From an uncultured Candidatus Saccharibacteria bacterium (GTDB lineage: Bacteria > Patescibacteriota > Minisyncoccia > Phycocordibacterales > UBA9973): DNA of 64,000 nucleotides. Where the stretch lies: assembly GCA_964554645.1 (NCBI GenBank), contig CAZKPK010000001.1, forward strand, positions 3,697 through 67,696, given 5' to 3'. The notes beneath the pieces were generated by a model. That model ran no database searches and was not told the DNA's origin. It saw nothing but the letters and a program-made list of their open reading frames with translations. The position numbers and the translations under genes were made by a program. This document shows, piece by piece, positions 1 through 64,000 of this stretch (positions are counted from its first letter, which is position 1; each line of letters starts with the position of its first letter).

Positions 1-40
1 AATGCAGTGATGAGTGATGCGATGATTAATGTTTCCATAA

Positions 41-649
41 TTATTTTAGTGCTTCTATTTCTTTGATTAATTTTTCATTTGCCAAAGCCATATTCGGGTC
101 ATCCATTGTAAACCTGATTATTCCTTCTTTATCAATGACAAAATAAGTGTGGCCAGGCAAAGAGCCGCGATGCATAGATGAATTAAGATTGAGCGTATCA
201 TACGCTATAGACACGGAGCGCGCGGTGTCAAAAATAATTTTTGACTTTACTAAGTTGGTCGATTTACTTACGATATCAAGCCACTGACTTTTGGGGTCTG
301 TTACGATTGAGAAGGCTATTATACTTTCAGTGTCAAATCTAGAATCGTTGCCAAGTTCCGCTATCTGATTCCAGCAGGCCGGATAACACATTGACCCTTC
401 GTTAAAGAAAAGAACGACATTTTTACCGAGATAATCGCTTAATTTAACCGTTTCTCCGGTGATTGATTCAAGCTCAAAATCAGGCGCTTTTTGGCCCACT
501 GCTTCTTTGAAGTAAATTTTTTCTTTTATTTCCGGATTAACTGCGCTTTTTGTTTCGGAAGGTTCTTTGCTGCCGGTGAATAAAATTAATCCGCCGACAA
601 TAACTATCACCACTCCGCCGATAAGTATTTTATTGTTTAGTGTTTTCAT
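41..649 (-). CDS. membrane-anchored thioredoxin-fold protein (redoxin/AhpC-TSA superfamily; SCO-like CxxxC..H signature)
   Basis: 202-aa ORF; N-terminal TM helix ILIGGVVIVIVGGLILF; core VVLFFNEGSMCYPACWNQ (CxxxC); distal GHTYFVIDKEG; last gene of minus-strand copA cluster. Confidence 0.75.
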   Translation of the reverse strand: MKTLNNKILIGGVVIVIVGGLILFTGSKEPSETKSAVNPEIKEKIYFKEAVGQKAPDFELESITGETVKLSDYLGKNVVLFFNEGSMCYPACWNQIAELGNDSRFDTESIIAFSIVTDPKSQWLDIVSKSTNLVKSKIIFDTARSVSIAYDTLNLNSSMHRGSLPGHTYFVIDKEGIIRFTMDDPNMALANEKLIKEIEALK

Positions 650-735
650 AATGATTGGTTTAAATTAAAATAGTAAAAAATCTCTTGAGGGGATTTTAAA
701 AGGCACAACCAAAAATTTTACGACAAAATTAAAAG

Positions 736-1140
736 CTATGCCTTGTATGAAAGAGACGGACTATTTATGAAAAGTGAAAGCCGTTTGATTATTTCTGTCG
801 GCAGAGTATATAATTTTTTGTTGTCCAGATAATATTTCCATTTATAAAAATACTGTTTTTGGTTCAAAAAGTTTTGTTTGCCGAAAAAATACAAGGCTAT
901 GCCTAAAAACAAGAATGAAAAGATAAAGAATGAAGAAAAAGTTGCATTAGAAAACTGCTGCCAGTTATTTATATGTTCAAGAGTGTTTTCGCACACAGAA
1001 AAGCCATTTTCCGAGTAGGGGCAATTTACCATCGGTGTTTCGGACATGTGGTTGAATTTAAACAAGCCAAAAACCCCAATGCTTATGTAAGCAAGTAAAA
1101 TAGAAAACCCTAAGAATAATTTTGCATTTCGTAAATTCAT
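736..1140 (-). CDS. hypothetical membrane protein
   Basis: 134-aa ORF with two hydrophobic helices (LFLGFSILLAYISIGVFGLF; FSSFFIFSFLFLGIALYFF); no recognisable motif. Confidence 0.55.
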   Translation of the reverse strand: MNLRNAKLFLGFSILLAYISIGVFGLFKFNHMSETPMVNCPYSENGFSVCENTLEHINNWQQFSNATFSSFFIFSFLFLGIALYFFGKQNFLNQKQYFYKWKYYLDNKKLYTLPTEIIKRLSLFINSPSLSYKA

Positions 1141-1153
1141 GTTTTTAAAAATT

Positions 1154-1540
1154 TCATTTTATTTTAAACCATTCTTTAAGAGATTTAGGCCACCCGATTA
1201 TTAGAAGCAATGCTAAAGGAGCTCCCCAATTAGCCCACCTTTCAACGAAATCCCAAATCGGCATCCCGACAATAGGTCTCAAGAGCGCGGTCCAAAATCC
1301 CCAGAATACCATCCAGAGAAGCGCAAGGCGGATTGGTTTAATCAGAACAAGGATAGCCAATATAATATCTATGATCCCTAAAATAAATAACAATTGAGTT
1401 GCTGTTTCTGCATCAAAAACGCCAAATTGAGTAAACCAACCAATCCAGTCTTTCTTGCCTTGCAAAGCAAACACACCATGACCAATAAATTCACCAGCAA
1501 CCGAGACTCGCAAGACCCATTCAACAAGTTTCGTATTCAT
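1154..1540 (-). CDS. DoxX-like integral membrane protein
   Basis: 128-aa ORF, 4 predicted TM helices, N-terminal VAGEFIGHGVFAL resembles DoxX-like family; weak assignment. Confidence 0.5.
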   Translation of the reverse strand: MNTKLVEWVLRVSVAGEFIGHGVFALQGKKDWIGWFTQFGVFDAETATQLLFILGIIDIILAILVLIKPIRLALLWMVFWGFWTALLRPIVGMPIWDFVERWANWGAPLALLLIIGWPKSLKEWFKIK

Positions 1541-1556
1541 GATTTTATTAAATCAC

Positions 1557-1682
1557 TTACTTATTAATTTGTTTGTAAAGCCAGATGCCGAGCAGAATCA
1601 GGTCTATCACTACGATTGTCATAATGATGATACCCAACCCTCCGCCCATTATCCCGCTATACCCGTATCCATATCCCATCAT
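1557..1682 (-). CDS. possible small Gly/Tyr-rich membrane peptide (41 aa)
   Basis: My translation of the minus strand: MMGYGYGYSGIMGGGLGIIIMTIVVIDLILLGIWLYKQINK; lies between copA and the DoxX-like gene; below the ORF-track cutoff. Confidence 0.3.
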   Translation of the reverse strand: MMGYGYGYSGIMGGGLGIIIMTIVVIDLILLGIWLYKQINK

Positions 1683-1847
1683 ATTGCCATTATATACTAT
1701 TATTTTAAATAAAGCGACCTTTTAAAGTTTCTTTTATTATCATTGTTTTTCTTAATCATACACAATTTTAAATATACGCCATGGCTGATATTGAGACAGT
1801 TTAGATTTTTGTTAATTTGATAAAAGTTTTTAATTAGCTGACAATGT

Positions 1848-4400
1848 TCAATTGTTTTTTAACCGTAATGAATTCAAAACCACGCTGATACTGCTAAAGG
1901 CCATGGCGACAGCGGCAAAAATCGGGTTGAGCAAAATTTTGAAAAATGGATATAGAATTCCGGCGGCGACAGGAATAAAGGCAATATTGTAAAAAAATGC
2001 CCAGAAAAGATTTTGTTTTATTATTCTCATTGTCCGTCTGGAAATTTTTATAACTTCCCAAATAAGCATCAGGTCGCCTCTCATTAAAGTGATATTAGCC
2101 GACTCCATCGCGATATCCGTGCCCTCTCCCATAGCGATGCCGATATTGGCTTGAGTAAGCGCTGGAGCGTCGTTGATACCATCGCCGATCATGGCCACAA
2201 TTTTTCCTTGATTTTGAAGCTCGCGAACTTTTTCTGACTTTTTATCGGGCAGAACTTCGCTCATTACATTGTTTATACCCACTTCCGCCGCAATCGCTCT
2301 GGCAGTGCGGTTGTTATCTCCGGTAATCATCCAGACGTCTATCTTGTTTTTTTGAAGAGCCTGAACCGCTTCTCTGGATTCCTTCTTTAACACATCGGCG
2401 ACAGCTAGTGCGCCCTTTATTTTTTTATCAACGGCAAGAATCATCACCGTTTTCCCTTCATTTTCAAGCTTGGCAATATCGATCTCATAGGGAGAAATGT
2501 CAAGATTAATATCTAAAATCAGGGTCCGGTTTCCCAAATACGCCTCAACTTTTTGAGATTCAATTTGCAAAATTCCCCGTAACCCTTTTCCAGAGATGGC
2601 CTTAAAATTTTCCAATTTATACAATCCAATTTTTTCTTTTATTACTTCATCCAAGATCGCTTGATCAAGAGGGTGGGAAGATTTTTGATCTAAACTTGCG
2701 GCATATTGCAATATGGCTTGCGCTAAAGGATGTTCCGATCGCTGTTCGAGCGAAGCGGCTAAATTAAGGATCTCCGTCCGATGGCCATTATTGAAAGCGA
2801 TAATATCAGTCAACTGTGGTTTCCCTTGAGTCAAAGTTCCAGTTTTATCCAAGATAATTGTATCTATCTTGCCTCCGATTTCGAGCGAAGTGGCGTCTTT
2901 AATCAAAATTCCTCTGGTAGCGGCGTTGCCAGAGGAAACCATAATAGCCATCGGAGTGGCAAGCCCGAGCGCGCAAGGGCAGGCAATTATCAGAACTGCC
3001 ACAAAATTAACAAGCGCAAAAGTGAAAGCGGGATTCGGTCCAAAGAAAAACCAAATAAGGAAAGTTAGAACAGCGACGATAAATACCGCCGGAACGAAAT
3101 AAGAAGAAACCAGATCGGCTAATCGCTGAATCGGCGCTTTAGAGCCTTGAGCCTCTTCCACCATTTTGATGATTTGCGAAAGCATCGTGTTTTTGCCAAT
3201 CTTGGTCGCGCGGAAGGTAAAGGCTCCGAATTTATTTATAGTGCTGCCGATGACCAAACCGCCAACTTTCTTGTGAACCGGCATGGATTCTCCGGTAATC
3301 ATTGATTCATCAATTTCTGATTCTCCTTCGGTTATTTTGCCGTCAACTGGAATTTTTTCTCCGGGTCGAACAACTATCAAATCCCCAACCTGCACTTCGG
3401 ATATCGGTATTTCAACTTCTTTGCCATCCCGCAGAATTTTTGCGGTTTTGGGCTGTAAGCCAATAAGTTTTTTAATAGCTTCGGAAGCCCTTCCTTTCAT
3501 CAAAATCTCAAAATATTTTCCCAAGAGAATTAAAACAATAATGATTGCCGAAGTGTCAAAATAGGTTGCCGGTGTTATTCCGCCCTTGGTGAAAAAAACG
3601 GGAAAGACTGTGACCGCTAGGCTGTAAAAATATGCCGCCAGCGTTCCGATGGCAATCAGGGTATTCATATCAGCCGTGCGGTATTTTATAAGAAGCTTCA
3701 GCCCGCTATAAAACTGAAAACCTACCCAAAACTGCACCGGCGTTGTCAGTAAAAGAAGCGTCCAATTGTTGTTCATAATTTTGGGCACAAAAGAAAACCA
3801 CTCCGGAAAACTGCCCAAAAATATAAAAAGCGAAAGAATGCCACCGATAATAAGTTTGCGTTTCATAATTTTTACCTGTCTTTCTCGCTCGATTTTTTCT
3901 TTATCCAAAATTTCTTCTGCCTCGCCTTCTTCTTTAATTGGCTTGTAGCCGGCGTCAGAAATAACCTTGAAAATTTGATCGATATTTACTAGAGAATAAT
4001 TAAAAATCACTTTGGCCCGCTGGTTTGAAAAATCTACATCAATATTTTTTATGCCCGATAATTTTTTGATAGCTCCCTGCACGACCATGGCGCAATGCGG
4101 AGAATCCATGCCTAAAACTTTTATTGAAATTGTTTTATTATCACCGCTAACAACGAGTTCGTCTTTTTTAGTAGAGCCAACATTAACATTTTTAGAAACT
4201 AAATGATATCCTGCTCCACTTACCGCCTTTTCAAGGCTTGATTCGGAAATAATATTTTCATCAAATTCAATTAAGGCTGATTCCGAAGCAAAATTGACCG
4301 AAGCTGAATGCACTCCGGCTGTCTTAGAAAGCACGCGCTCAATTGTCGCCACGCAACTCGCGCAATGCATTCCTTGAATTTTATATGTTTCCTTTTTCAT
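1848..4400 (-). CDS. copA: copper-translocating P1B-type ATPase
   Basis: 850 aa; two HMA domains (GMHCASC; [10 protein letters not shown]), CPC motif [20 protein letters not shown] phosphorylation site, GDGINDAP hinge. Confidence 0.97.
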
Positions 4401-4441
4401 TTTATGAGTTTTTGTTTATTTGTATGCATAGTTACAGTTCA

Positions 4442-4469
4442 AGTATATACCCCCTAGGGGTATTGTCAA
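4442..4469 (-). promoter_or_regulatory. copA promoter with CsoR-type inverted-repeat operator in the spacer
   Basis: Minus strand reads TTGACA (4469-4464), 16-nt spacer, TATACT (4447-4442). The spacer is filled by ATACCCC-N3-GGGGTAT (4447-4463). Confidence 0.6.
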
Positions 4470-4601
4470 CAATACCTGTTGAAAACTAAGAATTAACTCG
4501 AGGTAATATGGTATAATAACTTGGTCGGTCATTATAAACTTTTTAATCAAATCTATCCATGATTAAAGGAGATCATTAAGAAATAGTTTACTTGTTCTAA
4601 A

Positions 4602-4632
4602 AAGAGGCAGCATCAGCTGTCTCTTTTGTGTT
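4602..4632 (+). terminator. terminator-like hairpin + U-tract immediately upstream of the ATP-grasp ORF
   Basis: 10-bp stem AAGAGGCAGC/GCTGTCTCTT (one G.U), loop ATCA, followed by TTGTGTT; ends 4 nt before ATG 4636. Confidence 0.4.
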
Positions 4633-4635
4633 ATC

Positions 4636-5853
4636 ATGCTACAAATGAATGAACCATCTGTGAAAAAAAGTTCTTGCTCTTATTGTGGGGATGCTTCCAT
4701 CAATCATACTCTTTCTTTTTTAGAGAGCGTGATTTCAATTACTCTTGATAATCAGGCAAAGAAATTTATAAAATACGTTCCCTTTTTCATAAAAAATTTT
4801 GCTGACTTGGTTCCTGAATTTTTATTTAGAACTCTTGCCTTTTTGAAACTCGCCGAATTCTCGGGAGATATAAATAAAGCGAATACTTTTCGTTCCAGAA
4901 TTATCTGGGAAGAAGCAAAAAGAAGGGGAATAATAATGGAACAGGTGATATTTCTCGATAGGCCCTTAGATTATTATCGCGCAATAATAAAAATTAAAAA
5001 TAAGAAAAAAAATATTTATTTTGAGAGTCTTCCTGTAAAGCCAGAATTTTTAGATCTGAGTAAAAATTGGGATGATAAAGTTATACTCAAGCAGGAATTC
5101 AAGAAGCAGAATATCCCAGTTCCAGCTTATTTTGAGCTCTCTCCTTTTTCACTTTTTGGTTTCAAAAATAAAAATATAGAAAAAATATTTTCCAAATTAC
5201 CTAAGCCCATAGTGGTCAAACCGCGAGTAGGATCTCGTGGCAGGCATACTATCACCAATATTAATACCATCCAACAATTAGAAGAAGGTATTAATGTCGC
5301 CGGGCAAATATGCTCCTATCTTGTTGCTGAAGAGCATTTACAAGGTAGTGTTTGCCGGGCAACTTTTGTGAATGGAGTGCTTGCGGGATTTTATAAAGGC
5401 CACGCTCCAACTCTCTTGGGTGATGGGAAAAGGACGATTCAAGAACTTATTAAGGAAAAAGATAGTAGACGTCATAATCGAGTCGAGCCCATACGTGTTT
5501 CAAAAGAGTTACACGATCATATTTTACGATCAGGATTTACCATTCTTGATATTTTGCCCATTGGAGTTTCTTTATCTCTAACGCATCGCATCGGCCGATT
5601 ATTTGGAGGGAGAACTATAGAAATGATTGATGATCTTCACCCGAGCTTTATCTCTATTTTAGAAGAGGCTGCAAAAATTGTAGGCTTATCTGTGGTAGGA
5701 TTTGATTGCATTATACCTGACACAACCAAAGATGCTCATTCACAGAAGTGGGGGATTATTGAATGTAATTCTTTACCCTTTATAGATTTGCATTATTATG
5801 CCTTAGAGGGCAAACCTAGAAATATTGCCGGCATGATCTGGGACTTGTGGTGA
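4636..5853 (+). CDS. ATP-grasp domain protein (RimK/cyanophycin-synthetase-like)
   Basis: 405 aa; VVKPRVGSRGRHT glycine-rich ATP-grasp loop, AEEHLQG, ECNSLPFIDLH; N-terminal CSYCG; exact start uncertain. Confidence 0.6.
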   Translation: MLQMNEPSVKKSSCSYCGDASINHTLSFLESVISITLDNQAKKFIKYVPFFIKNFADLVPEFLFRTLAFLKLAEFSGDINKANTFRSRIIWEEAKRRGIIMEQVIFLDRPLDYYRAIIKIKNKKKNIYFESLPVKPEFLDLSKNWDDKVILKQEFKKQNIPVPAYFELSPFSLFGFKNKNIEKIFSKLPKPIVVKPRVGSRGRHTITNINTIQQLEEGINVAGQICSYLVAEEHLQGSVCRATFVNGVLAGFYKGHAPTLLGDGKRTIQELIKEKDSRRHNRVEPIRVSKELHDHILRSGFTILDILPIGVSLSLTHRIGRLFGGRTIEMIDDLHPSFISILEEAAKIVGLSVVGFDCIIPDTTKDAHSQKWGIIECNSLPFIDLHYYALEGKPRNIAGMIWDLW

Positions 5854-5901
5854 GTTTGTCGAACCATATGTGGCAATAAATTTTACTAGTGAAATTTTTT
5901 T

Positions 5902-6471
5902 TTAAAAATAATTTTCGCCCTTTTTTGCGCTTTTCATATATTTTCGGATGAATGCAAACAATAGGATAGCTAATATAATCACGCTTACTATGGCTGCATA
6001 ATAATTCAAATATTTCTCTATGACCAGATACATGTTTCCGAAAAATATTCCAATAACGAACCAAACTGCATACTGGACAAGAGAAACCAGCCCGCAGGTT
6101 TTGAAATATCGCCCAAAAGGAATATGCAACGCGCCGGCGGCAACGAGTCCCGTGAATCCAATGCCATACACGAGCTTGGATACGACGATCGCCTGGCTGT
6201 GATTTTCACTGAAATATGCTTTTGCCTTTTCTAATTTTTCTTCGGTGATTTTGAAATAAGGCAGGAATCTTTTTCCGCAGTATCCGATATAGTATTGCGC
6301 AAAATCTCCGACAATGTCTCCTAAAACTATTATCACATAAACTAATAAGGGATTTAAAATGCCAAGCATGATCAAGGGTCCGGAGATTATCATCAAAATC
6401 GGACCCTCGATCAGGGAAAAAGGTATCAAGATCAGGTATTTATATGTCAGTAAAAGTTCAATTAAAGACAT
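5902..6471 (-). CDS. DedA/SNARE-associated (VTT domain) membrane protein
   Basis: 189 aa, multi-TM, LIPFSLIEGPILMIISG and GYCGKRFLPYF typical of DedA family. Confidence 0.7.
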   Translation of the reverse strand: MSLIELLLTYKYLILIPFSLIEGPILMIISGPLIMLGILNPLLVYVIIVLGDIVGDFAQYYIGYCGKRFLPYFKITEEKLEKAKAYFSENHSQAIVVSKLVYGIGFTGLVAAGALHIPFGRYFKTCGLVSLVQYAVWFVIGIFFGNMYLVIEKYLNYYAAIVSVIILAILLFAFIRKYMKSAKKGENYF

Positions 6472-6477
6472 TAACCA

Positions 6478-6486
6478 ATACTATCA
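6478..6486 (-). promoter_or_regulatory. extended -10 (TGaTAGTAT) 6 nt upstream of dedA ATG
   Basis: Minus strand reads TGATAGTAT-tggtta-ATG. Confidence 0.4.
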
Positions 6487-6490
6487 TATT

Positions 6491-7150
6491 CTAATGCGCC
6501 ACGGTGAAAGCGATGATTTTTTTCACGCCAGATTGCTTTAAAATTTTTCGCGCTTCGCTCAAGGTCGCGCCGGTGGTGGTAATGTCGTCTATCAGAATTA
6601 TATTTTTATTCTTCAACAGCTCTCCGTTTTTTATAGCGAAAGAGCCGATGATGTTTTTCAGGCGTTCTGCGCGGTTCTCAATGCGCGCTTGATGTTTTGT
6701 TTCCTGCGGTTTGATTAAAATATTGTTTTCTAATTGCATAGCTATCTTTTCGCGCAAACTATTTATTCTTATCAATTCTCGGCAGATTAATTCCGCTTGA
6801 TTATAGCTGCGCTCTCGCCGTCTTTTCTTAGACAAGGGAATGGGAATTAGGATTGGTTCGCGGAAATTTTCCATTACGCTTAATTCTGAAAGCTCCTCCA
6901 AGATTTTTTCGTAAATAACTTTTGCAAATATGCTTGCCAATCTTTTTTTTCTCTTATACTTGAAGAGCAAGAGCGCTTTTTTAATGGGCGGGTGGCGATA
7001 ATCATATATGGGGAAAATCCATTTTGCGCTTTCGCGCTCCGCCGCCGGTGATTCGGAAAGACATTTAATGCACAAATCCGAACCAGCCTGACCGCACGAG
7101 ATGCATTTTACAGGAAAAACAAGGTCCAAGATGGTGTTTAAAAATCGCAT
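6491..7150 (-). CDS. comFC: ComF family competence protein (phosphoribosyltransferase domain)
   Basis: 219 aa; N-terminal 4-Cys CISCG..CIKC; C-terminal PRT motif IILIDDITTTGATL. Confidence 0.88.
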   Translation of the reverse strand: MRFLNTILDLVFPVKCISCGQAGSDLCIKCLSESPAAERESAKWIFPIYDYRHPPIKKALLLFKYKRKKRLASIFAKVIYEKILEELSELSVMENFREPILIPIPLSKKRRRERSYNQAELICRELIRINSLREKIAMQLENNILIKPQETKHQARIENRAERLKNIIGSFAIKNGELLKNKNIILIDDITTTGATLSEARKILKQSGVKKIIAFTVAH

Positions 7151-7243
7151 CCCATTAGAAATTTTAATAATAATGTTTTATTGTTTATCTTATTCATATT
7201 GGATTTCTAATCGGGACATATTTATGATACAATATTAGCATAA

Positions 7244-8383
7244 ATGGATAATCCGTTTAAAAAAATATTTTCCAGTATAAGAAATCTCACAAAAAGTGGA
7301 GAAGATAGCGCTGTTGGCATTGATATTGGTTCTTCCGCAATCAAGGTGGTTGAGATAAAAAGGAAAAGAGGCAAAGTGGTGCTTGAAACCTATGGAGCAA
7401 TAGCTCTTGGTTCCTATGACGCCCTTGATGTGGGGCGTGTCACCAATCTCTCGGTTGAAAAGATGGCGGAAGCTCTCAAGGAGGTCTTGAAGCAGTCCGG
7501 GATTACCACTACTTCAGGGGCTTTTTCTATTCCCATCCAATCAAGTTTAATTTTTGCCGTTGAACTTCCGGTTCAGGCTAAAGAAAGCGAGATAGCGACA
7601 ATTATTCCCACTGAAGCTCGCAAGTATATTCCGGTGCCAATTACGGAAGTTTCTCTTGATTATTTTATCTTGCCTCAAAAAGAACCTTCTTTTGAAGAGA
7701 TGAATGCAGTTGTTGATAATCCCGACATTCCGCAAAAGCCGACAGATAAAACAAGCGTGCTTGTGGTGGCGACGCAAAATGACGCAATTTCCAAATATCG
7801 TTCCATCGTTTCTCAATGCTCTCTCTCCGCCTCTTTTTTTGAAATTGAAATATTTTCTTCAATCAGGGCGAATTTTGAACACGAACTTTCTCCAGTGCTG
7901 TTGATGGATTTCGGCGCCTCCCGCACGAAACTCTCTTTGGTTGAGTTTGGAATGGTCAAAAGTTACCATACGATAGATAAAGGGGGAGCCGATATAACCG
8001 ACTCTATTTCCAAATCTTTAAGTATTCCTTTCAGTGAGGCGGAAAAAATGAAAAAAGAATTTGGTCTCTTTGAAAATCCGGTGGAAAAAAGTTTGTCGGA
8101 TATCATCAGAATCCATATTGATTATATTTTTTCTGAAGCCAATAATGTGCTGTTGGAGCATGAGAAAAGATACAATAAAACTATAAGCAAAGTGATATTT
8201 ACAGGCGGCGGATCTCTTTTGAAGGGGCTGAAAGAAGTGGCGGCAAATAATTTTCGAGCGGAAATAGAAATCGGCCATCCTTTCAGCAAGGTCAATGCTC
8301 CAGCCTTTTTGGAAAAAGTTTTGGAAACGATGGGTCCCGAATTCGCCGTCGCCTTGGGACTGGCGTTGCGAAAGTTGCAGTAA
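7244..8383 (+). CDS. pilM: type IV pilus assembly protein PilM (actin-like ATPase)
   Basis: 379 aa; GIDIGSSAIKVVEI N-terminal actin-fold motif, FTGGGSLLKGL. Confidence 0.9.
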   Translation: MDNPFKKIFSSIRNLTKSGEDSAVGIDIGSSAIKVVEIKRKRGKVVLETYGAIALGSYDALDVGRVTNLSVEKMAEALKEVLKQSGITTTSGAFSIPIQSSLIFAVELPVQAKESEIATIIPTEARKYIPVPITEVSLDYFILPQKEPSFEEMNAVVDNPDIPQKPTDKTSVLVVATQNDAISKYRSIVSQCSLSASFFEIEIFSSIRANFEHELSPVLLMDFGASRTKLSLVEFGMVKSYHTIDKGGADITDSISKSLSIPFSEAEKMKKEFGLFENPVEKSLSDIIRIHIDYIFSEANNVLLEHEKRYNKTISKVIFTGGGSLLKGLKEVAANNFRAEIEIGHPFSKVNAPAFLEKVLETMGPEFAVALGLALRKLQ

Positions 8384-8389
8384 AAAATT

Positions 8390-8437
8390 ATCCACCCCGT
8401 CCTTTGATTACAAAGTCCACCCCTCAAGAGGGGAATC
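8390..8437 (+). repeat. family A hairpin repeat (unit)
   Basis: ATCCACCCCG-[CCTTTGATTACAAAG]-TCCACCCCTCAAGAGGGGAATC; 47 nt identical to 16013-16059; starts 7 nt after pilM stop. Confidence 0.9.
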
Positions 8438-8444
8438 AGAAAAA

Positions 8445-8945
8445 ATGAAAGAAACTACCCCAAAAAAAGAAAAGTTTAAAGAAGTAATTGTTTCAGATGA
8501 AATTAGAAAATATCTTTCAGAAGCTACATGGCTGAAAGAGGGGGAAGATGTTAGACTCCCGGATTATATAAGACTCAAAACTGAAATAAGAGATATTTTA
8601 GTCCGAGTTGGAATTTGGTCGGATGAATTTTCTAAATGGCTAGATATGAATCTTGACGGTGTAAGTTTGCTGGGCAAACAAATTGAGGCAGTAGGCCAAT
8701 GGATGGAACGCAAAGATAATAAATATAGAAAAGAAAACTTAGAACATTACCGTGCTGGTGCAAAAACAAGCCTAGAATATTTGGAAGGCTGGTCTCCAGC
8801 ATTTGAAAAGTGGCTTCTTGATGGTTTGCCAGGAGATCTGCAAAAAGTTGGTGAAAACATGGATTATATAGGGAGAGTGTCTAGCACTATCGGAGCTATT
8901 AATATGGCAAAAAGATTGCTTAAGAAAAAAAAAGATCAAAAGTAA
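8445..8945 (+). CDS. hypothetical protein (accessory insertion in pil operon)
   Basis: 166 aa from ATG 8445 (MKETTPKKEKF...). The track ORF 8295 start reads through repeat A1 and overlaps pilM, so it is trimmed. Confidence 0.6.
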   Translation: MKETTPKKEKFKEVIVSDEIRKYLSEATWLKEGEDVRLPDYIRLKTEIRDILVRVGIWSDEFSKWLDMNLDGVSLLGKQIEAVGQWMERKDNKYRKENLEHYRAGAKTSLEYLEGWSPAFEKWLLDGLPGDLQKVGENMDYIGRVSSTIGAINMAKRLLKKKKDQK

Positions 8946-9026
8946 ACTATATTTCAACATGAGGAAGCGATATAAACAGAAAAGTAATAATCTAGATTAA
9001 AATAACTATATGCGCAATAGGCAACC

Positions 9027-9112
9027 ATCCACCCCGTCTCGACTAAAGTCGAGTCACCCCTCAAGAGGGGAACGTCCACCCCGACGCAAGCGTCACCCCT
9101 CAAGAGGGGAAT
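9027..9112 (+). repeat. family A repeat, tandem pair
   Basis: Two units: ATCCACCCCG-TCTCGACTAAAGTCGAGT-CACCCCTCAAGAGGGGAA and TCCACCCCG-ACGCAAGCGT-CACCCCTCAAGAGGGGAAT. Confidence 0.9.
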
Positions 9113-9162
9113 GGAATCCAAAATCTCTATATCCATATTGGGAAATTCCTAAAAACAAAATT

Positions 9163-9522
9163 TTGACTGATAGGGCAAAAGATTTAAGAAAGGCGGGTAA
9201 TTTATCTGAAGTTATTTTTTGGCAAACTTTTAAAGATAAAAATAAATTAGGTTTTGATATTGATAGACAAGTTATAATCGGCAATTATATTGTAGATTTT
9301 TTTATTCCCGAACTAGGTTTAGTTTTTGAGATAGACGGTTCAAGTCATGACGATAAGCTTGAATATGATGCTGAACGAGATGCTTTTATGAGAGATTTAA
9401 ATTTAAAAGTGGTTAGAATTCTTGATATTGATGTGAAGAAGAATCTAGGAAGTGTCTATCAATTTGTATTAGAAACAATACATAAAAGAAAAAAGGATGC
9501 ATTTGAATTATTCCCCTCTTGA
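9163..9522 (+). CDS. DUF559 (Vsr-like/PD-(D/E)XK) endonuclease-domain protein
   Basis: LRKAGNLSEVIFWQ..GFDIDRQVIIGNYIVDFFIPELGLVFEIDGSSH matches the DUF559 core. TTG 9163 is my start guess; ORF upstream to 9010 is repeat-encoded. The TGA stop lies inside the right-hand repeat. Confidence 0.75.
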   Translation: MTDRAKDLRKAGNLSEVIFWQTFKDKNKLGFDIDRQVIIGNYIVDFFIPELGLVFEIDGSSHDDKLEYDAERDAFMRDLNLKVVRILDIDVKKNLGSVYQFVLETIHKRKKDAFELFPS

Positions 9523-9596
9523 GGGGTACTCCGACTTCAGTCGGAGTGGGGTGGATGTATGAGGGGTGACCCGATGACCATCGGGTCGGGGTGGAT
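9510..9596 (-). repeat. family A repeat, tandem pair in inverted orientation
   Basis: ATTCCCCTCTTGAGGGGTA-CTCCGACTTCAGTCGGAG-TGGGGTGGAT + GTATGAGGGGTG-ACCCGATGACCATCGGGT-CGGGGTGGAT; reverse complement of family A consensus. Confidence 0.9.
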
Positions 9597-9665
9597 AGCT
9601 GTAGAACCAGAGTTATGCACATTATATTTCACTTAAGTTTGTTTTTGTAATATAATTAAGATACG

Positions 9666-10271
9666 ATGGAGCAGAGTTTCCAAACATCATTTATACCTAA
9701 AAAACCGATAGTGAAAGAACGCGCCATTCCGGCGCGACCTATTGGTATTTTTATCATCATTACTATTTTTGTTTTATTCACCGTGCTTTTGGCAACCGTC
9801 GCTCTTTATTTCTATAAAGGGATTTTGGCAAAGAACATTACGCAAATGGAGAATGACTTAAATCTGGCTAAAAATCGTTTTGAACCTTCTAAAATAACGG
9901 AGCTCCAGCTATTAGACAAGCGTCTGCGCGCATCAAGTGAAGTTCTGTCTCATCATATAGCTATCACGCCTGTCTTTCAAGCATTGCAAGCCATTACTAT
10001 GAAAACTGTCCGTTATACTAAGTTCAGTTATGATTTTGGGAATACGAAAGATGCGAAAGATACGAAAGTGATTATCAAATTAAGCGGCCAGGCAGTCGGT
10101 TATCGCTCGGTTGCTCTGCAATCTGATCTTTTTGCTAAAAATAAAAATTTAATTGATCCAGTTTTTTCCAACCTGGCGCTTGATGACAAAGGCAATGTCC
10201 TTTTTGATCTGGAATTTTCGGTCGATCCGTCTTTGGTTGATTATAAGCAAATGCTCTTAACCCAAAGTTAA
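9666..10271 (+). CDS. PilN-like pilus assembly membrane protein
   Basis: 201 aa; single TM (IGIFIIITIFVLFTVLLATVALYF); position in pilM-N-O series; call is position/topology based. Confidence 0.55.
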   Translation: MEQSFQTSFIPKKPIVKERAIPARPIGIFIIITIFVLFTVLLATVALYFYKGILAKNITQMENDLNLAKNRFEPSKITELQLLDKRLRASSEVLSHHIAITPVFQALQAITMKTVRYTKFSYDFGNTKDAKDTKVIIKLSGQAVGYRSVALQSDLFAKNKNLIDPVFSNLALDDKGNVLFDLEFSVDPSLVDYKQMLLTQS

Positions 10272-10276
10272 TTTTT

Positions 10277-10897
10277 ATGATGCGATTTATTCTGCCAATT
10301 ATTTTGTTAGGAATCAGCGTGGCTGTTTTTATCATGTTCTCTAATCCTATTTACAATGATATTGGGGGATTGCGCGCGCAGACAGCGTCCTTCAATGAAG
10401 CGCTAAATAATTCCAAAATGCTTGAAAATGAACGAGATAAATTAACTTCCAAATATAATTCTATTGATATAGATAATTTAGCAAAACTCCAAAAGCTTTT
10501 GCCGGAAAATATTGACAATATACGCTTGATTCTTGAGATAGAACAGATAGCCTTGCCTTACGGCATGGCCTTGAAGGATGTAAAATACAATGCGACAGCT
10601 GACAAAGATAAAGCAAGCTCTGCGTCTCCTGTAGCCGGGGTTGCGCAAGGTGGCGAAACGGTCCAATCTTCTTCCAAAGATTATGGAGTTTGGGATTTGG
10701 AGTTTTCCACAACCGGTGCTTACAGCAATTTTCTTAATTTTACAAGAGATCTGGAAAGCAATCTTCGAATTGTCGATATATCATCAATTGCTTTTTCATC
10801 TGATACGAGTAGTGATTCCAGTTCGGCCCCCAAGTCTCCGTCTACCGAATCTTATAAATATAATTTTAAAATTAAGACTTACTGGCTAAAAAATTGA
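10277..10897 (+). CDS. PilO-like pilus assembly membrane protein
   Basis: 206 aa; N-terminal TM then coiled coil (LRAQTASFNEALNNSKMLENERDKL); position based. Confidence 0.55.
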   Translation: MMRFILPIILLGISVAVFIMFSNPIYNDIGGLRAQTASFNEALNNSKMLENERDKLTSKYNSIDIDNLAKLQKLLPENIDNIRLILEIEQIALPYGMALKDVKYNATADKDKASSASPVAGVAQGGETVQSSSKDYGVWDLEFSTTGAYSNFLNFTRDLESNLRIVDISSIAFSSDTSSDSSSAPKSPSTESYKYNFKIKTYWLKN

Positions 10898-10973
10898 AAT
10901 AATTTCGCCCGAGCCGGAAAGGCTTTAGGGCTAAAAAATTAAAATTCCAATAGAGCGAACATAAAATAAAAAA

Positions 10974-11399
10974 ATGCCAAAAATAAGAAACATCATAATA
11001 TTTATAGCCATCGGAGCAGCCTTCGTTTTAATTTATGTTTTTTTTATAAAAAATCCTCCCGGTGATGATATAGCTCCCCTGATTTCCTCTTCGCAGACTT
11101 CGGCGATCTCGAATACAAATACAACAACGGGGAACGTAAATGGGATTGCCGCTCAAGATTTTCTAAGTTTGCTCTTGAGTGTTAAAAATATAAAATTAAA
11201 TGACACTATCTTTTCTGATGATGCATTTACCAGTTTGCGTGATTCTAGCATTACACTTACCCCGGATGGAAATGAAGGCAGACCAAATCCATTCGCTCCA
11301 ATCGGCGCTGATATTTTGCCGCCGGCGAATGCCAACACCCCAACGGGACAGACCGGAAGCGGAGGCGCTGGAACCGGAGTTCCCGCCTTGCCTCAATAA
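10974..11399 (+). CDS. hypothetical membrane-anchored protein of pilus cluster
   Basis: 141 aa; N-terminal TM IIIFIAIGAAFVLIYVFF, low-complexity Pro/Gly/Thr C-terminus. Confidence 0.55.
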   Translation: MPKIRNIIIFIAIGAAFVLIYVFFIKNPPGDDIAPLISSSQTSAISNTNTTTGNVNGIAAQDFLSLLLSVKNIKLNDTIFSDDAFTSLRDSSITLTPDGNEGRPNPFAPIGADILPPANANTPTGQTGSGGAGTGVPALPQ

Positions 11400-11402
11400 A
11401 TT

Positions 11403-13151
11403 ATGAGTTTTTTAGAAGAACTAGCTAAAGAAGAGGTAATTAAAAAAAGCCAAATAGGCGAGATTAAAAACCGCGCGCAAGAGAAATTTGGAGGAGACAT
11501 AGATGAAGCCTTAATTGAATCCGGGATAACGGAGGAAAAAATTCTTGAAGTCAAAGGAAAATATCTGCAAATGCCGGTAAAGAAAGTGGCCAAGGATAAA
11601 TTGACTTTTGATGCTCTAAAATATATCTCGGAAGATTCAGCGACACACTATCATTTTGCTCCGATCGAGTTGCGAGAAGGAGTGCTAGAAGTGGGCGTTA
11701 CAAATCCGGAAAATATGCAAGCGATGAATGCGTTGCAATTTATCTCTGCCAAACTAGGCATTCCGTTCAAAGTGTATTTGATTTCTAAAAGTGATTACGA
11801 AAGCGTCATGGAGACTTATAAAGGCATAGGGAGCCAGGTGGAAGAAGCGCTCAGTGAGTTGGATCAAGAAGAGATAGCTAAAGCTGGAGGTCTGAGTGAA
11901 GAAAATTTAAGTAAAGAAATTAAGAATATAAAGCCGGGTGAAGAAACAAAAATAGTGGAAGATGCGCCAGTCATAAAAATCGTGGCGGTTATATTGCGTA
12001 ATGCCATAGAAGGCAATGCCTCCGATATCCATATTGAATACACTGGAGAAAAAGTGAAAGTGCGTTTTCGCGTGGATGGAAGTTTGCATACCACCATAGT
12101 GTTGCCTCCGAACATTTACGGCGGAATAATAGCACGTATAAAAATTTTGGCCAAGCTTCGACTGGACGAAAAAAGAAAACCTCAAGATGGATCGTTTAGC
12201 GCCAATATTGACGGACGCAAGGTTGATTTTCGCGTTTCTACCATGCCGGCGTATTATGGCGAGAAAGTTGCGATGCGTATTCTAGATTCCGAAAAAGGGG
12301 TCAAGCCTTTGGATCAATTGGGTTTATCAGAAACCAATCTCAAGATGATCCGAGAAGCGCTAAAATTGCCATACGGACTTATTTTAATCACTGGCCCAAC
12401 GGGATCAGGAAAATCTACGACCTTATATTCAATGATGAATGAACTCGATCGGGAAAAAAGCAATATTGTGTCTCTAGAAGATCCAGTGGAATATCATATG
12501 TCTGATATTAACCAATCGCAGATGATGCCGGAGATCGGATATACTTTCGCTTCCGGACTTCGTTCTATTCTCCGCCAGGACCCGGATATAATAATGGTTG
12601 GAGAAATTCGCGACAAAGAAACAGCCCAGCTGGCTATTCAAGCGGCTTTAACCGGGCACCTGGTTCTTTCTACGCTTCACACGAACAATGCTATTGGGGC
12701 AGTGCCTCGCCTGGTTGATATGGGGGTTGATCCGTATTTGATTGCGCCCACTCTTATTCTTTCCATTGCTCAACGTCTGGCCAGACTGACTTGCCCAAGT
12801 TCTCGAAAACTTATTCCGATGGACGAAAGCATTAAAATGCAGATCGAAGAGCAATTAAAAGATTTACCGAATGAATTTAAAAAAGAAATTGGAGTAAAGG
12901 GACAGATGTATGACACGGTTCCCTCGAACGAATGTCCTTCTGGCACCAGAGGGCGGATTGCTATTTTTGAAATGTTTAAAATAGACAAAGAAATGCAGAA
13001 TGTGATATTGAAAAGCCCGACGAATGGAGAAATCTACAGAGTCGCCCGCAAAAAAGGAATGCTAATGATGAAAGAAGATGCCATGCTTAAGTCCGTCAAA
13101 GGCATTATTCCTTTTACGGAAGTTTATAACTTTAGCAATGAGAATGAATAG
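11403..13151 (+). CDS. pilB: type IV pilus assembly ATPase PilB (GspE family)
   Basis: 582 aa; Walker A GPTGSGKSTTLY, LRQDPDIIMVGEIRD, tetracysteine-like region. Confidence 0.95.
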   Translation: MSFLEELAKEEVIKKSQIGEIKNRAQEKFGGDIDEALIESGITEEKILEVKGKYLQMPVKKVAKDKLTFDALKYISEDSATHYHFAPIELREGVLEVGVTNPENMQAMNALQFISAKLGIPFKVYLISKSDYESVMETYKGIGSQVEEALSELDQEEIAKAGGLSEENLSKEIKNIKPGEETKIVEDAPVIKIVAVILRNAIEGNASDIHIEYTGEKVKVRFRVDGSLHTTIVLPPNIYGGIIARIKILAKLRLDEKRKPQDGSFSANIDGRKVDFRVSTMPAYYGEKVAMRILDSEKGVKPLDQLGLSETNLKMIREALKLPYGLILITGPTGSGKSTTLYSMMNELDREKSNIVSLEDPVEYHMSDINQSQMMPEIGYTFASGLRSILRQDPDIIMVGEIRDKETAQLAIQAALTGHLVLSTLHTNNAIGAVPRLVDMGVDPYLIAPTLILSIAQRLARLTCPSSRKLIPMDESIKMQIEEQLKDLPNEFKKEIGVKGQMYDTVPSNECPSGTRGRIAIFEMFKIDKEMQNVILKSPTNGEIYRVARKKGMLMMKEDAMLKSVKGIIPFTEVYNFSNENE

Positions 13152-13227
13152 ACGGAGTTGTTCACCAAGTGTTATTTGAAAGTAATTTGTAGTATAATTG
13201 ATTATTAGTTAATAGAGGTAAAAATAT

Positions 13228-13620
13228 ATGGAAAAAGAAAAAAGAAAAATTTTTATAGTTGATGACGATAGTTTTCTTCTAGATATGTATGCGCTTAAAT
13301 TTAGCCAAAATAATTTTGAAGTTTATACAGCAGTGAGCGGTGCGCAAGTAATAGAAAAGCTTCAGGGCGGACTCCGTCCGGATGTTATGCTGATAGATAT
13401 AATTATGCCGGAGATGGACGGTTTTGAGATGTTGGAAAAAATAAATGCCGACAAATTATCTCCGAATTCTGTCAAAATTATTTTGTCCAACAAAAGCCAA
13501 CAATCGGATATTGATCGAGGCAATAATTTGGGAGTAGCGGGCTATATTATAAAGGCTAATTCTACCCCAGTAGAAGTGATTAGTCAGATAACAAGCATTT
13601 TAGAGAAAAAAGCCAAGTAA
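13228..13620 (+). CDS. stand-alone response regulator receiver protein
   Basis: 130 aa; FIVDDDS, DVMLIDIIMPEMDG (phospho-Asp), GYIIKA. Confidence 0.9.
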   Translation: MEKEKRKIFIVDDDSFLLDMYALKFSQNNFEVYTAVSGAQVIEKLQGGLRPDVMLIDIIMPEMDGFEMLEKINADKLSPNSVKIILSNKSQQSDIDRGNNLGVAGYIIKANSTPVEVISQITSILEKKAK

Positions 13621-13625
13621 GCCAT

Positions 13626-14684
13626 ATGGATTATAAGAAAAAACTTGAAGAACTTATTTTGACCGTTATTCGCGAAAACGGATCGGACTTGCATTTAGGC
13701 ACTGGAAGAGTGCCAGTTATTCGCGTGTCGGGAGAATTGATATTTCTTGCCAAGCAACCAGTTTTTACAAAAGAAGATATGATTGGAATTTTGAGTGAAG
13801 TGTTGGAGAAAGCGAAAGTCCAGAAATTTATGGAAAGTCAGGAAGCCGATTTCTCTTATGATTTCCGCGGGGAAGCGCGGTTGCGCGGCAATGCTTTTTT
13901 TCAGAAAGGTCTAATCTGCGTGGTTTTTCGATTGGTGCCGAAAGTAAAGACTATCGCCGAATTGCATTTACCTGCCATTGTTGCAGATCTTGCCCGTAAA
14001 AAGCAAGGTTTTTTTCTAGTAGTTGGTCCCGTTGGGCAGGGCAAGTCGACCACTCTGGCCGCGATGGTGGATCTAATCAACAATGAAAAGGCGCGCAATA
14101 TCATAACAATTGAAGACCCGATTGAACATGTCTATGTGCCCAATAAATCCATCATCAGCCAGCGCGAAGTCGGTATTGACACCGCCGACTTTCATCTGGC
14201 GCTTAAATCGGCTTTCCGAGAGGATGTAAATGTAATAATGATAGGCGAAATGCGCACGCCAGAAACGATAGCGACTGCCGTAACTGCCGCCGAAACCGGA
14301 CACCTGGTGCTTTCCACTTTGCACACCAATAACGCTTCTCAGACCATAGACAGGATTATCGACTCTTTTCCGGGCAGTCAACAAGATCAAATTCGCTCCC
14401 AGCTTGCCGCCTCGCTGCTGGGTATTTTTTCTCAAAGGCTGATCCCTCGAATTACCGGCGGACTTATTCCCGCCTTTGAGCTTCTTTTAAATAATAGCGC
14501 CGTGTCAAATTTAATTCGGGAGAAACGCACGCATGAAATAGACGTGGTCATAGAAACAGGGATGGAATCCGGCATGATTGACTTGAACCATTCCTTGATG
14601 GAGCTGGTGCGCGCCGGAGAAATTACGATTGAGAACGCTTACCAGTATTCTCTCAATCCTAAGGGTTTGGAACGGATGATTTAA
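13626..14684 (+). CDS. pilT: twitching motility ATPase PilT
   Basis: 352 aa; GPVGQGKSTTLA, FREDVNVIMIGEMR, GHLVLSTLHTN. Confidence 0.95.
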   Translation: MDYKKKLEELILTVIRENGSDLHLGTGRVPVIRVSGELIFLAKQPVFTKEDMIGILSEVLEKAKVQKFMESQEADFSYDFRGEARLRGNAFFQKGLICVVFRLVPKVKTIAELHLPAIVADLARKKQGFFLVVGPVGQGKSTTLAAMVDLINNEKARNIITIEDPIEHVYVPNKSIISQREVGIDTADFHLALKSAFREDVNVIMIGEMRTPETIATAVTAAETGHLVLSTLHTNNASQTIDRIIDSFPGSQQDQIRSQLAASLLGIFSQRLIPRITGGLIPAFELLLNNSAVSNLIREKRTHEIDVVIETGMESGMIDLNHSLMELVRAGEITIENAYQYSLNPKGLERMI

Positions 14685-14689
14685 AAAGA

Positions 14690-14732
14690 CCACAGGTCAG
14701 ACCTGTGGGATTCCCATAGGTCTGACCTATGG
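14690..14732. repeat. family B palindromes, tandem pair (REP-like)
   Basis: CCACAGGTCAGACCTGTGG (14690-14708) and CCCATAGGTCTGACCTATGG (14713-14732) between pilT stop and pilC start. Confidence 0.9.
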
Positions 14733-14744
14733 AACAATAAAGAT

Positions 14745-15953
14745 ATGTTATTCAAATACAAAGCGGTAGATCCTGAGGGTTTAAATAAAGAAGGAGAGAT
14801 TGACGCAACCAATCGCGATCTGGCGATAAGCGGTTTGCAGAGAAGAGGGTTGGTGATTATTTCCATCCAAGATGAAACAGAGCGCAAGTCTATTTTTTCA
14901 GTTTCTTTTTTTGAAAAAGTTTCCAATAAAGATGTAGTTATTCTTTCCCGCCAGATCGCGACTTTATTTGAAGCGCAAGTTTCGGCGCTGAAAGCCTTTA
15001 CGATGCTGGCGGCCAACGCGGAAAATAAGCTTCTGGGCCGCAAGCTGACCGTTATTGGCGATGATCTTCAAGCGGGGGTTTCCATTTCCGGCGCATTGGC
15101 GAAGCATCCGGATGTATTTTCCAGTTTTTATGTGAATATGGTCAAAGTGGGCGAGGAAACCGGAAAACTTGATCAGACCTTTCTATACTTGGCGGAGTAT
15201 TTAGATCGCCAATATTCCCTTACTTCCAAGACCAGAAATGCGCTTATTTATCCGGTTTTTGTGATTATTACGTTTTTTGTGGTTATGACTCTGATGTTTG
15301 TTGTGGTGATTCCAAAACTCTCTTCAATTATCCTGGATTCAGGGCAAGCAATACCGGTTTATACAAAAATAGTCATCGCAATTTCCAATCTTTTTGTTCA
15401 CTATGGTTTCTTTGTTTTGATTTTTTTGGTCTTGCTGGGCATCTGGGTTTGGAGATTATCTTCTACGGAAAAAGGGAAAGCGTATCTTGATTCATTAAAA
15501 CTCTCTACGCCGGCTGTAGGTAATTTATACAGGAAGCTTTTTCTTTCCAGAATGACGGACAGTTTAAATACCATGATTTCTTCCGGTATTCCAATAGTTC
15601 GGGCGATAGATATTACGGCCGAAGTTGTCGGCAGTCGCGTCTACAGAGGACTTCTAGGAGAGGTAGCGGATGAAGTAAAATCCGGTCTGGCGCTCTCTGT
15701 GGCGCTGGCCAGACATAAAGAAGAAATACCCAGTATTTTGGTGCAGATGGTGCAGGTGGGGGAGGAAACTGGTTCATTGGGGGCTATTTTAAAAACCTTG
15801 ACCAATTTCTATAAGCGCGAAGTGGATGATGCGATTGATACGTTAGTGGGCCTGATAGAACCGGTAATGATCGTGGTTTTGGGTCTCGGAGTGGGCATAC
15901 TCCTAGTTTCCGTATTAGGGCCAATTTACAATATGGCTGGAGGAATCAGTTAG
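14745..15953 (+). CDS. pilC: type IV pilus platform protein PilC (GspF family)
   Basis: 402 aa; duplicated GspF domains (MVKVGEETGKLD / MVQVGEETGSLG), 3 TM. Confidence 0.95.
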   Translation: MLFKYKAVDPEGLNKEGEIDATNRDLAISGLQRRGLVIISIQDETERKSIFSVSFFEKVSNKDVVILSRQIATLFEAQVSALKAFTMLAANAENKLLGRKLTVIGDDLQAGVSISGALAKHPDVFSSFYVNMVKVGEETGKLDQTFLYLAEYLDRQYSLTSKTRNALIYPVFVIITFFVVMTLMFVVVIPKLSSIILDSGQAIPVYTKIVIAISNLFVHYGFFVLIFLVLLGIWVWRLSSTEKGKAYLDSLKLSTPAVGNLYRKLFLSRMTDSLNTMISSGIPIVRAIDITAEVVGSRVYRGLLGEVADEVKSGLALSVALARHKEEIPSILVQMVQVGEETGSLGAILKTLTNFYKREVDDAIDTLVGLIEPVMIVVLGLGVGILLVSVLGPIYNMAGGIS

Positions 15954-15957
15954 GATT

Positions 15958-16059
15958 GATTCTCCTCTTGAGGAGTACTCCGACTCAGGTCGGAGGGAGG
16001 TGGATGAGTTTTTCCACCCCGTCCTTTGATTACAAAGTCCACCCCTCAAGAGGGGAATC
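15958..16059. repeat. family A inverted doublet (REPIN-like)
   Basis: Reverse unit GATTCTCCTCTTGAGGAG..GGGAGGTGGAT (15958-16005) faces forward unit TCCACCCC..CCCCTCAAGAGGGGAATC (16013-16059); 18-nt terminal inverted repeats, 2 mismatches. Confidence 0.9.
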
Positions 16060-16134
16060 GCTACCCCTGTGGATAACTTTCTTGCATGTTTTTTTGCCTC
16101 TATATGATATAATTACTCCATTAGAAAAATATTT

Positions 16135-16162
16135 CAGCCATAGGCTGATCCGCCTTAGGCGG
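16135..16162 (-). repeat. family D double-hairpin repeat
   Basis: CAGCCATAGGCTGATCCGCCTTAGGCGG = reverse complement of CCGCC-TAA-GGCGG-AT-CAGCC-TAT-GGCTG. Confidence 0.8.
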
Positions 16163-16203
16163 AAAAAATAAGTCGAAAATATATTATTATTAGTTAATTA
16201 TTA

Positions 16204-16233
16204 TTGACTTGCCCCGCTGGGGCGGGGTAGATA
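16204..16233 (+). promoter_or_regulatory. promoter-like element with GC hairpin just upstream of major pilin gene
   Basis: TTGACT (16204-16209), hairpin CCCCGC-TGGG-GCGGGG (16212-16227), TAGATA (16228-16233), ATG at 16242. Confidence 0.35.
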
Positions 16234-16241
16234 AATAAATT

Positions 16242-16706
16242 ATGAAGAATTTTAAAAAAGGTTTTACATTAATTGAACTCTTGGTCGTAGTAGCCATCAT
16301 CGGCATTTTGGCGTCGGTTGTCTTGGCGTCGTTGAATACAGCAAGGACAAAAGGTAAGGACGGAGCTGCACAAACATCCATAGCTAGTGTTAAAGCTCAA
16401 GCTGAAATTTTCTTTACTACTAATTATGGGACTGCGGGTACTATAACTGACGCATCTTCAGCTGGAACTACAAGTGCTTGTGATCAGGCCCAAGTTATAA
16501 ATATTCTTAAGTCTGTAAAAGGAAATACTGGTAGTACCGCAACTTGTGCAGTTGGTCTAGATGGTGCAACATGGGTAGCATGGAGTCAACTAGCTTCACA
16601 GACCTCACCAGCAAACTTCTGTGCGGATAGTACAGGTTTTAGTGGTTCTCGTACAGTTGCTCCTACGTCAGCAGTTACTGCTGCTGTGAGTTGTGCATCT
16701 AGTTAG
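16242..16706 (+). CDS. type IV major pilin (prepilin N-terminal methylation domain)
   Basis: 154 aa; MKNFKKG|FTLIELLVVVAIIGILASVVL class III signal; paired C-terminal Cys. Confidence 0.93.
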   Translation: MKNFKKGFTLIELLVVVAIIGILASVVLASLNTARTKGKDGAAQTSIASVKAQAEIFFTTNYGTAGTITDASSAGTTSACDQAQVINILKSVKGNTGSTATCAVGLDGATWVAWSQLASQTSPANFCADSTGFSGSRTVAPTSAVTAAVSCASS

Positions 16707-16749
16707 TAGTGCAAGTGCAAGCAAGGATAATCCTTGATATTTAGAAAAA

Positions 16750-16772
16750 CCACCCCAAAAGGGTGGTTTTTT
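16750..16772 (+). terminator. rho-independent terminator after pilin gene
   Basis: CCACCC-CAAAA-GGGTGG followed by TTTTTT. Confidence 0.8.
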
Positions 16773-16877
16773 GTTTGCGTGTTATATTTGGGTTATGGTA
16801 TGATTAAGAGTAAGAATCAAATATGTTTAACTCGCTTACTAGAAAATATTAATAATTAATTTGTGGATACAAATTTT

Positions 16878-16967
16878 ATGATAAATGCATATATATTAGG
16901 AGCTTTAGTACTTATAGCCCTTATTCTTTTGGTTATTCTTGCAAAGAAAAACAATCAAGAAAAGTAG
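16878..16967 (+). CDS. possible 29-aa hydrophobic peptide
   Basis: My translation: MINAYILGALVLIALILLVILAKKNNQEK; bracketed by two near-identical terminators. Confidence 0.25.
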   Translation: MINAYILGALVLIALILLVILAKKNNQEK

Positions 16968-17023
16968 TTTGTTCTAGCTACGGACTAGCTACGGACGTTG
17001 GACGTCCGACGAAGATCAGAAAG

Positions 17024-17050
17024 ACCACTCCCAAAAGGTGGTTTTTTTGT
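17024..17050 (+). terminator. terminator-like hairpin (paralog of 16750)
   Basis: ACCAC-TCCCAAAAG-GTGGT + TTTTTTT; sequence resembles the 16750 terminator. Confidence 0.5.
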
Positions 17051-17062
17051 TTTCTTTGCTTG

Positions 17063-17071
17063 TGGTATAAT
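17063..17071 (+). promoter_or_regulatory. extended -10 (TGgTATAAT) 6 nt upstream of MNT ATG
   Basis: TGGTATAAT-caaaaa-ATG(17078). Confidence 0.45.
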
Positions 17072-17077
17072 CAAAAA

Positions 17078-17470
17078 ATGAATATAAATGAGTTGCAATC
17101 AAAAATGATACCTTTGGCGGAAAAATACAATTTAAAATTAGTTGTTCTTTTTGGTTCGCAGGCTAGTGGACGGACACACAAAAGAAGCGACATAGATATA
17201 GCTGTTATTGGAAAAGTTGCTTTTGATATGACCAGACTCACAATTGATTTTTACAATCTTTTTAATAGAGAAGATGTAGAAATCGTTGATATCAGTAGCG
17301 CTTCGCCCACGACGATGTATGTAGTTGTCCGAGACGGAAAATTGTTATATGAAAGCGAATCCGGGGCTTTTTTGAAATGGAAACTTTATGCAATGTGGGT
17401 TTGGCGAGATACTGCATGGCTAAGAAGATTGCGCGATAAAAAATTGGTAGAGTGGGCCAAAACGGCATAA
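17078..17470 (+). CDS. nucleotidyltransferase-domain antitoxin (MNT/MntA-like)
   Basis: 130 aa from ATG 17078; LFGSQASGRTHKRSDIDIAV (GS..DxD NTase motif). Confidence 0.85.
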   Translation: MNINELQSKMIPLAEKYNLKLVVLFGSQASGRTHKRSDIDIAVIGKVAFDMTRLTIDFYNLFNREDVEIVDISSASPTTMYVVVRDGKLLYESESGAFLKWKLYAMWVWRDTAWLRRLRDKKLVEWAKTA

Positions 17471-17483
17471 TTCAATAATTCAT

Positions 17484-17912
17484 ATGATACAAAAAGACAC
17501 CATAAAAAAAATAGCTGTTATTCAAGATTATTTGAATGCTCTAGCTCTTTACTTGAAAATTCCTACGGAGGAATTATTGGAAAACAATGAAAAGCGAGCT
17601 GCCATGGAACGTTATTTTATTCTCATGGCAGATGAGGCTTTTGACATCAATAGTGCTTTGGCTTATCAACTCGGTAACAGGATTCCCGAATCAAATAAGT
17701 CAACGTTTTATGAAATAGCGAATTTGGATATAATCAGCAGAGAATTTGCGGATGAGATTTCATTATCCGCGAAGACGAGAAATAATCTCGTTCACGACTA
17801 TGAGAAGGTTCAAGAAAGCGTTCTCATTGAAGAAATGAAGAAATATGCGGAGTTATATAAAAAATATGTAAAGATTCTGATTGAAAAATTTGTGGCAGAT
17901 ATAGGGAAGTAG
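17484..17912 (+). CDS. HEPN/DUF86 toxin (HepT-like)
   Basis: 142 aa; RNNLVHDY = Rx4HxY HEPN motif; directly follows MNT gene. Confidence 0.85.
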   Translation: MIQKDTIKKIAVIQDYLNALALYLKIPTEELLENNEKRAAMERYFILMADEAFDINSALAYQLGNRIPESNKSTFYEIANLDIISREFADEISLSAKTRNNLVHDYEKVQESVLIEEMKKYAELYKKYVKILIEKFVADIGK

Positions 17913-17955
17913 TCTGATTTTGGTATTTTGTGGTTTAAAGTGATACAATATAACT

Positions 17956-18783
17956 ATGCTTTTTTTGCTTTTGGTTATTTTTTTCATCCTCGGTCTCATC
18001 ATCGGCAGCTTTTTGAATGTGATAATTTATCGGCTGAATACAGCCAGATCGTTCGGAGGCAGGAGCGCTTGTATGTCTTGTCAGAACAGGCTTTGCTGGT
18101 ATGAACTTATCCCACTCTTTAGTTTTTTGGGTCTTGGGGGGAGATGCCGAAGCTGTAAAACTAAAATTTCTATCCAATATCCGTTGGTGGAACTTGCGAC
18201 TGGCTTGATTTTCGCCTTGTTATTTTTTAAACTGCAAGATGTTTTTTATACTAATTCTCTGGTTTTTTTCATCACTTATGATTACTTTGCTTTATTGTTT
18301 TCACTTCTTCTAGTCATTGCCACTTATGATCTCAAACATAAAATAATTCCGGATATTTTGTCTTTTGCTTTTGGCGCGCTTGCTTTTATTGGCCTATTTT
18401 TCTTCTCCGCCCAAGGCGGATCCGCCTTTGGCGGAAATAATATTTTTTACCCCCATTTTCCCACAGTTTTAGAATTTTTGTCGGGTGGATTAATAGCGTT
18501 ACCTTTTGCTTTTTTTTGGCTTGTATCTTCCGGTCGGTGGATGGGGTTAGGGGATGCCAAGCTTGCGCTCGGCATTGGGTGGTTTTTAGGCATATCTTCT
18601 GCGCTCTCGGCTTTAGTGGTTGCTTTCTGGTCTGGAGCCATCGTCGGAATAATTCTCGTTATTTTTTCCAGAAATAGAAAAATTGGCAGGCTGGGGATGA
18701 AAAGCGAAATTCCTTTTGCCCCTTTCCTAGTTTTTGGCGCGTTTCTAGCTTTTATTTTTGGATTGAATCTTTTTGGAATTTAA
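17956..18783 (+). CDS. pilD: prepilin peptidase (A24 family)
   Basis: 275 aa; CMSCQNRL..CRSCKTKI zinc motif, YPLVE, GLGDAKL active-site Asp. Confidence 0.93.
   Translation: MLFLLLVIFFILGLIIGSFLNVIIYRLNTARSFGGRSACMSCQNRLCWYELIPLFSFLGLGGRCRSCKTKISIQYPLVELATGLIFALLFFKLQDVFYTNSLVFFITYDYFALLFSLLLVIATYDLKHKIIPDILSFAFGALAFIGLFFFSAQGGSAFGGNNIFYPHFPTVLEFLSGGLIALPFAFFWLVSSGRWMGLGDAKLALGIGWFLGISSALSALVVAFWSGAIVGIILVIFSRNRKIGRLGMKSEIPFAPFLVFGAFLAFIFGLNLFGI
18407..18434 (+). repeat. family D-like double hairpin inside pilD ORF
   Basis: CCGCC-CAA-GGCGG-AT-CCGCC-TTT-GGCGG, translated SAQGGSAFGG. Confidence 0.75.
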
Positions 18784-18792
18784 AAGAATTTT

Positions 18793-19383
18793 ATGTTTAA
18801 GTTGAGTAAAAAAATAAAAAATAACAAAGGAATGACTTATATAGAACTTATTGTTGTTCTCTCTATTTTTGCCATTATGTCTTCCATTATTCTTTATAAT
18901 TATGGAGAATTTCAGGCAAAAGTGGATATCAAAAATTTAGCCAGCGATATCGCTTTGAAAATTGTTGAGGCGCAGAAGTCAGCGCTTTCTGGAAAATGGA
19001 CTTCTGGCGCGGTGGATGGTTGGAAACCATCTTATGGTATATATTTTAATACTTCCAGTGCTGATGAAAAAAAGAAGTTTACTTATTTTGCAGATTTTAA
19101 TAACGATAAAATATATAACGATACTCCGCTAGATACAATAAGTATTACAAAAGGCAATTATATAGAAAAAATAGAAAGTTGCGCAGGTTCTCCCACTATT
19201 TGCGCTTTGGTCACAAACTCCTTTTTGTCAATCATTTTTACAAGACCAAATTCTGGCGCAGTTTTTAGTTCCTTGAGTGGCATACTAACTGGTTTTGATT
19301 ATATTCAAATCACTATTTCCTCACCCCAAGGTAAAACAGCCTTAATAAAAATCTATCCTTCGGGGAGGATACAAGTAAATTAG
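18793..19383 (+). CDS. minor (pseudo)pilin, prepilin-type N-terminal domain
   Basis: 196 aa; NKG|MTYIELIVVLSIFAIM. Confidence 0.85.
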   Translation: MFKLSKKIKNNKGMTYIELIVVLSIFAIMSSIILYNYGEFQAKVDIKNLASDIALKIVEAQKSALSGKWTSGAVDGWKPSYGIYFNTSSADEKKKFTYFADFNNDKIYNDTPLDTISITKGNYIEKIESCAGSPTICALVTNSFLSIIFTRPNSGAVFSSLSGILTGFDYIQITISSPQGKTALIKIYPSGRIQVN

Positions 19384-19414
19384 GTTTTAGGTTCTAGCTA
19401 CTAGGTTCTAGTAA
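19380..19414 (+). repeat. 7-nt-phased YTAG array (5 heptads) starting at stop codon
   Basis: TTAGGTT TTAGGTT CTAGCTA CTAGGTT CTAGTAA; first TAG is the stop codon of 18793..19383. Confidence 0.9.
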
Positions 19415-19423
19415 TACAAAAAA

Positions 19424-20044
19424 ATGCAAGATAAAAATAACAAACAAAAGAGGTTCACCCACCAAAATTTTCTAAAGAAAATTTCAGGCGGGTTCACTAT
19501 AATCGAAACAATGATTGCTATCTCTCTTTTTTTGGTTGTTGTCATGTCAGGCATGAACGCTCTTTTGAATGCTAATTTGCTTCATCAAAAATCGGGAGAC
19601 ATGCGTTCTATTTTGGATAATTTAAGTTTTATTATGGAAGATATGTCTAGAAATTTAAGGACGGGGTATGATTATTATTGTATCCTAGCTGGAGAAACAA
19701 TTCCCAGTGGGACAGTTAATCCTCGAAGTTGTACTGACGGAGTAGGAATTTCCTTCAAATCTGCTACTAGTGGTCAGTGGGTATATTATGTAGGTAATAA
19801 TCCTAATAGCGTGTATGGTATTTTTAGAAAAATTGGAGCAGAAACCGTTCAATTGACTCCCAATGAAGTTGTTATTACGTCAACTTCTCTTGTTTCAGTT
19901 TTAGGCGCAGAACCGCCACCGGGCAACAGCCAACAACCCTTTGTTACTATTAGATTAGTCGGAAAAATAATCTTAAAAAATAATGTTGAAACGCCATTTT
20001 CTTTGCAAACCTCGGTGTCCCAAAGGTTAATAGATGTTATATGA
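19424..20044 (+). CDS. minor pilin, prepilin-type N-terminal domain
   Basis: 206 aa; SGG|FTIIETMIAISLFLVVV. Confidence 0.85.
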   Translation: MQDKNNKQKRFTHQNFLKKISGGFTIIETMIAISLFLVVVMSGMNALLNANLLHQKSGDMRSILDNLSFIMEDMSRNLRTGYDYYCILAGETIPSGTVNPRSCTDGVGISFKSATSGQWVYYVGNNPNSVYGIFRKIGAETVQLTPNEVVITSTSLVSVLGAEPPPGNSQQPFVTIRLVGKIILKNNVETPFSLQTSVSQRLIDVI

Positions 20045-20586
20045 GTAAATTTTTTAAACAAAAAAATACGGCTTTTACTTTAGTAGAAACGCTTGTGGCT
20101 ATTTCGATTTTTACCGTATCCTTGCTTGGAATAATGTCTGTTTTGGCTTCTGGTATTGCCAATACGAATTATGCCAAACAAAAAATGGTTGCCACCTATC
20201 TAGCGCAAGAGGGCATTGAATATATCAGGAATATGCGGGATACTAAGGTCTTGTATGGGTCGGGGGATAGTAATGCCAAATGGAATCAATTTAAATCTGA
20301 TCTTAGCCCATGCAATAATGATAGCGATCATGCATGTGGTTTTAATACAGTCTTTCCTTATGATGTTTCTACATGTCCTTCTCTTAATGATTGTAAATTA
20401 TATGTGAACAATGGGGGTTATAACACTAATTCAAGTGGTACGGACTCTGGTTTTGTTCGCAAAATTTGGATGGACACGGCCGGTCTAGGTTCAGACGAAG
20501 TAAAAATTTTTTCAAAAGTTGAATGGACTACAGGTTCTGGAGTTAAAAGTGTAACTTTTTCCGAAAATTTATTTAATTGGTGGTAG
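20041..20586 (+). CDS. minor pilin, prepilin-type N-terminal domain
   Basis: 181 aa; NTA|FTLVETLVAISIFTV; ATGA overlap with upstream gene. Confidence 0.85.
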   Translation: MSKFFKQKNTAFTLVETLVAISIFTVSLLGIMSVLASGIANTNYAKQKMVATYLAQEGIEYIRNMRDTKVLYGSGDSNAKWNQFKSDLSPCNNDSDHACGFNTVFPYDVSTCPSLNDCKLYVNNGGYNTNSSGTDSGFVRKIWMDTAGLGSDEVKIFSKVEWTTGSGVKSVTFSENLFNWW

Positions 20587-20593
20587 AATAATC

Positions 20594-23222
<2,629 letters not shown>

Positions 23223-23240
23223 TTTCAATACAGGGAACCG

Positions 23241-23285
23241 TCGCATAGCGGTCAAGTGCCGAAGGGAATACAGACTTGGAAAGCG
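23241..23285 (+). pseudogene. tRNA-Ser 5'-half-like fragment
   Basis: TCGCATAGCGGTCAAGTGC and CTTGGAAAGCG match the D-arm and anticodon loop of the adjacent tRNA-Ser; no T arm or acceptor 3' strand. Confidence 0.3.
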
Positions 23286-23325
23286 CTTTTTTGTTTGTTA
23301 ATAAATATTCGAGTGAAATATCAGA

Positions 23326-23410
23326 GGAGGGTTCGCATAGCGGTCTAGTGCGCACGCTTGGAAAGCGTGTGTGGAGCAATCCACCAGGAGTCCGAATCTC
23401 CTACCCTCCG
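23326..23410 (+). tRNA. tRNA-Ser (anticodon GGA)
   Basis: Manual fold. Acceptor GGAGGGT/ACCCTCC. D arm GCAT-AGCGGTCTA-GTGC. Anticodon stem CACGC/GCGTG with loop TTGGAAA. Long variable arm TGTGGAGCAATCCACC. T arm AGGAG-TCCGAAT-CTCCT. Discriminator G; CCA not encoded. Confidence 0.85.
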
Positions 23411-23421
23411 CACGAATAAAG

Positions 23422-23430
23422 TGTTATAAT
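23422..23430 (+). promoter_or_regulatory. extended -10 (TGtTATAAT) upstream of sufS-like gene
   Basis: TGTTATAAT 15 nt upstream of ATG 23446. Confidence 0.4.
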
Positions 23431-23445
23431 TATTCAACAAAATTT

Positions 23446-24654
23446 ATGTTAGATACGGATAAAATAAGAGCTGATTTCAGTATTTTAAAAAAGAAAAACG
23501 GCGCAACCCCGATCTATTTTGATAGCGCTTGTATGAGTTTAAAGCCCGATAAAGTTGTTGAAACGATGAACGATTATTACTTTAATTATCCGGCTTGCGC
23601 TGGTCGCAGTTCTCATAAAATGGGAGATAAGGTTACGAAGAAAATAAAAGAGACGAGGCAACTTATTGCAAAATTCATAAACGCCAATAGTGAAAATGAA
23701 ATAATTTTCACGCGCAACACAACTGAAGGCATAAACTTGCTTGCAAATTCTTTCGGTTTTAAAAAAGGGGAGGTGGTTTTAATTTCGAACAAAGAGCATA
23801 ATTCAAATTTAGTTCCTTGGTTGCTATTGAGAGACAAAATAGGCATTATCGTAAAAATAATTCCTACGAACGAAGATGGCACTTTTAATTTAAACAGCTT
23901 ACCCTCGTTAATTAAAGGCGCCAAACTTCTTTCAATAGTCCATACTTCCAATTTGGATGGGGTTACTAATCCCGCCAAAGAAATAATAAAAATTGCCCAC
24001 CAAAACAATGTCTTGGTTTTCTTGGATGCCGCGCAGAGCATTCCCCACCAAAAAATCAATGTTCAAGATTTAGAGGTTGATTTTTTGGCTTTTTCCGGAC
24101 ACAAAATGCTGGGTCCGACCGGCACCGGAGTTTTTTATGGCAAGTATCAATTATTAGAAAAGTTAGAACCGTTTATGGTTGGCGGAGATACGGTTTTGTC
24201 TTCCACTTATGAAAATTATAAATTTTTGCCTGCGCCGGAAAAATTTGAAGCTGGATTGCAAAATTACGCCGGAATTATCGGGCTGGGAGAAGCTGTCCGA
24301 TATTTGAGCCAGTTTGATTTTAATGACATAAGAGAACAGGAGCTTAAATTAAATTCTTATATCACGGCGGAATTGCAAAAAATTCCGCAAATAAAAATTA
24401 TCGGCCCCCAAGACGCCCAAGACAGATCCGGGATTATTGATTTTTATATTGATGATACAGATATGAATAAATTTGCGATTATGCTTGATGAAATGGCAAA
24501 TATCTCCATTCGTTCTGGACAACACTGCGTCCATTCTTGGTTTAATGGTAAAAAGATTTTTAATTCCGCCCGCGTTTCTTTATATTTTTACAACACGATG
24601 GAAGAGGCCGAAACATTTATCGCCAATTTAAAAAAGATTATAAAAATATTGTAA
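23446..24654 (+). CDS. sufS: cysteine desulfurase (class V aminotransferase, SufS/CsdA-like)
   Basis: 402 aa from ATG 23446 (the longer track ORF overlaps the tRNA); PLP-Lys FSGHKMLGPTGTG; active-site RSGQHCVH. Confidence 0.88.
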   Translation: MLDTDKIRADFSILKKKNGATPIYFDSACMSLKPDKVVETMNDYYFNYPACAGRSSHKMGDKVTKKIKETRQLIAKFINANSENEIIFTRNTTEGINLLANSFGFKKGEVVLISNKEHNSNLVPWLLLRDKIGIIVKIIPTNEDGTFNLNSLPSLIKGAKLLSIVHTSNLDGVTNPAKEIIKIAHQNNVLVFLDAAQSIPHQKINVQDLEVDFLAFSGHKMLGPTGTGVFYGKYQLLEKLEPFMVGGDTVLSSTYENYKFLPAPEKFEAGLQNYAGIIGLGEAVRYLSQFDFNDIREQELKLNSYITAELQKIPQIKIIGPQDAQDRSGIIDFYIDDTDMNKFAIMLDEMANISIRSGQHCVHSWFNGKKIFNSARVSLYFYNTMEEAETFIANLKKIIKIL

Positions 24655-24658
24655 ATTC

Positions 24659-25597
24659 ATGCCCTGCCTATTAGCTTTAATTATATTTTCAATCTTGGGC
24701 ATATTCAGCGCTTCTCATAGAGCTTTCGCGAAAGAGGCTTTTGATTGCGTGTTCAGAAGAATAACTTTTCGTCCTTGCAACGCTAGTTTTCAAGAAAAAA
24801 TAAAAGGAAAAATTTTATCAAAATTGATTGTTCGTTCAATTTTTCTCGCTAAAATGGTCAATAAACATTATGAAATATTATCTTGGATATTTTTTATCTT
24901 AATGGTAGGCAGTACCCTTTGGGTTTTACGGGGCGGGTATAATTTCTATGTTTATGGCAGTTGCAATGGACTTAACCAAAGCGGATTCTGCGCTTTTGAT
25001 CCAAGCGGGGAAAATAATAAGGTAACAACAATCGGAGACAGTTCTGCTTGCGGTCTTACGCAAAATTCAGAAGAAAATTTGACATTAGAGAATGTTAATC
25101 TCTCTATTTTCCCGACTCAAAATACTGGGTCAAAAGACACCGTGGTTTTTGTTGGTTGTTATGCTTGCGATTATTCCAGAAAGGCTTATCCGGATATTCA
25201 AAAATTAGTAAAAAATAAACAAGCCAACTATGTTTTTGCTCATTATCCAGCCAAAGGTGATACTACTTTTTTAGCCGAGATAGGATATTGTGTGTCTAAA
25301 GATTACAAAAATGAATATTGGGATTTAAATAATTATCTGTTCACCGCCGATAAGGATTTTATTTTGAACAAACTAAATGCTAATAAAATACTGGAGAGCT
25401 TCAATTTTGATGTAAAAAAAGTGAACGAATGCGCGAATAACATTGAAACAAAAAACATTGTGCAAGATCAAGTTATCGAACTCAAGAAGACCAATCTTTA
25501 TGGCACGCCTACTATTTTTATAAATGGCAAGGCATTTGTAGGACCCAAGCCGTATAGAGTCTACCGAAACGCTCTAAATAAATTTATTTTCTTCTAA
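24659..25597 (+). CDS. membrane-anchored DsbA-family thioredoxin-domain protein
   Basis: 312 aa; two N-terminal TM helices, CYAC active site (FVGCYACDYS), cis-Pro loop LYGTPTIFINGK. Confidence 0.8.
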   Translation: MPCLLALIIFSILGIFSASHRAFAKEAFDCVFRRITFRPCNASFQEKIKGKILSKLIVRSIFLAKMVNKHYEILSWIFFILMVGSTLWVLRGGYNFYVYGSCNGLNQSGFCAFDPSGENNKVTTIGDSSACGLTQNSEENLTLENVNLSIFPTQNTGSKDTVVFVGCYACDYSRKAYPDIQKLVKNKQANYVFAHYPAKGDTTFLAEIGYCVSKDYKNEYWDLNNYLFTADKDFILNKLNANKILESFNFDVKKVNECANNIETKNIVQDQVIELKKTNLYGTPTIFINGKAFVGPKPYRVYRNALNKFIFF

Positions 25598-25645
25598 AAA
25601 TAGAGTAGAACGAACAAATGATATTCTCGGCAATAGTTTTAAAAT

Positions 25646-28639
25646 ATGAAAAAATTTGAAGGAGAATACAGCAGTGAATATAAAAAACTCAATCCGGCTC
25701 AAAAAAAAGCGGTAGATACTATTGATGGACCGGTCATGGTGGTGGCCGGTCCGGGAACGGGCAAGACGCAGATTTTGGCCTACCGTATAGCTGAAATTCT
25801 AAAAAGGACGGATACCAAACCGGAGAACATTCTCGCGCTTACATTTACTAACGCGGGAGTTATATCAATACGCGAGAGACTTCTCGAAATGATGGGAGAC
25901 ACGGCTTACAGAATAAATATTTTCACATTCCATGCATTTTGTGAGCACATTATTAAAGAATTTCCTTTTTATTTTAAAGAATTAGAAAGTGCGCGAGTGA
26001 TTAGCGATTTGGAGCGAGTCCAGCTTGTAGAAAAAATAATTAAAGACAATAAATTTAAAGATCTTGTATCTTTTCATGATGAATTCTTTTTCTTAAACAA
26101 AATAGTAAGTGGGATTTTGTCTATCAAGAAAGAAGGATTTTCGCCAAAAGAATTTATTGACAAATTACCTGAATGGAAAAAGAATCTTCTTTCTGGTGAC
26201 GATTTGTATTACAAGAAAGATTTTGGTAAGTACAAAAAGGGGGAGCTCAAGCCGACTGAAGCAGAAAAAGTAAATCAAAAAATTCACAAGGCAGAGGAGC
26301 TGGGTGAAATATTTGCTTTGTATCAGGCAGAGCTCAAGAAGTTTGGCTTCTATGATTTCTCCGACATGGTGCTATATGTCTTGGAAGAGTTATCCAAAAA
26401 CAGAGACCTAAAAGCTGACATCCAAGAGAAATATCAATATATTTTAGTGGATGAGCACCAAGATACAAATGAAGGACAGAATGCTCTGCTCGAATTTCTC
26501 ACTGATGCTCCACATTTAGAAGGCAAGCCGAACATTTTTGTAGTGGGAGACGAAAAGCAATCCATTTACAGATTTCAGGGTGCGAGTGCAGAGACTTTTT
26601 CTAGATTTCAAAAAATGTATAAAGATATTTATATGGTGGTTCTGTCCGAGAATTATCGCTCTACACAAAATATTTTAGACGGAGCCCACAGCACAATTGT
26701 AAAAGGAAAGAAAATGCGGGATAGTAGTGAACTTCTTGCAAATACAAAAGAGAATGAAAAGATTACTGTGCGTGAATTTTCTAATTATAAATTCGAGCTT
26801 CTTTTTCTGGCGGAAGAAATAAAGAGGAAAATCGACGATGGAGTTTCCCCTTCAGAAATAGCAGTCTTGTATCGCGCAAACAAAAATGTCTCAGACATAA
26901 AGGCCGCCTTCGACTTTTACAAGGTAGATTACACCATATTTAGTAGAGACAAGATTTTAGATGATCCCAATATTCGAAATTTAATACATATATTGAAAGT
27001 AATCTACAATTTGAACGACGATCACAACCTTAGTAAAGCATTTTTCGCCAAATTTCTAGGCTTCGATGCTTATGACATCGTCCGAATATTGGATAAATTT
27101 AAGTCCTTACGCAAAATGGAGAAGAAGCATGTTTTTTCCATCATAGAGGACAAAGCAACATTAAAAGAAATCGGGGTTAAGAACATTGAAATGTTTATAA
27201 ATTTTGCGAAAGTATTAAAGGAGATTCAGTTAGAATCTAAGAATCAATTTTTTTCAGATTTCTTCAAAATATTTCTAGCGAAGATTGGATATATAAAATA
27301 TATGCTCTCGTCTTTGGACAGCCGGCTTCAAATTGTAAAACTCGATAAAATTTTAGATGAAATAAAAAAACAAAATAGTGCAAAGAGAGATTATGGACTT
27401 CATGACTTTGTGTATTTCGTAGATGCCTTTGCTAAATATAACTTGGATATTAATAGTGCCGACCCAGAGATCATCGAAGGTGTGTCGCTGATGACAGCGC
27501 ATGGCTCCAAGGGTCGCGAGTTCGAATATGTCTACATTATAAACGCTATTCGTAGAAGTTGGGAGGCAAGTCGAGGTGGTGGTGGAGCGATTGCATTACC
27601 TATTTATCAATACGATGGCGATATCGAAGACGAAAGACGCCTTTTCTATGTGGCGATGACGCGCGCAAAGAAGGTTTTGAATATTTCATATGCTCGCATC
27701 GACAACGATGGTAGAGAGCATGAAGCATCAGAGTTTGTAAAAGAAATTAATGCTAAATATAAAAAAGAGCAGAAGATGGATAAATTTGAGGAAAAAAATG
27801 TAGAAAAATTAAGTGCATTTTTGAATGTAAGTGACAAGTCTGCTTCACTCTTCGAACCGAAATATTTGAAGCTACTTTTCTTTGAAAGGGGATTGAATGT
27901 CTCTGCGCTCAACAACTATCTAGAATGTCCAAAGAAATATCTTTTCAAAAATCTTATACGAATTCCAGATGTTTATTCACCAACTTTAAAATTTGGAGAC
28001 CTTATACACAAATCACTCGAATTATTTTTTACTGAGTCTGCACGGGCGGAGAAGATTCTACCAAAAAAGTTTCTTTTGCAGATTTTCAAAAAAGAATTAC
28101 TGAAGACCTACTTCTCGGAGAAAGATGAAGAAAAATTTAGAGAGCGTGGAGAGAAGACATTGTCCGAGTATTATGACGACTATTGGAAGACCTGGACTTA
28201 TAAAGTGAAGACGGAGTTTAATCCAAAAAGAAATTTCGAACTCGACAATAAAGAAATTTTAAAAATTACTGGTTTTATTGACAAAATAGAGCAAGACGAA
28301 GATGACGGCATAATAAACATCGTAGACTATAAGACCGGGAGGACTTTTTCAGAGAAAGATAAAGAAGAAAAAGCAGAATATGAAAGGCAAATTGTCTTCT
28401 ATCATCTTTTACTCGAGGAATATGATGAAGGAAATCTCACAGTGAACAAAAGCATGCTCGATTTCGTCGAAAAAAATAAAAAAGGAAAATTTGAACAATA
28501 CTCCTTTACAGTTACCAAAGAGCACCTAAAAAGATTAAAGGAGGAAATAAATCTTTGCGCTACGGAAGTTATTTCTCTAGAATTTCTTAAAAAAGGCTGT
28601 AATAAAAAAGACTGCGAATGGTGCCATATATTGAATTAA
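25646..28639 (+). CDS. UvrD/PcrA-family helicase fused to C-terminal PD-(D/E)XK (Cas4/AddB-like, Cys4) nuclease
   Basis: 997 aa; GPGTGKT, VDEHQDTN, MTAHGSKGREFEYVY, RLFYVAMTRAKK. C-terminus has CPKKY, IDKIE..IVDYKTG, QIVFYHLL, CNKKDCEWC. Confidence 0.9.
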   Translation: MKKFEGEYSSEYKKLNPAQKKAVDTIDGPVMVVAGPGTGKTQILAYRIAEILKRTDTKPENILALTFTNAGVISIRERLLEMMGDTAYRINIFTFHAFCEHIIKEFPFYFKELESARVISDLERVQLVEKIIKDNKFKDLVSFHDEFFFLNKIVSGILSIKKEGFSPKEFIDKLPEWKKNLLSGDDLYYKKDFGKYKKGELKPTEAEKVNQKIHKAEELGEIFALYQAELKKFGFYDFSDMVLYVLEELSKNRDLKADIQEKYQYILVDEHQDTNEGQNALLEFLTDAPHLEGKPNIFVVGDEKQSIYRFQGASAETFSRFQKMYKDIYMVVLSENYRSTQNILDGAHSTIVKGKKMRDSSELLANTKENEKITVREFSNYKFELLFLAEEIKRKIDDGVSPSEIAVLYRANKNVSDIKAAFDFYKVDYTIFSRDKILDDPNIRNLIHILKVIYNLNDDHNLSKAFFAKFLGFDAYDIVRILDKFKSLRKMEKKHVFSIIEDKATLKEIGVKNIEMFINFAKVLKEIQLESKNQFFSDFFKIFLAKIGYIKYMLSSLDSRLQIVKLDKILDEIKKQNSAKRDYGLHDFVYFVDAFAKYNLDINSADPEIIEGVSLMTAHGSKGREFEYVYIINAIRRSWEASRGGGGAIALPIYQYDGDIEDERRLFYVAMTRAKKVLNISYARIDNDGREHEASEFVKEINAKYKKEQKMDKFEEKNVEKLSAFLNVSDKSASLFEPKYLKLLFFERGLNVSALNNYLECPKKYLFKNLIRIPDVYSPTLKFGDLIHKSLELFFTESARAEKILPKKFLLQIFKKELLKTYFSEKDEEKFRERGEKTLSEYYDDYWKTWTYKVKTEFNPKRNFELDNKEILKITGFIDKIEQDEDDGIINIVDYKTGRTFSEKDKEEKAEYERQIVFYHLLLEEYDEGNLTVNKSMLDFVEKNKKGKFEQYSFTVTKEHLKRLKEEINLCATEVISLEFLKKGCNKKDCEWCHILN

Positions 28640-28678
28640 AATCTTGTAATTTTGTCTGTTTTTCGTTAAGATAGCTAT

Positions 28679-29437
28679 ATGAATGAGGGAAATAAAAAAG
28701 GAACCATACATCCGTTGTCTCTTTTGGCCAATCAAGCTTATGAAGCTTTTACCGAGATGGGTTTTGAAATTGTGACCGGACCGGAGCTTGAAAGCGACTG
28801 GTATAACTTTTACGTTTTAAATTTTCCTAAAGATCATCCGGCGCTTGATATGCAGGACACATTCTGGCTAAAACCTCCACGAGGTGAAGGTTCGCCCGAT
28901 CATTTTTCAAATGATTTAGGGACAAAAGAAAATAAACATGTTCTGCGCACCCATACCACGACCGTCACAGCTCGCGCGATTGAGGAAGCAGGGAAAGCTA
29001 GCCGAATACCTTGCGCCTTCATTTCCATCGGAAAGGTTTTTAGAAATGAAGCGACGGATATGACTCACGAGATGCAATTTTTTCAGATAGATGGGGCAAT
29101 GGTCGGAAAAAATATTTCCATCGCTGATTTAAAAGGAGTGCTTACTCATTTTTATAAAAAAATGCTGGGAAAAGAAGTAGAGATAGAATTCCGACCGAGT
29201 TTTTTTCCTTTTACCGAACCTTCCATTGAAGTATTTGCTAAATTCAATGGCAAATGGCTGGAAATGATGGGGGCGGGAATGCTCCACCCAAATGTTTTGC
29301 GCAATCTCGGCCTTGATCCTGCCAAAATGCAAGGCTTTGCTTTCGGTGGCGGGCTGGATCGCATTGCAATGATTAAATGGAATATTTCCGATGTGCGACT
29401 TTTTTATCAGGGAGATTTGCGTTTGAATCAGTTTTAA
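28679..29437 (+). CDS. pheS: phenylalanine--tRNA ligase alpha subunit (short form)
   Basis: 252 aa; FRNEATDMTHEMQFFQIDG, FPFTEPSIEV, GAGMLHPNVL. Confidence 0.95.
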   Translation: MNEGNKKGTIHPLSLLANQAYEAFTEMGFEIVTGPELESDWYNFYVLNFPKDHPALDMQDTFWLKPPRGEGSPDHFSNDLGTKENKHVLRTHTTTVTARAIEEAGKASRIPCAFISIGKVFRNEATDMTHEMQFFQIDGAMVGKNISIADLKGVLTHFYKKMLGKEVEIEFRPSFFPFTEPSIEVFAKFNGKWLEMMGAGMLHPNVLRNLGLDPAKMQGFAFGGGLDRIAMIKWNISDVRLFYQGDLRLNQF

Positions 29438-29438
29438 T

Positions 29439-31367
29439 ATGAAAATTTCTTATAATTGGCTCAAATGGTATATACCGGAAGCGCCTCCCGCAAACAAACT
29501 TGCGGATATTTTTAATTACCATATTTGCGAAGTGGAGAGTGTCCAACACCGAGTGTTGGACAAAGATAAAGATTGGATTTTTGATTTAAAAGTTTTGCCG
29601 AACCGCGCGCATGATTTACTTTCACATCAGGGAGTCGCTCGCGAGCTTGCTTCACTTTTAGATATCAAATATGTAGATCCCACGCCGAAATATAAAATTC
29701 CCGCCTCCGCCAAGGCTGCCCCCTTCGCTGAAGTGGCTACGAAGGCCAAGTCGGCGGGCAAGCCGGAATTAAAAATTGATGTTCAAACGCCTTTATGCAG
29801 GCGATATATGGGCAGAATTATAAGGGGAATAAAAATCGGTCCCAGTCCGGAGTGGATGGTGAAGCATTTAGAATCAATAGGACAGAGAAGTATAAATAAT
29901 ATTGTAGATGCCGCCAATATTGTAATGTTTGATTGCGGACAGCCGACTCATGCTTTTGATCTGGATAAAATGAATAGCAAGATAATAGTGCGCGAGGCAG
30001 AAAATGACGAAGACATAACCACTTTAGATAATCAGGGAATAAAATTAAAAAGTTCAAATATGGTGATTGTAGATTCTAAAAATATTTTAGCGATTGCCGG
30101 AATAAAAGGCGGGAAGATTGCGGAAGTGGACAATAATACAAAAAATATAATTCTTGAGGTTGCTAATTTTGATCCGGTTTCGGTGCGGAAAACAGCTCAA
30201 GCCTTTAATCTATTTACCGACGCGCGAAAGAGGTTTGAAAATGACCTGTCGCCAGAATTGGCACCATATGCCATGCGCGAACTCTCGGCTCTCATTTTTG
30301 AAATGTGTCCGGACGCTATTTTTGAAGATGTTGTGGATGTTTACCCCCACACCAATGATATTGGTGTGGGGGTTTATCCTGAAAAACAAAAGGAGAAAAA
30401 ACTTTCTTTTTCGGCTGAAAGAATTTCAAAAATTTTAGGACTCAAAGTTTCAGTTAAAGAAATAGAAAATATTTTGCAGAGATATAATTTTAGGTATAAA
30501 GAAAATAAAGGGAAATTTGAGGTTGTTGTGCCACCGATGCGTCTTGATTTAGCAATAGAAGAAGATATGGCGGAAGAGATAGGTAGAATTCTGGGATATG
30601 ATAAAGTAAAACCACAAATTCCCCACATGTCTGACATGTGGGAACCACAGGTTAATGAGATTTATGCAAAAATTTCCTGGGTCAGAAATAAATTATTGGC
30701 TGATGGATATTCCGAAGTGATGACTTATACTTTTCGAGAAAAGGGAGAAATAGAAGTGCAAAATAGCGCTTCCGATAAAAAGTTTTTGCGAACGAATTTA
30801 ACTGATGGATTGAAAGAAAGCGTTAAATTAAATCACGCCAATGCCCCGCTGTTAGGAATTGACGAAATTAAAGTTTTTGAAATTGGAACTGTTTTCAAAA
30901 AAGATAAAGAGCAGATAAATATTTGTTTTAGTGACAAAAAAAATATCACAGAAGTTTCTTTAAATGATTTTTGTAAAGATATGCTTTCTAGTGATTCTCC
31001 TCTTGAGGAGTACCCTTTAGGGGGAGGTGGAAAATTTATCCACCCCGTCGCAAGCGCCACCCCTCAAGAGGGGAATAGATTCAAGATGTGGTCTTTGTTT
31101 CCTTTCATTGCGCGCGATATCGCTGTCTTTGTGCCGGAAAAAATTAAGAGTTTGGAAATAGAAAAAATAATAAAAAAGAATATGGGAAATATGGTGATTC
31201 GAGGTCCGGAACTTTTTGATGAATTCAAAAAAGGCAATCAGATTTCTTATGCCTTCAGATTGGTTTTTCAATCTTACGATCGGACACTGACAGACGCAGA
31301 AGTGAATGAAATTATGGATAAAATAACTGACAAAATTAAGAAGAATAAAGGTTGGCAAGTAAGGTAA
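29439..31367 (+). CDS. pheT: phenylalanine--tRNA ligase beta subunit (reduced architecture, several repeat-derived inserts)
   Basis: 642 aa; MKISYNWLKWYI, LPNRAHDLLSHQGVAREL, B3_4 IVDAANIVMFDCGQPTHAFDLDK, C-terminal FPFIARDIAVFV. Confidence 0.93.
   Translation: MKISYNWLKWYIPEAPPANKLADIFNYHICEVESVQHRVLDKDKDWIFDLKVLPNRAHDLLSHQGVARELASLLDIKYVDPTPKYKIPASAKAAPFAEVATKAKSAGKPELKIDVQTPLCRRYMGRIIRGIKIGPSPEWMVKHLESIGQRSINNIVDAANIVMFDCGQPTHAFDLDKMNSKIIVREAENDEDITTLDNQGIKLKSSNMVIVDSKNILAIAGIKGGKIAEVDNNTKNIILEVANFDPVSVRKTAQAFNLFTDARKRFENDLSPELAPYAMRELSALIFEMCPDAIFEDVVDVYPHTNDIGVGVYPEKQKEKKLSFSAERISKILGLKVSVKEIENILQRYNFRYKENKGKFEVVVPPMRLDLAIEEDMAEEIGRILGYDKVKPQIPHMSDMWEPQVNEIYAKISWVRNKLLADGYSEVMTYTFREKGEIEVQNSASDKKFLRTNLTDGLKESVKLNHANAPLLGIDEIKVFEIGTVFKKDKEQINICFSDKKNITEVSLNDFCKDMLSSDSPLEEYPLGGGGKFIHPVASATPQEGNRFKMWSLFPFIARDIAVFVPEKIKSLEIEKIIKKNMGNMVIRGPELFDEFKKGNQISYAFRLVFQSYDRTLTDAEVNEIMDKITDKIKKNKGWQVR
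29700..29758. repeat. GC-rich imperfect long hairpin inside pheT
   Basis: CCCGCC..CCTTCG / CGAAGG..GGCGGG arms; translated PASAKAAPFAEVATKAKSAG; strong local GC excess. Confidence 0.55.
30343..30373. repeat. 31-nt perfect palindrome inside pheT
   Basis: ACCCCCACACCAAT-GAT-ATTGGTGTGGGGGT; flanked by GTTTAC/GTTTAT; translated YPHTNDIGVGV. Confidence 0.85.
30622..30642. repeat. family B variant palindrome inside pheT
   Basis: CCCACATGTCTGACATGTGGG (21 nt), translated PHMSDMW (compare HRSDLW from canonical copies). Confidence 0.8.
30993..31076. repeat. family A inverted doublet inserted in frame in pheT
   Basis: GATTCTCCTCTTGAGGAG..GGGAGGTGGA + ATCCACCCCGTCGCAAGCGCCACCCCTCAAGAGGGGAAT; 84 nt = 28 codons (DSPLEEYPLGGGGKFIHPVASATPQEGN). 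Confidence 0.9.
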
Positions 31368-31379
31368 AACCTGCTATAA

Positions 31380-33488
<2,109 letters not shown>

Positions 33489-33507
33489 ATTTATTATATT
33501 GCGCTTT

Positions 33508-34095
33508 ATGAAAAAATTAATCTTAGCTTCAAGTTCAAGCACAAGGAAAAATTTGCTTACAGAAGCCGGCTTGAATTTTGAAATTGATCCAAGTAGTTAC
33601 GAAGAAGATATAACATTATTAATGTCTCCAAAAGAATTAGTGGCTCATTTATCTTACGGTAAAGCAAAAGATGTAGCATCGAGGCACCAAGAAGCCATAG
33701 TTCTAGGAGCTGATACAATTATTGTCTATCAAGATAAAATTCTCGGTAAACCTCATACATCGGAAAGAGCTAAAGAAATGTTAAAAATGTTAAGTGGTAG
33801 GGCACACTTAGTTGTTACTGGTTTTACAATAATTGATACGAAAAATAATCATAGCATCTCCAAAGTTGTAGAAACAGAAGTGTTTTTCAAAAATCTCACA
33901 GATAGAGAAATAGATAATTATGTAGCTACCGGTGAACCACTGAATAAAGCAGGGGCTTATGCAATTTTAGAGAATGGTGGCAAATTTGTTAAAAAGATCG
34001 AAGGAAGTAGAACAAATGTGTCAGGTTTACCCATGGAGGAGTTAATGAATGTTCTAAAAAATTCCCATAGGTCAGACCTATGGGATGTGTTATAA
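33508..34095 (+). CDS. maf: Maf-like nucleoside triphosphate pyrophosphatase
   Basis: 195 aa from ATG 33508; KLILASSSSTRKNLL, GADTIIVYQDKILGKP, AGAYAI; last residues (HRSDLWDVL) encoded by a family B palindrome. Confidence 0.88.
   Translation: MKKLILASSSSTRKNLLTEAGLNFEIDPSSYEEDITLLMSPKELVAHLSYGKAKDVASRHQEAIVLGADTIIVYQDKILGKPHTSERAKEMLKMLSGRAHLVVTGFTIIDTKNNHSISKVVETEVFFKNLTDREIDNYVATGEPLNKAGAYAILENGGKFVKKIEGSRTNVSGLPMEELMNVLKNSHRSDLWDVL
34064..34084. repeat. family B palindrome (left flank of RAYT gene)
   Basis: CCCATAGGTCAGACCTATGGG. Confidence 0.9.
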
Positions 34096-34102
34096 TAGCA
34101 GT

Positions 34103-34780
34103 ATGAGTCTCAGAGATTCGAATTTAGTGGAAAAAGAGTATTATCATATTTACAATCGCGGTAATGGAAAAAATAAAATTTTTAATTCCATAGAAGATTA
34201 CGATCGTTTTTGTAAACTTCTTTTTATTTGTAATTCTGAAAGAAGTTTTACATTCAGAGATTCAGTCGTAGATCAAAAAATTGATGCCTGGGATTTTGAA
34301 AGGGGAGAACCGCTTGTGGAAATATGTGCATGGGTTTTAATGCCTAATCATTTCCATATAATTTTAATTTCCCATAGGTCGGACCTATGGGATGAGAAGT
34401 ATAATCCAATAACGGAATTTATGAGAAAACTTTCTACGGCTTACGCTATGTATTTTAATAAGAAATATAACCGCACTGGATCTCTTTTTGAAGGAAAGTT
34501 TAAGTCTAAACATATTAGCAAAGATAATTATTTCCATTATTTATTTTCTTACATTCATCTTAATCCAATTAAATTAATCCAACCAGATTGGAAAGAAAAT
34601 GGTATCAAGAATAAAAAAGAAGCGATTGCTTATCTTATGAATTTTAAATATTCAAGTTTTCAAGATTTTTATGGTGTCTCTAGAAAAGAAGGAAAGATAA
34701 TAAATAAGAATTCGTTACCAGAAGATTTTAAATACAATCATGTTGAGGAACTTTTTGAATGGATAACTGATTCCCCATAG
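34103..34780 (+). CDS. IS200-like Y1 HUH transposase, REP-associated (RAYT-like)
   Basis: YHIYNRGN, HUH motif LMPNHFHIIL, catalytic Tyr motif YIHLNP; flanked by palindromes at 34064 and 34773. Confidence 0.85.
   Translation: MSLRDSNLVEKEYYHIYNRGNGKNKIFNSIEDYDRFCKLLFICNSERSFTFRDSVVDQKIDAWDFERGEPLVEICAWVLMPNHFHIILISHRSDLWDEKYNPITEFMRKLSTAYAMYFNKKYNRTGSLFEGKFKSKHISKDNYFHYLFSYIHLNPIKLIQPDWKENGIKNKKEAIAYLMNFKYSSFQDFYGVSRKEGKIINKNSLPEDFKYNHVEELFEWITDSP
34371..34391. repeat. family B palindrome inserted inside the RAYT ORF
   Basis: CCCATAGGTCGGACCTATGGG, 21 nt = 7 codons (SHRSDLW), 2 residues after the HUH motif. Confidence 0.9.
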
Positions 34781-34795
34781 GTCAGACCTATGGGG
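34773..34795. repeat. family B palindrome (right flank; provides RAYT stop codon)
   Basis: CCCCATAGGTCAGACCTATGGGG; the TAG at 34778-34780 is the stop. Confidence 0.9.
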
Positions 34796-34834
34796 AATCA
34801 CTTCTTGAAATTCTCAAAAAAGAAAGGAAATAAA

Positions 34835-35521
34835 TTATTTCTTGTTTATAGTTTCTAACTTTTCTCCTTTCCAGAATTCATATAGCGGTGAAATAAACAT
34901 TCCTGTCACAAAGAACCAGACCAAATCTTCAACTGGAATATTTAAAAGCATTATGCCAGAAATATTTTTATGTATCCAAAAATTTATCGCTGTCGGGTCG
35001 AAAGAGAAAATTATATAATAAATAGGTATAGAAATTAAGGTAATGATCACTCCACTCGTTAAAGACAGGATGATTAAATCTTTTCTGTAAAAATAAATTA
35101 CTAGCGTTGGAATTAACATTGTAAATAATGATGAATAGAAAGAGTGTATATTTATATAGAAAAATGTAAAATTTCCAATGAATGTTGACAACAATATCAC
35201 AATTATAAAATGTTTTAGATGAGTATTCTTTTTTCCACGAATTTTAACTAATTTATCCTTAAAGATTTCTTCATATATTGAAACTATTATTCCTCCGACA
35301 AAGAAACCAAAAAGAATATCTTCTATACCCACAATTGTTCCTGTTATGGTGGTAGGTTTCCACCAATCCTTTGTCCAGATAAAAGCTTCCATAAAAGTAG
35401 CCACTATGGCAACTAGACTACCCATCAATAATATTTCTTTTCTAAGATCTTTACGATATATATACAGAATCAACCAAACCGGAAAATACATTAAAACTCC
35501 AATTAAATATGTTGAATTCAT
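34835..35521 (-). CDS. polytopic membrane protein with internal duplication (lycopene-cyclase-domain-like)
   Basis: 228 aa; two homologous halves (YIYRKDLRKE..GIEDILFGFF / FYRKDLIIL..PVEDLVWFFV); family call tentative. Confidence 0.5.
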   Translation of the reverse strand: MNSTYLIGVLMYFPVWLILYIYRKDLRKEILLMGSLVAIVATFMEAFIWTKDWWKPTTITGTIVGIEDILFGFFVGGIIVSIYEEIFKDKLVKIRGKKNTHLKHFIIVILLSTFIGNFTFFYINIHSFYSSLFTMLIPTLVIYFYRKDLIILSLTSGVIITLISIPIYYIIFSFDPTAINFWIHKNISGIMLLNIPVEDLVWFFVTGMFISPLYEFWKGEKLETINKK

Positions 35522-37284
35522 TATTTTTTATCCTTCATTTCTTCCAAAAGTTTTTTAATTAGTTCTTCTTTTGATATTTGTCCGAGGTTACCGGTGCCCG
35601 CCTTGGTGGGTAAATCGCGGGATTCAAGGGTCACTTTTTTGGCTTCAATTTCTTTGTCACCGAGGACAATCCAATACGGGATTTTGTTTGTTTTTGCATC
35701 GCGGACTTTCTTGCCAAGATTTTCATCTCCGTCATCCAGCTCTGCGCGAATATTATTTTCTTTTAATAATTTAAAAATTTCTTTGGCGTATTCGTTATGA
35801 TTTTCTCGCACTGGAATTATCTTTACTTGTGTTGGTGACAACCAAAGAGGGAAAGCACCAGCGGTGTGCTCGATTAAAATAGAAAGAAATCTTTCAATTG
35901 ATCCCATAATCGCTGCGTGAATCATTACGATGCGTTCTTGTTGTCCTTTTTCGTTGATACAATATAAATCGAATCTTTCAGGCATATTCATATCGATCTG
36001 AATAGTAGCTACTTGATGTTCTCTGCCAATAGCGTCTTTGGCCATGAAATCTATCTTTGGTCCATAAAAAGCTGCTTCTCCTATAGCTTCAATCGCTTTT
36101 TCACCATTCTTTTCAATTATTTTTCTTAAAGCATTTTCTGAATTTACCCATATTTCAGAAGTGCCTAAGTATGCCTTCATATTTTTCGGATCGTGGAGGG
36201 AAAGACGGGGTTTTAGAATAAAACCAAAAGAACCATAGAAAGTTTTTATAATATTATAAATTTTACCCATTTCATCGCCCGCTTGATCTAATCGACAGAA
36301 TACGTGCGCGTCATCTTGAGTAATGGAACGTACTCTAGAAAGCCCAGATAGTTCTCCTGTTTGCTCATCGCGATAAACTTTCGTAGTCGAGGCATATCTT
36401 TGAGGGAGTTCTTTATAGCTCCACTGACGTCTGTTGTAAATCTGAGTATGATGCGGACAATTCATCGGCTTTATTGTAAATGTGTGTTTTTCTCGGGTAG
36501 TTATTCTAAACAAATCATCCCTGAATTTATCCCAGTGCCCAGACTTCTCGTAAAGCTCCTTCTTGGTTATGTGTGGAATATCCACTCTTTCATAACCGGC
36601 GATTTCACGCAGTTCCCAGACAAAACCGTCCAGCAAGTCTCTTAGCATTGTGCCTTTTGGGGTGAAGAGGGGAAGTCCTGCGCCTACTAGTTCTGAGAAA
36701 GTAAATAAATCAAGTTCTTGGCCGATCTTTTTATGGTCTCTTTTTTCTGCTTCTTCTCGCTGTTTTATATATACATCGAGTTCTTCCTTTGTTTCAAAAG
36801 CGAGTCCATAAATACGCGTGAGCATTTTGTTTTTCTCATCTCCACGCCAATAAGCTCCGGCTACACGGTCTAGCCTGAAAGCATCTACTGGCAGTTCTTT
36901 ATTTGGATGTTCCAAGTGCCCGCCTTTACACAGGTCCACCAAAGTTCCAGATGTATAGAAAGTTAATTTTTTTCCATCTTTAGCAAATTCCTCAAGTAGT
37001 TCGGTTTTGTATTCATTCCAGGCAAATTCTTTTCTAGCTTCTTCTAGTGTTACTTCGCGGCCGGTAAACGTATTCCAAGTCTTTATAATTTCCCGCATTT
37101 TCTTTTCTATTTTAGGGAAATCTTCAACAGAAACTGCTTTTGGTAAATCAAAATCTTGGTAAAAACCATCATCAATAGCTGGACCGATAGCATTTTTGGC
37201 TCCTGGATATAGTTCTTTTATGGCTGTTACCAAAAGGTGTGCTAAGGTGTGTCTGATCTTGTATGCGTTGTCCACTTTTTCCAT
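35521..37284 (-). CDS. thrS: threonine--tRNA ligase (no N-terminal TGS domain)
   Basis: 587 aa; starts at the editing-domain HTLAHLL; RVRSITQDDAHVFC; class II core and anticodon-binding domain. Confidence 0.96.
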   Translation of the reverse strand: MEKVDNAYKIRHTLAHLLVTAIKELYPGAKNAIGPAIDDGFYQDFDLPKAVSVEDFPKIEKKMREIIKTWNTFTGREVTLEEARKEFAWNEYKTELLEEFAKDGKKLTFYTSGTLVDLCKGGHLEHPNKELPVDAFRLDRVAGAYWRGDEKNKMLTRIYGLAFETKEELDVYIKQREEAEKRDHKKIGQELDLFTFSELVGAGLPLFTPKGTMLRDLLDGFVWELREIAGYERVDIPHITKKELYEKSGHWDKFRDDLFRITTREKHTFTIKPMNCPHHTQIYNRRQWSYKELPQRYASTTKVYRDEQTGELSGLSRVRSITQDDAHVFCRLDQAGDEMGKIYNIIKTFYGSFGFILKPRLSLHDPKNMKAYLGTSEIWVNSENALRKIIEKNGEKAIEAIGEAAFYGPKIDFMAKDAIGREHQVATIQIDMNMPERFDLYCINEKGQQERIVMIHAAIMGSIERFLSILIEHTAGAFPLWLSPTQVKIIPVRENHNEYAKEIFKLLKENNIRAELDDGDENLGKKVRDAKTNKIPYWIVLGDKEIEAKKVTLESRDLPTKAGTGNLGQISKEELIKKLLEEMKDKK

Positions 37285-37291
37285 AGTTCGT

Positions 37292-37300
37292 ATGATAACA
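37292..37300 (-). promoter_or_regulatory. extended -10 (TGtTATCAT) 7 nt upstream of thrS ATG
   Basis: Minus strand reads TGTTATCAT-acgaact-ATG. Confidence 0.4.
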
Positions 37301-37357
37301 CACTTTAAATTTTTTCAAAATTGCTTTTCATCCATAATATGCTAGAGTGTATTCATT

Positions 37358-37582
37358 ATGGTAGTCCGAATGAGAAGCACAAAATCGCATACGAAAAATA
37401 GACGTTCGCATCATGCGTTGGCTAAGGCTAATTTTTCAAAGTGCGAGCATTGCAAAGCCTTGAAAAAACGCCATACAGTATGTTCTGCTTGCGGGTTTTA
37501 TCGAGGAAAAAAAGTTTTGGATCTAGTTAAGAAAACAGAAAAGAAACAGAAGAAAGAAAAAGCGGCTCAAGCAAAGAATTAG
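37358..37582 (+). CDS. rpmF: 50S ribosomal protein L32
   Basis: 74 aa; KSHTKNRRSHHAL, Cys4 (CEHC..CSAC). Confidence 0.9.
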   Translation: MVVRMRSTKSHTKNRRSHHALAKANFSKCEHCKALKKRHTVCSACGFYRGKKVLDLVKKTEKKQKKEKAAQAKN

Positions 37583-37620
37583 TTACTAGGGGCTAGTGGC
37601 TAGGGACTAGAACCTAGAAG
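37579..37620 (+). repeat. 7-nt-phased CTAG array (6 heptads) starting at rpmF stop codon
   Basis: TTAGTTA CTAGGGG CTAGTGG CTAGGGA CTAGAAC CTAGAAG; CTAG at 37586, 37593, 37600, 37607, 37614. Confidence 0.92.
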
Positions 37621-37636
37621 CTATAACCTAATTTTT

Positions 37637-38593
37637 ATGGCCAATAGGCACCTTTCCAGATCAATAGTGCTCCAAACGCTTTTTGAGTGGGATTTTATGT
37701 CCGCTGGGAAAGAGAGTATCAGTTCTATTAATGGCGAGATTAAGAAAGTATTGGACAGAAATTTAAAAGAATTTGCTCCCGGACTCGAAGATGACAGTTT
37801 TGTTTTTTCGCTTTTAAATGAAGTGTTAAAAAATTGTGTTCGGGTTGATCAAATTATAGAAACATCAGCGCCGGATTGGCCGATAAATAAAATTTCTGTC
37901 GTTGATAGAAATATTCTCCGAATCGGATTAACGGAACTTCTTTTCAGCGACCGATCGCAAGTGCCCCCAAAAGTGGCGATTAACGAAGCGATTGAATTGG
38001 CAAAAACTTTTGGCGGAGAGAATTCCAGTAAATTTATAAACGGCGTACTCGGAGCAGTTTATAAAGAAATGGGTGAACCTGGCAAGGAGCAAACGAGCAA
38101 AAAGAAAAATCGCAATCAATCCAAAGAACAGGGAAAAACGTTGGACCTCACCAAACTGCCGGTTGAAAACTTGGGCGGCGCGTTAGTTTATGCAACAAAA
38201 GATGGGAATATTTTATTTGCGCTTGTGCATGATGTTTTTGGCTACTGGACTCTTTCTAAAGGCAAAGTCGAAAAAAAGGAAAGTGTTCAGGAAGGGACAG
38301 TAAGAGCAATCAAGAAGGAAATCGGGCTTGATGTTGTGCTAGAAGAAAAACTTGGGGAAAATGAATATGTTGCAACCCACCCAGAAAAAGGAAAAAGCCT
38401 GAAGAAAGTTATATATTTTTTGGCGTATAGCGAATACAAGGAGCTTATTTTGGAAAAATCCGGCGGACTCGATGGGGCCAGATGGTTTGAAATGATGGAG
38501 GTGCCGGAACTTCGCATTTATAATGACATTATTCCGCTTATTGAAAAGGCGGTCGAAATATTGAGCAGTAAAAAACAAAAGAACAGTCAATAA
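37637..38593 (+). CDS. nusB: NusB antitermination factor fused to a C-terminal NUDIX hydrolase domain
   Basis: 318 aa; NusB core (ILRIGLTELLF, VAINEAIELAKTFGG, KFINGVLG); Lys-rich linker; NUDIX box GKVEKKESVQEGTVRAIKKEIGL. Confidence 0.85.
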   Translation: MANRHLSRSIVLQTLFEWDFMSAGKESISSINGEIKKVLDRNLKEFAPGLEDDSFVFSLLNEVLKNCVRVDQIIETSAPDWPINKISVVDRNILRIGLTELLFSDRSQVPPKVAINEAIELAKTFGGENSSKFINGVLGAVYKEMGEPGKEQTSKKKNRNQSKEQGKTLDLTKLPVENLGGALVYATKDGNILFALVHDVFGYWTLSKGKVEKKESVQEGTVRAIKKEIGLDVVLEEKLGENEYVATHPEKGKSLKKVIYFLAYSEYKELILEKSGGLDGARWFEMMEVPELRIYNDIIPLIEKAVEILSSKKQKNSQ

Positions 38594-38617
38594 GTTTATA
38601 AGATAAAAAATAAAATT

Positions 38618-39313
38618 ATGATTCAACTTTCAAATTTTGAGAAAAAAACAAAAATAATTTTTAGGGATAAGAATTTGCTCAAACAAGCTTTTATTCATCG
38701 TTCTTACATAAATGAAAATCCGTCGACCACTCTTTCGCACAATGAACGCTTAGAATTTCTGGGAGATGCCGTGCTGGAACTTATTGTCACAGATTTTCTT
38801 TATAAAAAATACCCGAATTATACGGAAGGGGAACTGACTGCTCTGCGTTCAGCTTTAGTTAATGCTGTCATTATTTCTGAAGTTGCCGCCAAAATCGGCA
38901 TGAATGATTATTTGCTTTTATCTAAAGGAGAAGCCAAAGATGGCGGCAAAGCCAGACAGTATATTTTGGCAAACACATACGAAGCCTATATTGGAGCCAT
39001 ATATTTGGATCAAGGAATAAATATCGCGGATAAATTTGTCAGGAAAACCCTTTTGCTCAAAACGGATGAAATAGTAAATAAAAAACTTTGGCGGGATGCG
39101 AAATCTCTAGTGCAAGAAAAAGCGCAGGAGTTAGTGAATGTTACGCCTGCCTATAAAGTGCTAAAAGAATCCGGTCCCGATCACGATAAAAATTTTACAG
39201 TTGGTATTTATTTTGGCGGGAGTTTGATAGCCGAAGGCAAAGGTCAATCCAAGCAAGAAGCAGAACAATCTGCCGCCCTGAATGCGTTAAAGGTAAAAAA
39301 TTGGCTGGATTGA
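38618..39313 (+). CDS. rnc: ribonuclease III
   Basis: 231 aa; ERLEFLGDAVLELIV signature, C-terminal dsRBD. Confidence 0.95.
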   Translation: MIQLSNFEKKTKIIFRDKNLLKQAFIHRSYINENPSTTLSHNERLEFLGDAVLELIVTDFLYKKYPNYTEGELTALRSALVNAVIISEVAAKIGMNDYLLLSKGEAKDGGKARQYILANTYEAYIGAIYLDQGINIADKFVRKTLLLKTDEIVNKKLWRDAKSLVQEKAQELVNVTPAYKVLKESGPDHDKNFTVGIYFGGSLIAEGKGQSKQEAEQSAALNALKVKNWLD

Positions 39314-39376
39314 AAGGTGTTGAACTGGCTCAAAGTTGAGTTGCCTTCTCAAGCCCTTTTTGTTATTATATACATT

Positions 39377-39595
39377 ATGAATACTATTACTGTGTCTAAA
39401 AACAAAATAGAAAAAGAGGGTGGAGTAGTACTTCTTTCCCTTAGGGAGTATCGAAAAATTCAAATGTCTTCGATGCCTATTTATTACTTGCAAAGCAAAG
39501 AAGCAAGGAATTTGGATAAATTGGTAAAAAACGGGCTCAAGAGTTATAAAGATGGTAAAACTAAAGTTCTGAAATCTTTTGCGGATTTTGATTAA
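39377..39595 (+). CDS. putative type II antitoxin
   Basis: 72 aa from ATG 39377; immediately precedes the RelE-like toxin (5-nt gap); no strong family motif. Confidence 0.55.
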   Translation: MNTITVSKNKIEKEGGVVLLSLREYRKIQMSSMPIYYLQSKEARNLDKLVKNGLKSYKDGKTKVLKSFADFD

Positions 39596-39599
39596 TTTT

Positions 39600-39866
39600 A
39601 TGAAGATACGAGAGGTGCGGATTAATGCCAGATTTGAAAAGAATTATAAAAAACTTCCCTATAAAATAAAGGGCAAAGCGAAAGTCAAAGAAAGAATTTT
39701 TAGAGAAAATGTTTTTCATTCGATTCTTCGCACTCATAAATTGCACGGTGAGGAAAAAGAAGCTTGGGCCTTTTGGATTGATTACACTTATCGCATTAAG
39801 TTTATTTTTCTTAGTGAAGGAGTTGTGCTTTTTCTAGATGTTGGCACTCATGATATTTATAATTAA
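39600..39866 (+). CDS. RelE/StbE-family mRNA interferase toxin
   Basis: 88 aa; FEKNYKKLP, THKLHGE..WAFWIDYTYRIKF, VGTHDIY. Confidence 0.8.
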   Translation: MKIREVRINARFEKNYKKLPYKIKGKAKVKERIFRENVFHSILRTHKLHGEEKEAWAFWIDYTYRIKFIFLSEGVVLFLDVGTHDIYN

Positions 39867-39933
39867 TTATTCATTCCAATGTTCTATAGAATGTTGGAGT
39901 TAAAAAGTTTTGAAGCTTTTGTGACAAAATAAA

Positions 39934-39942
39934 TGCTATAAT
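39934..39942 (+). promoter_or_regulatory. extended -10 (TGcTATAAT) 6 nt upstream of smc ATG
   Basis: TGCTATAAT-caccca-ATG(39949). Confidence 0.45.
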
Positions 39943-39948
39943 CACCCA

Positions 39949-42117
39949 ATGCGACTCAAAACTCTTGAACTGAATGGCTTTAAATCTTTTTCTCAAAAAA
40001 CAGTTTTGGAGTTTGATAACAGTATTGTCTGCATTGTCGGTCCGAACGGTTCAGGAAAATCAAATGTAGTAGAAGCCATCCGTTTTGTCTTGGGCGAGCA
40101 ATCAATGAAATCAATGCGTGGCAAGACGGGCGTTGATCTCATTTTCAAAGGATCCAAAAATTTGCCTAGGAAAACGCGGGCGGCCGTTACAATATATTTC
40201 AATAACTCTGACAAAATTTTTAGGCTTGAGGATGGTGTAGGAGAAAACATGAATTTGAATTATGACACTATCAGCATAACGCGCCAGGTTTTCCCTGACG
40301 GACTCAATAAATATATTTTAAATGGGACAGAAGTGCGCCTGAAAGATATTCACCACCTTCTGGCCTCGGTTAACATAGGTTCTTCCGGGCATCATATTAT
40401 TTCCCAGGGCGAGGCTGATAGGATTCTGAATGCCAGCCCAAAAGATAGGAAGGAAATGGTGGAAGATGCGTTGGGGCTCAAAATTTACCAGTATAAAATA
40501 AAAGAATCTGAGAGAAAACTGGAAAGAACAGAGAACAATATGAAAGAAGTGACCATGTTGCGCAGAGAAAATGCTCCGCACCTTAATTTCTTAAAGAAAC
40601 AAGTAGAAAAATTTGAAAGGGCGAAAGAAATGCAGGCAGAGTTAGCAATTCTCTACCAAGAATATTTAAAAAAAGAAAACGTTTATTTAAATAAAGAGAA
40701 GGAAAATTTTCTCGCAGAAAGAAATAAAATAGCCAAAGAACTGGAAAGTGTTGTTAGTAAAATTTCTCTGACTGAAGACAGTGGTTCAGCTAAGGGAAAT
40801 CAAAAAATAGAGGAGCTAAGAACTATTGAGCAAAAATTAAATGAAATCCGCAGCGCCAAGGGAGAAATGAACAGAAAACTGGGAAGAATTGAAGGGATGA
40901 TAGAGGCCAAACAGAATAGAGTTAAAATTTCTGGCCGGTGTCCCATGTGTGGCAGAGAGTGGGGGGAAATGAGCAAAGAACAACTCGAAAACAGAGAAAA
41001 CAATCAGCAAGAATTAGCAGAATTGAAAAATTCTCAAGCTGGTATTCTAACGCAGGTGCAGGAAATGGAAAATAAAGAGAAAGAGCTTGTCGATCAGATA
41101 GAAGAATTGAAGCAGGAAATAAATAAACAGATGGAAACCTTGCGCGATTTGGAGCGGGAGAAGTTCAGCTTTAAGGTTAGGCATCAGGAATTGTCTTCAG
41201 CTTTGGAACTGGTGCGCATCAAAGAAACGAATTTAAAAGGCAGGCTTGAAGCCTTTGAAAGTGAGATCAAAGAAGGTGTAGCGCTTATAGGTCAAGAGAT
41301 TTTGTCCTATCCGCCCGAGGCGGACCAGCCTTGGGCTGGTAAAGAAATAGATGAAACAAGGCAAGCTGAGTTAAAGAAAAAAATTGAGCGTTTGAAAATA
41401 AAATTGGAAGATGCCGGTCTTGGCGGCGGAGCGGAAGTTTTGAAAGAATTCAAAGAAGTTTCGGAGAGGGATAATTTTTTAGCGAAAGAAATGGAAGATT
41501 TATCTAAAAGCATGGTGGCGTTGCAAAAGCTCATAGAAGATTTAAAGGAAAAGATAGACACAGAATTCAAGGAGGGTATCAAAAAAATAAACAAAGAATT
41601 TCAAGAATTTTTCTCCTTAATGTTTGGCGGGGGGACGGGATCTCTTGCGATAGTGGTGGAGAATAAAAAGAGACGAAGTATGAGCGAAGAAGAGGCTAAA
41701 TTCAGCGAAGCTGAATCGCCCGACGCTTCTGAAGAAGCGTTTAGGGAAGAGATTGTTTTTGAACAGGGCATAGAAATAAATGTTTCACTTCCTCATAAAA
41801 AGGTCAAAGAGCTTCAGGCGCTCTCGGGCGGGGAGCGATCACTCACTTCTATTGCTCTTCTCTTTGCGATGTCGCAAGTGAATCCTCCGCCATTTTTGGT
41901 GCTTGATGAAACCGATGCTGCGCTGGACGAAGCCAACTCGCGCAAATATGGAGATATGTTGGAAAAACTTTCCAAACATTCTCAGCTTATTGTTGTTACC
42001 CACAACCGCGAGACGATGTCCCGCGCCGGCGTGCTCTATGGCGTAACGATAGGCGGAAATGACACCTCCAAGCTTCTTTCTGTTAAATTCGAAGAAGCCA
42101 CCCAAATTGCGAAATAA
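39949..42117 (+). CDS. smc: SMC-family chromosome segregation ATPase, short form with central CxxC instead of a hinge
   Basis: 722 aa; N-head LNGFKSF..GPNGSGKSNVVEAIRFVLGEQS; C-head LSGGERSLTSIALLFA..LVLDETDAALD; CPMCGREW at residues 331-338; no hinge-like segment seen. Confidence 0.9.
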   Translation: MRLKTLELNGFKSFSQKTVLEFDNSIVCIVGPNGSGKSNVVEAIRFVLGEQSMKSMRGKTGVDLIFKGSKNLPRKTRAAVTIYFNNSDKIFRLEDGVGENMNLNYDTISITRQVFPDGLNKYILNGTEVRLKDIHHLLASVNIGSSGHHIISQGEADRILNASPKDRKEMVEDALGLKIYQYKIKESERKLERTENNMKEVTMLRRENAPHLNFLKKQVEKFERAKEMQAELAILYQEYLKKENVYLNKEKENFLAERNKIAKELESVVSKISLTEDSGSAKGNQKIEELRTIEQKLNEIRSAKGEMNRKLGRIEGMIEAKQNRVKISGRCPMCGREWGEMSKEQLENRENNQQELAELKNSQAGILTQVQEMENKEKELVDQIEELKQEINKQMETLRDLEREKFSFKVRHQELSSALELVRIKETNLKGRLEAFESEIKEGVALIGQEILSYPPEADQPWAGKEIDETRQAELKKKIERLKIKLEDAGLGGGAEVLKEFKEVSERDNFLAKEMEDLSKSMVALQKLIEDLKEKIDTEFKEGIKKINKEFQEFFSLMFGGGTGSLAIVVENKKRRSMSEEEAKFSEAESPDASEEAFREEIVFEQGIEINVSLPHKKVKELQALSGGERSLTSIALLFAMSQVNPPPFLVLDETDAALDEANSRKYGDMLEKLSKHSQLIVVTHNRETMSRAGVLYGVTIGGNDTSKLLSVKFEEATQIAK
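41311..41339 (+). repeat. family D double hairpin inside smc
   Basis: CCGCC-CGA-GGCGG-AC-CAGCC-TTG-GGCTG; translated PPEADQPWAG. Confidence 0.8.
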
Positions 42118-42193
42118 AATATTAGTTATAAAAATTAAATTGTGCTAAGTGACGCTATAACGTAACTGTAAACAATTTTTATATTTTATACTT

Positions 42194-44149
42194 TTATAGG
42201 AGTAAATAGTCTATCGTCTTTTTCTCCAAATCCACTCCTTGCACTTTTATTTTAATTTTGTCGCCGAGGCGGTATGTTCTGTGTTTTTTTTGTCCAACTA
42301 GTTCCAGTTTCTTTTTATTGAAAATATAAAAGTCGTCTTTCATATCTCGCACTCGCACCAAGCCTTCGCATTTCGTTTCCATTTCCTCAACATATATGCC
42401 CCACTCAGTGATTCCGCTTATAATTCCTTCAAAATTTTTTCCGAGCCGTTTGCTCATATATTCAACCTGCTTATATTTAATGGAAGATCTTTCAGCATCC
42501 GAGGCGCGCTTTTCTTGTTCGGATGAAATAATGGCAGTTCTTTCATATTCTCGCAAATACTCTTTGCCTATTTTTTTGTGAGCTAGATAATTTGCCAAAA
42601 GCCTATGCACCATAATATCCGGATATCTTCTGATTGGTGAGGTGAAGTGGGTATAATATTCAAATGCGAGTCCATAATGCCCGATATTTTTAGTGGAATA
42701 AATTGCTTTGGCCATAGATCGAATTACTGCCCGATGCACGGTATCCGCTTCGTTTTTTCCTTCTAGTTGTTTCAAAAGATTATTTATTTCATTATTGGGA
42801 ATGATTCCATCTCGGAGCGTTATTTTATATCCCAAACTTCGCAAGAAAAATGCCAGGTCAGCCATTTTTTCCTGGCTCGGAAAATCATGAATGCGATAGA
42901 TGGATACACTGTCATCTTTTTTACCCTCGGTTGTCTTTGGGGAAAGTGTCTCGGCCACCTTTTTATTGGCTAAAAGCATAAATTCTTCAACTAGTCTATT
43001 TGAATCACCGCGTTCTTTGGTGATTACTTTTATCGGCGTGCCGTTTTTATCCAGCACAAACTTTACTTCTTCCTGATCGAGCGAGATGGCGCCCTTTCTA
43101 AATCGTTCGGTTGTGAGGAGCTTTGCTAAATTATTTAGAATGAACAATTCTTTGTGAAATGGCGCGTCTGTTTTTTTGATCGATTCTTCTGCTTCTTCGT
43201 AGGTAAATCTTTTTTGAGAATGTATAACTGTGCGGCCAAACCATTCGCTTTTTACTTTGGCATTTTTGTCTATAACAAAAATCGCGCTCATCGTAAGTCT
43301 GTTCTTATTCGGCACTAAACTGCATAAGTCATTTGAAAGTTCTTCCGGGAGCATGGGGATTGTCCTATCTACCAGATAAACCGAAGTGCCGCGCTGTTTT
43401 GCCTCCATATCGATAACACTACCCGCTTTTACATAATGCGAAACGTCTGCGATGTGAACACCTATTTCGTATTTTTCCCTATTTAACTCTTTAAACGAAA
43501 TTGCATCGTCAAAATCTTTCGCATCCGATGGATCAATAGTGAAAGTCAAAGTCTTTCTGAAATCCCTGCGTCCTTCATAATCACTTGCTCTGATATCGTT
43601 TTTCTTTATTGTTTTTGCTTCGTCTTCTACTTTTTTAGGGAACTCCGAATCAAAACCTTTTTCCATTGCGATGGCCTGCATTTCAGTATTATTGTCTCCC
43701 GGTTGCCCTAGAATTTTGATTACTTTTCCCTCCGGCGCTTTACGCGCGTCTTTCCAGGAAACTATTTCTACAAAAACCTTCTGTCCCGCTTTAGCCCCAT
43801 TTAATGATCCCTCGGGTATTAAAATGTCTGTGTACATTTTCGGATCGTCTGGTTTCAAAAAGAATATATTGTTTCTTGACCCGAGCGTAGTCGAGGGTTC
43901 TTTTTCTAAAACCCCAGCAAAGCGCATTTTAGCCCGCGATATTATTTTTAACACTTCGGCTGTTTGGCGCCCCTTACTCTTAGGGTGGAGAAGTATTTCC
44001 ACCGTATCTCCATGCATAGCCGTATTCAAATGCCTTGCGTCAATTTCCGGGTCCTGCGCATCTTTTTTATCTCCAACCGCGACATATCCAGTGCCTTTGG
44101 AAGTAATGGATATAATGCCTTGTAGTCTGTTTATCTGTCTATTTGACAT
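42194..44149 (-). CDS. rnr: ribonuclease R (RNB family, C-terminal S1)
   Basis: 651 aa; DAKDFDDAISF, HFTSPIRRYPD, C-terminal S1 domain GIISGITEWGIYVE. Confidence 0.95.
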   Translation of the reverse strand: MSNRQINRLQGIISITSKGTGYVAVGDKKDAQDPEIDARHLNTAMHGDTVEILLHPKSKGRQTAEVLKIISRAKMRFAGVLEKEPSTTLGSRNNIFFLKPDDPKMYTDILIPEGSLNGAKAGQKVFVEIVSWKDARKAPEGKVIKILGQPGDNNTEMQAIAMEKGFDSEFPKKVEDEAKTIKKNDIRASDYEGRRDFRKTLTFTIDPSDAKDFDDAISFKELNREKYEIGVHIADVSHYVKAGSVIDMEAKQRGTSVYLVDRTIPMLPEELSNDLCSLVPNKNRLTMSAIFVIDKNAKVKSEWFGRTVIHSQKRFTYEEAEESIKKTDAPFHKELFILNNLAKLLTTERFRKGAISLDQEEVKFVLDKNGTPIKVITKERGDSNRLVEEFMLLANKKVAETLSPKTTEGKKDDSVSIYRIHDFPSQEKMADLAFFLRSLGYKITLRDGIIPNNEINNLLKQLEGKNEADTVHRAVIRSMAKAIYSTKNIGHYGLAFEYYTHFTSPIRRYPDIMVHRLLANYLAHKKIGKEYLREYERTAIISSEQEKRASDAERSSIKYKQVEYMSKRLGKNFEGIISGITEWGIYVEEMETKCEGLVRVRDMKDDFYIFNKKKLELVGQKKHRTYRLGDKIKIKVQGVDLEKKTIDYLLL

Positions 44150-44154
44150 ATAAT

Positions 44155-44433
44155 TTATTCTAATAACTTTGGATGCGAGCCTATGTCTACCAAAAGCAAC
44201 ACTAATTCTTTTTCTAAAATTTTATATATTAACAAAACATTCGGATATATATGACATTCGCGCGCGCCTTCCAATTTGCCTTTTAATTTATGGTCTCTAT
44301 ATGCTGGGTCTAGGGGAATTTGTTTCTGAATTAATAATATTATTTTTTCAAGTTTAAAAATAGAAAAACTCTCATGCCTTAAGTATATTTTCAAAGACTT
44401 TTGATATTTCTTTGATTTAATTACCGAGAGCAT
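44155..44433 (-). CDS. yafQ: YafQ-family type II toxin (RelE superfamily)
   Basis: 92 aa; DHKLKGKLEGARECHIYPNVLLIYK..DIGSH. Confidence 0.85.
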   Translation of the reverse strand: MLSVIKSKKYQKSLKIYLRHESFSIFKLEKIILLIQKQIPLDPAYRDHKLKGKLEGARECHIYPNVLLIYKILEKELVLLLVDIGSHPKLLE

Positions 44434-44721
44434 TTATTTCTTGTTTAAAATAGTAGAATGCAATTCTCTAATGCTTTTATAAGATTTTATTTTTTTATTT
44501 TTAAGATCATTCACGGTATTTTCTATTTCTTTGGCAAGCTCGGACTCATATTCATCAGTATATCCATTTATAGTTTTTAGTTCAAAGGGAATGCGCTGTT
44601 GTTCCACACTTTGGTGCAAAAAGAGCTTCACTGCACTCGATATATCGAGTCCCATGCGCGCAAAAGTCTTACGGGCGTCTTCTTTTATCTTTTCGTCAAT
44701 TCGTATATTTAATGTAGTCAT
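44434..44721 (-). CDS. dinJ: RelB/DinJ-family antitoxin
   Basis: 95 aa from ATG 44721 (MTTLNIRIDEKIKEDARKTFARMGLDISSAVKLFL); the longer track ORF reads through the promoter. Confidence 0.85.
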   Translation of the reverse strand: MTTLNIRIDEKIKEDARKTFARMGLDISSAVKLFLHQSVEQQRIPFELKTINGYTDEYESELAKEIENTVNDLKNKKIKSYKSIRELHSTILNKK

Positions 44722-44728
44722 AGAATTT

Positions 44729-44764
44729 AGTATATACATTGTGCGCACAAAGTCAAGTCTTGAC
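44729..44764 (-). promoter_or_regulatory. dinJ-yafQ promoter with two palindromic operators
   Basis: Minus strand: TTGACT (44756-44751), 16 nt, TATACT (44734-44729). TTGTGCGCACAA (44739-44750) fills the spacer. GTCAAGTCTTGAC (44752-44764) overlaps the -35. Confidence 0.6.
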
Positions 44765-44966
44765 AATAGGGTCAAGATATGCGATACTATCAGAGATATG
44801 TTTTTACCTTTGTTGATAGTTATAGCTATCATCATGCTATGCGTGACGATGGCGTGGTTGAAGGACGAGGATAGGTAATTCTCGTCCAAGTTCAAAAAGC
44901 TGGCACGTCCAAGGTCGTGCTAGCTTTTTTGTTTGCAATTTTTCATTTTTATGTTAGACTTACTAA

Positions 44967-45287
44967 ATGTTGAAAATAAGATTACAGAGAATAGGTAGAA
45001 AGAACGATCCGGCGTTTCGGGTAGTTTTAACCGATTCCAAAAACAGCACCAAGAGCGGTAAATTTTTGGAAATACTCGGCACTTATAATCCAAAGGCGAC
45101 AGACAAGAAGTTGAGAGCAAATTTTACCAATGACAGGACAAAATATTGGCTATCCAAAGGGGTAAAACTTTCGGACACAATGCATAACTTTTTAGTTAAC
45201 GACAAAATCATAGAAGGTAAGAAGATAAATGTATTGCCAAAGAAAATGCCAACAGTTAAAAGAAAGGAGTTGAAAATGAAGAAGTAA
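44967..45287 (+). CDS. rpsP: 30S ribosomal protein S16
   Basis: 106 aa; MLKIRLQRIGRKNDPAFRVV. Confidence 0.95.
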   Translation: MLKIRLQRIGRKNDPAFRVVLTDSKNSTKSGKFLEILGTYNPKATDKKLRANFTNDRTKYWLSKGVKLSDTMHNFLVNDKIIEGKKINVLPKKMPTVKRKELKMKK

Positions 45288-45403
45288 TTATATACAATAC
45301 AGATATGGAGCAGTGCATCCGGTCGTAAAACTGCTAAACATTTCCACCTGAGGTGGATTCGCCTTTGGAGGAAAAAATTAAAAGTAATTTACTGAAATAA
45401 CAT

Positions 45404-45745
45404 ATGCAAGACGCTGATAAGATATTTTTGGAATATGTGGTGAAAGCTCTTGTTGACAATCCGAACGATGTGAAGATTGAAAGGACTGTTGATGAGATGG
45501 GCGTGCTTATCTCGCTGACTGTGAATCCGGCCGATATGGGCAAAATTATCGGAAGAATGGGGAACACCGCTAAAGCTATTCGTACTTTGTTGCGAATTAT
45601 CGGTATGAAAAATAACGCCCGGGTGAACTTGAAAATCAACGAACCAGAAGGAAGCACCAGAGGACAAGGGTCCATAACCTCTCCGAGTGTTCCAAGTTCG
45701 CTGAAGACAGTAGATCAGGCAATGGAAGACCTGAAAGGAATTTAA
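45404..45745 (+). CDS. KH-domain RNA-binding protein (YlqC/UPF0109-like)
   Basis: 113 aa; GKIIGRMGNTAKAIRTLL (GxxG loop); conserved position after rpsP. Confidence 0.85.
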   Translation: MQDADKIFLEYVVKALVDNPNDVKIERTVDEMGVLISLTVNPADMGKIIGRMGNTAKAIRTLLRIIGMKNNARVNLKINEPEGSTRGQGSITSPSVPSSLKTVDQAMEDLKGI

Positions 45746-45773
45746 TTAGGTTCTAGTGACTAGGTTCTAGGAA
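45746..45773 (+). repeat. 7-nt-phased YTAG array (4 heptads) directly after stop codon
   Basis: TTAGGTT CTAGTGA CTAGGTT CTAGGAA; near-identical to 19387-19411. Confidence 0.9.
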
Positions 45774-45776
45774 AAG

Positions 45777-45800
45777 GCTCAGAGTAATCTGGGCTTTTTT
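45777..45800 (+). terminator. rho-independent terminator
   Basis: GCTCAGA-GTAA-TCTGGGC (one G.U) + TTTTTT. Confidence 0.7.
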
Positions 45801-45833
45801 GTTTGCTTTTTTCAGCCAGAAGCTATAATCTAG

Positions 45834-45860
45834 CAAGATAGTGCTTAAAGCACTATCTTG
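45834..45860. promoter_or_regulatory. 27-nt perfect palindrome between a TATAAT (45824-45829) and trmD ATG
   Basis: CAAGATAGTGCTT-A-AAGCACTATCTTG. Confidence 0.5.
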
Positions 45861-45874
45861 AAGAACTTAATTTT

Positions 45875-46573
45875 ATGCGTTTCCATATAATCACAATTTT
45901 CCCCGAGATATTTGATTCTTATCTTAAAGAGTCGATTATTGGGCGGGCGATCAGAAACAAAATTATTTCAGTAAAGTTTTATAATCCCAGAGATTATGTA
46001 AAAGGAAATAAAAGTAATTACAAACCCGTAGATGGCAAACCTTACGGCGGGGGTGCAGGTATGGTGCTTCAAGCGGAACCGATTTTGCAAGCATTTTTAG
46101 AGGCTGAAAAAAAGGTAAAGAGCAAAAAGAAAAAAGTTGTCATATTTTCAGCCAAGGGGAAATTTTTCAATCAAAAAATTGCATATGATTGGGCGCAAAA
46201 GTATGAAGAAATCATTTTTATTACCGGCCGTTATGAGGGGATTGACGAACGAGTTAAACAGGCGCTCAAAGCGGAAGAAATTTCTGTTGGTCCATATGTG
46301 TTGACTGATGGTGATGTTGCCGCGATGGCCGTTTCTTCTGCCGTAATTCGACTGATACCCGGAGTAATTCGCCTGGAATCTTTAAAGGAAGAGTCCTATT
46401 GGAATTTGCTGTTAAAAAAAGAAAAAGACGGAAAAGTAGGGGAGGATGGTCTAGAATATCCGCACTATACTCGTCCAGAAGTTTTAAAATACAAAGGCAA
46501 AAATTACAAAGTTCCCAAAGTTTTATTGTCCGGGAATCATAAGAAGATAGAGGAATGGAAACAGAGGAAATAA
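45875..46573 (+). CDS. trmD: tRNA (guanine37-N1)-methyltransferase
   Basis: 232 aa; GRYEGIDERV, VLLSGNH. Confidence 0.95.
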   Translation: MRFHIITIFPEIFDSYLKESIIGRAIRNKIISVKFYNPRDYVKGNKSNYKPVDGKPYGGGAGMVLQAEPILQAFLEAEKKVKSKKKKVVIFSAKGKFFNQKIAYDWAQKYEEIIFITGRYEGIDERVKQALKAEEISVGPYVLTDGDVAAMAVSSAVIRLIPGVIRLESLKEESYWNLLLKKEKDGKVGEDGLEYPHYTRPEVLKYKGKNYKVPKVLLSGNHKKIEEWKQRK

Positions 46574-46895
46574 TTCTCAGTATCTGAGCAAGGGGAGTCC
46601 TTACTAAACTTTGTCTACCATCTTGAACATATGTAAAAGATAGTGGATAAATTGGCAAACTACTTTTTCCACATTCCGCATTTGACAAAAAAAGTAAAAT
46701 AGAGTAGGCTGTTTTGGATTCATTGATTGAGTATCGGATGCAATCTTGGTGTTATATTACTAGGGTTTTAACTTAATCATCTAAATAAATTTTAAGAATC
46801 TGCCTGCGCCAGACAGGGCTAAAGAAAAACATTTTTGCCTTGTTTCTCTTGTGTTTTTCTTTCGCTTTTTCTTGTCTTATTTGGATTAAATAGAT

Positions 46896-49800
46896 ATGCA
46901 TCTAGAAACAAAATTTCCGAAAAAATATTTTTCAAGATATAAAAAACCTCTGGTAGAATTTCCAAATTTAATTGAAGCGCAACTTAAATCTTTTAAATGG
47001 CTAATAGAAAGCGGCATTGGCGAAGTGTTCAAAGAATTTTCTCCTATCAGCGATTACTTCGCAAAAAAATTCCAGCTCGAATTTGCATCTTTTTCTCTCG
47101 GCGAGTCAAAAACTGACGAAAATAATTCAAAAATAAATAAACTTTCCTACCAGGGATTGCTTAAGGCTCGGGTAAAACTGACTAATAAAATTTTAGGCAC
47201 TGTGAAAGAGCAGGAAATTTTTTTATCGGAGTTTCCTTTGATGACCTCTCATGGAACTTTCATTATAAACGGCGTGGAGCGTGTGATTGTGCCGCAGCTT
47301 GCTAGAAGCTTCGGAGTTTTTTTTACAGAGTCTGAAAATAAAGGCAATCGATATTTCGGCGCTAAAATTATACCGGCTCGCGGAGTTTGGATCGAAATAG
47401 AATCTGAGTCAGATGGCGGTATTTATGTGAGAATAGACAAAAAGAGAAAATTTTCTGCGACCGCGCTTCTGCGAGTGATGGGTTATGAAACTAGTGAAGC
47501 GATATTGAAAGGTTTTTCTGCCCAAAGCGTTGCGTCCAAAGATGGACAAGGATCAGTTTCAAATTTGGAAACAACAATCAAAGCTTGTTTGGCGAAAGAT
47601 GGAATTAAGAATTTAAATGACTCATATATTGAAATCTACAAGCGTCTAAGAGATGGCGATATGGCAACGGCTGAAAACGCCAAAGAGTTTATTAATTCTT
47701 TATTTACTACTGAAAGATATGACCTTTCTCCGGTTGGTCGTTTTAGGTTTAATCAACGTTTCAACAAACCTATGGATGAAGCGGCGCTGGCCAGGAGAAC
47801 TATTTCTAAAGAAGATCTGGTAACGGTGATTATGAACATTATTGCTCTGAACAATGACCCCGATGCCAAATCTGACGATATAGATCATTTAGGCCAAAGG
47901 CGGGTGAGGTTTGTCGGTGAAATTTTTCAACAGAAAATACGTACCGGCATGATGCAAATCAAGAGGAATATTCAAGATCGAATGTCTATCGTTGATGTTG
48001 ATACCGCGATGCCCATCGCTATTATCAATCAACGCCCGCTTCAGGCTCGAATAAAAGAATTTTTCACCACCAATCAGCTTTCCCAATTTATGGCGCAAGA
48101 AAATGTGCTTTATGAAATAGAACACTTGCGCACTCTCTCGGCTTTGGGACCCGGAGGTCTTACCCGCGAGCGCGCGGGTTTGGAAGTTCGCGATGTGCAT
48201 CCTTCCCATTACGGAAGAGTTTGTCCGATTCACACTCCGGAAGGTCCGAACATCGGTCTTATTTTACACCTTTCCACTTACGCCAAGATAAATGAGTTTG
48301 GCATTATTGAAACTCCATACATAAAAGTCAAAAATGGCAAACTGACCAAAGAGATAGTTTATTTAAATGCGCTGGAGGAAGAAAAATATAATATTGCGCA
48401 TGCCGGAATTTCTTATGATGAAAATGGGAAAATAACGGAAGAAAAAGTAGAGGCTCGGATTAAGACGGAACCGGGCGCAATTTCCCGCGAGGAAGTTGAT
48501 TTTATCGATGTTTCTCCCAATCAGGCTTTTTCCATAGCAACCTCAATGATTCCGTTTTTGGAACACAATAATGCCAATCGGGCATTGATGGGATCTAACA
48601 TGCAGAAGCAGGCTGTGCCTTGCGTGTTGCCCGAGGCGCCTATGGTGGCGACAGGTATTGAAGAATTGGCGGCGCGGGATTCAGGCAGATTAGTTATAGC
48701 GCTGGAGGATGGTGTGGTTTCTTATTTAGACGCAAGAAAAATAATTGTTAAAGGAAAAAATGAACAGACCTATCCTCTCGTTAATTTTATGAGAAATAAT
48801 AACTTTGCTGTATTTCACCAGCGCCCGTTGGTTAATGTCGGAGATAAAGTAAAAAAAGGCGATATCTTGGCGGATACCAGCAGTACCGTCGGCGGACAAA
48901 TTTCTTTGGGACAGAACATCTTTGTAGCCTTTTTGTCTTGGTCTGGATCAACCTATGAGGATGCAATAGTAATTTCAGAGCGTTTAGTTAAAAAAAGTAA
49001 ATTTACAAGCGTTTATGTTGAAGAATTCACTTGCGTAGTTCGCGATACAAAACTTGGACCTGAAATTACCACTCGCGATATACCGAATGTCGGAGAACTC
49101 AAACTCAAAGATCTGGATGAAGATGGTATTGTCCGCATTGGAGCGGAGGTCAGAGAAAATGATATTTTAGTCGGTAAAATTACTCCGAAAGGCGAGACGG
49201 AACTTACTCCGGAAGAACGGCTTTTGCGCTCAATTTTTGCCGAAAAAGCGCGGGATGTGAAAGACACCTCCTTGCGAGTAGAACACGGCAAGCGCGGTCG
49301 CATTATTGGCGTAAAAATTTTTTCCCGCGACTTAGGACATACGCTGGAAGCGGGAATTATCAAAAAAATTGTGATTGAAGTTGCCCAGATCAGAAATATT
49401 TCAGTTGGGGATAAGCTTTCTGGACGGCATGGAAACAAAGGAGTTATTTCAACAATTCTGCCGGAAGAAGATATGCCTTACATGGCGGACGGCACGCCAA
49501 TTGATATCATACTTTCGCCACTCGGTGTTCCTTCTCGTATGAACTTGGGACAAATTTTTGAAATGCATCTCGGGATGGCGGCCAATAGTCTTGGTTACCA
49601 GGCAATTGTTCCGCCATTTTTGGGAGCCAAACACGAAGAAATTAGAGAAGAATTAAAAAAGGCCGGACTGCCAGAGAATGGCAAATTGAAACTTTTTGAT
49701 GGACGCACCGGAGAGGCTTTTGAACAAGATGTTGCCGTTGGTTATATGTATATGTTGAAACTTCACCATATGGTGGAAGACAAGATTCATATGCGTTCAA

Positions 49801-50102
49801 TCGGACCTTACTCCCTCATCACTCAACAGCCTCTTGGTGGAAAAGCTCAAGGCGGAGGGCAGAGATTCGGAGAAATGGAAGTCTGGGCGTTGGAAGGCTA
49901 CGGCGCGGCTTATACTTTGCGCGAGATGCTGACTATTAAGTCTGACGATATTCTCGGCCGATCGGCCACCTTTGATTCTATTATAAAAAATGAAAAAATT
50001 AGACCGCCAAATTCCCCGGCCTCATTTAATGTGCTCTTAAACTATCTGCGAGGGTTGGCGCTGGATGTGAATTTAAGGAAAGACACAAGTAAAGAAGCTT
50101 AA
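46896..50102 (+). CDS. rpoB: DNA-directed RNA polymerase subunit beta
   Basis: 1068 aa; GDKLSGRHGNKGVIS, NMQKQAVP, GGQRFGEMEVWALE. Confidence 0.98.
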   Translation: MHLETKFPKKYFSRYKKPLVEFPNLIEAQLKSFKWLIESGIGEVFKEFSPISDYFAKKFQLEFASFSLGESKTDENNSKINKLSYQGLLKARVKLTNKILGTVKEQEIFLSEFPLMTSHGTFIINGVERVIVPQLARSFGVFFTESENKGNRYFGAKIIPARGVWIEIESESDGGIYVRIDKKRKFSATALLRVMGYETSEAILKGFSAQSVASKDGQGSVSNLETTIKACLAKDGIKNLNDSYIEIYKRLRDGDMATAENAKEFINSLFTTERYDLSPVGRFRFNQRFNKPMDEAALARRTISKEDLVTVIMNIIALNNDPDAKSDDIDHLGQRRVRFVGEIFQQKIRTGMMQIKRNIQDRMSIVDVDTAMPIAIINQRPLQARIKEFFTTNQLSQFMAQENVLYEIEHLRTLSALGPGGLTRERAGLEVRDVHPSHYGRVCPIHTPEGPNIGLILHLSTYAKINEFGIIETPYIKVKNGKLTKEIVYLNALEEEKYNIAHAGISYDENGKITEEKVEARIKTEPGAISREEVDFIDVSPNQAFSIATSMIPFLEHNNANRALMGSNMQKQAVPCVLPEAPMVATGIEELAARDSGRLVIALEDGVVSYLDARKIIVKGKNEQTYPLVNFMRNNNFAVFHQRPLVNVGDKVKKGDILADTSSTVGGQISLGQNIFVAFLSWSGSTYEDAIVISERLVKKSKFTSVYVEEFTCVVRDTKLGPEITTRDIPNVGELKLKDLDEDGIVRIGAEVRENDILVGKITPKGETELTPEERLLRSIFAEKARDVKDTSLRVEHGKRGRIIGVKIFSRDLGHTLEAGIIKKIVIEVAQIRNISVGDKLSGRHGNKGVISTILPEEDMPYMADGTPIDIILSPLGVPSRMNLGQIFEMHLGMAANSLGYQAIVPPFLGAKHEEIREELKKAGLPENGKLKLFDGRTGEAFEQDVAVGYMYMLKLHHMVEDKIHMRSIGPYSLITQQPLGGKAQGGGQRFGEMEVWALEGYGAAYTLREMLTIKSDDILGRSATFDSIIKNEKIRPPNSPASFNVLLNYLRGLALDVNLRKDTSKEA

Positions 50103-50119
50103 TTTTATAAAAAACACAT

Positions 50120-53100
50120 ATGAAAACTTTAAACACAACTGAATTTAATTCGATCGCCCTACGGCTTGCGTCTCCGGAACAAATCAAGGAGTGGTCATTC
50201 GGGGAAGTGACGAAGCCCGAGACGATAAATTATCGCACTGGCCGATCCGAACGTGGAGGTCTCTTTGATGAAAAAATATTTGGACCGGAAAAAGATTACG
50301 AATGTTATTGCGGAAAATACCGCCGGATTCGTTATAAAGACATCATTTGCGAGAAATGCGGAGTGGAAGTTACCCGTTCGATAGTGCGCCGAGAGCGAAT
50401 GGGACACATCGAGCTTGGAACTCCCGTCTCGCATATTTGGTTTCTGCGCGGGGTGCCTTCTCGGATGAGCATTCTGCTTAATATATCCGTGACGGATCTG
50501 GAAAAGGTAATATATTTTGCCGGATATATAATTACTAAAGTTCACGAGGATGAGAAAGAAGCTGTTATTGCCAATTTAGATAAGGAATACAAATCTAAAT
50601 TAAAAAATGCGACCGATGATGATACTCGAGAAAAATTGAAAAATCTGCTTTCTATTACCAAGAAAGAAATTGGGGAAATTTATGAAGGGAAAGTTCTGAA
50701 TGAAATTTCTTTTCATCACTATTCTTTGAAATACGGAACTTGTTTTGAGGCCAATATAGGCGCTGAAGCTATTTATTCCATTTTTAAAAATTTAGATTTA
50801 GATAAATTAAAGACCCATACCGAAAAGATGATCGAAAAAGCCAGCGTGGCTGAAAAAGAGAAATTACAGAAAAGGCTTTCTCTTATTCGCGCTATGACCT
50901 ATGCCGGAATTCGTCCGGAATGGATGTTTTTGACCGTTTTTCCAGTTATTCCTCCTGTCTTGCGCCCGATGGTCGCTTTAGATGGAGGTCGGCACGCGAC
51001 TTCCGACTTGAATGATCTTTATCGTCGAGTTATTAATCGAAACAATCGCTTGAAGAAGTTGAAAGAAATCAATGCGCCGGATGTAATTTTGCGAAATGAA
51101 AAAAGAATTATTCAAGAAGCGGTTGATGCGCTGATCGATAATTCAATTGCCAAACAGAATGATTCTGCCGCCATGAGTCAGTCTCAAAAGCGTCCCCTAA
51201 AATCGCTGTCAGACAATTTAAAATCAAAACAAGGTCTTTTCCGCCAAAATTTGCTTGGAAAAAGAGTAGATTATTCAGGACGTTCAGTGATTGTCGTTGG
51301 TCCCGAGCTTAAGCTTAATCAATGCGGATTGCCAAAACACATGGCGCTGGAACTTTTTAGGCCATTTGTAATTTCCAAAATCTTGCAAGCGGAATTGGCG
51401 TTTAATATTCGCGGGGCAAACAAGCTGATAGAAGAACGAGGGGGGGAAGTCTGGGCAATGCTGGAAGAGGTTATTGCCGGAAAATACGTTCTCTTGAACC
51501 GCGCGCCGACCCTCCATCGTTTAGGTATCCAAGCTTTTAATCCGATTTTAATCGAGGGAAATGCTATTCAAGTTCACCCTCTTGTCTGCCAAGCTTTCAA
51601 CGCTGACTTTGATGGAGACCAAATGGCAGTCTATGTTCCTTTGCTTGAAGAAGCGCAATGGGAGGCAAAAGAGTTCATGGCTTCGAACAAGAATTTACTA
51701 AAACCCCAAAATGGCGATCCGATCGTGCATCCGCGCATGGATATGGTGCTTGGAAGTTTTTGGATGACGAAATCAATAGAAGGAGAAGTGGGTGAAGGCA
51801 AGTATTTTTCTAGGCCCAACACCGCCGTCACGGCCTATGATTATGGGATTATTTCTATGCGGGCCAAAATAAAAGTTCTTCCAATGGATAAACCCAAGTA
51901 TAAGAAATTTAATGGAGAAATTTTTGAAACGACCGTCGGCAGAATCATATTCAATAGTATTTTGCCGGATGATTTTCACTATGTAAATGATGAAATGACT
52001 CAAGATAGGTTGTCTTCTCTCTTGGATGAATTGATTATGCACTCGGGAGTTGAAAATATTCCCCATATTTTGGATACAATTAAAGCTTTTGGTTTTAAAT
52101 ATTCTACTATCTCCGGCACCACTTGGGGGTTGGATAATGTTTCTGTGTCTTCCGAGAAACCGAAAATTATAGCCGAAGGCAAGAAACTTGAAAAAGAAAT
52201 AATCTCCCAGTGGCAGGAAGGTCTTTTATCTGAGGAAGAAAAATATCAAAAAGTTATTGAAGTTTGGACGCATATGAAGAAAAATTTGGAAAAAGTTTTA
52301 CCCAAGACGGTTGACAAACACAGTTCCACTTACGATATATTTACTTCTAAAGCCAGAGGCACGATGAGTTCTTTGATGCAGATGACTGGAATGATCGGGC
52401 TGATTCAAAATAACCAAGGCAAAACCCTGGAATTTCCGATTATCCCTTGCTATCAAGAAGGGCTTTCCCCAATTGAATATTTCGTTATTACTCATGGCGC
52501 TCGCAAAGGCGCTTCCGATACCGCGTTAAATACCGCCAAAGCTGGATATCTAACTCGCAGATTGGTTGATGTGGCGCAGGATGTGGTTATCACTGAAGTA
52601 GATTGCGGAACCAAAGAGGGCAGGATAGTTACCAAAGAAAATATTTCTGGAATTGAAATTCCGCTTTCAAAAAATATCCGCGGGCGGGTATTGGCGGGAG
52701 ATCTTAAAAACAAAAATGGCAAGGTAGTTTATAAAAAAGGGTTTTTAGTCACGAAAGAGGAGGCCTACAATATTGAAGGAGCAGGTTTTACGGAAGTATT
52801 TGTCCGTTCTCCTTTAACCTGCCGCACTGTTCATGGTCTGTGTGTCATGTGTTATGGACTTGACTTAGGACGAAATCGTTTAGTGGAGCTTGGCGAAGCG
52901 GTCGGCATTATCGCGGCTCAGGCCATCGGAGAACCGGGAACTCAGCTTACGCTTCGCACCTTTCACGCTGGGGGCGTTGCCGGCACTGATATTACCACCG
53001 GTCTTCCGCGTGTCGAAGAAATATTTGAAAGGAGAATTCCTAAAAATCCGGCCATTATTTCTGAAACCGATGGTGAAGTGATCGAAATAAAAATAAAAGA

Positions 53101-53791
53101 TCCCGCCTCTGGCGGGACAGGTGTAAAATCTGCTCACTCCCGCGATATTTCAGGATCCGGCGGGGAAAAAATAATCAAAGTGCTTTCAGATCTGGAAGAT
53201 AGTAAGGCGGGGGCTAAAAACGAAATAGAATATCTTGTTCCGTTTCACAGAATGCCTACCGTTAAAGCAGGTGATCACATAAAGAAAGGGGATCTCCTAA
53301 CTGACGGGTCAGCGGATATTGCTGAAATGTTTAAATTTGGCAACAAGGAATTAGTCGAAAATTATATAATTCGGGAAATAAACAAAGTTTATGAATTGCA
53401 AAGCGCTTCAATTTCCAGAAAGCATACGGAAATAATTATCCGCCAAATGTTTTCGCGCCGAAAAATAAAAGACGCGGGCGACACTAATTTTTCCATCGGC
53501 GATATTGTTGAGAATACCGCATTTATAGAAGAAAATCAGAGAGTTGCGCGCTTGGCGGTTAAACCGCCAAGCGCGCTTGGCGGTTTAACCGCCAAAGCAG
53601 AAACAGTGGTGCTTGGTATCACGGAAGTGTCGCTTCGCACTAAAAGTTGGCTCTCGGCGGCTTCGTTCCAAAACACCAATCGCGTTCTTATTGAAAACGC
53701 GGTCAAGGGCGGGGTAGATTCTTTGAGAGGGTTAAAAGAGAATGTTATAATCGGTAGGTTAATTCCGGCTGGAACTGGATTTAAAAAATAA
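50120..53791 (+). CDS. rpoC: DNA-directed RNA polymerase subunit beta'
   Basis: 1223 aa; Zn CYCGKY..CEKCGV, NADFDGDQMAV, GEAVGIIAAQAIGEPGTQLTLRTFH. Confidence 0.98.
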   Translation: MKTLNTTEFNSIALRLASPEQIKEWSFGEVTKPETINYRTGRSERGGLFDEKIFGPEKDYECYCGKYRRIRYKDIICEKCGVEVTRSIVRRERMGHIELGTPVSHIWFLRGVPSRMSILLNISVTDLEKVIYFAGYIITKVHEDEKEAVIANLDKEYKSKLKNATDDDTREKLKNLLSITKKEIGEIYEGKVLNEISFHHYSLKYGTCFEANIGAEAIYSIFKNLDLDKLKTHTEKMIEKASVAEKEKLQKRLSLIRAMTYAGIRPEWMFLTVFPVIPPVLRPMVALDGGRHATSDLNDLYRRVINRNNRLKKLKEINAPDVILRNEKRIIQEAVDALIDNSIAKQNDSAAMSQSQKRPLKSLSDNLKSKQGLFRQNLLGKRVDYSGRSVIVVGPELKLNQCGLPKHMALELFRPFVISKILQAELAFNIRGANKLIEERGGEVWAMLEEVIAGKYVLLNRAPTLHRLGIQAFNPILIEGNAIQVHPLVCQAFNADFDGDQMAVYVPLLEEAQWEAKEFMASNKNLLKPQNGDPIVHPRMDMVLGSFWMTKSIEGEVGEGKYFSRPNTAVTAYDYGIISMRAKIKVLPMDKPKYKKFNGEIFETTVGRIIFNSILPDDFHYVNDEMTQDRLSSLLDELIMHSGVENIPHILDTIKAFGFKYSTISGTTWGLDNVSVSSEKPKIIAEGKKLEKEIISQWQEGLLSEEEKYQKVIEVWTHMKKNLEKVLPKTVDKHSSTYDIFTSKARGTMSSLMQMTGMIGLIQNNQGKTLEFPIIPCYQEGLSPIEYFVITHGARKGASDTALNTAKAGYLTRRLVDVAQDVVITEVDCGTKEGRIVTKENISGIEIPLSKNIRGRVLAGDLKNKNGKVVYKKGFLVTKEEAYNIEGAGFTEVFVRSPLTCRTVHGLCVMCYGLDLGRNRLVELGEAVGIIAAQAIGEPGTQLTLRTFHAGGVAGTDITTGLPRVEEIFERRIPKNPAIISETDGEVIEIKIKDPASGGTGVKSAHSRDISGSGGEKIIKVLSDLEDSKAGAKNEIEYLVPFHRMPTVKAGDHIKKGDLLTDGSADIAEMFKFGNKELVENYIIREINKVYELQSASISRKHTEIIIRQMFSRRKIKDAGDTNFSIGDIVENTAFIEENQRVARLAVKPPSALGGLTAKAETVVLGITEVSLRTKSWLSAASFQNTNRVLIENAVKGGVDSLRGLKENVIIGRLIPAGTGFKK
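53102..53116. repeat. GC hairpin within a GC-rich segment of rpoC
   Basis: CCCGCC-TCT-GGCGGG; surrounding 53095-53170 encodes DPASGGTGVKSAHSRDISGSGGE. Confidence 0.55.
53546..53597. repeat. family C palindrome doublet inside rpoC
   Basis: GCGCGCTTGGCGGTT-A-AACCGCCAAGCGCGC (31-nt perfect palindrome) + CTTGGCGGTTTAACCGCCAAAG; translated LAVKPPSALGGLTAK. Confidence 0.92.
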
Positions 53792-53838
53792 GGTATTGTA
53801 TAATTATGGCGTTAGTATTTTTTTAGACTAATTAAATT

Positions 53839-55080
53839 ATGATGAAGATCAATAATTCTCTCGTTTTCTTTATTGTTTTAATCGCAGTTCTCATCAGTGG
53901 CGCGCTTTTGTTGAACAATGGCGCCAAAGAATTATCGGATGGTTTTTCGCCAAACTATAATCTCGCCAAACCGCCTAGTTCCTCTGAAAAAGAAGTGAAA
54001 GTGTCGGCTGAACACGACAGCGACAAAGGGCTCAATATCACTCGTTTGGACGACAACGTGAAATTTACCGATTACGCTTCGTGTCTGCATCCAGATTATC
54101 TAAAAACTTATACTACATACCCCGGCATTCTTTCTAAAAACAATGCGTGTGTTAATAAAAGAATGCAACACGATATTTTACTCCAAAAACTGACAACTGC
54201 AGAAGGAAGCGCTCGGTTGGCAAAAGATAAAGCCGATATGGTGCAAGAAACCCTGGATTATATCAACGCTCATGAAAATGATGATCAAGTTACCTCATTG
54301 ATGTTTTTTAAAGGAATTGAAGATACCGCTTATTACGAGAAAGCCAGTTTTTCACCGCAATGTTTGGTTCAAGGAGGAGAAAAAGATGGTCCAAAGTTCG
54401 CGGGAATGTTAAAGCCAAAAGGGGATTCGTCCAGCGCGTTTGTTGATTCTACTCCTGCCACCCAAGCAAGCAAGAAATCGCTTCTTCTTAATCTTGAAGC
54501 TTTTCAAAATGGGACGATGGGATTTCTGAAAAAGGCGGCATTTGGACTTGAATTTATTGGTGGTAATTTATTCGACCTTTATATTTTTGTGGAGCCTGAA
54601 GTGGCGAAAAAACATGTCTTAATGCCAGCAGGTCTGAAGACATATGCAAATTTTATAGAAGCAGGTGTGACATTTTCCTCATCGTTAAAATGTAAAAAAG
54701 CAGGCGAAGTTCTAGCTGTGACAACGCTTATTTGGTTTGACCCTGATTTTTCCATGAGTGTTGCCAAATCTTTTAAAGAAGAAAACTGTGTCAACAAGGC
54801 AGATAAGATAAAAAAAGCGAAAGATGATGCAATCTCAAAGCTGAAATATTTGCGAGATATTCAGGCAAAATACGAAAAACAAGCGGTTGCGTATGCTTTA
54901 TCTATGAAAAAGCTGGAAGGAAGCGATCTTGAATGTTTCAATTTGCCGTCCAGCGGAGAAATCGCGAATGATGATGAAGAAACCACACCGCCAGCCACAC
55001 CGCCAACCGCGCCAGCAAAACCATCTTCTTTTCCTTCTTATCAAAATCCTATCCAGTCCGACTATCCAGTTCTGTATTAA
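53839..55080 (+). CDS. hypothetical signal-anchored extracytoplasmic protein
   Basis: 413 aa; N-terminal TM LVFFIVLIAVLISGALLL, several Cys, Pro/Thr-rich C-terminus (TTPPATPPTAPAKP). Confidence 0.6.
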   Translation: MMKINNSLVFFIVLIAVLISGALLLNNGAKELSDGFSPNYNLAKPPSSSEKEVKVSAEHDSDKGLNITRLDDNVKFTDYASCLHPDYLKTYTTYPGILSKNNACVNKRMQHDILLQKLTTAEGSARLAKDKADMVQETLDYINAHENDDQVTSLMFFKGIEDTAYYEKASFSPQCLVQGGEKDGPKFAGMLKPKGDSSSAFVDSTPATQASKKSLLLNLEAFQNGTMGFLKKAAFGLEFIGGNLFDLYIFVEPEVAKKHVLMPAGLKTYANFIEAGVTFSSSLKCKKAGEVLAVTTLIWFDPDFSMSVAKSFKEENCVNKADKIKKAKDDAISKLKYLRDIQAKYEKQAVAYALSMKKLEGSDLECFNLPSSGEIANDDEETTPPATPPTAPAKPSSFPSYQNPIQSDYPVLY

Positions 55081-55152
55081 ATTAACCATTTTACGAGATA
55101 TTAATATTTTACCTGATGAGTTTTGTAAATTACGGTGCTTTTCCTTAAACCA

Positions 55153-55180
55153 TTGACATTGTCAATCAAAAGTATATACT
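55153..55180 (+). promoter_or_regulatory. TA promoter with palindromic operator
   Basis: TTGACA (55153-55158) within palindrome TTGACATTGTCAA (55153-55165), 16-nt spacer, TATACT (55175-55180). Confidence 0.55.
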
Positions 55181-55213
55181 TTAGATATTATTATTATAAT
55201 AATAAAAAACGCC

Positions 55214-55486
55214 ATGCAAACAATGTTAAGTGTAAAAATTGATAAGAGGTTGAAGGAAAAAGCCCATGAGGTGGCTCATGCTCTTGGGGTGTCTTTGAAC
55301 GCGGTTATCAATCAGAATATCAAGGAGTTTATAGATGTGCGACAAGTGACTTTTACTGACCATCCCATGCCAAACAAAAAAACTCAGAGACTTCTAGATC
55401 GTCTTCTGGCGGATTCGAAAGCAAATAGAAATTTTGTAGGGCCATTTAATACGGCCGAAGAAATGATTAAAAGTCTTAATTCCTAA
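55214..55486 (+). CDS. RelB/DinJ-like antitoxin
   Basis: 90 aa; LSVKIDKRLKEKAHEVAHALGVSLNAVINQNIKEFI. Confidence 0.75.
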   Translation: MQTMLSVKIDKRLKEKAHEVAHALGVSLNAVINQNIKEFIDVRQVTFTDHPMPNKKTQRLLDRLLADSKANRNFVGPFNTAEEMIKSLNS

Positions 55487-55495
55487 TATTATTAT

Positions 55496-55753
55496 ATGCA
55501 AGTTGATTTTCATAACCATTTTAGAAAACAGTACAAAAAATTGTCTATGAAAATAAAAGAAAAATTTAATGAGAGGTTAATTGTTTTCAAAAATAATCCA
55601 TTCACATCAGAATTGAACAACCATACTCTTCATGGGAAATATTCAGGATGTAGAAGTATAAATGTGACGGGAGACATTCGAGCGATATATGAAGTTAGAG
55701 AAAAAGGAGTTAGGTTTCTGGATATCGATACGCATAGCAATTTATATAAATAA
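55496..55753 (+). CDS. RelE/YafQ-family mRNA interferase toxin
   Basis: 85 aa; FRKQYKKL, NNHTLHGKYSGCRSINVTGDIRAIY, DTHSNLY. Confidence 0.8.
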   Translation: MQVDFHNHFRKQYKKLSMKIKEKFNERLIVFKNNPFTSELNNHTLHGKYSGCRSINVTGDIRAIYEVREKGVRFLDIDTHSNLYK

Positions 55754-55761
55754 AACATATT

Positions 55762-57579
55762 ATGTCCTCATCAGTTGACCAAATTAAATCACGAATAGAC
55801 ATCCTCTCGCTTGTAAGCTCTTATATCAAGCTAGATAAGGCAGGAGCGAGTTGGAAAGCCAAATGTCCGTTTCATAATGAAAAAACACCCTCATTTTTTG
55901 TCTCGCCGGAACGGGGGAGTTATTATTGTTTTGGTTGCGAGGCTTCGGGAGACATTTTCACTTTTGTGGAAGAATTTGAAGGGTTGGATTTTAAGGGCGC
56001 TCTGAAACTTTTAGCAGATCGCGCAGGAGTGGTGCTTGAAGTTTACAGTCAGGAAAAGAAAGAAGTAGGTGAATTGATTTTTTTGGAGAAAGAAAAATTA
56101 TATCGAGTGATGGAAGAAACCACGAAGTTTTTTGAAAATAATTTTCCGCCCAAGGCGGATCAGCCTCGAGCTGAAAAGGAAATAAAAGAAGCATTAGAGT
56201 ATCTGAAATCGCGTGGTTTAACCGATAAAACTATCAAAGATTTTAGAATAGGTTATGCCATTCTTGATTGGCGAACACTTTATGATTACCTAAAGTCTAA
56301 GAATTTTTCTGATGAAGAAATAGAGCTTGCCGGATTGGCCAAGAAACCGGAAGACAAGACAAAAGCAATGTATGACCGCTTTCGCGGACGCATAATGTTC
56401 CCAATTTCCGATTCCAGTGGCCGGATTATTGCTTTTTCGGGAAGAATTCTGATTGATGATGGAAAATCGGCGAAGTATTTAAATAGTCCGGAAACCCCGA
56501 TATTTAATAAATCTTCCGTGCTTTTTGGCATAGATAAAGCAAAAGATTCCATCCGCAAAAATAACTTTTCCATTTTAGTTGAAGGGCAGATGGATTTAGT
56601 TTTATCGCATCAGGTCGGTTTTAAAAATACTGTTGCATCTTCTGGCACGGCGATGAATGATTCGATAATATCTAAAGAGAACATTATAAATAATTTAGGG
56701 CTTGTTTGCAGATTATCTAAAAATATCGTTCTGGCTTACGATGCTGACAAAGCGGGAGTGAATGCTTCCAATCGTTTTGCAAAAATCGCATTATCTTTAG
56801 GGATGGATGTGAAAGTGGCCAGTATGAGAGAGGGTGTCGATCCAGCCGATATTATCTCCAAAGAGGGTAAAGATGCGTGGCATCAAGCAATCCGAGATTC
56901 AAAACATTTTATTCCATTTATGCTAGAGCGAATCTTGAAAGATGCATCTGGTGATGGAAGAAAAGTGGGCAGAGGAATTCAAGAACGTCTTTTGCCTTTT
57001 CTGAAGGATTTAGACAGCGCGATGGAAAAATCCCATTTTATCAAACTTATTAGCGATAAATCCGGCATAGCTGAAAAAGCTCTAATGGAGGATTTGCAGA
57101 AAGTAGAGTCAGAATTGAAATATGAAACAGAAGAAATCAAAATCGCGAAAGAAAATGTGGACAAAAAATTGAGAAAAGATCCGATTGAACGCAGACTGCT
57201 GGGAATAGCTTTTTGGCAGGAAAGTGTTAAAAGTAAGATCGTAGATCCAGAAATCATTTTTGCGAAACTAGGTAAAGTGAAGGAATATTATAAAGACAAA
57301 AAAGAAGATTTAATTTTCGAAGCGGAAGCTTTTTATTCCAATAGCGAAAACTTACAAAAAGATGTGCGAGAGATGCTACTTTCGATTGAAGAAGAATATC
57401 TTAATGAGGAGCTTGTTAAGAAAATGATAGAACTTAAAAATCTGAAAGATGAAAAGGCTAAATCCAATGTAATTGGATCGCCCGACACTTCAGCAAAAGT
57501 GTTTAGGGACGAAGCAGAAATTTTAAAAAGAATAAATGAAATAAATAAGAGGAAAGAAGAAATTAAAAATAGTCGCTAA
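55762..57579 (+). CDS. dnaG: DNA primase
   Basis: 605 aa; Zn ribbon [45 protein letters not shown]. Confidence 0.96.
56146..56173 (+). repeat. family D double hairpin inside dnaG
   Basis: CCGCC-CAA-GGCGG-AT-CAGCC-TCG-AGCTG; translated [10 protein letters not shown]. Confidence 0.8.
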
Positions 57580-57583
57580 AAAA

Positions 57584-58762
57584 ATGAAAAAAAAGAAAAT
57601 AAAAAAAGTAAATAAGAAGAAAACTATCAAGAAAATAAAAAAGTCCCGACCGAAAGCGTCGGGAAAAAAAGTTGCGAAATTATCTTCTCTAGAAAAAAAA
57701 GCGGAAAATTTGACTCGTATTTCAGATGAGCTTATAGAAAAAGGGCGCAAAAGGGGATTTATTACTTATGATGAAATATTAAAAACTTTTCCTGATGTTG
57801 AAAATAATATTTTATTTCTCGACGAGCTTTATGAGAAATTTGCGATTGCCGGCATTGATGTGTTGGAGGGGGGGAATTTACTCAATCTTAATGTGGATTT
57901 AGCCGATAAAGATTTGGGAAAGTCTGGTATGTATGATTCGATCCAAATGTATCTGAAGGAAATAGGCCAATATCCGCTGATTCACGCGAGTGACGAAAAA
58001 GAACTTGCCAAACGCATTGAACATGGCGATGAAGAAGCAAAAAATCTGCTGGCTCGCGCAAACTTGCGTCTGGTGGTTTCCATTGCCAAAAAATATGTCG
58101 GAAGATCTGCCAATTTAACTCTTCTTGATCTGATTCAGGAAGGCAATTTAGGCCTATTCAAGGCAGTGGAAAAATTTGATTGGACTAAAGGATACAAATT
58201 TTCCACTTACGCGACTTGGTGGATTCGCCAGTCTATTACTCGCGCGTTGGCGGATCAATCCCGCACCATCCGCATACCGGTTCATATGGTGGAAACAATT
58301 TCCAAATATAAGCAAACGCACCGTCGGCTTTCTCAGGATTTGGGCCGGGAACCATTAGCCGAAGAAATTGCCACCGAAATGGGTATTCCAGTGGAAAAAA
58401 TTCACATAATTGAAAATATTAGCCAAGAAACTGTCTCTTTAGAACAGCCAGTCGGGGATGATGACGACAAATCAACTCTCGAAAATTTTATTCCGGATGA
58501 TAAAATCTTGCGCCCAGATCAAGAATCTTCACGCCGGATTCTTTCCGACCAAATTCGCGAAGTTTTAAGTGAACTCAATCCCAAAGAGCGTAAAATACTT
58601 GAAATGCGTTACGGACTTCTTGACGGCATCCAACACACTCTTGAACGGGTAGGAGAAGAATTTGGCGTGACGCGCGAGCGTATCCGCCAAATTGAAGCGA
58701 AAGTTCACGAAAAACTTCGCCAGCATGACAAAATTGCGAGGTTGAAAAACTATTTTGACTAG
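57584..58762 (+). CDS. rpoD: RNA polymerase primary sigma factor (sigma-70)
   Basis: 392 aa; Lys-rich N-terminus; region 2 [13 protein letters not shown]; region 4 [11 protein letters not shown]. Confidence 0.96.
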
Positions 58763-58788
58763 TTAAACTAGATAACAAAATCATTCAA

Positions 58789-59316
58789 ATGATAAAACTT
58801 ATTTTAATAGTTGGATTAATTGTAAATTATGTACCTAAATTTAGACTTAGTGTTTTTAAACAATTAAAATCTTTAAGAAAGATTTCGTTGATACTTTTTG
58901 AAATCATAATACCTTTGGTAGCCATAATTCAATTATATTTATTAAATCCAAAAAATAATTTCATTACATATATGGGAATTATAATTTTTTCTATTGGAAT
59001 TGTATTAGGAACAATCGCTCGTTTACAGCTACGAGAAAATTATCTACCCATCTTAGCCACAAGTCCTTCAAGCAGAATTATTACTAACGGTATTTATGCA
59101 TATATCAGACATCCGATTTACTTTGGTACGATATTAACTATCATGGGTTTTGAATTAGTTCTCTTTCCTTTTCTGTCTTTAATGATTTTAATCATAATTC
59201 CAATACTTGTTTGGCAAATTAACAAAGAAGAAAAGCTTCTTTTTAAACATCTCAAAAAAGAATGGGAAATATATATTTTAAGAACTCCTTTTAAATTAAT
59301 ACCTTTTGTATATTAA
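58789..59316 (+). CDS. isoprenylcysteine carboxyl methyltransferase (ICMT)-family membrane protein
   Basis: 175 aa; GIYAYIRHPIYFGTIL, multi-TM. Confidence 0.75.
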   Translation: MIKLILIVGLIVNYVPKFRLSVFKQLKSLRKISLILFEIIIPLVAIIQLYLLNPKNNFITYMGIIIFSIGIVLGTIARLQLRENYLPILATSPSSRIITNGIYAYIRHPIYFGTILTIMGFELVLFPFLSLMILIIIPILVWQINKEEKLLFKHLKKEWEIYILRTPFKLIPFVY

Positions 59317-59551
59317 CAACCAAAACAACAGCTAGATTTTACTTAGCCAAAAGGTTAAATTTTTTTACAGCTTAAAATAAATTTTTAAGACCCTTTTTTA
59401 CTTTACTTAAATTTTTAGCATCCAATTTTTTTTATGTCTATTTGTTTATGCTTGATATCTTTAACCGAATAAATTTCCGGTTCATCAGCTAAAAAATCAA
59501 AACTCTTTGAATATGCGTTTATATTCGTTATTAATGAAAAGACGCGTTAAA

Positions 59552-59596
59552 ATTCCCCTCTTGAGGGGTGGCTCGGTAATCCGAGACGGGGTGGAT
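59552..59596 (-). repeat. family A repeat unit directly after dsbA-like stop
   Basis: ATTCCCCTCTTGAGGGGTGG-CTCGGTAATCCGAG-ACGGGGTGGAT. Confidence 0.9.
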
Positions 59597-59601
59597 GTAT
59601 T

Positions 59602-60330
59602 TTATTTCAACGCATTATCAATTTTTGGTTTTACCATTGTCCAAGATTCAGCGCCGTCGATGGTGGCGACAATTTTGCCGTTTTTCAAAATAAATCCTTT
59701 CGGGGTGCCTGTGACCCCCGCAGTCGTTCCTTCTTTTTTAGAATCAGCCACGGCTTGCGCGTATTTACTTTGATCTAAACACTGGTCAAACTGAACAACA
59801 TTTAATCCCAAATTTTTGGCAAAATATTTTAAATTCGGATCAGAAAAATTTCCCTTGTTTTCTCCATTTTGGTGAGTATAGAGATAATCATGATATTCCC
59901 AGAATTTACCCTGATCTCCAGCGCATCTCGCAGCCTCGGCTGATCTTACGGATTCCGGTCCCAAAAACGCGAAGTCTCGATACACAAATTGCACATTCCC
60001 GTTTTTTACATAATCATTAATACCAATCATAAACGGAGTCCAGCTTGGATCGATTTGTTTTAAGTATTTAATAACATCTGTATCAGACACTAAACCGGAA
60101 ACTGCTCCACAGAAAGGGCATTGAAAATCTTCATATAAAATAAGCGCAACCTTCGCATTTGAATTTCCAAGCACTCGATCTTCTTTTTCAACTGGGGCTA
60201 AAGATGTTATAGAAACCCCATTATCTACCGGATTCTGCGCCCCGCTGTCTTTTAGCAGAATCGCTCCGGCTATAATGATTCCGGCTACAATTATTGCTCC
60301 GGCTATTTGTTTTTGGTTGTCATTTTGCAT
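59602..60330 (-). CDS. DsbA-family thiol:disulfide oxidoreductase, membrane anchored
   Basis: 242 aa; N-terminal TM, YEDFQCPFCG active site, GVTGTPKGFIL cis-Pro loop. Confidence 0.88.
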   Translation of the reverse strand: MQNDNQKQIAGAIIVAGIIIAGAILLKDSGAQNPVDNGVSITSLAPVEKEDRVLGNSNAKVALILYEDFQCPFCGAVSGLVSDTDVIKYLKQIDPSWTPFMIGINDYVKNGNVQFVYRDFAFLGPESVRSAEAARCAGDQGKFWEYHDYLYTHQNGENKGNFSDPNLKYFAKNLGLNVVQFDQCLDQSKYAQAVADSKKEGTTAGVTGTPKGFILKNGKIVATIDGAESWTMVKPKIDNALK

Positions 60331-60336
60331 TTGCGC

Positions 60337-60345
60337 ATTATAGCA
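60337..60345 (-). promoter_or_regulatory. extended -10 (TGcTATAAT) 6 nt upstream of dsbA-like ATG
   Basis: Minus strand reads TGCTATAAT-gcgcaa-ATG. Confidence 0.45.
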
Positions 60346-60434
60346 TTGTTTTTAAAAATGTGCTATATTAAGGACATTAAAATTATTGTCTGATAGTCGT
60401 TCGGACAAATTATTTATTATTAATTTTAAAATGT

Positions 60435-60728
60435 ATGTGTAATTCAATAAATGGTTGTTGCAAGGGTGGCTGCACTTCATCTTTGATTGGTAAAATCTTG
60501 CTAATCGTTGGAGGCGTCAACTGGGGTCTGGTTGGTGTTGGAATGTTGCTAGGTAGCAATTGGAATGTCATTAACCTGATTTTAGGATCCATTCCAACTC
60601 TTGAGGCTGTAGTTTACTTATTGGTAGGTATCGCAGCTGTCATGAATATTTTTGGCTGCAAATGCAAGAAATGCGTGGAGGCATGCGCTTCATGTGGCTC
60701 TGGCAATAAATCAGAAGGAGCTATGTAG
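60435..60728 (+). CDS. DUF378 membrane protein with Cys-rich termini
   Basis: 97 aa; GGVNWGLVG DUF378 signature; N-term CNSINGCCKGGC, C-term GCKCKKCVEACASCG. Confidence 0.7.
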   Translation: MCNSINGCCKGGCTSSLIGKILLIVGGVNWGLVGVGMLLGSNWNVINLILGSIPTLEAVVYLLVGIAAVMNIFGCKCKKCVEACASCGSGNKSEGAM

Positions 60729-60761
60729 TTCATTTTTTCTATTGAATTTTTTTTCAAAAAA

Positions 60762-60785
60762 GTCCCTATTTTAGGGGCTTTTTCG
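60762..60785 (+). terminator. rho-independent terminator
   Basis: GTCCCTA-TTT-TAGGGGC + TTTTT. Confidence 0.7.
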
Positions 60786-60825
60786 TTGCCTAAGGGCTTA
60801 TTTTAATGTATATTTAAATTCTCGC

Positions 60826-62364
60826 ATGAATTTTAAAAATAGCATATATTATCAAGTGGGCAGGGCAAGCGATCTTGCTGACGCAGACCGTTTTATATAT
60901 AGAATTTTAGAAATAATTCCTGGTTTTTTAGCATGGTTTACCATCATCGGTGTTTTTCTGTTATCTTTTTACGCGCCATTTTATTCCGCTATTTTTATTA
61001 TTGTTTTTGATATTTATTGGATTCTAAAAACAATTTACCTTTCTATCTTTCTAAGGCAAAATTGGAAAAAAACAAAATATAATTTGTCTATAAATTGGAA
61101 ACAAAAACTTTCTAATTTGAAATATAATAGGGTGTATCATTTAATCTTGTTGCCTTTTTATAATGAATCATATGAAATCATCCAAAAAAGTATCACTTCG
61201 CTTGTTTTGTCCGAATACGATAAGAAAAAATTCATTGTCATTATTGCGGGTGAGGAAAGGAATAGGGCACATTACGAAAATACAAAACAAAAAATAGAAA
61301 AAGAATTTCCTAATATTTTTGGTAATATACTGTTTACCATGCATCCGAGCAATGTTCCGGGTGAAATGCCAGGCAAGGGATCCAATATTTCATATGCGAT
61401 AGATATGGCTCGAGTGAAGATTCTAGATACACTGAAAATAAAATATGAGGATGTGCTGGTTTCCGCTTTTGATATTGATACTGTCATATATCCGCAATAT
61501 TTTGAATGCTTGACTTGGTATTTTTTGACCACAGAGGATCCATTAAAATCTTCTTTCCAACCTATTCCAGTTTTTAATAATAATATATGGGAATCTCCAG
61601 CTTTTTCCCGAGTAGTGGCTTTTTCTGCTACATTTTGGCAGATGATTCAACAAGAAAGACCGAAAAGATTGACCACCTTTTCTTCTCACTCAGTATGTTT
61701 TAAAACATTATATGATGCTGGTTATTGGCAAAAAAATGTGGTTTCGGAGGATTCTAGAATATTTTGGAATTTACTTTTGGCGCATGATGGAGATCACAAA
61801 GTAGTTCCTCTGTGTTATCCAATATCTATGGATGCAAATTTAGCCCATAACTTTTGGCATACTACTAAAAATGTTTACAAACAACAAAGGAGATGGGCTT
61901 GGGGCGTGGAAAATGGTCCGTATGTTTGGTTTGGTTTTTTAAAGAATAGAAATATTTCAATAATTAAAAAGATTAGATTCACTTTTATTTTATTAGAAGG
62001 CTATTGGTCTTTGTCAACTAATCCCTTGATACTTTTTTTTCTTGGATGGCTTCCAGTTATTTTAGGCGGAAGAGTTTTTAATAGCACTATTCTTTCATAT
62101 AATCTGCCTTTATTTACCAAAGTTCTTATGACTATATCAATGAGTGGTTTATTTTTATGTGTCCTGATTTCTATGAGTTTTCTTCCAAAACCTCCCCAAG
62201 GGTATGGTAGACTTAATAAATTATCAATGATTGTCCAATGGATTATGATACCTGTTACGATTATATTATTTGGCGCACTGCCCGGATTGGATGCTCAAAC
62301 AAGGCTTTTGCTGGGTAAGTATATGGGTTTTTGGGTTACGCCGAAATATAGAAAGATAAAATGA
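60826..62364 (+). CDS. family 2 glycosyltransferase, membrane-integrated (processive-type QxxRW)
   Basis: 512 aa; LLPFYNES, FDIDT (DxD), QQRRWAWG, multiple TM helices. Confidence 0.8.
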   Translation: MNFKNSIYYQVGRASDLADADRFIYRILEIIPGFLAWFTIIGVFLLSFYAPFYSAIFIIVFDIYWILKTIYLSIFLRQNWKKTKYNLSINWKQKLSNLKYNRVYHLILLPFYNESYEIIQKSITSLVLSEYDKKKFIVIIAGEERNRAHYENTKQKIEKEFPNIFGNILFTMHPSNVPGEMPGKGSNISYAIDMARVKILDTLKIKYEDVLVSAFDIDTVIYPQYFECLTWYFLTTEDPLKSSFQPIPVFNNNIWESPAFSRVVAFSATFWQMIQQERPKRLTTFSSHSVCFKTLYDAGYWQKNVVSEDSRIFWNLLLAHDGDHKVVPLCYPISMDANLAHNFWHTTKNVYKQQRRWAWGVENGPYVWFGFLKNRNISIIKKIRFTFILLEGYWSLSTNPLILFFLGWLPVILGGRVFNSTILSYNLPLFTKVLMTISMSGLFLCVLISMSFLPKPPQGYGRLNKLSMIVQWIMIPVTIILFGALPGLDAQTRLLLGKYMGFWVTPKYRKIK

Positions 62365-63257
62365 TTATGATTAAAAAATACACCAAATTAGCTATATTTT
62401 GTCTCGCTTTTATTGTCATTTCTCCGATTATTGTTTTATATGCCAAAGGAGATATTTTTACCAGTGGTTGGAATATATTAAAAACCGGAGGAATATATAT
62501 AACTAGTGCTCCTATTGGGTCTGAAATTTTTATCAATTCCCAACTAAAAGGTTTAACCAGTTTTTTCTCTAGGAATGTTCTGATTAAAAGCTTGAGACCG
62601 AATACTTATGAGGTGTTGGTAAAAAAGGAAGGCTATAACGCTTGGACCAATAAAATAAAAGTTTCTGATAATTTTGTTTCTGATGCTAATGTTTTTATGT
62701 TGCCGACCGAGATTAAGTTAGAGGAAATAAAAAAATTTGATCTTACTCAAAAAGATAGTGAAAAAATAACTATACCCGCGTCAGTTAAAAATAAAGAGTA
62801 TGAAGATGTCAATCTGGTTTTTTCCAGTCCATCAGTTTTGACACAAAAAACTTCAGCAAACACTACTCCTAAAATTGATTTTAAGGGCAATTTAGGAACA
62901 AAAAATTCGCCGATTATGGATGGCAAACTGGGTGTGTGGCGAGAGGGTGGTGAAGTGTTTGTGGCTTGGTTTGGCAGAAACGATACGGCGCCGAAATATC
63001 TCTGCCGAGAGTCCGATTGCATGCAGACGATAAGCGTATTTAATTTCGGAAAGCCAGTGCGTAACATTAATTTTTTTCCGGAATATGATGGTGTTATAAT
63101 TGTTGCTCTAGAAAATAAAATAGAAGCTTTTCAGGCAGATCCGCATATTACGAAATTATTCCAAAAAATATATGTTGGCCAAAGTCCTGATTTCAGGATT
63201 ATTGATGAAGTTTTGTATATAAAAGATAGAGATTTTATCGCGAAGGTGACTTTATAA
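62361..63257 (+). CDS. PEGA-domain protein, membrane anchored
   Basis: 298 aa; N-terminal TM; ITSAPIGSEIFINSQLKG..TYEVLVKKEGYNAW; ATGA overlap with the GT2 gene. Confidence 0.7.
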   Translation: MIMIKKYTKLAIFCLAFIVISPIIVLYAKGDIFTSGWNILKTGGIYITSAPIGSEIFINSQLKGLTSFFSRNVLIKSLRPNTYEVLVKKEGYNAWTNKIKVSDNFVSDANVFMLPTEIKLEEIKKFDLTQKDSEKITIPASVKNKEYEDVNLVFSSPSVLTQKTSANTTPKIDFKGNLGTKNSPIMDGKLGVWREGGEVFVAWFGRNDTAPKYLCRESDCMQTISVFNFGKPVRNINFFPEYDGVIIVALENKIEAFQADPHITKLFQKIYVGQSPDFRIIDEVLYIKDRDFIAKVTL

Positions 63258-63273
63258 ATTATGAATAATTAAA

Positions 63274-64000
63274 ATGTTGTCGAATCGAAAATTGAAGCAA
63301 AAAGAATTATTTGTCTTTGATCTGGATGGTACAATTATCGAGACAAAGTCGCCGATGGAGCCGGAGATGTCCAAGCTCATAACTCGGTTGATTAAGACAA
63401 AGAAAGTGGCCATTATAGGCGGAGGCAAATACTCCGTTTTTCAAGAACTGTTTGTGTGCAAACTTAAATGCAAGCAAGAGCTTTTTAAAAATCTTTTCCT
63501 GTTTCCCGCCACTTCCACTATCTTTTATAAATATCACCATGGATGGAAAAAAATCTATGCCCTACATCTTTCCTCTGGTGAAATAAAAAAAATTAAACAA
63601 GCATTCCAGGATGTATTTAAGGAAATTGGGTATAAGCACCCCAAAAAAACTTATGGAAAAATCATTGAAGATCGAGGTACCCAGGTATCTTTTTCGATAT
63701 ACGGGCAAGATTTGGTCAAAGTGCTGGGGAGAAAGGGGGTGCGGATGAAAAAAGAATGGCTGAAAAAAAACCTGAAATTAAAAATGAAAATTGCCAGATT
63801 GGTGGGGAAGAAGCTTCCCGGCCTAGAAGTTCGGGCAGCGGGGTTTACGACGATAGATGTGACTAGGCGTGGAATCGACAAGGCTTATGGTATACATCAA
63901 ATTGAGAAACATTTGAGAATTCCGATTAGAAAAATGTTTTTCATTGGAGATGGGATTTTTCCCGGGGGAAATGATTATGCCATTGTTAAAACTGGGATAG
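63274..64000 (+). CDS. HAD-IIB family hydrolase (phosphomannomutase-like), 3'-truncated by window end
   Basis: My translation: MLSNRKLKQKELFVFDLDGTIIE.. (DxDGT), GIDKAYGI, FIGDGIFPGGNDY; open to position 64000; not in the ORF track because no stop lies in the window. Confidence 0.8.
   Translation, partial: MLSNRKLKQKELFVFDLDGTIIETKSPMEPEMSKLITRLIKTKKVAIIGGGKYSVFQELFVCKLKCKQELFKNLFLFPATSTIFYKYHHGWKKIYALHLSSGEIKKIKQAFQDVFKEIGYKHPKKTYGKIIEDRGTQVSFSIYGQDLVKVLGRKGVRMKKEWLKKNLKLKMKIARLVGKKLPGLEVRAAGFTTIDVTRRGIDKAYGIHQIEKHLRIPIRKMFFIGDGIFPGGNDYAIVKTGI

What the first reader, a model, noticed from the sequence alone, without database searches (positions are those of the whole stretch)
39949..42117. 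SMC with canonical heads but a Rad50-like CxxC hook where the hinge should be
The N- and C-terminal head halves are unmistakably SMC: GFKSF, GPNGSGKSNVVEAIRFVLGEQS, LSGGERSLTSIALLFA and LVLDETDAALD. The protein is only 722 aa, whereas canonical bacterial SMC is much longer, and I see no globular hinge segment with its Gly-rich motifs. Instead, near the midpoint (residues 331-338, nt 40939-40962), the heptad-rich sequence is interrupted by SGRCPMCGREW. That closely resembles the Rad50/SbcC zinc-hook consensus (CPxCGR). The arms on either side are roughly 150-185 residues. The inference is an SMC that dimerises through a zinc hook, a head/apex combination not expected for SMC-ScpAB.
Basis: partly seen in the sequence, partly recalled or inferred. 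Interest (0 to 1): 0.75.

Follow-up and report, generated by a model that had tools for sequence, protein, structure and literature searches.

The report
Natural bacterial SMC with zinc hook
This ultra-small (CPR) bacterium's chromosome-organising SMC protein has half-length arms and a Rad50-style two-cysteine zinc hook where the hinge should be, and close relatives repeatedly swap that hook for a small helical cap, which suggests the SMC tip need only hold two arms together.

Summary
ORF 39949-42117(+) encodes a 722-aa protein whose head halves are bacterial SMC (TIGR02168 526 bits; B. subtilis Smc head E=1.7e-76; Rad50 models about 80 bits). It has intact ATPase motifs and sits in the classic slot downstream of rnc. 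It has no hinge: one folded-back coiled coil (helices 178-326 and 343-559) ends in a 16-residue loop carrying C331-P-M-C334-G.

[quoted passage not shown] CPxCG is invariant in 121/121 close orthologs, with no other conserved Cys or His nearby, so a Cys4 zinc site needs two chains.

The short, hinge-less SMC is widespread in Paceibacteria/Nomurabacteria-type CPR bacteria, and most members lack the hook. They carry a cysteine-free two-helix hairpin about 40 aa longer. Of 79 species-level orthologs, 49 have the hook and 30 the hairpin, all at the same rnc-smc locus and interleaved in the tree. Pairs are up to 87% identical outside the apex. A second hook class (C[PRK]YCGQ) exists elsewhere.

This is the natural counterpart of the engineered B. 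subtilis Smc with a Rad50 hook. Zinc binding, dimerisation and ScpAB partnership are untested.

The parts
39949..42117 (+). Complete gene for the 722-aa hinge-less, short-armed SMC (stop codon 42115-42117)
   Evidence: ORF list. Pfam SMC_N 4.6e-60 over residues 3-706. TIGR02168 SMC_prok_B 525.8 bits.
39949..40479 (+). N-terminal half of the ABC ATPase head (residues 1-177), with Walker A GPNGSGKS at residues 31-38 (nt 40039-40062) and Q-loop SQG at residue 152
   Evidence: phmmer against B. subtilis, Geobacillus and Thermotoga Smc heads, E 1e-60 to 1e-76. Motif scan.
40480..40926 (+). N-terminal (outbound) coiled-coil strand, residues 178-326, with a short break at 274-279
   Evidence: AF2 secondary structure, pLDDT about 80-90 along the arm.
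40876..40896 (+). KLGRIEG motif (residues 310-316), invariant in both hook and hook-less orthologs. It is the left boundary of the exchanged apex segment.
   Evidence: Invariant columns. Pairwise alignments show identity collapsing immediately after it.
40927..40974 (+). Apex loop (residues 327-342, ISGRCPMCGREWGEMS). The zinc-hook core CPMCG is residues 331-335, nt 40939-40953.
   Evidence: Non-helical loop between the two arm helices. The only significant PDB hits are the Rad50 zinc hooks 1l8d (1.4e-7) and 6zff. C, P, C and G are invariant in 121/121.
40975..41625 (+). C-terminal (returning) coiled-coil strand, residues 343-559, interrupted at 448-468 and 490-493
   Evidence: AF2 secondary structure.
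41307..41341 (+). In-frame copy of a 35-nt palindromic repeat (family D1) encoding YPPEADQPWAGK. It lies in the hypervariable arm linker (residues 450-475) and is not part of the hook.
   Evidence: Repeat family D1 with copies at 16131, 18403, 41307, 45340 and 56142. The linker is 19-33 aa and variable in orthologs.
41626..42114 (+). C-terminal half of the ATPase head (residues 560-722), with signature LSGGE at 625-629 (nt 41821-41835), Walker B LDETDA at 652-657 (nt 41902-41919, catalytic Glu retained) and H-loop THN at 684
   Evidence: phmmer against Smc head C-terminal halves. Motif scan.
38618..39313 (+). rnc (RNase III) directly upstream on the same strand. This is the conserved syntenic anchor of bacterial smc.
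   Evidence: Pfam annotation of the same contig. rnc lies within 1 kb upstream in 45/49 hook and 29/30 hook-less orthologous loci.

Best explanation
This is the organism's housekeeping SMC, the ortholog of bacterial Smc. It belongs to a lineage (Nomurabacteria/Paceibacteria, candidate phyla radiation) that has lost the globular hinge and about half of each arm. Each chain folds back on itself into an antiparallel coiled coil of roughly 22-25 nm. At its tip, a short loop presents Cys331 and Cys334. Two chains are proposed to share one zinc ion through four cysteines, as in Rad50/SbcC, giving a permanently linked homodimer. Its ATPase heads engage and disengage with ATP in the usual SMC way to hold and move DNA, presumably closed into a ring by a kleisin. 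Shown here by computation: the SMC identity of the heads, the absence of a hinge, the position and invariance of CPxCG at the coiled-coil apex, its specific similarity to solved Rad50 hooks, the orthologous genomic position, and the repeated replacement of the hook by an unrelated helical hairpin on nearly identical chassis. Inferred: zinc binding, hook-mediated dimerisation, kleisin partnership and a chromosome-segregation role. The repeated replacement implies that in this lineage the apex is required only as a dimerisation device.
For: The heads are bacterial SMC: TIGR02168 scores 525.8 bits against about 83 for Rad50, 60 for ASRP and 55 for RecN. B. subtilis Smc head gives E=1.7e-76 against 5e-13 for Rad50. 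Foldseek's top hits are prokaryotic Smc head and coiled-coil constructs (5xei, 5.6e-22), with Rad50 at rank 9 and LmuB at rank 38. All catalytic motifs are intact, including the Walker B glutamate. The rnc-smc synteny is conserved. There is no hinge. The apex segment hits only Rad50 zinc-hook crystals (1l8d 1.4e-7, 6zff 7.7e-7; as a profile 6.9e-5), aligned on G[KR]CPxCGRE[LW]. CPxCG is invariant in 121/121, and with only two ligands per chain and no other conserved Cys or His nearby, a Cys4 site requires two chains. A second, independent hook class, C[PRK]YCGQ, is conserved in 46 relatives of P0140. Hook and hairpin forms occupy the same locus and are up to 87% identical outside the apex, so the two apices are functionally interchangeable in nature. 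Experimental precedent exists: B. subtilis Smc with its hinge replaced by the P. furiosus Rad50 hook supports normal growth, including some shortened-arm versions (PMC5344682). A Rad50 with a MukB hinge also works in yeast (PMC6969161).
Against: There is no experimental evidence of zinc binding or dimerisation. AF2 confidence at the hook is below 50, and only a monomer could be modelled. Pfam Rad50_zn_hook is below its gathering threshold. The TIGR02168 score falls under the curated equivalog cut-off (525.8 against 567.35). No scpA or scpB was found in the window, its contig flanks or 1.66 Mb of smc-proximal DNA from relatives. That does not show absence, but it leaves the kleisin partnership unsupported. 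The arms are shorter than any B. subtilis construct shown to be functional (253-267 aa was the shortest functional range). Loss of the hook in many orthologs shows the cysteines are not indispensable to the family.
Confidence: 0.72

Rival explanations
1. It is the SMC ortholog, but the CxxC is not an inter-chain zinc hook. The two cysteines could form a disulfide or redox switch, an incomplete metal site, or a docking knuckle for a partner, with dimerisation (if any) coming from the coiled-coil tip itself.
For: The Pfam hook model is sub-threshold. Weak sub-threshold similarity to zinc-ribbon knuckles (Zn_ribbon_PF0610, Ribosomal_S14). Many orthologs manage with no cysteines at all.
Against: Each chain has only two ligands and no conserved third or fourth ligand. 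The motif sits exactly at the turn of an antiparallel coiled coil. The flanking coiled coil also aligns with Rad50 hook crystals. The Pro after Cys1 and the Gly after Cys2 are invariant, as in the CPxCG hooks of Rad50 and LmuB. The alternative apex is a structured helical hairpin rather than nothing, which argues that the position needs a dedicated module.
Confidence: 0.12
2. It is a hook-linked SMC-type dimer that works without a kleisin, in the manner proposed for archaeal coalescin (ClsN/ASRP), organising the small chromosome by bridging or compartmentalising rather than as a tripartite ring.
For: ASRPs are SMC-related, about 600 aa, have a zinc hook and organise chromosomes (PMC9389158). 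The ASRP model aligns from residue 329 onward. No kleisin gene was seen in any DNA examined.
Against: The ASRP score is 60 bits against a cut-off of 300, while bacterial SMC scores 526. The heads are close to Smc heads crystallised with ScpA (3zgx, 5xg3, 5xns). scpAB is normally not linked to smc, so failing to see it near smc is uninformative.
Confidence: 0.1
3. It is not the housekeeping condensin but a defence-type SMC-like ATPase, such as Lamassu LmuB (about 650 aa, roughly 20-nm arms, CPxCG hook) or a MADS mad3-like protein.
For: PADLOC hits: mad3 at 211 bits (heads only) and LmuB at 115 bits. LmuB's size, short arms and CPxCG hook resemble this protein (PMC10586767).
Against: The SMC profile scores far higher (526 bits). 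The Walker B glutamate is retained, whereas LmuB usually has Gln. Neighbours are rnc, nusB, thrS, rnr, rpsP and trmD, with no LmuA/LmuC or methylase/effector genes. The gene is at the same housekeeping locus in 74 of 79 species, unlike a patchy defence island. LmuB ranks only 38th structurally.
Confidence: 0.03
4. It is a Rad50/SbcC ortholog whose heads merely look SMC-like.
For: A zinc-hook motif, and significant similarity of the apex to Rad50 hook crystals.
Against: Rad50 NCBIfam models score 51-83 bits against cut-offs of 700-1087. Rad50 heads in the PDB give about 1e-13 against 1e-76 for Smc. No Mre11/SbcD gene is adjacent. The synteny is that of smc.
Confidence: 0.02

Closest known systems
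Bacterial Smc of the Smc-ScpAB complex (e.g. B. subtilis Smc; NCBIfam TIGR02168)
   Same: Head sequence and fold, all ATPase motifs, a single folded-back antiparallel coiled coil, and the genomic position downstream of rnc.
   Different: No hinge domain. Arms are about 160-200 residues per strand instead of 344. The apex is a 16-residue CPxCG loop. The score is below the curated equivalog cut-off. ScpAB partnership is unverified.
[quoted passage not shown] 2017, PMC5344682)
   Same: The same design, SMC heads and arms capped by a Rad50-type hook. Those chimeras supported growth, showing the design can work.
   Different: This one is natural, ancient and widespread. Its arms are shorter than any engineered construct shown to be functional. 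Nature also uses a second, helical apex on the same chassis. The survey in that paper seeded retrieval on hinge alignments, so it would have missed such proteins.
Rad50/SbcC zinc hook (PDB 1l8d, 6zff; Pfam PF04423)
   Same: CPxCG at the tip of an antiparallel coiled coil with two Cys per chain. Sequence similarity extends into the flanking coils.
   Different: The heads are not Rad50-type, there is no Mre11/SbcD partner gene nearby, and the Pfam model is sub-threshold.
Archaea-specific SMC-related proteins (ASRP: ClsN/coalescin, Sph1/2; PMC9389158)
   Same: SMC-superfamily chromosome organisers of about 600 aa with short arms and a zinc hook instead of a hinge.
   Different: A separate archaeal family that coexists with SMC. 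The score here is 60 bits against a cut-off of 300, and this protein is bacterial and orthologous to Smc itself.
Lamassu LmuB (PMC10586767)
   Same: About 650 aa, arms of roughly 20 nm, and often a CPxCG hook.
   Different: LmuB is a defence-operon component with LmuA/LmuC and a Walker B E-to-Q substitution. Sequence similarity is much weaker than to Smc, and the genomic context here is housekeeping.
'Hinge-less' SMC cluster from marine Actinobacteria-like metagenomes (Sussfeld et al. 2025, PMC12153180)
   Same: Bona fide SMC heads and a coiled coil without a hinge domain.
   Different: A different phylum. The authors state the CXXC motif is absent. No alternation of apex types was reported.

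Membership tests
Bacterial Smc (Smc-ScpAB; TIGR02168) | Split ABC ATPase head with Walker A, Q-loop, LSGGE signature, Walker B D-E and H-loop, most similar to bacterial Smc heads | tested here: met
   SMC_prok_B is the best family (525.8 bits). B. subtilis Smc head E=1.7e-76.
Bacterial Smc (Smc-ScpAB; TIGR02168) | Score at or above the curated equivalog cut-off (567.35 bits) | tested here: not met
   525.8 bits. The shortfall fits the missing hinge and half of the arms.
Bacterial Smc (Smc-ScpAB; TIGR02168) | Central globular hinge dimerisation domain (Pfam SMC_hinge) | tested here: not met
   No hit at E<=10. AF2 shows a 16-residue loop at the apex. None of about 500 relatives retrieved carries the domain in precomputed Pfam.
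Bacterial Smc (Smc-ScpAB; TIGR02168) | Long arms (about 340 residues per strand, about 47-50 nm) | tested here: not met
   Helices 178-326 and 343-559. This is near the shortest minor mode (163 aa) of natural prokaryotic Smc arm lengths.
Bacterial Smc (Smc-ScpAB; TIGR02168) | Orthologous genomic position (downstream of rnc), single copy | tested here: met
   A second copy elsewhere in the genome could not be excluded.
Bacterial Smc (Smc-ScpAB; TIGR02168) | Kleisin ScpA and kite ScpB encoded in the same genome and bound to the heads | not testable with these tools
   No genome-wide access to the MAG. No ScpA-like ORF in the window, contig flanks or 1.66 Mb of relatives' smc loci, which is uninformative because scpAB is normally unlinked to smc.
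Rad50/SbcC | CxxC zinc hook at the apex of the antiparallel coiled coil | tested here: inconclusive
   Significant match to hook crystals 1l8d and 6zff and invariant CPxCG, but Pfam PF04423 gives 15.9 bits against 24.3. Zinc binding was not tested.
Rad50/SbcC | Rad50-type ATPase head (NCBIfam Rad50/SbcC models) | tested here: not met
   51-83 bits against cut-offs of 700-1087. sbcc scores 35.5 against 478.5.
Rad50/SbcC | Partner Mre11/SbcD nuclease gene, usually adjacent | tested here: not met
   None within +/-10 kb in the source contig or in the 813-kb relative.
Lamassu LmuB | Operon with LmuA effector and LmuC; patchy defence-island distribution | tested here: not met
   Housekeeping neighbours, and the same locus in 74/79 species.
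Lamassu LmuB | Walker B Glu-to-Gln substitution (usual in LmuB) | tested here: not met
   LDETDA retains Glu654. The criterion comes from PMC10586767.
Archaeal ASRP (ClsN/Sph) | NCBIfam NF045487 at or above 300 bits; archaeal host | tested here: not met
   60.1 bits. The host is a CPR bacterium.

The most novel reading that the evidence does not exclude
In a whole bacterial radiation the SMC apex is a swappable cassette. The canonical hinge is gone. Two unrelated dimerisation devices, a Cys4 zinc hook (in at least two sequence classes) and a cysteine-free two-helix hairpin, have replaced one another repeatedly among close relatives. The exchange is probably by recombination between the conserved flanks (KLGRIEG on the left). 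If these proteins are the sole, functional condensins of their hosts, then hinge-specific activities (DNA binding, a DNA gate) and 50-nm arms are dispensable for SMC function in vivo. The choice between zinc-dependent and zinc-free tips may track metal or redox conditions, as with the Zn-ribbon and Zn-free ribosomal-protein paralogs.
Probability: 0.4. Interest if true: 0.85.

Novelty: new variant of a known kind. Interest (0 to 1): 0.72.

Why it matters
What the SMC hinge does beyond dimerisation (DNA entry gate, DNA binding, coupling to the heads), and why arm length is so conserved, are long-running questions. The main evidence that the hinge is replaceable comes from engineered B. subtilis and yeast chimeras. 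Here nature has run the same experiment at scale. Thousands of CPR bacteria carry an Smc ortholog with half-length arms and no hinge. The tip alternates between a Rad50-type zinc hook and a small helical cap on chassis up to 87% identical. That gives matched natural pairs for testing what the apex must do and whether loop extrusion works with arms of about 22 nm. It also gives a compact SMC (about 720 aa) that should be far easier to handle for structural and single-molecule work. Finally, it shows that hinge-seeded surveys and equivalog cut-offs under-annotate these proteins, which public records often call 'AAA family ATPase' or 'hypothetical protein'.

Tried and rejected
1. Degenerate hinge: rejected (no SMC_hinge at E<=10; apex loop of 16 residues).

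2. Hook as a repeat-derived insert: rejected (the hook DNA is unique in the window). The palindromic repeat in this gene lies at 41307-41341 in an arm linker.

3. Paralogy between hook and hook-less forms: rejected for the locus (same rnc-smc slot, no locus with two intact copies). A distant second copy is not excluded.

4. Single origin of the hook: rejected (0/100 bootstraps for monophyly; nearest-neighbour identities; a second motif class). The trees are simple NJ on p-distances.

Extending the window through the source contig added no relevant genes. Literature searches gave nothing usable, and the one hit concerned the host bacterium, not the CPR organism.

6. Homology of the helical-hairpin apex to known domains: none.

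7. Lamassu, MADS, Rad50, RecN and ASRP memberships: considered and rejected on scores, motifs and context.

8. Prior description: no paper in the searchable library combines SMC, a zinc hook and CPR/Patescibacteria. The library is incomplete, so a prior report cannot be excluded.
Full report
OBSERVATION. The ORF at 39949-42117 (+) exists as described and encodes 722 aa. C331-P-M-C334-G-R-E-W is encoded at nt 40939-40962. Pfam reports one SMC_N match spanning residues 3-706 (4.6e-60) and no SMC_hinge even at E<=10. An AlphaFold2 model built on 121 orthologs (mean pLDDT 68.6) has well-predicted arms at 80-90, weak heads, and a hook below 50. It shows one outbound helix (178-273, 280-326), a 16-residue non-helical loop (327-342) carrying the CPMCG, and a returning helical strand (343-447, 469-489, 494-559). 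There is no globular middle domain.

WHAT THE HEADS ARE. Among NCBIfam models the best is bacterial SMC (TIGR02168, 525.8 bits), followed by archaeal-type SMC (296). Rad50 models (51-83), ASRP (60), RecN (55) and SbcC (35) are far behind. The score is just below the equivalog cut-off of 567, as expected for a protein lacking the hinge and half the arms. Against PDB sequences the best matches are B. subtilis, Geobacillus, Thermotoga and Pyrococcus Smc heads (1.7e-76 to 1e-57). Eukaryotic SMC2/3/1/4 follow, and Rad50 appears only at about 1e-13. Foldseek agrees: the Pyrococcus Smc head with coiled coil and joint is first (5.6e-22), Rad50 is rank 9 and Lamassu LmuB rank 38. Walker A, Q-loop, LSGGE, Walker B (LDETDA, glutamate retained) and the H-loop are all intact.

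GENOMIC CONTEXT. The window comes from contig JACPLP010000008.1 of MAG GCA_016186455.1. The gene lies in a housekeeping block: thrS, rpmF, nusB-Nudix, rnc, [small toxin-antitoxin-like pair], smc, rnr, rpsP, KH, trmD, rpoB, rpoC. In a relative with an 813-kb contig, smc starts 20 nt after rnc. Across 80 loci from GTDB species representatives, rnc is directly upstream on the same strand in 74 of 79. rnc-smc is the classic bacterial arrangement (established knowledge; the B. subtilis strains in PMC5344682 also carry the smc-ftsY linkage). No Mre11/SbcD, LmuA/LmuC or other effector gene is nearby.

WHAT THE APEX IS. The 133-aa middle segment, searched alone against all PDB sequences, gives only two significant hits. 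[quoted passage not shown] ISGRCPMCGREW aligns to AKGKCPVCGREL, and the flanking coiled coil aligns as well. A profile of 18 orthologous apex segments gives the same two hits (6.9e-5 and 2.5e-4) and nothing else significant. Pfam's Rad50_zn_hook matches the correct core (profile positions 18-37) but below threshold, at 15.9 bits against 24.3. In 121 orthologs at 72-88% identity, C331, P332, C334 and G335 are invariant. No other Cys or His is conserved nearby, and the only other recurrent Cys is C28, in 85 of 121. Two ligands per chain at the turn of an antiparallel coiled coil is the Rad50 arrangement, in which two chains share one zinc (established knowledge, restated in PMC6969161). The hook DNA is unique in the window.

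THE WIDER FAMILY. A search of 1.84 billion cluster representatives shows that all top 150 relatives (41-70% identity) are also short, mostly 700-780 aa. Only 7 of them have a mid-protein CxxC; the others often have no cysteine at all. They carry an apex segment about 40 aa longer (median 75 against 34 residues over the same alignment columns). AF2 models it in the sister form P0121 as a two-helix hairpin (337-356 and 360-375, pLDDT about 74) at the tip of the same folded-back arm. It has no significant similarity to any solved structure. So the hinge-less, short-armed SMC is the norm in this part of the CPR (source labels: Nomurabacteria, Parcubacteria, Paceibacterota, Minisyncoccia, Vogelbacteria). 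The zinc hook is one of two alternative tips.

APEX SWITCHING. Of 79 species-level orthologs recovered from GTDB genomes, 49 carry CPxCG (705-735 aa) and 30 carry the hairpin (741-759 aa). Both types sit in the same rnc-smc slot, and no locus has two intact copies, so they are orthologs or alleles rather than paralogs at that locus. With the apex masked, hook forms are not monophyletic (0 of 100 bootstraps, NJ). Several sequences are closer to the other type than to their own. L020 (hook) is 87% identical to L074 and L068 (hairpin) against 82% to its best hook match. L047 (hook) is 84% identical to L080 (hairpin) against 74%. L059 (hairpin) is 85% identical to L036 (hook) against 81%. In such pairs the heads are 90-100% identical while identity collapses to 3-20% across the apex, beginning right after the invariant KLGRIEG motif. 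A second hook class, C[PRK]YCGQ, is conserved in 46 of the 120 nearest relatives of P0140, with a median of 710 aa against 753 aa for hook-less neighbours. The query clade is about 52% identical to those and 70% identical to hook-less P0121. Either apex cassettes were exchanged repeatedly by recombination, or two old alleles persist while the rest of the gene is homogenised. Both readings mean the two tips are interchangeable on one chassis.

MECHANISM. Inferred from the above and from established SMC and Rad50 biology, two chains are joined permanently at the tip by a shared Zn(Cys)4 site. Arms of about 160-200 residues per strand, roughly 22-25 nm and half of B. subtilis Smc, lead to ATPase heads that engage on ATP. 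A kleisin presumably closes the ring. The arm length lies near the shortest (163-aa) minor mode of natural prokaryotic Smc arms reported by Burmann et al. It is below the shortest B. subtilis constructs that supported growth, 253-267 aa. The design is known to be viable. B. subtilis Smc with the P. furiosus Rad50 hook in place of the hinge grows normally, and the authors concluded the nature of the dimerisation domain is 'surprisingly uncritical'. The reverse swap works in yeast Rad50. Their sequence survey was seeded on hinge alignments, so it would not have retrieved these proteins.

RIVALS. Lamassu LmuB shares the size, short arms and CPxCG hook and gives a 115-bit PADLOC hit. However, it normally has a Walker B Gln, lives in a defence operon and is patchily distributed. 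None of these applies here. The PADLOC mad3 hit (211 bits) covers only the generic head. Rad50/SbcC and ASRP/ClsN fail on head scores and context, though ClsN is a genuine functional precedent for a hook-linked chromosome organiser. A non-hook role for the cysteines cannot be excluded without biochemistry.

NOVELTY. Reviews define SMC by the hinge and Rad50 by the hook. The one report of natural 'hinge-less' SMC, in a marine Actinobacteria-like cluster, states that the CXXC motif is absent. Zinc-hook SMC-superfamily proteins are known in archaea (ASRP) and in defence systems (LmuB), but as separate families. I found no paper describing a bacterial Smc ortholog with a zinc hook, or alternation of apex types. 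The library is incomplete. I rate this a new variant of a known kind.

LIMITS. Zinc binding, dimerisation and function are untested. ScpAB, SbcCD and a possible second SMC could not be checked genome-wide. No ScpA-like ORF occurs in 1.66 Mb of DNA around smc genes of relatives, which is uninformative because scpAB is usually unlinked to smc. The trees are simple NJ on p-distances. The AF2 models are monomers built on shallow alignments, with low confidence in the heads and at the hook.

Noticed in passing
L038, L050, L053, L057, L059, L061-L066, L068, L069, L071, L072, L074-L086, L088 (SMC genes, about 10001-12250 in most loci); P0121: Orthologous SMCs at the same rnc-smc locus replace the zinc hook with a cysteine-free two-helix hairpin about 40 aa longer (consensus ...VEISQEEIK.II.EINNSIDEAISK....EIKPILERIK.ILKKF...). 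Hook and hairpin forms are interleaved in the tree, and pairs are up to 87% identical outside the apex.
   Followed up: yes
P0140, P0166, P0143, P0390-P0432 and others (apex near residue 330-350): A second, sequence-distinct hook class, C[PRK]YCGQ, is conserved in 46 of the 120 nearest relatives of P0140 (Vogelbacteria and Paceibacterota labels). This indicates at least two origins of a CxxC apex in short SMCs.
   Followed up: yes
window 41307-41341; also 16131-16165, 18403-18437, 45340-45374, 56142-56176: A 35-nt double-palindrome repeat (family D1, e.g. TTCTCCGCCCAAGGCGGATCCGCCTTTGGCGGAAA) is inserted in frame inside coding genes. It encodes YPPEADQPWAGK in the SMC arm linker and [12 protein letters not shown] in dnaG. 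The SMC linker (residues 450-475) is hypervariable in orthologs, and some (P0003, P0015) share the same insert.
   Followed up: partly
window 34064-34084, 34371-34391, 34774-34794 around ORF 34085-34780; also 14689-14733 and 30622-30642: The palindrome CCCATAGGTCAGACCTATGGG (family D2) flanks a 231-aa ORF with sub-threshold similarity to IS200-like Y1 transposases (Pfam Y1_Tnp, E=5e-4). The layout is that of a REP-associated tyrosine transposase with its REP sequences, and copies are dispersed elsewhere, including inside pheT.
   Followed up: partly
window 21354-21380, 21764-21809 (inside ligA) and 53551-53602 (inside rpoC): The palindromic repeat CTTGGCGGTTTAACCGCCAAG (family D3) lies in frame inside ligA and rpoC, giving ...GGLTAK... 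peptides. This is a further case of palindromic elements tolerated within essential genes, reminiscent of Rickettsia palindromic elements.
   Followed up: no
window 8388-8437, 9025-9118, 9505-9557, 15954-16059, 31039-31082, 59553-59575: Repeats built on CACCCCTCAAGAGGGGAA (families D4, D9, D17, I1, I22) occur between genes and inside ORFs. They give HPSRGE peptides in ORFs 8295-8945 and 9010-9522, and HPVASATPQEGN in pheT.
   Followed up: no
window 39377-39595 and 39600-39866: Two small genes (72 and 88 aa) are inserted between rnc and smc. The second has sub-threshold similarity to the YafQ/RelE-type toxin (E=0.015). They are absent from a relative where smc starts 20 nt after rnc (L001). A separate YafQ-RelB pair lies at 44155-44895 on the minus strand.
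   Followed up: partly
window 37637-38593: NusB is fused to a C-terminal Nudix hydrolase domain (318 aa). The fusion is conserved in the 813-kb relative (L001, PF01029 + PF00293).
   Followed up: no

What the first reader, a model, noticed from the sequence alone, without database searches (positions are those of the whole stretch)
45746..45773. Third CTAG heptad array, directly after the KH-domain gene stop and before a terminator
TTAGGTT CTAGTGA CTAGGTT CTAGGAA starts at the nucleotide after the TAA stop (45743-45745) and is followed by an intrinsic terminator (45777-45800). The order stop codon, then array, then terminator argues that the array acts before transcription ends, at the translation or RNA level, rather than as a promoter element.
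Basis: partly seen in the sequence, partly recalled or inferred. Interest (0 to 1): 0.5.

Follow-up and report, generated by a model that had tools for sequence, protein, structure and literature searches.

The report
Gene-border TAG heptad repeat arm
The four TAG-containing 7-base repeats after the KH-domain gene are real and are one copy of a widespread, apparently undescribed family of repeat arrays that fill the gaps between genes in Patescibacteria; the arrays sit against start codons as often as stop codons, so this one is probably a generic spacer element and not a regulator of translation termination.

Summary
TTAGGTT CTAGTGA CTAGGTT CTAGGAA (45746-45773) starts one base after the khpA TAA stop and runs into an intrinsic terminator. 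It is far beyond chance and is identical in five independent assemblies.

It is one of three such arrays in this Candidatus Nomurabacteria window. It belongs to a large family: I found 80 arrays in 350 kb of Patescibacteria DNA, and none lies inside a long ORF.

The family shows these features:
- The unit is N-TAG-N3 with a strict period of 7.
- The outer end reads AATTAG and lies flush with a gene border.
- Arrays are often bipartite, with a G/T-spacer arm, a centre (nothing or a terminator) and a mirrored A/C-spacer arm.
- In 62 of 63 informative half-arrays, TAG lies on the strand reading away from the nearest gene. This holds equally at starts (30) and stops (33).

Relatives carry a stop-array-terminator module at the same khpA site. 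Their spacers differ, but TAG and the register are kept. Only 5 of 60 related spacers have an array.

My best reading is a dispersed inverted heptad-repeat element that grows by unit gain and loss. Here it acts at most as a weakly folding, stop-laden 3'UTR spacer. The function is unproven.

The nearest published analogues are the TAACTGA and GGGAATC heptamer repeat families.

The parts
45404..45745 (+). khpA-type KH-domain gene. Its TAA stop (45743-45745) overlaps the element's conserved outer end T-AATTAG.
   Evidence: ORF listing. Pfam PF13083 KH_KhpA-B, E 6.6e-21.
45746..45773 (+). The finding: four heptads TTAGGTT CTAGTGA CTAGGTT CTAGGAA. This is the stop-proximal (G/T-spacer) arm of the heptad element. 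It places TAG in all three sense frames, and TAG or TAA in the antisense frames.
   Evidence: It folds as a weak G.U hairpin at -6.2 kcal/mol, against -2.0 for the antisense strand.
45771..45800 (+). Intrinsic terminator. It has an A-tract, the stem GGCTCAGAG/CTGGGCT with loop TAAT, and a T run. Its A-tract overlaps the last heptad's spacer.
   Evidence: 13 pairs; the region has z -3.7.
45823..45836 (+). Tentative decayed second arm: CTATAAT CTAGCAA (A/C-type units). Its TATAAT (45824-45829) matches the GCTATAAT -10 boxes used elsewhere in this genome and probably serves trmD.
   Evidence: Sequence. The genome's promoters read TGCTATAAT 6-11 nt before ATG. Intact second arms occupy this position in L251 and L309. 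With only 2 units here, the evidence is weak.
45834..45860 (+). Perfect 11-bp hairpin CAAGATAGTGC-TTAAA-GCACTATCTTG in the trmD leader. It is not part of the heptad family.
   Evidence: Read directly from the sequence.
19380..19414 (+). Array 1: TTAGGTT TTAGGTT CTAGCTA CTAGGTT CTAGTAA, between two pilin genes. The upstream gene's stop is the TAG of the first unit. It is 24/28 identical to the finding once one unit is removed.
37579..37634 (+). Array 2 is bipartite: TTAGTTA CTAGGGG CTAGTGG CTAGGGA | CTAGAAC CTAGAAG CTATAAC CTAATTT. It fills the rpmF to nusB-NUDIX spacer. The rpmF stop is the first TAG, and the nusB ATG follows 2 nt after the last unit.
   Evidence: It folds at -20 kcal/mol, z -2.1. 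An orthologous array in L195 has the same left arm and 6 right units in place of 3.

Best explanation
The array is the stop-proximal arm of a dispersed, border-anchored inverted heptad-repeat element. This is a family of short imperfect tandem arrays with unit N-TAG-N3 and period 7, and it occupies intergenic spacers in many Patescibacteria.

The element has a fixed geometry. An outer end AATTAG lies flush against a gene. An arm with G/T-rich spacers follows, then a centre that is empty or holds a terminator, and then a mirrored arm with A/C-rich spacers ending CTAATT against the next gene. At this site the left arm is intact, the centre is the khpA terminator, and the right arm has decayed.

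Shown: the anatomy, the family, the polarity rule, the patchy presence among relatives, unit gain and loss between orthologues, and the retention of TAG and register while spacers change.

Inferred:
- Arrays grow and shrink by replication slippage of 7-nt units. Whether new copies arise in place or by transposition is open.
- The array is transcribed as the khpA 3'UTR.
- Its effect in cis is generic and modest. It provides 28 nt of RNA with a stop in every frame, and the RNA folds into a weak G.U-wobble hairpin stacked on the terminator. This would keep the terminating ribosome away from the terminator stem. The mirror A/C version, which is unstructured and free of SD-like sequence, is the form tolerated in front of start codons in this SD-less genome.

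It is not a gene-specific regulator of khpA or trmD.
For: Family and location:
- 80 arrays of at least 4 units occur in 350 kb of Patescibacteria loci plus the window, and none lies inside a long ORF.
- 61 of 70 outer ends lie within 15 nt of a gene border.
- In an unbiased 558 kb sample, TAG runs of at least 4 units occur 11 times at period 7 and 0-2 times at any other period.

Geometry:
- 62 of 63 informative half-arrays have NTAG on the strand reading away from the nearest gene, at 30 starts and 33 stops (Fisher p 6e-17).
- The arms are complementary. 7 of 19 bipartite elements fold better than spacer-permuted versions at z < -1.64.
- The two arms in L309 and L251 are 74-77% identical as inverted repeats around a terminator (own count).

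Orthology and turnover:
- At the khpA site, L330/L334, L309 and L251 all have stop, array, terminator. Their spacers differ from the window's, but TAG and the period are conserved.
- The L330 and L309 arrays are 32/35 identical, while synonymous third positions in khpA are only 44% identical.
- Only 5 of 60 distinct khpA-trmD spacers carry an array. Relatives with 87-91% TrmD identity lack it.
- Array 2 and its orthologue in L195 differ by three units.

RNA asymmetry and context:
- Stop-proximal arms fold at -6 to -10.6 kcal/mol in sense, against -2 to -9 in antisense.
- The genome is essentially SD-less (2 of 53 genes) and has promoters close to the ATG.

Published heptamer families show the same placement (PMC4679880) and the same strand rule relative to ORFs (PMC4692102).
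Against: - No experiment or transcript data exist for this organism, so both transcription of the array and any effect of it are inferred.
- The hairpin of the array alone is not significant against dinucleotide shuffles (z -0.99).
- Slippage alone does not explain why TAG cores persist while spacers diverge, nor why family consensus units such as TAGGTT and TAGGCN recur across different classes. That pattern could equally reflect a trans-acting factor.
- A generic spacer role does not require 4 to 8 units in strict register.
- Most relatives lack the array, so any benefit must be small.
Confidence: 0.4

Rival explanations
1. The array is an RNA site for a periodic NAG-binding attenuation protein of the HutP or TRAP type. 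An oligomeric protein would bind the UAG triplets spaced 7 nt apart just upstream of the terminator and modulate termination or read-through into trmD.
For: The array matches the HutP recognition motif UAG-N4-UAG-N4-UAG exactly (PMC2425495). It abuts the 5' side of a terminator. The UAG core and register are conserved at the orthologous site while the spacers change. That is the pattern expected for triplet recognition with free spacers.
Against: - No HutP or TRAP domain was found in the 30 window proteins scanned with Pfam. The rest of the genome was not seen.
- The same arrays occur with no terminator nearby, between adjacent cistrons and in front of start codons.
- In non-palindromic start-proximal arrays the TAG lies on the antisense strand (L251, L303, L288, L309), so a single mRNA-binding factor cannot read both arm types.
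- Most relatives have the terminator without the array.
Confidence: 0.12
2. The array is a double-stranded DNA site for a cooperatively binding protein. Candidates are ribbon-helix-helix proteins like omega of pSM19035, which reads 7-bp heptads in direct and inverted orientation, a nucleoid protein, or an uptake or segregation signal.
For: The strict 7-bp register runs for up to 8 units. Arms occur in inverted orientation with a fixed order that is independent of gene direction. Family consensus units are shared across classes. RelB-type ribbon-helix-helix proteins are encoded in the window. Saccharibacteria are naturally competent (PMC10633639 abstract).
Against: - No candidate protein is linked to the arrays.
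- Arrays lie inside operons and 3'UTRs, not at promoters.
- Density varies from zero to about one per kb between related genomes. That is unusual for a housekeeping DNA-binding system.
- Spacers vary strongly within one genome.
- The resemblance to omega heptads rests on my own recall and was not tested.
Confidence: 0.14
3. The array is a fail-safe translation stop. It would be selected because period 7 puts TAG in all three frames, and in all six with the CTAG palindrome. Read-through or frameshifted ribosomes would then be released before they melt the terminator or run off the mRNA end.
For: By construction, three consecutive units close all frames. In-frame and off-frame TAGs follow the TAA within 18 nt. 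94% of 418 units keep TAG on at least one strand. No array lies within an ORF. The upstream stop is often the first TAG of the array.
Against: - Three units would suffice, yet arrays have 4 to 8 or more units in strict register.
- TAA or TGA would serve equally, and TAA is this genome's preferred stop (33/11/9), yet the cores stay TAG.
- Arrays abut starts as often as stops.
- Most orthologous genes do without the array.
- Stop-free heptamer families in other phyla obey the same strand rule (PMC4692102).
Confidence: 0.1
4. The array is the remnant of a miniature mobile element (MITE-like or REP-like). The heptad arms would be terminal inverted repeats carrying repeated transposase-binding sites, and the terminator would be cargo. 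This copy would be a left end whose right end has decayed.
For: Fixed arm order and conserved termini AATTAG...CTAATT. Arm-to-arm identity of 74-77% in L309 and L251. Presence or absence differs among close relatives. Near-identical copies occur within genomes: array 1 against array 3 is 24/28, and L196 has three copies of TTAGGCA TTAGGCC CTAGGCA. Arrays also occur in viral contigs.
Against: - No target-site duplication can be separated from the palindromic AATT ends.
- Unit numbers vary freely, and single arms are common.
- The only transposase-like gene in the window is a RAYT-like protein. It is bracketed by its own unrelated palindrome CCCATAGGTCAGACCTATGGG.
- Orthologous arrays persist across divergent lineages.
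Confidence: 0.14

Closest known systems
TAACTGA intergenic heptamer direct repeats of marine Beggiatoaceae, cyanobacteria and some Bacteroidetes (MacGregor 2015, PMC4679880)
   Same: Both are short (2-6 copy) dispersed tandem heptamers that contain stop codons. Both are almost entirely intergenic, end within a few nucleotides of start codons that lack ribosome-binding sites, sometimes overlap the end of the upstream ORF, and occur inside ribosomal-protein operons. Both are patchy among relatives, and neither has a known function.
   Different: The unit differs (N-TAG-N3 with variable spacers, against an exact TAACTGA), and so does the phylum. TAACTGA sets are mostly in one orientation toward start codons. 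The arrays here are bipartite inverted arms anchored at both starts and stops.
GGGAATC / GGGGA(C/T)T heptameric repeats of Xanthomonas and Nostoc (Rehm et al. 2015, PMC4692102), and heptanucleotide simple sequence repeats in general (Mrazek 2007, as cited there and in PMC4679880)
   Same: Both are dispersed heptamer arrays over-represented in non-coding DNA, with variable unit number. The strand rule is the same: the G-rich strand is on the coding strand just after stops, overlapping them, and on the non-coding strand just before starts.
   Different: Those units are G-tract repeats proposed to form G-quadruplexes and carry no stop codons. Here the conserved core is TAG or CTAG and no G4 is possible.
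HutP binding site of the Bacillus subtilis hut terminator (PMC2425495)
   Same: The RNA motif UAG-N4-UAG-N4-UAG is identical and lies next to an intrinsic terminator.
   Different: No HutP homologue was found in the window. There are no hut genes and no second site beyond a linker. The family is genome-wide and strand-symmetric, and half of its members abut start codons.
REP/BIME elements with RAYT transposases, and MITEs such as Correia or ERIC elements (own knowledge)
   Same: All are small, dispersed, intergenic, imperfectly palindromic elements that are co-transcribed with flanking genes and may carry or flank terminators. A RAYT-like gene is present in the window.
   Different: The arms here are built from 7-nt tandem units of variable number. 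The window's RAYT-like gene has its own distinct 21-nt palindrome family. No target-site duplication or mobility is shown.
Heptad operators of the omega repressor of plasmid pSM19035 (own knowledge, not checked here)
   Same: Both are arrays of contiguous 7-bp units in direct and inverted orientation, read cooperatively.
   Different: Those arrays lie in promoter and partition regions of a plasmid and have the unit WATCACW. Here the arrays lie in chromosomal spacers within operons and 3'UTRs, and no binding protein is known.

Membership tests
Dispersed intergenic heptanucleotide tandem repeats (TAACTGA, GGGAATC and STRR kind) | Head-to-tail units of exactly 7 nt | tested here: met
   TAG runs occur only at period 7 in the window and in 558 kb of relatives (11 runs against 0-2 at other periods). 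Tandem Repeats Finder detects period 7 for arrays 1 and 2.
Dispersed intergenic heptanucleotide tandem repeats (TAACTGA, GGGAATC and STRR kind) | Many copies per genome, confined to non-coding DNA close to ORF ends | tested here: met
   The window has 3 copies, all in the 6% that is non-coding. There are 80 arrays in 350 kb with none inside a long ORF, and 61 of 70 ends lie within 15 nt of a border.
Dispersed intergenic heptanucleotide tandem repeats (TAACTGA, GGGAATC and STRR kind) | Unit number changes between related genomes | tested here: met
   Array 2 has 3 right-arm units and its orthologue in L195 has 6. The khpA-site arrays have 4 units in the window and 5 in L330, L309 and L251. No variation was seen within the sampled population.
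Dispersed intergenic heptanucleotide tandem repeats (TAACTGA, GGGAATC and STRR kind) | Units identical or nearly so (a simple sequence repeat) | tested here: not met
   In the window only the YTAG core is constant (T2 and A3 in 17 of 17 units, G4 in 15 of 17), and the spacers vary. Perfect arrays do exist in other taxa, for example (CTAGGTT)11 in Pseudoalteromonas.
HutP-type antiterminator RNA site | UAG-N4-UAG-N4-UAG on the transcript at a terminator | tested here: met
   Four UAG triplets with 4-nt spacers lie directly 5' of the terminator. The motif is defined in PMC2425495.
HutP-type antiterminator RNA site | A HutP (or TRAP) protein encoded by the organism | tested here: inconclusive
   No such Pfam domain appears in the 30 window proteins scanned. 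The rest of the genome is not available here.
HutP-type antiterminator RNA site | Sites restricted to the sense RNA of regulated terminators | tested here: not met
   Family members lie between cistrons and before start codons. In non-palindromic start-proximal arrays the TAG is on the antisense strand.
REP/BIME elements served by a RAYT transposase | RAYT gene flanked by copies of the repeat it mobilises | tested here: not met
   The RAYT-like gene at 34085-34780 (NF047646, E 5.5e-12, below cutoff) is flanked by CCCATAGGTCAGACCTATGGG and not by CTAG heptads.
MITE (miniature inverted-repeat transposable element) | Terminal inverted repeats | tested here: met
   The ends read AATTAG...CTAATT and the arms are mirrored. 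Arm identity is 74-77% in L309 and L251. 7 of 19 elements fold better than spacer-permuted controls. At the finding's own site the second arm is only a 2-unit trace.
MITE (miniature inverted-repeat transposable element) | Target-site duplication, and filled against empty sites with identical flanks | tested here: inconclusive
   The AATT at both ends is itself a palindrome, so a duplication cannot be told from the repeat. Relatives lacking the array have unrelated spacer sequence.
Intrinsic (Rho-independent) terminator (the neighbouring feature) | G+C-rich hairpin followed by a T run downstream of a stop codon | tested here: met
   Stem 45771-45800, 13 pairs, followed by TTTTTTGTTTGCTTTTTT.

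The most novel reading that the evidence does not exclude
The heptad arms may be a phylum-wide punctuation code at gene borders in SD-less, leaderless-prone Patescibacteria. (N-UAG-GKK)n would mark 3'UTRs, and the complementary (MMC-CUA-N)n would mark the region just before start codons.

The code would be read in one of two ways. A conserved factor might bind TAG at a 7-nt register. Alternatively, 3' arms might pair with 5' arms, in cis to close an mRNA or bridge stop to start for re-initiation, or in trans as a network. Either way the arrays would control translation initiation or coupling and mRNA 3'-end stability.
Probability: 0.15. Interest if true: 0.8.

Novelty: new variant of a known kind. 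Interest (0 to 1): 0.5.

Why it matters
Patescibacteria have tiny genomes with almost no non-coding DNA. Yet in some of them nearly every intergenic gap is built from these heptad arms, including gaps inside ribosomal-protein operons (S13-S11, L32-NusB).

A repeat family that keeps its TAG core, its 7-nt register and one strict polarity relative to gene borders across several classes is one of two things:
- an unusually successful genomic parasite with a clear tolerance rule, or
- a signal read by conserved machinery in organisms that lack Shine-Dalgarno-led initiation.

Either answer would inform how genes are delimited and co-expressed in this large uncultured group. The shared strand rule with unrelated heptamer families in Xanthomonas, Nostoc and Beggiatoaceae hints at a general constraint on what sequence is allowed next to starts and stops.

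For the single array in the finding, the practical message is that it should not be read as a khpA-specific control element.

Tried and rejected
- **Rfam, whole window at gathering thresholds.** No family matched.
- **Conservation in the closest relatives.** Three relatives with 87-91% TrmD identity have no array anywhere in 62 kb. This first suggested a genome-specific oddity. Wider sampling overturned that view.
- **Viral contigs, 4 x CTAG at period 7.** It showed the motif is widespread but was too heterogeneous to interpret. I ran no period control on the collections.
- **Link to the window's RAYT-like gene.** Rejected, because that gene has its own palindrome family.
- **HutP, TRAP or other obvious periodic RNA binders among window proteins.** None was found.
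- **Extra degenerate arrays in the window, using a relaxed core set.** Only the three known arrays appeared, and the relaxed criterion is at chance level (3 observed against 2.05 expected).
- **Hairpin in the finding's array alone.** It is weak (-6.2 kcal/mol) and not significant against dinucleotide shuffles (z -0.99), although z is -2.3 against mononucleotide shuffles.
- **Literature search for the heptamer strings.** It returned only noise. Searches combining Patescibacteria with repeats or heptamers found no description of this family.
- **CTAG restriction or methylation sites.** Rejected, because orthologous arrays use ATAG, TTAG and GTAG cores.
- **Alternative genetic code.** Not indicated. 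ORFs are intact under table 11, and TAG, TAA and TGA are all used as stops.

Full report
**What is there**

The window comes from contig JACPLP010000008.1 of a Candidatus Nomurabacteria (Patescibacteria) genome, GCA_016186455.1. At 45746-45773 the sequence reads TTAGGTT CTAGTGA CTAGGTT CTAGGAA. The preceding ORF, 45404-45745, is a KhpA-type KH-domain protein (Pfam PF13083, E 6.6e-21). Its TAA stop lies at 45743-45745, so the array begins at the next base. An intrinsic terminator follows immediately, with its stem at 45771-45800 and then a T run. The 71-nt region folds at -22.2 kcal/mol, z -3.7. trmD starts at 45875.

**Is it more than chance?**

- CTAG-N3-CTAG occurs 8 times in the window against 0.21 expected. 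All 8 fall in three arrays. CTAG itself is not enriched.
- TAG runs of three or more units exist only at period 7 and only at 19381, 37580 and 45747.
- All three arrays fall in the 6% of the window that is non-coding.
- The array is identical in five independent Logan assemblies of different runs. It is therefore neither an artefact nor visibly length-variable in that population.

**The three arrays compared**

- Array 1 (19380-19414) reads TTAGGTT TTAGGTT CTAGCTA CTAGGTT CTAGTAA. It is nearly the same as the finding with one extra unit.
- Array 2 (37579-37634) is bipartite. G/T-spacer units (TTA, GGG, TGG, GGA) are followed by A/C-spacer units (AAC, AAG, AAC) and end CTAATTT TT ATG.
- All three begin AATTAG. 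In arrays 1 and 2 the TAG of that hexamer is the upstream gene's stop codon.

**The family**

A scan of one genome per prokaryotic species for AATTAG-N3-CTAG-N3-CTAG-N3-CTAG hit its 120-locus limit. My estimate of the chance expectation is a few tens for the whole collection. The hits were strongly enriched for Patescibacteria: Nomura-, Saccharibacteria, Levy-, Kaiser-, Harrison-, Campbell-, Uhrbacteria and Paceibacterota. More regular arrays appeared in cyanobacteria, Acidobacteriaceae, Pseudoalteromonas and Bacteroidota.

In 350 kb of Patescibacteria loci plus the window I found 80 arrays of at least four units, and none lay inside a long ORF. Of 70 outer ends, 61 lie within 15 nt of a gene border:

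| Type of end | Count |
|---|---|
| Abuts a stop (AAT-TAG, TAA-TTAG or a stop a few nt before) | 23 |
| Abuts a start (CTAA-N3-7-ATG on the other strand) | 21 |
| Ambiguous | 17 |

In an unbiased 558 kb sample of TrmD-centred loci, TAG runs of at least four units occur 11 times at period 7 and 0-2 times at any other period from 4 to 12.

Among 418 units, the core is CTAG in 55%, TTAG or CTAA in 29%, and ATAG or CTAT in 9%. TAG is kept on at least one strand in 94%.

**Geometry**

Arrays are typically two mirrored arms. Reading either strand, the element begins AATTAG, continues with G/T-rich spacers, and ends with A/C-rich spacers and CTAATT. Examples are window array 2, L134, L176 (between the S13 and S11 genes), L179, L195, L196 and L232.

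Using units whose core is not palindromic, 62 of 63 half-arrays that abut a single gene border have NTAG on the strand reading away from that gene. This holds whether the border is a start (30) or a stop (33) (Fisher p 6e-17).

The arms tend to be complementary. 7 of 19 bipartite elements fold significantly better than versions with permuted spacers. Full elements fold at -20 to -31 kcal/mol.

**The finding's own site in relatives**

| Locus | TrmD identity to window | Sequence after the khpA stop |
|---|---|---|
| L330/L331/L334 | 89% | TAA ATAGGCT CTAGGCC TTAGGCG CTAGACT TTAGCAA, then a terminator |
| L309 | 61% | almost the same array (32/35) and a terminator, plus a mirrored arm ending 3 nt before the trmD ATG |
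| L251 | 84% | TAG A ATAGCTT TTAGGTG TTAGCTT ATAGCTT GTAGTGA, a terminator, then (CTATAAG)4 CTAATTTTT ATG |

Spacers differ completely between the window and these loci. Outside the TAG cores only 5 of 16 positions match by my count, which is chance level. TAG and the register are retained throughout.

Between L330 and L309, synonymous third positions in an invariant stretch of khpA are only 44% identical. The near-identity of their arrays therefore reflects constraint or homogenisation to a shared family consensus (TAGGCN, also seen in L196 and L288).

The array is nonetheless dispensable. Only 5 of 60 distinct khpA-trmD spacers carry one. Relatives at 87-91% TrmD identity have a plain or long-stem terminator instead.

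Array 2 has an orthologue in L195 with an identical left arm and six right units in place of three. This is direct evidence for unit gain and loss.

In the window a possible trace of the second arm remains at 45823-45836 (CTATAAT CTAGCAA). Its TATAAT matches the GCTATAAT -10 boxes found 6-11 nt upstream of many ATGs in this genome. With only two units this trace is tentative.

**What this says about mechanism**

That order is real and recurrent, so the array lies in the khpA 3'UTR and is not a promoter. Position after a stop is not what defines the family, however. Mirrored arms sit against start codons equally often. In L251 and L309 the two arms are separated by a terminator and so lie on different transcripts.

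A pure fail-safe-stop role does not fit for three reasons:
- Three units would be enough.
- TAA would serve as well and is the genome's preferred stop (33 TAA, 11 TAG, 9 TGA), yet the cores remain TAG.
- Stop-free heptamer families elsewhere follow the same strand rule (PMC4692102).

A HutP-like reading is attractive because the array equals the HutP motif UAG-N4-UAG-N4-UAG next to a terminator (PMC2425495). Three points count against it:
- No HutP or TRAP domain is present among the 30 window proteins scanned.
- Most family members are not at terminators.
- Start-proximal arms with non-palindromic cores carry TAG on the antisense strand.

The RAYT-like gene in the window has its own unrelated palindrome family.

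**Best reading**

The array is one arm of a dispersed inverted heptad-repeat element. The register comes from 7-nt slippage, as proposed for heptanucleotide repeats generally (Mrazek 2007, as summarised in PMC4679880). Whether new copies arise in place or by transposition is unresolved.

The polarity rule can be stated at the RNA level. After stops the transcript carries the G/U-rich version, which folds by G.U wobble at -6 to -10.6 kcal/mol, against -2 to -9 for the reverse strand. Before starts it carries the A/C-rich version, which is unstructured and free of SD-like sequence. That fits a genome in which only 2 of 53 genes have an SD-like motif.

At this site I infer a modest generic role. 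The array supplies 28 nt of stop-laden, weakly folded spacer between the terminating ribosome and the terminator stem. I put 0.4 on this reading. The remainder is divided among an RNA-binding or DNA-binding array, a fail-safe stop, and a MITE-like origin.

**Comparison with what is known, and novelty**

The closest published cases are:
- the TAACTGA repeats of Beggiatoaceae (PMC4679880);
- the GGGAATC and GGGGAYT heptamers of Xanthomonas and Nostoc (PMC4692102);
- heptanucleotide quartets in Geobacter (PMC2700814).

None has an established function. Full-text searches found no description of CTAG or TAG heptad arrays in Patescibacteria.

The bipartite mirrored architecture, the flush anchoring at both kinds of gene border and the near-absolute polarity rule appear to be new observations. 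I therefore class the finding as a new variant of a known kind and not as a new class of element.

Noticed in passing
window 34064-34794: A RAYT-like HUH/Y1 transposase gene lies at 34085-34780 (NCBIfam REP-associated tyrosine transposase, E 5.5e-12 but below the curated cutoff). It is bracketed by the 21-nt palindrome CCCATAGGTCAGACCTATGGG at 34064-34084 and 34774-34794. A third copy is translated in frame inside the gene (34371-34391). Further copies lie at 14689-14733 (a pair) and 30622-30642. Homologues occur in L267, L273, L319 and L280.
   Followed up: partly
window 16131, 18403, 41307, 45340-45374, 56142: A family of 35-nt double-hairpin repeats (TTCTCCGCCCAAGGCGGATCCGCCTTTGGCGGAAA and variants) has five copies. 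One lies in the rpsP-khpA spacer just upstream of the gene that carries the finding.
   Followed up: no
window 21354-21809 and 53551-53602: The palindrome CTTGGCGGTTTAACCGCCAAG is repeated five times, partly in tandem. The second cluster lies near the end of rpoC.
   Followed up: no
window 8388-9118, 9505-9557, 15954-16059, 31039-31082: Another repeat family (CCACCCCGTC...CACCCCTCAAGAGGGGAAT) overlaps predicted ORFs, including a DUF559 (Vsr-like endonuclease fold) gene at 9010-9522. These may be repeated gene fragments or elements translated by chance.
   Followed up: no
window, upstream of 53 predicted genes: Only 2 of 53 genes have an SD-like motif. Many have TGnTATAAT, TACAAT or TAGAAT 6-11 nt before the ATG. 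This suggests leaderless or near-leaderless mRNAs and SD-independent initiation.
   Followed up: partly
window 45822-45860: The trmD leader has GCTATAAT followed by a perfect 11-bp hairpin (CAAGATAGTGC TTAAA GCACTATCTTG) about 15 nt before the ATG. It could be a 5' stabiliser or a regulatory stem.
   Followed up: no
L121, L252/L253, L258/L259, L267, L295 (khpA-trmD spacers): In many relatives the same spacer holds a long, nearly perfect AT-rich inverted repeat with 23-30-bp arms around a 25-70-nt centre, in place of a short terminator or heptad arms. Across lineages this spacer is always some form of inverted repeat.
   Followed up: no
L196 (1590, 5547, 7690), L288, L309, L330: There is a second flavour of the heptad family with spacers GCN (TTAGGCA TTAGGCC CTAGGCA ...). 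It is near-identical in several copies within one genome and across genomes. The window's flavour is GTT and variable.
   Followed up: partly
L195 (CAYZGS010000001.1): This contig is labelled 'uncultured Candidatus Saccharibacteria', but it encodes L32 and NusB-NUDIX proteins very close to those of the Nomurabacteria window. The bin label may be wrong.
   Followed up: no
viral contigs L002, L022, L067, L090, L053, L105, L007: High-GC phage-like contigs carry variable-spacer CTAG heptad arrays in intergenic gaps, several per contig. The upstream ORF's stop is again often the first TAG. L022 and L067 have mirrored arms.
   Followed up: partly
window 44155-44895, 55214-55753, 17060-17912: The window has two RelB/YafQ toxin-antitoxin pairs and an MNT/HepT pair. 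The first RelB/YafQ pair is inserted between RNase R and rpsP, and the relatives L121-L123 lack it.
   Followed up: no

What the first reader, a model, noticed from the sequence alone, without database searches (positions are those of the whole stretch)
56146..56173. Family D double hairpin gives DnaG and SMC the same PP(K/E)ADQP(R/W)A motif
dnaG 56146-56173 (CCGCCCAAGGCGGATCAGCCTCGAGCTG) reads [13 protein letters not shown]. smc 41311-41339 (CCGCCCGAGGCGGACCAGCCTTGGGCTGG) reads PPEADQPWAGKEI. An intergenic reverse copy lies at 16135-16162 upstream of the pilin gene. The element is two adjacent 5-bp-stem hairpins. The loop bases vary (CAA/CGA/TAA and TCG/TTG/TAT) while the stems are kept.
Basis: seen in the sequence. 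Interest (0 to 1): 0.6.

Follow-up and report, generated by a model that had tools for sequence, protein, structure and literature searches.

The report
Mobile 30-base double-hairpin inside genes
A 30-base GC-rich DNA element that folds into two small hairpins has been pasted in-frame into the primase, SMC and prepilin-peptidase genes of this Nomurabacteria genome. The same element occurs across many bacterial phyla, where it sits next to tiny GIY-YIG nuclease genes lodged at tRNA genes, an association that may mark an undescribed kind of selfish DNA.

Summary
The window holds four good copies and one degenerate copy of a 30-nt unit made of two 15-nt hairpins (6-bp stem, 3-nt loop). Shuffled sequence gives none. 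The shared DnaG/SMC peptide is a by-product. Orthologs of DnaG, SMC and PilD mostly lack the segment, and across 129 copies from other genomes the unit is read in 5 of 6 frames, so conservation is in the DNA. The exact pattern occurs in more than 120 stretches of uncultured bacteria from many phyla. Base 16 and base 30 covary perfectly (T-A 85, C-G 37, C-A 0), and wobble pairs are almost absent. That points to a constraint on both DNA strands.

The unexpected part is the context. About 16% of copies lie inside tRNA-like fragments, and 13 of 120 loci have an ~80-aa GIY-YIG nuclease gene (UPF0213/Slx1-like) directly beside the element. In the reverse test, 45 of 92 GIY-YIG genes fetched by protein similarity alone carry such a double hairpin 5-94 nt (median 19) upstream of the ATG. 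It sits in a duplicated tRNA fragment, and an intact tRNA usually follows the gene.

Best reading: the copies in dnaG, smc and pilD are orphan copies of the cis element of these cassettes. That the nuclease mobilises them is inferred. I found no description of this in the searchable literature.

The parts
56145..56174 (+). Double-hairpin copy in dnaG: TCCGCC-CAA-GGCGGA / TCAGCC-TCG-AGCTGA. It is read as (F)[10 protein letters not shown] in the linker between the zinc ribbon and the primase core. The second stem has one mismatch.
   Evidence: It is an exact 30-nt insertion relative to the empty site in L125 (AAT CTG|AAA GAA).
41310..41339 (+). Double-hairpin copy in the short SMC-like gene: TCCGCC-CGA-GGCGGA / CCAGCC-TTG-GGCTGG (the C-G variant). 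It is read as (Y)PPEADQPWAG in a hypervariable segment.
   Evidence: It is absent from the closest orthologs P0121 and P0122. L218 carries an independent sibling copy 9 nt away in another frame.
16134..16163 (-). Intact intergenic copy, 79 nt upstream of the pilin gene (16242-16706). The + strand reads TCAGCC-ATA-GGCTGA / TCCGCC-TTA-GGCGGA.
18406..18435 (.). Copy with two CCGCC stems (TCCGCC-CAA-GGCGGA / TCCGCC-TTT-GGCGGA), an almost perfect 30-bp palindrome, inside the prepilin peptidase gene. It is read in phase as SAQGGSAFGG.
   Evidence: The L098 ortholog (63% identity) has a 9-residue gap exactly here.
45343..45372 (+). Degenerate copy TCCACC-TGA-GGTGGA / TTCGCC-TTT-GGAGGA, lying between the ORFs at 44967-45287 and 45404-45745. 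These are likely rpsP and a KH-domain gene, judged by synteny with L219.
53102..53116 (+). Single 15-nt half unit CCCGCC-TCT-GGCGGG inside rpoC. It lies in a stretch of RpoC that has no counterpart in the three orthologs L124-L126 in the alignment window inspected.
   Evidence: CCCGCC/GGCGGG is one of the stem variants seen next to GIY-YIG genes.
55762..57579 (+). dnaG (DNA primase, 605 aa), host gene of the copy at 56145.
39949..42117 (+). Short SMC-like ATPase gene (722 aa), host gene of the copy at 41310.
17956..18783 (+). Prepilin peptidase (PilD, A24 family) gene, host of the copy at 18406.

Best explanation
The 'PP(K/E)ADQP(R/W)A motif' is the translation of a 30-bp selfish DNA element. 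The element is two abutting 15-nt hairpins of the form NNNGCC-NNA-GGCNNN followed by NNNGCC-TNN-GGCNNN. It was inserted, without an obvious target duplication, at short TY|RA sites.

Inside genes it survives only where it is stop-free and lands in a tolerant linker. Its length, a multiple of three, keeps the frame. It acts at the DNA level as a pair of small cruciform-forming palindromes, and neither a peptide nor an RNA function is indicated.

Its full form is the left-junction element of a small cassette found in many phyla. The cassette reads: [5' piece of a tRNA] - [double hairpin] - [a few more tRNA bases] - 5 to 35 nt - [~80-aa stand-alone GIY-YIG nuclease of the UPF0213/Slx1 type] - [intact tRNA gene]. 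The copies in dnaG, smc, pilD and the pilin upstream region are orphan copies.

What is shown:
- each coding copy is an insertion relative to orthologs;
- the sequence is conserved at nucleotide level in five reading frames;
- the two-hairpin pairing is supported by covariation;
- the element occurs in many phyla;
- the element, the GIY-YIG gene and the tRNA are tightly and reciprocally adjacent.

What is inferred: the structure-selective GIY-YIG nuclease recognises or cuts the extruded hairpins (or hairpin-like tRNA-gene DNA), and repair of those breaks copies the element, and sometimes the nuclease gene, into new sites.
For: **Insertion.**
- DnaG shows a clean 10-aa indel; 7 of 120 orthologs carry it, in intact or decayed form.
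- The DNA of filled and empty DnaG sites differs by exactly 30 nt.
- PilD of L098 lacks the segment.
- The SMC segment is absent from the nearest orthologs. L218 has an independent sibling copy 9 nt away in a different frame.

**Nucleotide-level conservation.** 44 of 129 copies lie in open frames of at least 150 codons. They are read in 5 of 6 frames. Frame 0 is used only by the C-G variant, which removes the TGA stop.

**Structure.**
- Positions 16 and 30 pair as T-A in 85 copies, C-G in 37, T-G in 2 and C-A in 0.
- In 43 GIY-adjacent units anchored only on the inner GCC/GGC, all six outer pairs are 100% Watson-Crick. They use several pair types and no wobble pairs, against 44-83% pairing in shuffles.
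- The predicted single-stranded DNA folds are stable.

**Spread.** More than 120 stretches of genome contigs in many phyla carry the exact pattern, and so do 11 viral contigs.

**Partner gene.**
- The largest ORF cluster next to the copies is a GIY-YIG protein (PF01541, E about 1e-17). It is present in 15 of 120 loci and within 150 nt of the element in 13.
- Reverse test on 80 loci fetched by protein similarity only: 33 of 80 have this stem family within 150 nt of the gene.
- 45 of 92 genes have a double hairpin of the same design 5-94 nt (median 19) upstream of the ATG. A same-design scan of Markov-simulated sequence gave about 1 per 64 kb, so I estimate roughly 0.2 by chance in the ~13 kb examined.
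- 57 of 92 genes have a same-strand tRNA beginning between 40 nt before and 120 nt after the stop codon.
- 20 of 129 copies sit in tRNA-like sequence that becomes contiguous when 30 nt are deleted.
- L220, from Ca. Paceibacterota, has the same stems as the window's smc copy, 22 nt before a GIY-YIG gene that is followed by tRNA-Ser.
- The partner's nearest solved relatives are UPF0213 proteins and the SLX1 structure-specific nuclease (PMC7017083).
Against: - No GIY-YIG gene lies in the 64-kb window, and the rest of the source genome could not be read. A partner in this organism is therefore unproven.
- About 85% of copies found by DNA pattern are solo.
- GIY-YIG enzymes hydrolyse DNA and do not ligate it, so an insertion chemistry has to be borrowed from host repair. 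No cleavage or mobility data exist.
- The adjacency could instead mean that the hairpin is the nuclease's target or landing site, its operator, or a marker of the cassette junction, with something else mobilising it.
- The intact tRNA downstream of the cassette still contains the uninterrupted site. A simple picture in which the insertion protects against self-cleavage does not explain this.
- The DnaG carriers are scattered on a poorly resolved NJ tree. This could reflect repeated insertion, precise loss or recombination, and I could not tell which.
Confidence: 0.55

Rival explanations
1. The double hairpin is not mobilised by the GIY-YIG nuclease. It is instead the nuclease's recognition or landing site, its operator, or a repair scar left at the cassette junction. 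Solo copies would arise by another route, such as microhomology-templated repair or template switching onto existing copies.
For: - The hairpin always sits at the cassette's left junction, 5-35 nt before the ATG, whichever tRNA position was hit.
- The nuclease is only about 80 aa and has no DNA-binding domain.
- Loops differ between copies while stems are fixed.
Against: - Solo copies in dnaG, smc and pilD have no tRNA-like flanks, so the unit reaches new sites on its own.
- Several hairpins can occupy one pseudo-tRNA (L081).
- A pure operator role does not explain copies inside unrelated coding genes.
Confidence: 0.2
2. It is a REP/REPIN-like or IS200/IS605-derived miniature element, moved as single-stranded DNA by a Y1 (HUH) transposase such as a RAYT.
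For: - The element is a short GC-rich hairpin with no target duplication and a short target motif.
- A Y1_Tnp gene lies near dnaG in a related genome (L124 13611-14288).
Against: - No Y1 transposase family is enriched next to the 120 copies. The only enriched nuclease family is GIY-YIG.
- No GC-rich hairpin was detected within about 2.9 kb of the L124 Y1_Tnp gene.
- The element has no GTAG or CGTC tag.
- A third of copies lie in long open frames.
- The stems are conserved across phyla, whereas, to my knowledge, REP sequences differ between lineages.
Confidence: 0.08
3. It is a host-beneficial structured motif, for example an RNA hairpin that controls mRNA stability or translation, a priming or pausing signal, or a useful peptide module. 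In that case it would be kept by selection, not spread as selfish DNA.
For: - Stems are kept intact in L124 and L126 although the DnaG proteins are only 77-78% identical to the window's.
- The unit sits upstream of genes in several places, including 79 nt upstream of the pilin gene in the window.
Against: - The unit is read in five frames and in both orientations.
- It is absent from most orthologs.
- It decays in some lineages, for example SLKTNQSQAE and LLKADQPGTE.
- There are almost no G-T wobble pairs, which does not fit an RNA-only constraint.
- No T-run follows the hairpins, so it is not an intrinsic terminator.
- No Rfam family other than tRNA and tmRNA matched in the six element-bearing loci searched.
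Confidence: 0.07
4. It is a chance similarity, or an assembly or sequencing artefact.
For: All genome hits listed come from metagenome-assembled or single-cell genomes.
Against: - Shuffles give 0 matches.
- The same DnaG protein occurs in independent assemblies, SRR12113422 and SRR12113424.
- Loops vary with compensated stems.
- The copy is inherited across orthologs, with decay.
Confidence: 0.01

Closest known systems
REP / REPIN elements with their RAYT (Y1) transposase
   Same: Both are short GC-rich palindromic repeats scattered through a genome, with a single small nuclease-type gene flanked by the same hairpins. Examples here are L041, where the gene lies between two inverted copies, and L090, with the order element-gene-element-gene.
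   Different: - The partner here is a GIY-YIG (Slx1/UPF0213-type) nuclease, not an HUH tyrosine transposase.
- The element has no GTAG or CGTC tag.
- A third of copies lie inside long open frames.
- The unit is two tandem hairpins, not an inverted REP doublet.
- The stems are shared across phyla.
- The cassette is tied to tRNA genes.
Rickettsia palindromic elements (RPE)
   Same: Both are palindromic repeats inserted in-frame into essential protein-coding genes of a small, AT-rich genome, adding a peptide segment that orthologs lack.
   Different: From my own knowledge, RPEs are about 100-150 bp, are confined to Rickettsia and have no known partner enzyme. This unit is 30 bp, is cross-phylum and is linked to a nuclease gene.
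Mitochondrial GC clusters (yeast) and double-hairpin elements (Allomyces; Paquin et al. 2000, recalled from memory; cited in papers listed)
   Same: Both are very short GC-rich units in AT-rich genomes that fold into one or two hairpins. Both are found in intergenic DNA, structural RNA genes and coding genes, and both are thought to be mobile.
   Different: Those elements are in organelles, not bacteria. No sequence relationship was tested. No tRNA-linked GIY-YIG cassette is known for them.
Free-standing GIY-YIG homing endonucleases (e.g. phage T4 SegB in the tRNA gene region, PMC2330249)
   Same: Both are GIY-YIG nuclease genes lodged among or next to tRNA genes, and both behave as selfish inserts.
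   Different: Seg enzymes carry a C-terminal DNA-binding domain and recognise long asymmetric sites. The proteins here are a bare catalytic domain of about 80 aa, closest to UPF0213 and SLX1. They come with a palindromic double hairpin and a duplicated tRNA fragment.
SLX1 / YhbQ / YazA family of structure-selective nucleases (PMC7017083)
   Same: The partner protein matches UPF0213 structures (1zg2, 1ywl) and SLX1 nuclease domains. From my own knowledge, SLX1 cuts branched and stem-loop DNA, which fits a hairpin substrate.
   Different: No activity, substrate or mobile-element role has been shown for the bacterial stand-alone proteins. They also lack the SLX1 zinc-finger domain and an SLX4-type partner.

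Membership tests
REP/REPIN-RAYT | A short GC-rich imperfect palindrome repeated many times in a genome | tested here: met
   The window has 4-5 copies in 64 kb, with 0 expected. The predicted hairpins are stable.
REP/REPIN-RAYT | Extragenic location | tested here: not met
   Three of the five window copies lie in coding genes. 44 of 129 copies elsewhere lie in open frames of at least 150 codons.
REP/REPIN-RAYT | A conserved GTAG (or CGTC) tag at one end (title and abstract of PMC3733652, listed) | tested here: not met
   The unit starts with TCCGCC or YCAGCC. The flanks are T-T/C ... R-A, with no GTAG or CGTC.
REP/REPIN-RAYT | An associated Y1 (RAYT) transposase gene flanked by the repeats | tested here: not met
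   No Y1 cluster was found among ORFs in the 120 element-bearing loci. No GC-rich hairpin was detected within about 2.9 kb of the Y1_Tnp gene in L124.
MITE | Terminal inverted repeats plus a target-site duplication | tested here: not met
   Filled and empty dnaG sites, and tRNA sites, differ by exactly 30 nt with no duplicated bases. The unit is two hairpins, not two terminal inverted repeats around a core.
Rickettsia palindromic elements | In-frame insertion into ORFs that adds a peptide segment absent from orthologs | tested here: met
   Shown for DnaG, SMC and PilD.
Rickettsia palindromic elements | Size of about 100-150 bp and sequence relationship to RPE-1 through RPE-8 | tested here: not met
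   The unit is 30 bp. Sequence similarity to RPEs was not tested.
Intrinsic terminator | A GC-rich hairpin followed by a T-run | tested here: not met
   The downstream flank is A/G-rich in both orientations (positions +31 to +33).
GIY-YIG homing endonuclease cassette | A GIY-YIG catalytic domain in the adjacent ORF | tested here: met
   PF01541 with E from 2.5e-18 to 3.4e-16. The conserved Y, G, R, H and E columns are present.
GIY-YIG homing endonuclease cassette | A separate sequence-specific DNA-binding domain | tested here: not met
   The proteins are about 79-86 aa and consist of the catalytic domain only.
GIY-YIG homing endonuclease cassette | Cleavage of the empty allele followed by copying of the gene into it | not testable with these tools
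   This needs biochemistry or genetics. Only the architecture was seen: a duplicated tRNA piece and an intact tRNA.
IS200/IS605 | Subterminal hairpins at both ends of an element that encodes TnpA (Y1), with or without TnpB | tested here: not met
   There is no such ORF between or beside the copies.

The most novel reading that the evidence does not exclude
The double hairpin and the ~80-aa Slx1-like GIY-YIG nuclease together form a previously unrecognised class of bacterial mobile element. The autonomous form lodges in tRNA genes while regenerating an intact tRNA. Its 30-bp cruciform-forming end is mobilised in trans as the smallest known non-autonomous element. That end spreads across phyla, including Patescibacteria, Omnitrophota, Ignavibacteria, Bdellovibrionota-like lineages, Planctomycetota and phage contigs, and writes 10-residue inserts into essential proteins.
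Probability: 0.35. Interest if true: 0.85.

Novelty: new variant of a known kind. Interest (0 to 1): 0.75.

Why it matters
- **Annotation.** Recurrent 10-residue 'motifs' such as PPxADQPxA, SAxGGPAxGW and QPxADPPxA in proteins from uncultured bacteria would be footprints of one DNA element and not functional peptides. That matters for annotation, for alignments and for phylogenies built on CPR marker genes.
- **An orphan protein family.** The stand-alone UPF0213/YhbQ-type GIY-YIG proteins have solved structures but no known role. This would give them a concrete, testable substrate, a defined 30-bp double hairpin, and a biological context at tRNA genes.
- **Mobile-element biology.** It would add a REP/RAYT-like partnership built on a different nuclease fold, and it would show how a 30-bp unit can keep identical stems across phyla.
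- **Possible uses.** The element is a ready marker of permissive insertion sites in essential proteins, and a structure-specific nuclease with a compact site could be a useful reagent.

Tried and rejected
- **Intact tRNA genes as hosts.** ARAGORN, after in-silico deletion of the unit, recovered a whole tRNA only in L040. Reading the loci showed that most are fragments or pseudo-copies lying beside an intact tRNA.
- **An outer helix enclosing both hairpins (three-way junction).** The flanking positions show no pairing beyond what base composition gives. Rejected.
- **One long 15-bp hairpin in place of two short ones.** The alternative pairings hold in only 49-70% of units, against 100% for the two-hairpin model. 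Rejected.
- **Rfam.** A search of six element-bearing loci returned only ordinary tRNA and tmRNA.
- **Short repeated words beside some copies (GAAAGT, TAGAATTT).** I suspected iterons. In the one case read in full (L215) the copy lies in low-complexity coding sequence. Not pursued further.
- **The search for related loci with a 12-sequence GIY-YIG alignment.** This failed because no block was conserved enough. It succeeded with a 5-sequence subfamily, so the reverse test covers one subfamily only.
- **Literature.** Eight searches found no paper linking GIY-YIG genes, tRNA genes and palindromic repeats. Absence from this library does not prove novelty.
- **Viral contigs.** The 11 hits are solo copies with no GIY-YIG gene nearby, so phage carriage is possible but unproven as a vector.
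- **NJ tree of DnaG.** Its internal branches are too short to decide between a single insertion and several.
Full report
**1. The observation**

With up to two mismatches its pattern matches at four places (five strand hits; the near-palindromic 18407 copy counts twice), against none in 100 dinucleotide-preserving shuffles.

- The matches are at 16135(-), 18407, 41311(+) and 56146(+). The 18407 copy is new, and both its stems are CCGCC.
- A hairpin scan added a degenerate copy at 45343-45372 and a single half unit at 53102-53116 in rpoC.
- Each hairpin has a 6-bp stem once the flanking T...A or C...G is included. The unit is therefore 2 x 15 = 30 nt.
- The dnaG copy has one stem mismatch.
- The window is about 38% G+C, whereas the units are 60-77% G+C.
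- As single-stranded DNA the copies fold at -10.6 to -13.3 kcal/mol, z = -2.9 to -5.0.

The window comes from contig JACPLP010000008.1 of a groundwater Candidatus Nomurabacteria MAG. The identical DnaG protein is also present in two independent read-set assemblies, so this is not an assembly artefact.

**2. The coding copies are insertions**

- **DnaG.** Among the 120 closest orthologs, about 113 read ...FFEN NL|KEN..., whereas the query reads ...[19 protein letters not shown]. This is a clean 10-residue indel in the linker between the zinc ribbon and the primase core.
  - Six other orthologs carry the segment, either intact or decayed: PPKADQPLAE, PPKADQPQAE, PPKADQLRAE, LLKADQPGTE, and SLKTNQSQAE (twice).
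  - At the DNA level the filled sites (window, L124, L126) and an empty site (L125: AAT CTG|AAA GAA) differ by exactly 30 nt, with no duplicated target bases.
  - In the intact orthologous copies only loop bases differ.
- **PilD.** The ortholog in L098 (63% identity) has a gap exactly where the window reads SAQGGSAFGG.
- **SMC.** The segment after GQEILSY is hypervariable.
  - PPEADQPWAG is present in only three orthologs and absent from the two closest ones.
  - L218 carries an independent sibling unit (TCCGCCCAAGGCGGA-CCCGCCTCGGGCGGG) 9 nt further along, in another frame, read as SAQGGPASGG.
  - The same SMC spot holds several other peptide inserts in other orthologs that look palindrome-encoded, so it is a tolerant landing zone.
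- **Phylogenetic pattern.** DnaG carriers are scattered on an NJ tree, but the tree is poorly resolved. I leave open whether this reflects repeated insertion, precise loss or recombination.

**3. It is a nucleotide element, not a peptide**

The exact 29-nt pattern occurs in more than 120 stretches of the species-representative genome collection.

- The stretches come from Patescibacteria, Omnitrophota, Ignavibacteria/Bacteroidota, Bdellovibrionales, Planctomycetota, Verrucomicrobiota, Elusimicrobia, a Leptospira MAG, proteobacterial MAGs and others. My estimate of the chance expectation is below about 2 for the whole collection.
- Every listed hit is from an uncultured organism (MAG or SAG).
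- Of 129 copies, 44 lie in open frames of at least 150 codons.
- Those 44 are read in five of the six frames. Read on the strand that begins TCCGCC they give SAxGGPAxGW, RxRRISLxL and PPxADQPxA. Read on the opposite strand they give SxRLIRLxR and QPxA(D/G)PPxA.
- Frame 0 is used only by the C...G variant, which turns the terminal TGA into TGG.

The shared DnaG/SMC peptide therefore reflects only that both copies happened to land in the same frame.

**4. Structure**

- In 124 unique copies, position 16 (Y in the pattern) and position 30 (outside the pattern) pair as T-A in 85, C-G in 37, T-G in 2 and C-A in 0.
- Loop 1 is NNA and loop 2 is TNN, which makes the whole unit quasi-dyad-symmetric.
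- The flanks prefer T-T/C before the unit and R-A after it, but they do not covary.
- I ran an unbiased test on units found next to GIY-YIG genes, anchored only on the inner GCC/GGC. All six outer pairs of both hairpins were 100% Watson-Crick in 43 unique sequences.
  - Several pair types were used: TCC, TCA, TGC, CTC, CCC, TGA, CCA, TTC and TCG triplets.
  - Shuffles gave 44-83% pairing, and the alternative single long hairpin gave 49-70%.
- G-T wobble pairs are almost absent. This suggests a constraint felt by both DNA strands, through a cruciform or a symmetric protein site, more than an RNA-only structure. This last point is an inference.

**5. Context: tRNA pieces and a GIY-YIG nuclease**

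Several copies interrupt tRNA-like sequence in the D-loop, anticodon loop, T-loop or nearby. Deleting exactly 30 nt makes the tRNA sequence contiguous in 20 of 129 copies. Most of these are fragments or pseudo-copies lying 50-100 nt from an intact copy of the same tRNA.

I clustered all ORFs from the 120 element-bearing loci.

- One family stood out: an ~80-aa protein starting MYYVYIL..., which matches Pfam GIY-YIG at E about 1e-17.
- It is present in 15 loci and lies within 150 nt of the element in 13.
- No transposase family was enriched.

For the reverse test I fetched 80 metagenome loci using GIY-YIG protein similarity only.

- 33 of the 80 loci have this stem family within 150 nt of the gene.
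- 45 of 92 genes have a double hairpin of the same 15+15 design 5-94 nt (median 19) upstream of the ATG. A same-design scan of Markov-simulated window sequence gave about 1 per 64 kb, so I estimate roughly 0.2 by chance.
- 57 of 92 genes have a same-strand tRNA beginning between 40 nt before and 120 nt after the stop codon. This is often tRNA-Ser, and the tRNA start often lies about 22 nt inside the called ORF.

The recurring layout is: [5' part of the tRNA] - [double hairpin] - [a few more tRNA bases] - short spacer - [GIY-YIG ORF] - [intact tRNA]. There are tandem arrays (L090, L128, L147) and one gene flanked by two inverted copies (L041).

Two examples come from the window's own broader lineage.

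- L220 (Ca. Paceibacterota) reads aacaaGGAGAGGT|TCCGCCCGAGGCGGACCAGCCTTAGGCTGG|GGCTGAGT, then 22 nt, then the ATG of an 81-aa GIY-YIG gene, then 3 nt, then tRNA-Ser(GCT). Its stems are identical to those of the window's smc copy.
- L222 shows the same plan with a TCGGCC stem.

The partner's closest solved relatives are the UPF0213 proteins 1zg2 and 1ywl, followed by SLX1, a structure-selective nuclease. [quoted passage not shown]

**6. How it most likely works**

Shown:
- the unit is a DNA-level insert exactly 30 nt long;
- it lands at TY|RA-like sites with no target duplication;
- it has inserted more than once into the same tolerant protein segments;
- it keeps two hairpins through compensated changes;
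- it occurs in many phyla;
- it is physically coupled to a tRNA-linked GIY-YIG gene.

Inferred:
- the bare GIY-YIG domain acts on the extruded hairpins, or on hairpin-prone tRNA-gene DNA;
- host repair of the resulting nicks or breaks copies the hairpin, and sometimes the whole cassette, into new places;
- copies in genes persist only if they are stop-free and sit in linkers. This would explain the frame pattern and the C-G variant.

The window itself has no GIY-YIG gene, and I could not read the rest of the genome. The dnaG, smc and pilD copies are therefore best called orphans. Some of their orthologous copies are decaying.

The main rival keeps the association but reverses the logic: the hairpin would be the nuclease's target, operator or junction scar, and something else would copy it. 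A Y1/RAYT mobiliser, a host-beneficial RNA or peptide role, and an artefact are each less well supported, for the reasons given under the rival explanations.

**7. Comparison with known systems and novelty**

- In behaviour the element resembles REP/REPIN-RAYT pairs, Rickettsia palindromic elements, and mitochondrial GC clusters or double-hairpin elements.
- It fails the defining tests for REP (extragenic location, GTAG/CGTC tag, Y1 partner), MITE (terminal inverted repeats and target duplication), RPE (size) and intrinsic terminators (T-run).
- The partner gene is a GIY-YIG nuclease but lacks the DNA-binding domain of classical homing endonucleases.
- Eight full-text searches found nothing that links GIY-YIG genes, tRNA genes and palindromic repeats. 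This is not proof of novelty.
- I rate the finding a new variant of a known kind: a miniature palindromic mobile element with a partner nuclease. There is a fair chance that the partnership defines a new class.

Noticed in passing
window 8420, 9057, 9096, 9513(-), 16042, 31060, 59555(-); ORF 9010-9522: A second hairpin family, CCACCCCTCAAGAGGGGAAT, has 7 copies. A DUF559 (Vsr-like endonuclease) ORF has two forward copies in its 5' end and one reverse copy at its stop. This could be another 'small nuclease gene plus its own hairpin' pair.
   Followed up: partly
window 9531, 15980, 59572: A third hairpin, (C)TCCGAC-TTCA-GTCGGAG, and its variants sit next to family-A hairpins at 9531 and 59572 (reverse copies) and about 50 nt from a forward copy at 15980. 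The pair looks like a composite repeat.
   Followed up: no
window 21357, 21767-21806 (ligA); 53554-53599 (rpoC): A 20-nt perfect palindrome, TTGGCGGTTTAACCGCCAAG, occurs singly and as tandem pairs inside the NAD-ligase and RpoC genes. In RpoC it replaces a variable segment (VARLAVKPPSALGGLTAKAE, where relatives read IEELHGKDAENK-QAKAE).
   Followed up: partly
window 53102-53116 (rpoC): A lone 15-nt half unit, CCCGCC-TCT-GGCGGG, lies in a stretch of RpoC (…KDPASGGTGVKSAHSRD) that is gapped in three orthologs in the alignment window inspected.
   Followed up: partly
SMC orthologs P0121-P0240, region aligned to window 41290-41370: The same SMC spot carries many other inserts that appear palindrome-encoded from the peptide sequence (the DNA was not read). 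Examples are EALLP..GSKAS, EVGLPP..GGSPTS, PQRRSA..., RNASHSDAGG. It looks like a hotspot for several hairpin families.
   Followed up: partly
DnaG orthologs P0007, P0008, P0033, P0102; window 56060-56090: Near the same DnaG linker position, other orthologs carry a different insert, NPEPE-QARYGAGK. A separate 4-aa 'GELI/GELV' indel is shared by the query and a few others.
   Followed up: no
L124 13611-14288 (-): A 225-aa Y1_Tnp (IS200-like) gene lies about 1.8 kb downstream of dnaG, just past rpoD, in a related Nomurabacteria genome. No GC-rich hairpin was detected within about 2.9 kb of it.
   Followed up: partly
L081 1950-2130; L040 6500-6640: L081 has a pseudo-tRNA-Ser with degenerate double hairpins in both the D-loop and the anticodon loop, plus a 3' tRNA fragment with one in the T-loop. 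L040 has a full-length tRNA-Ser(GGA) with the unit in its D-loop, next to an intact copy.
   Followed up: partly
L094 1400-1600; L053; L092; L120: Hairpin-bearing tRNA fragments lie beside an intact tRNA with no GIY-YIG gene detected in the fetched stretch (in L094 only about 60 nt separates them). These may be decayed or miniature forms of the cassette.
   Followed up: no
L207-L217 (IMG/VR viral contigs): Eleven stretches of viral contigs (10 contigs) carry solo copies. One lies inside an acidic low-complexity protein (L215). None has a GIY-YIG gene nearby.
   Followed up: partly
window 39949-42117: The SMC-like protein is only 722 aa, as are all 120 close relatives (687-752 aa). From my own knowledge that is much shorter than canonical bacterial SMC.
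   Followed up: no
L063 7080-7400 and L084 4700-5000: In these loci the GIY-YIG gene is followed by a tRNA-like sequence that ARAGORN did not call as an intact tRNA there. The continuation after the anticodon region is unusual and may be an intron or a disrupted gene.
   Followed up: no
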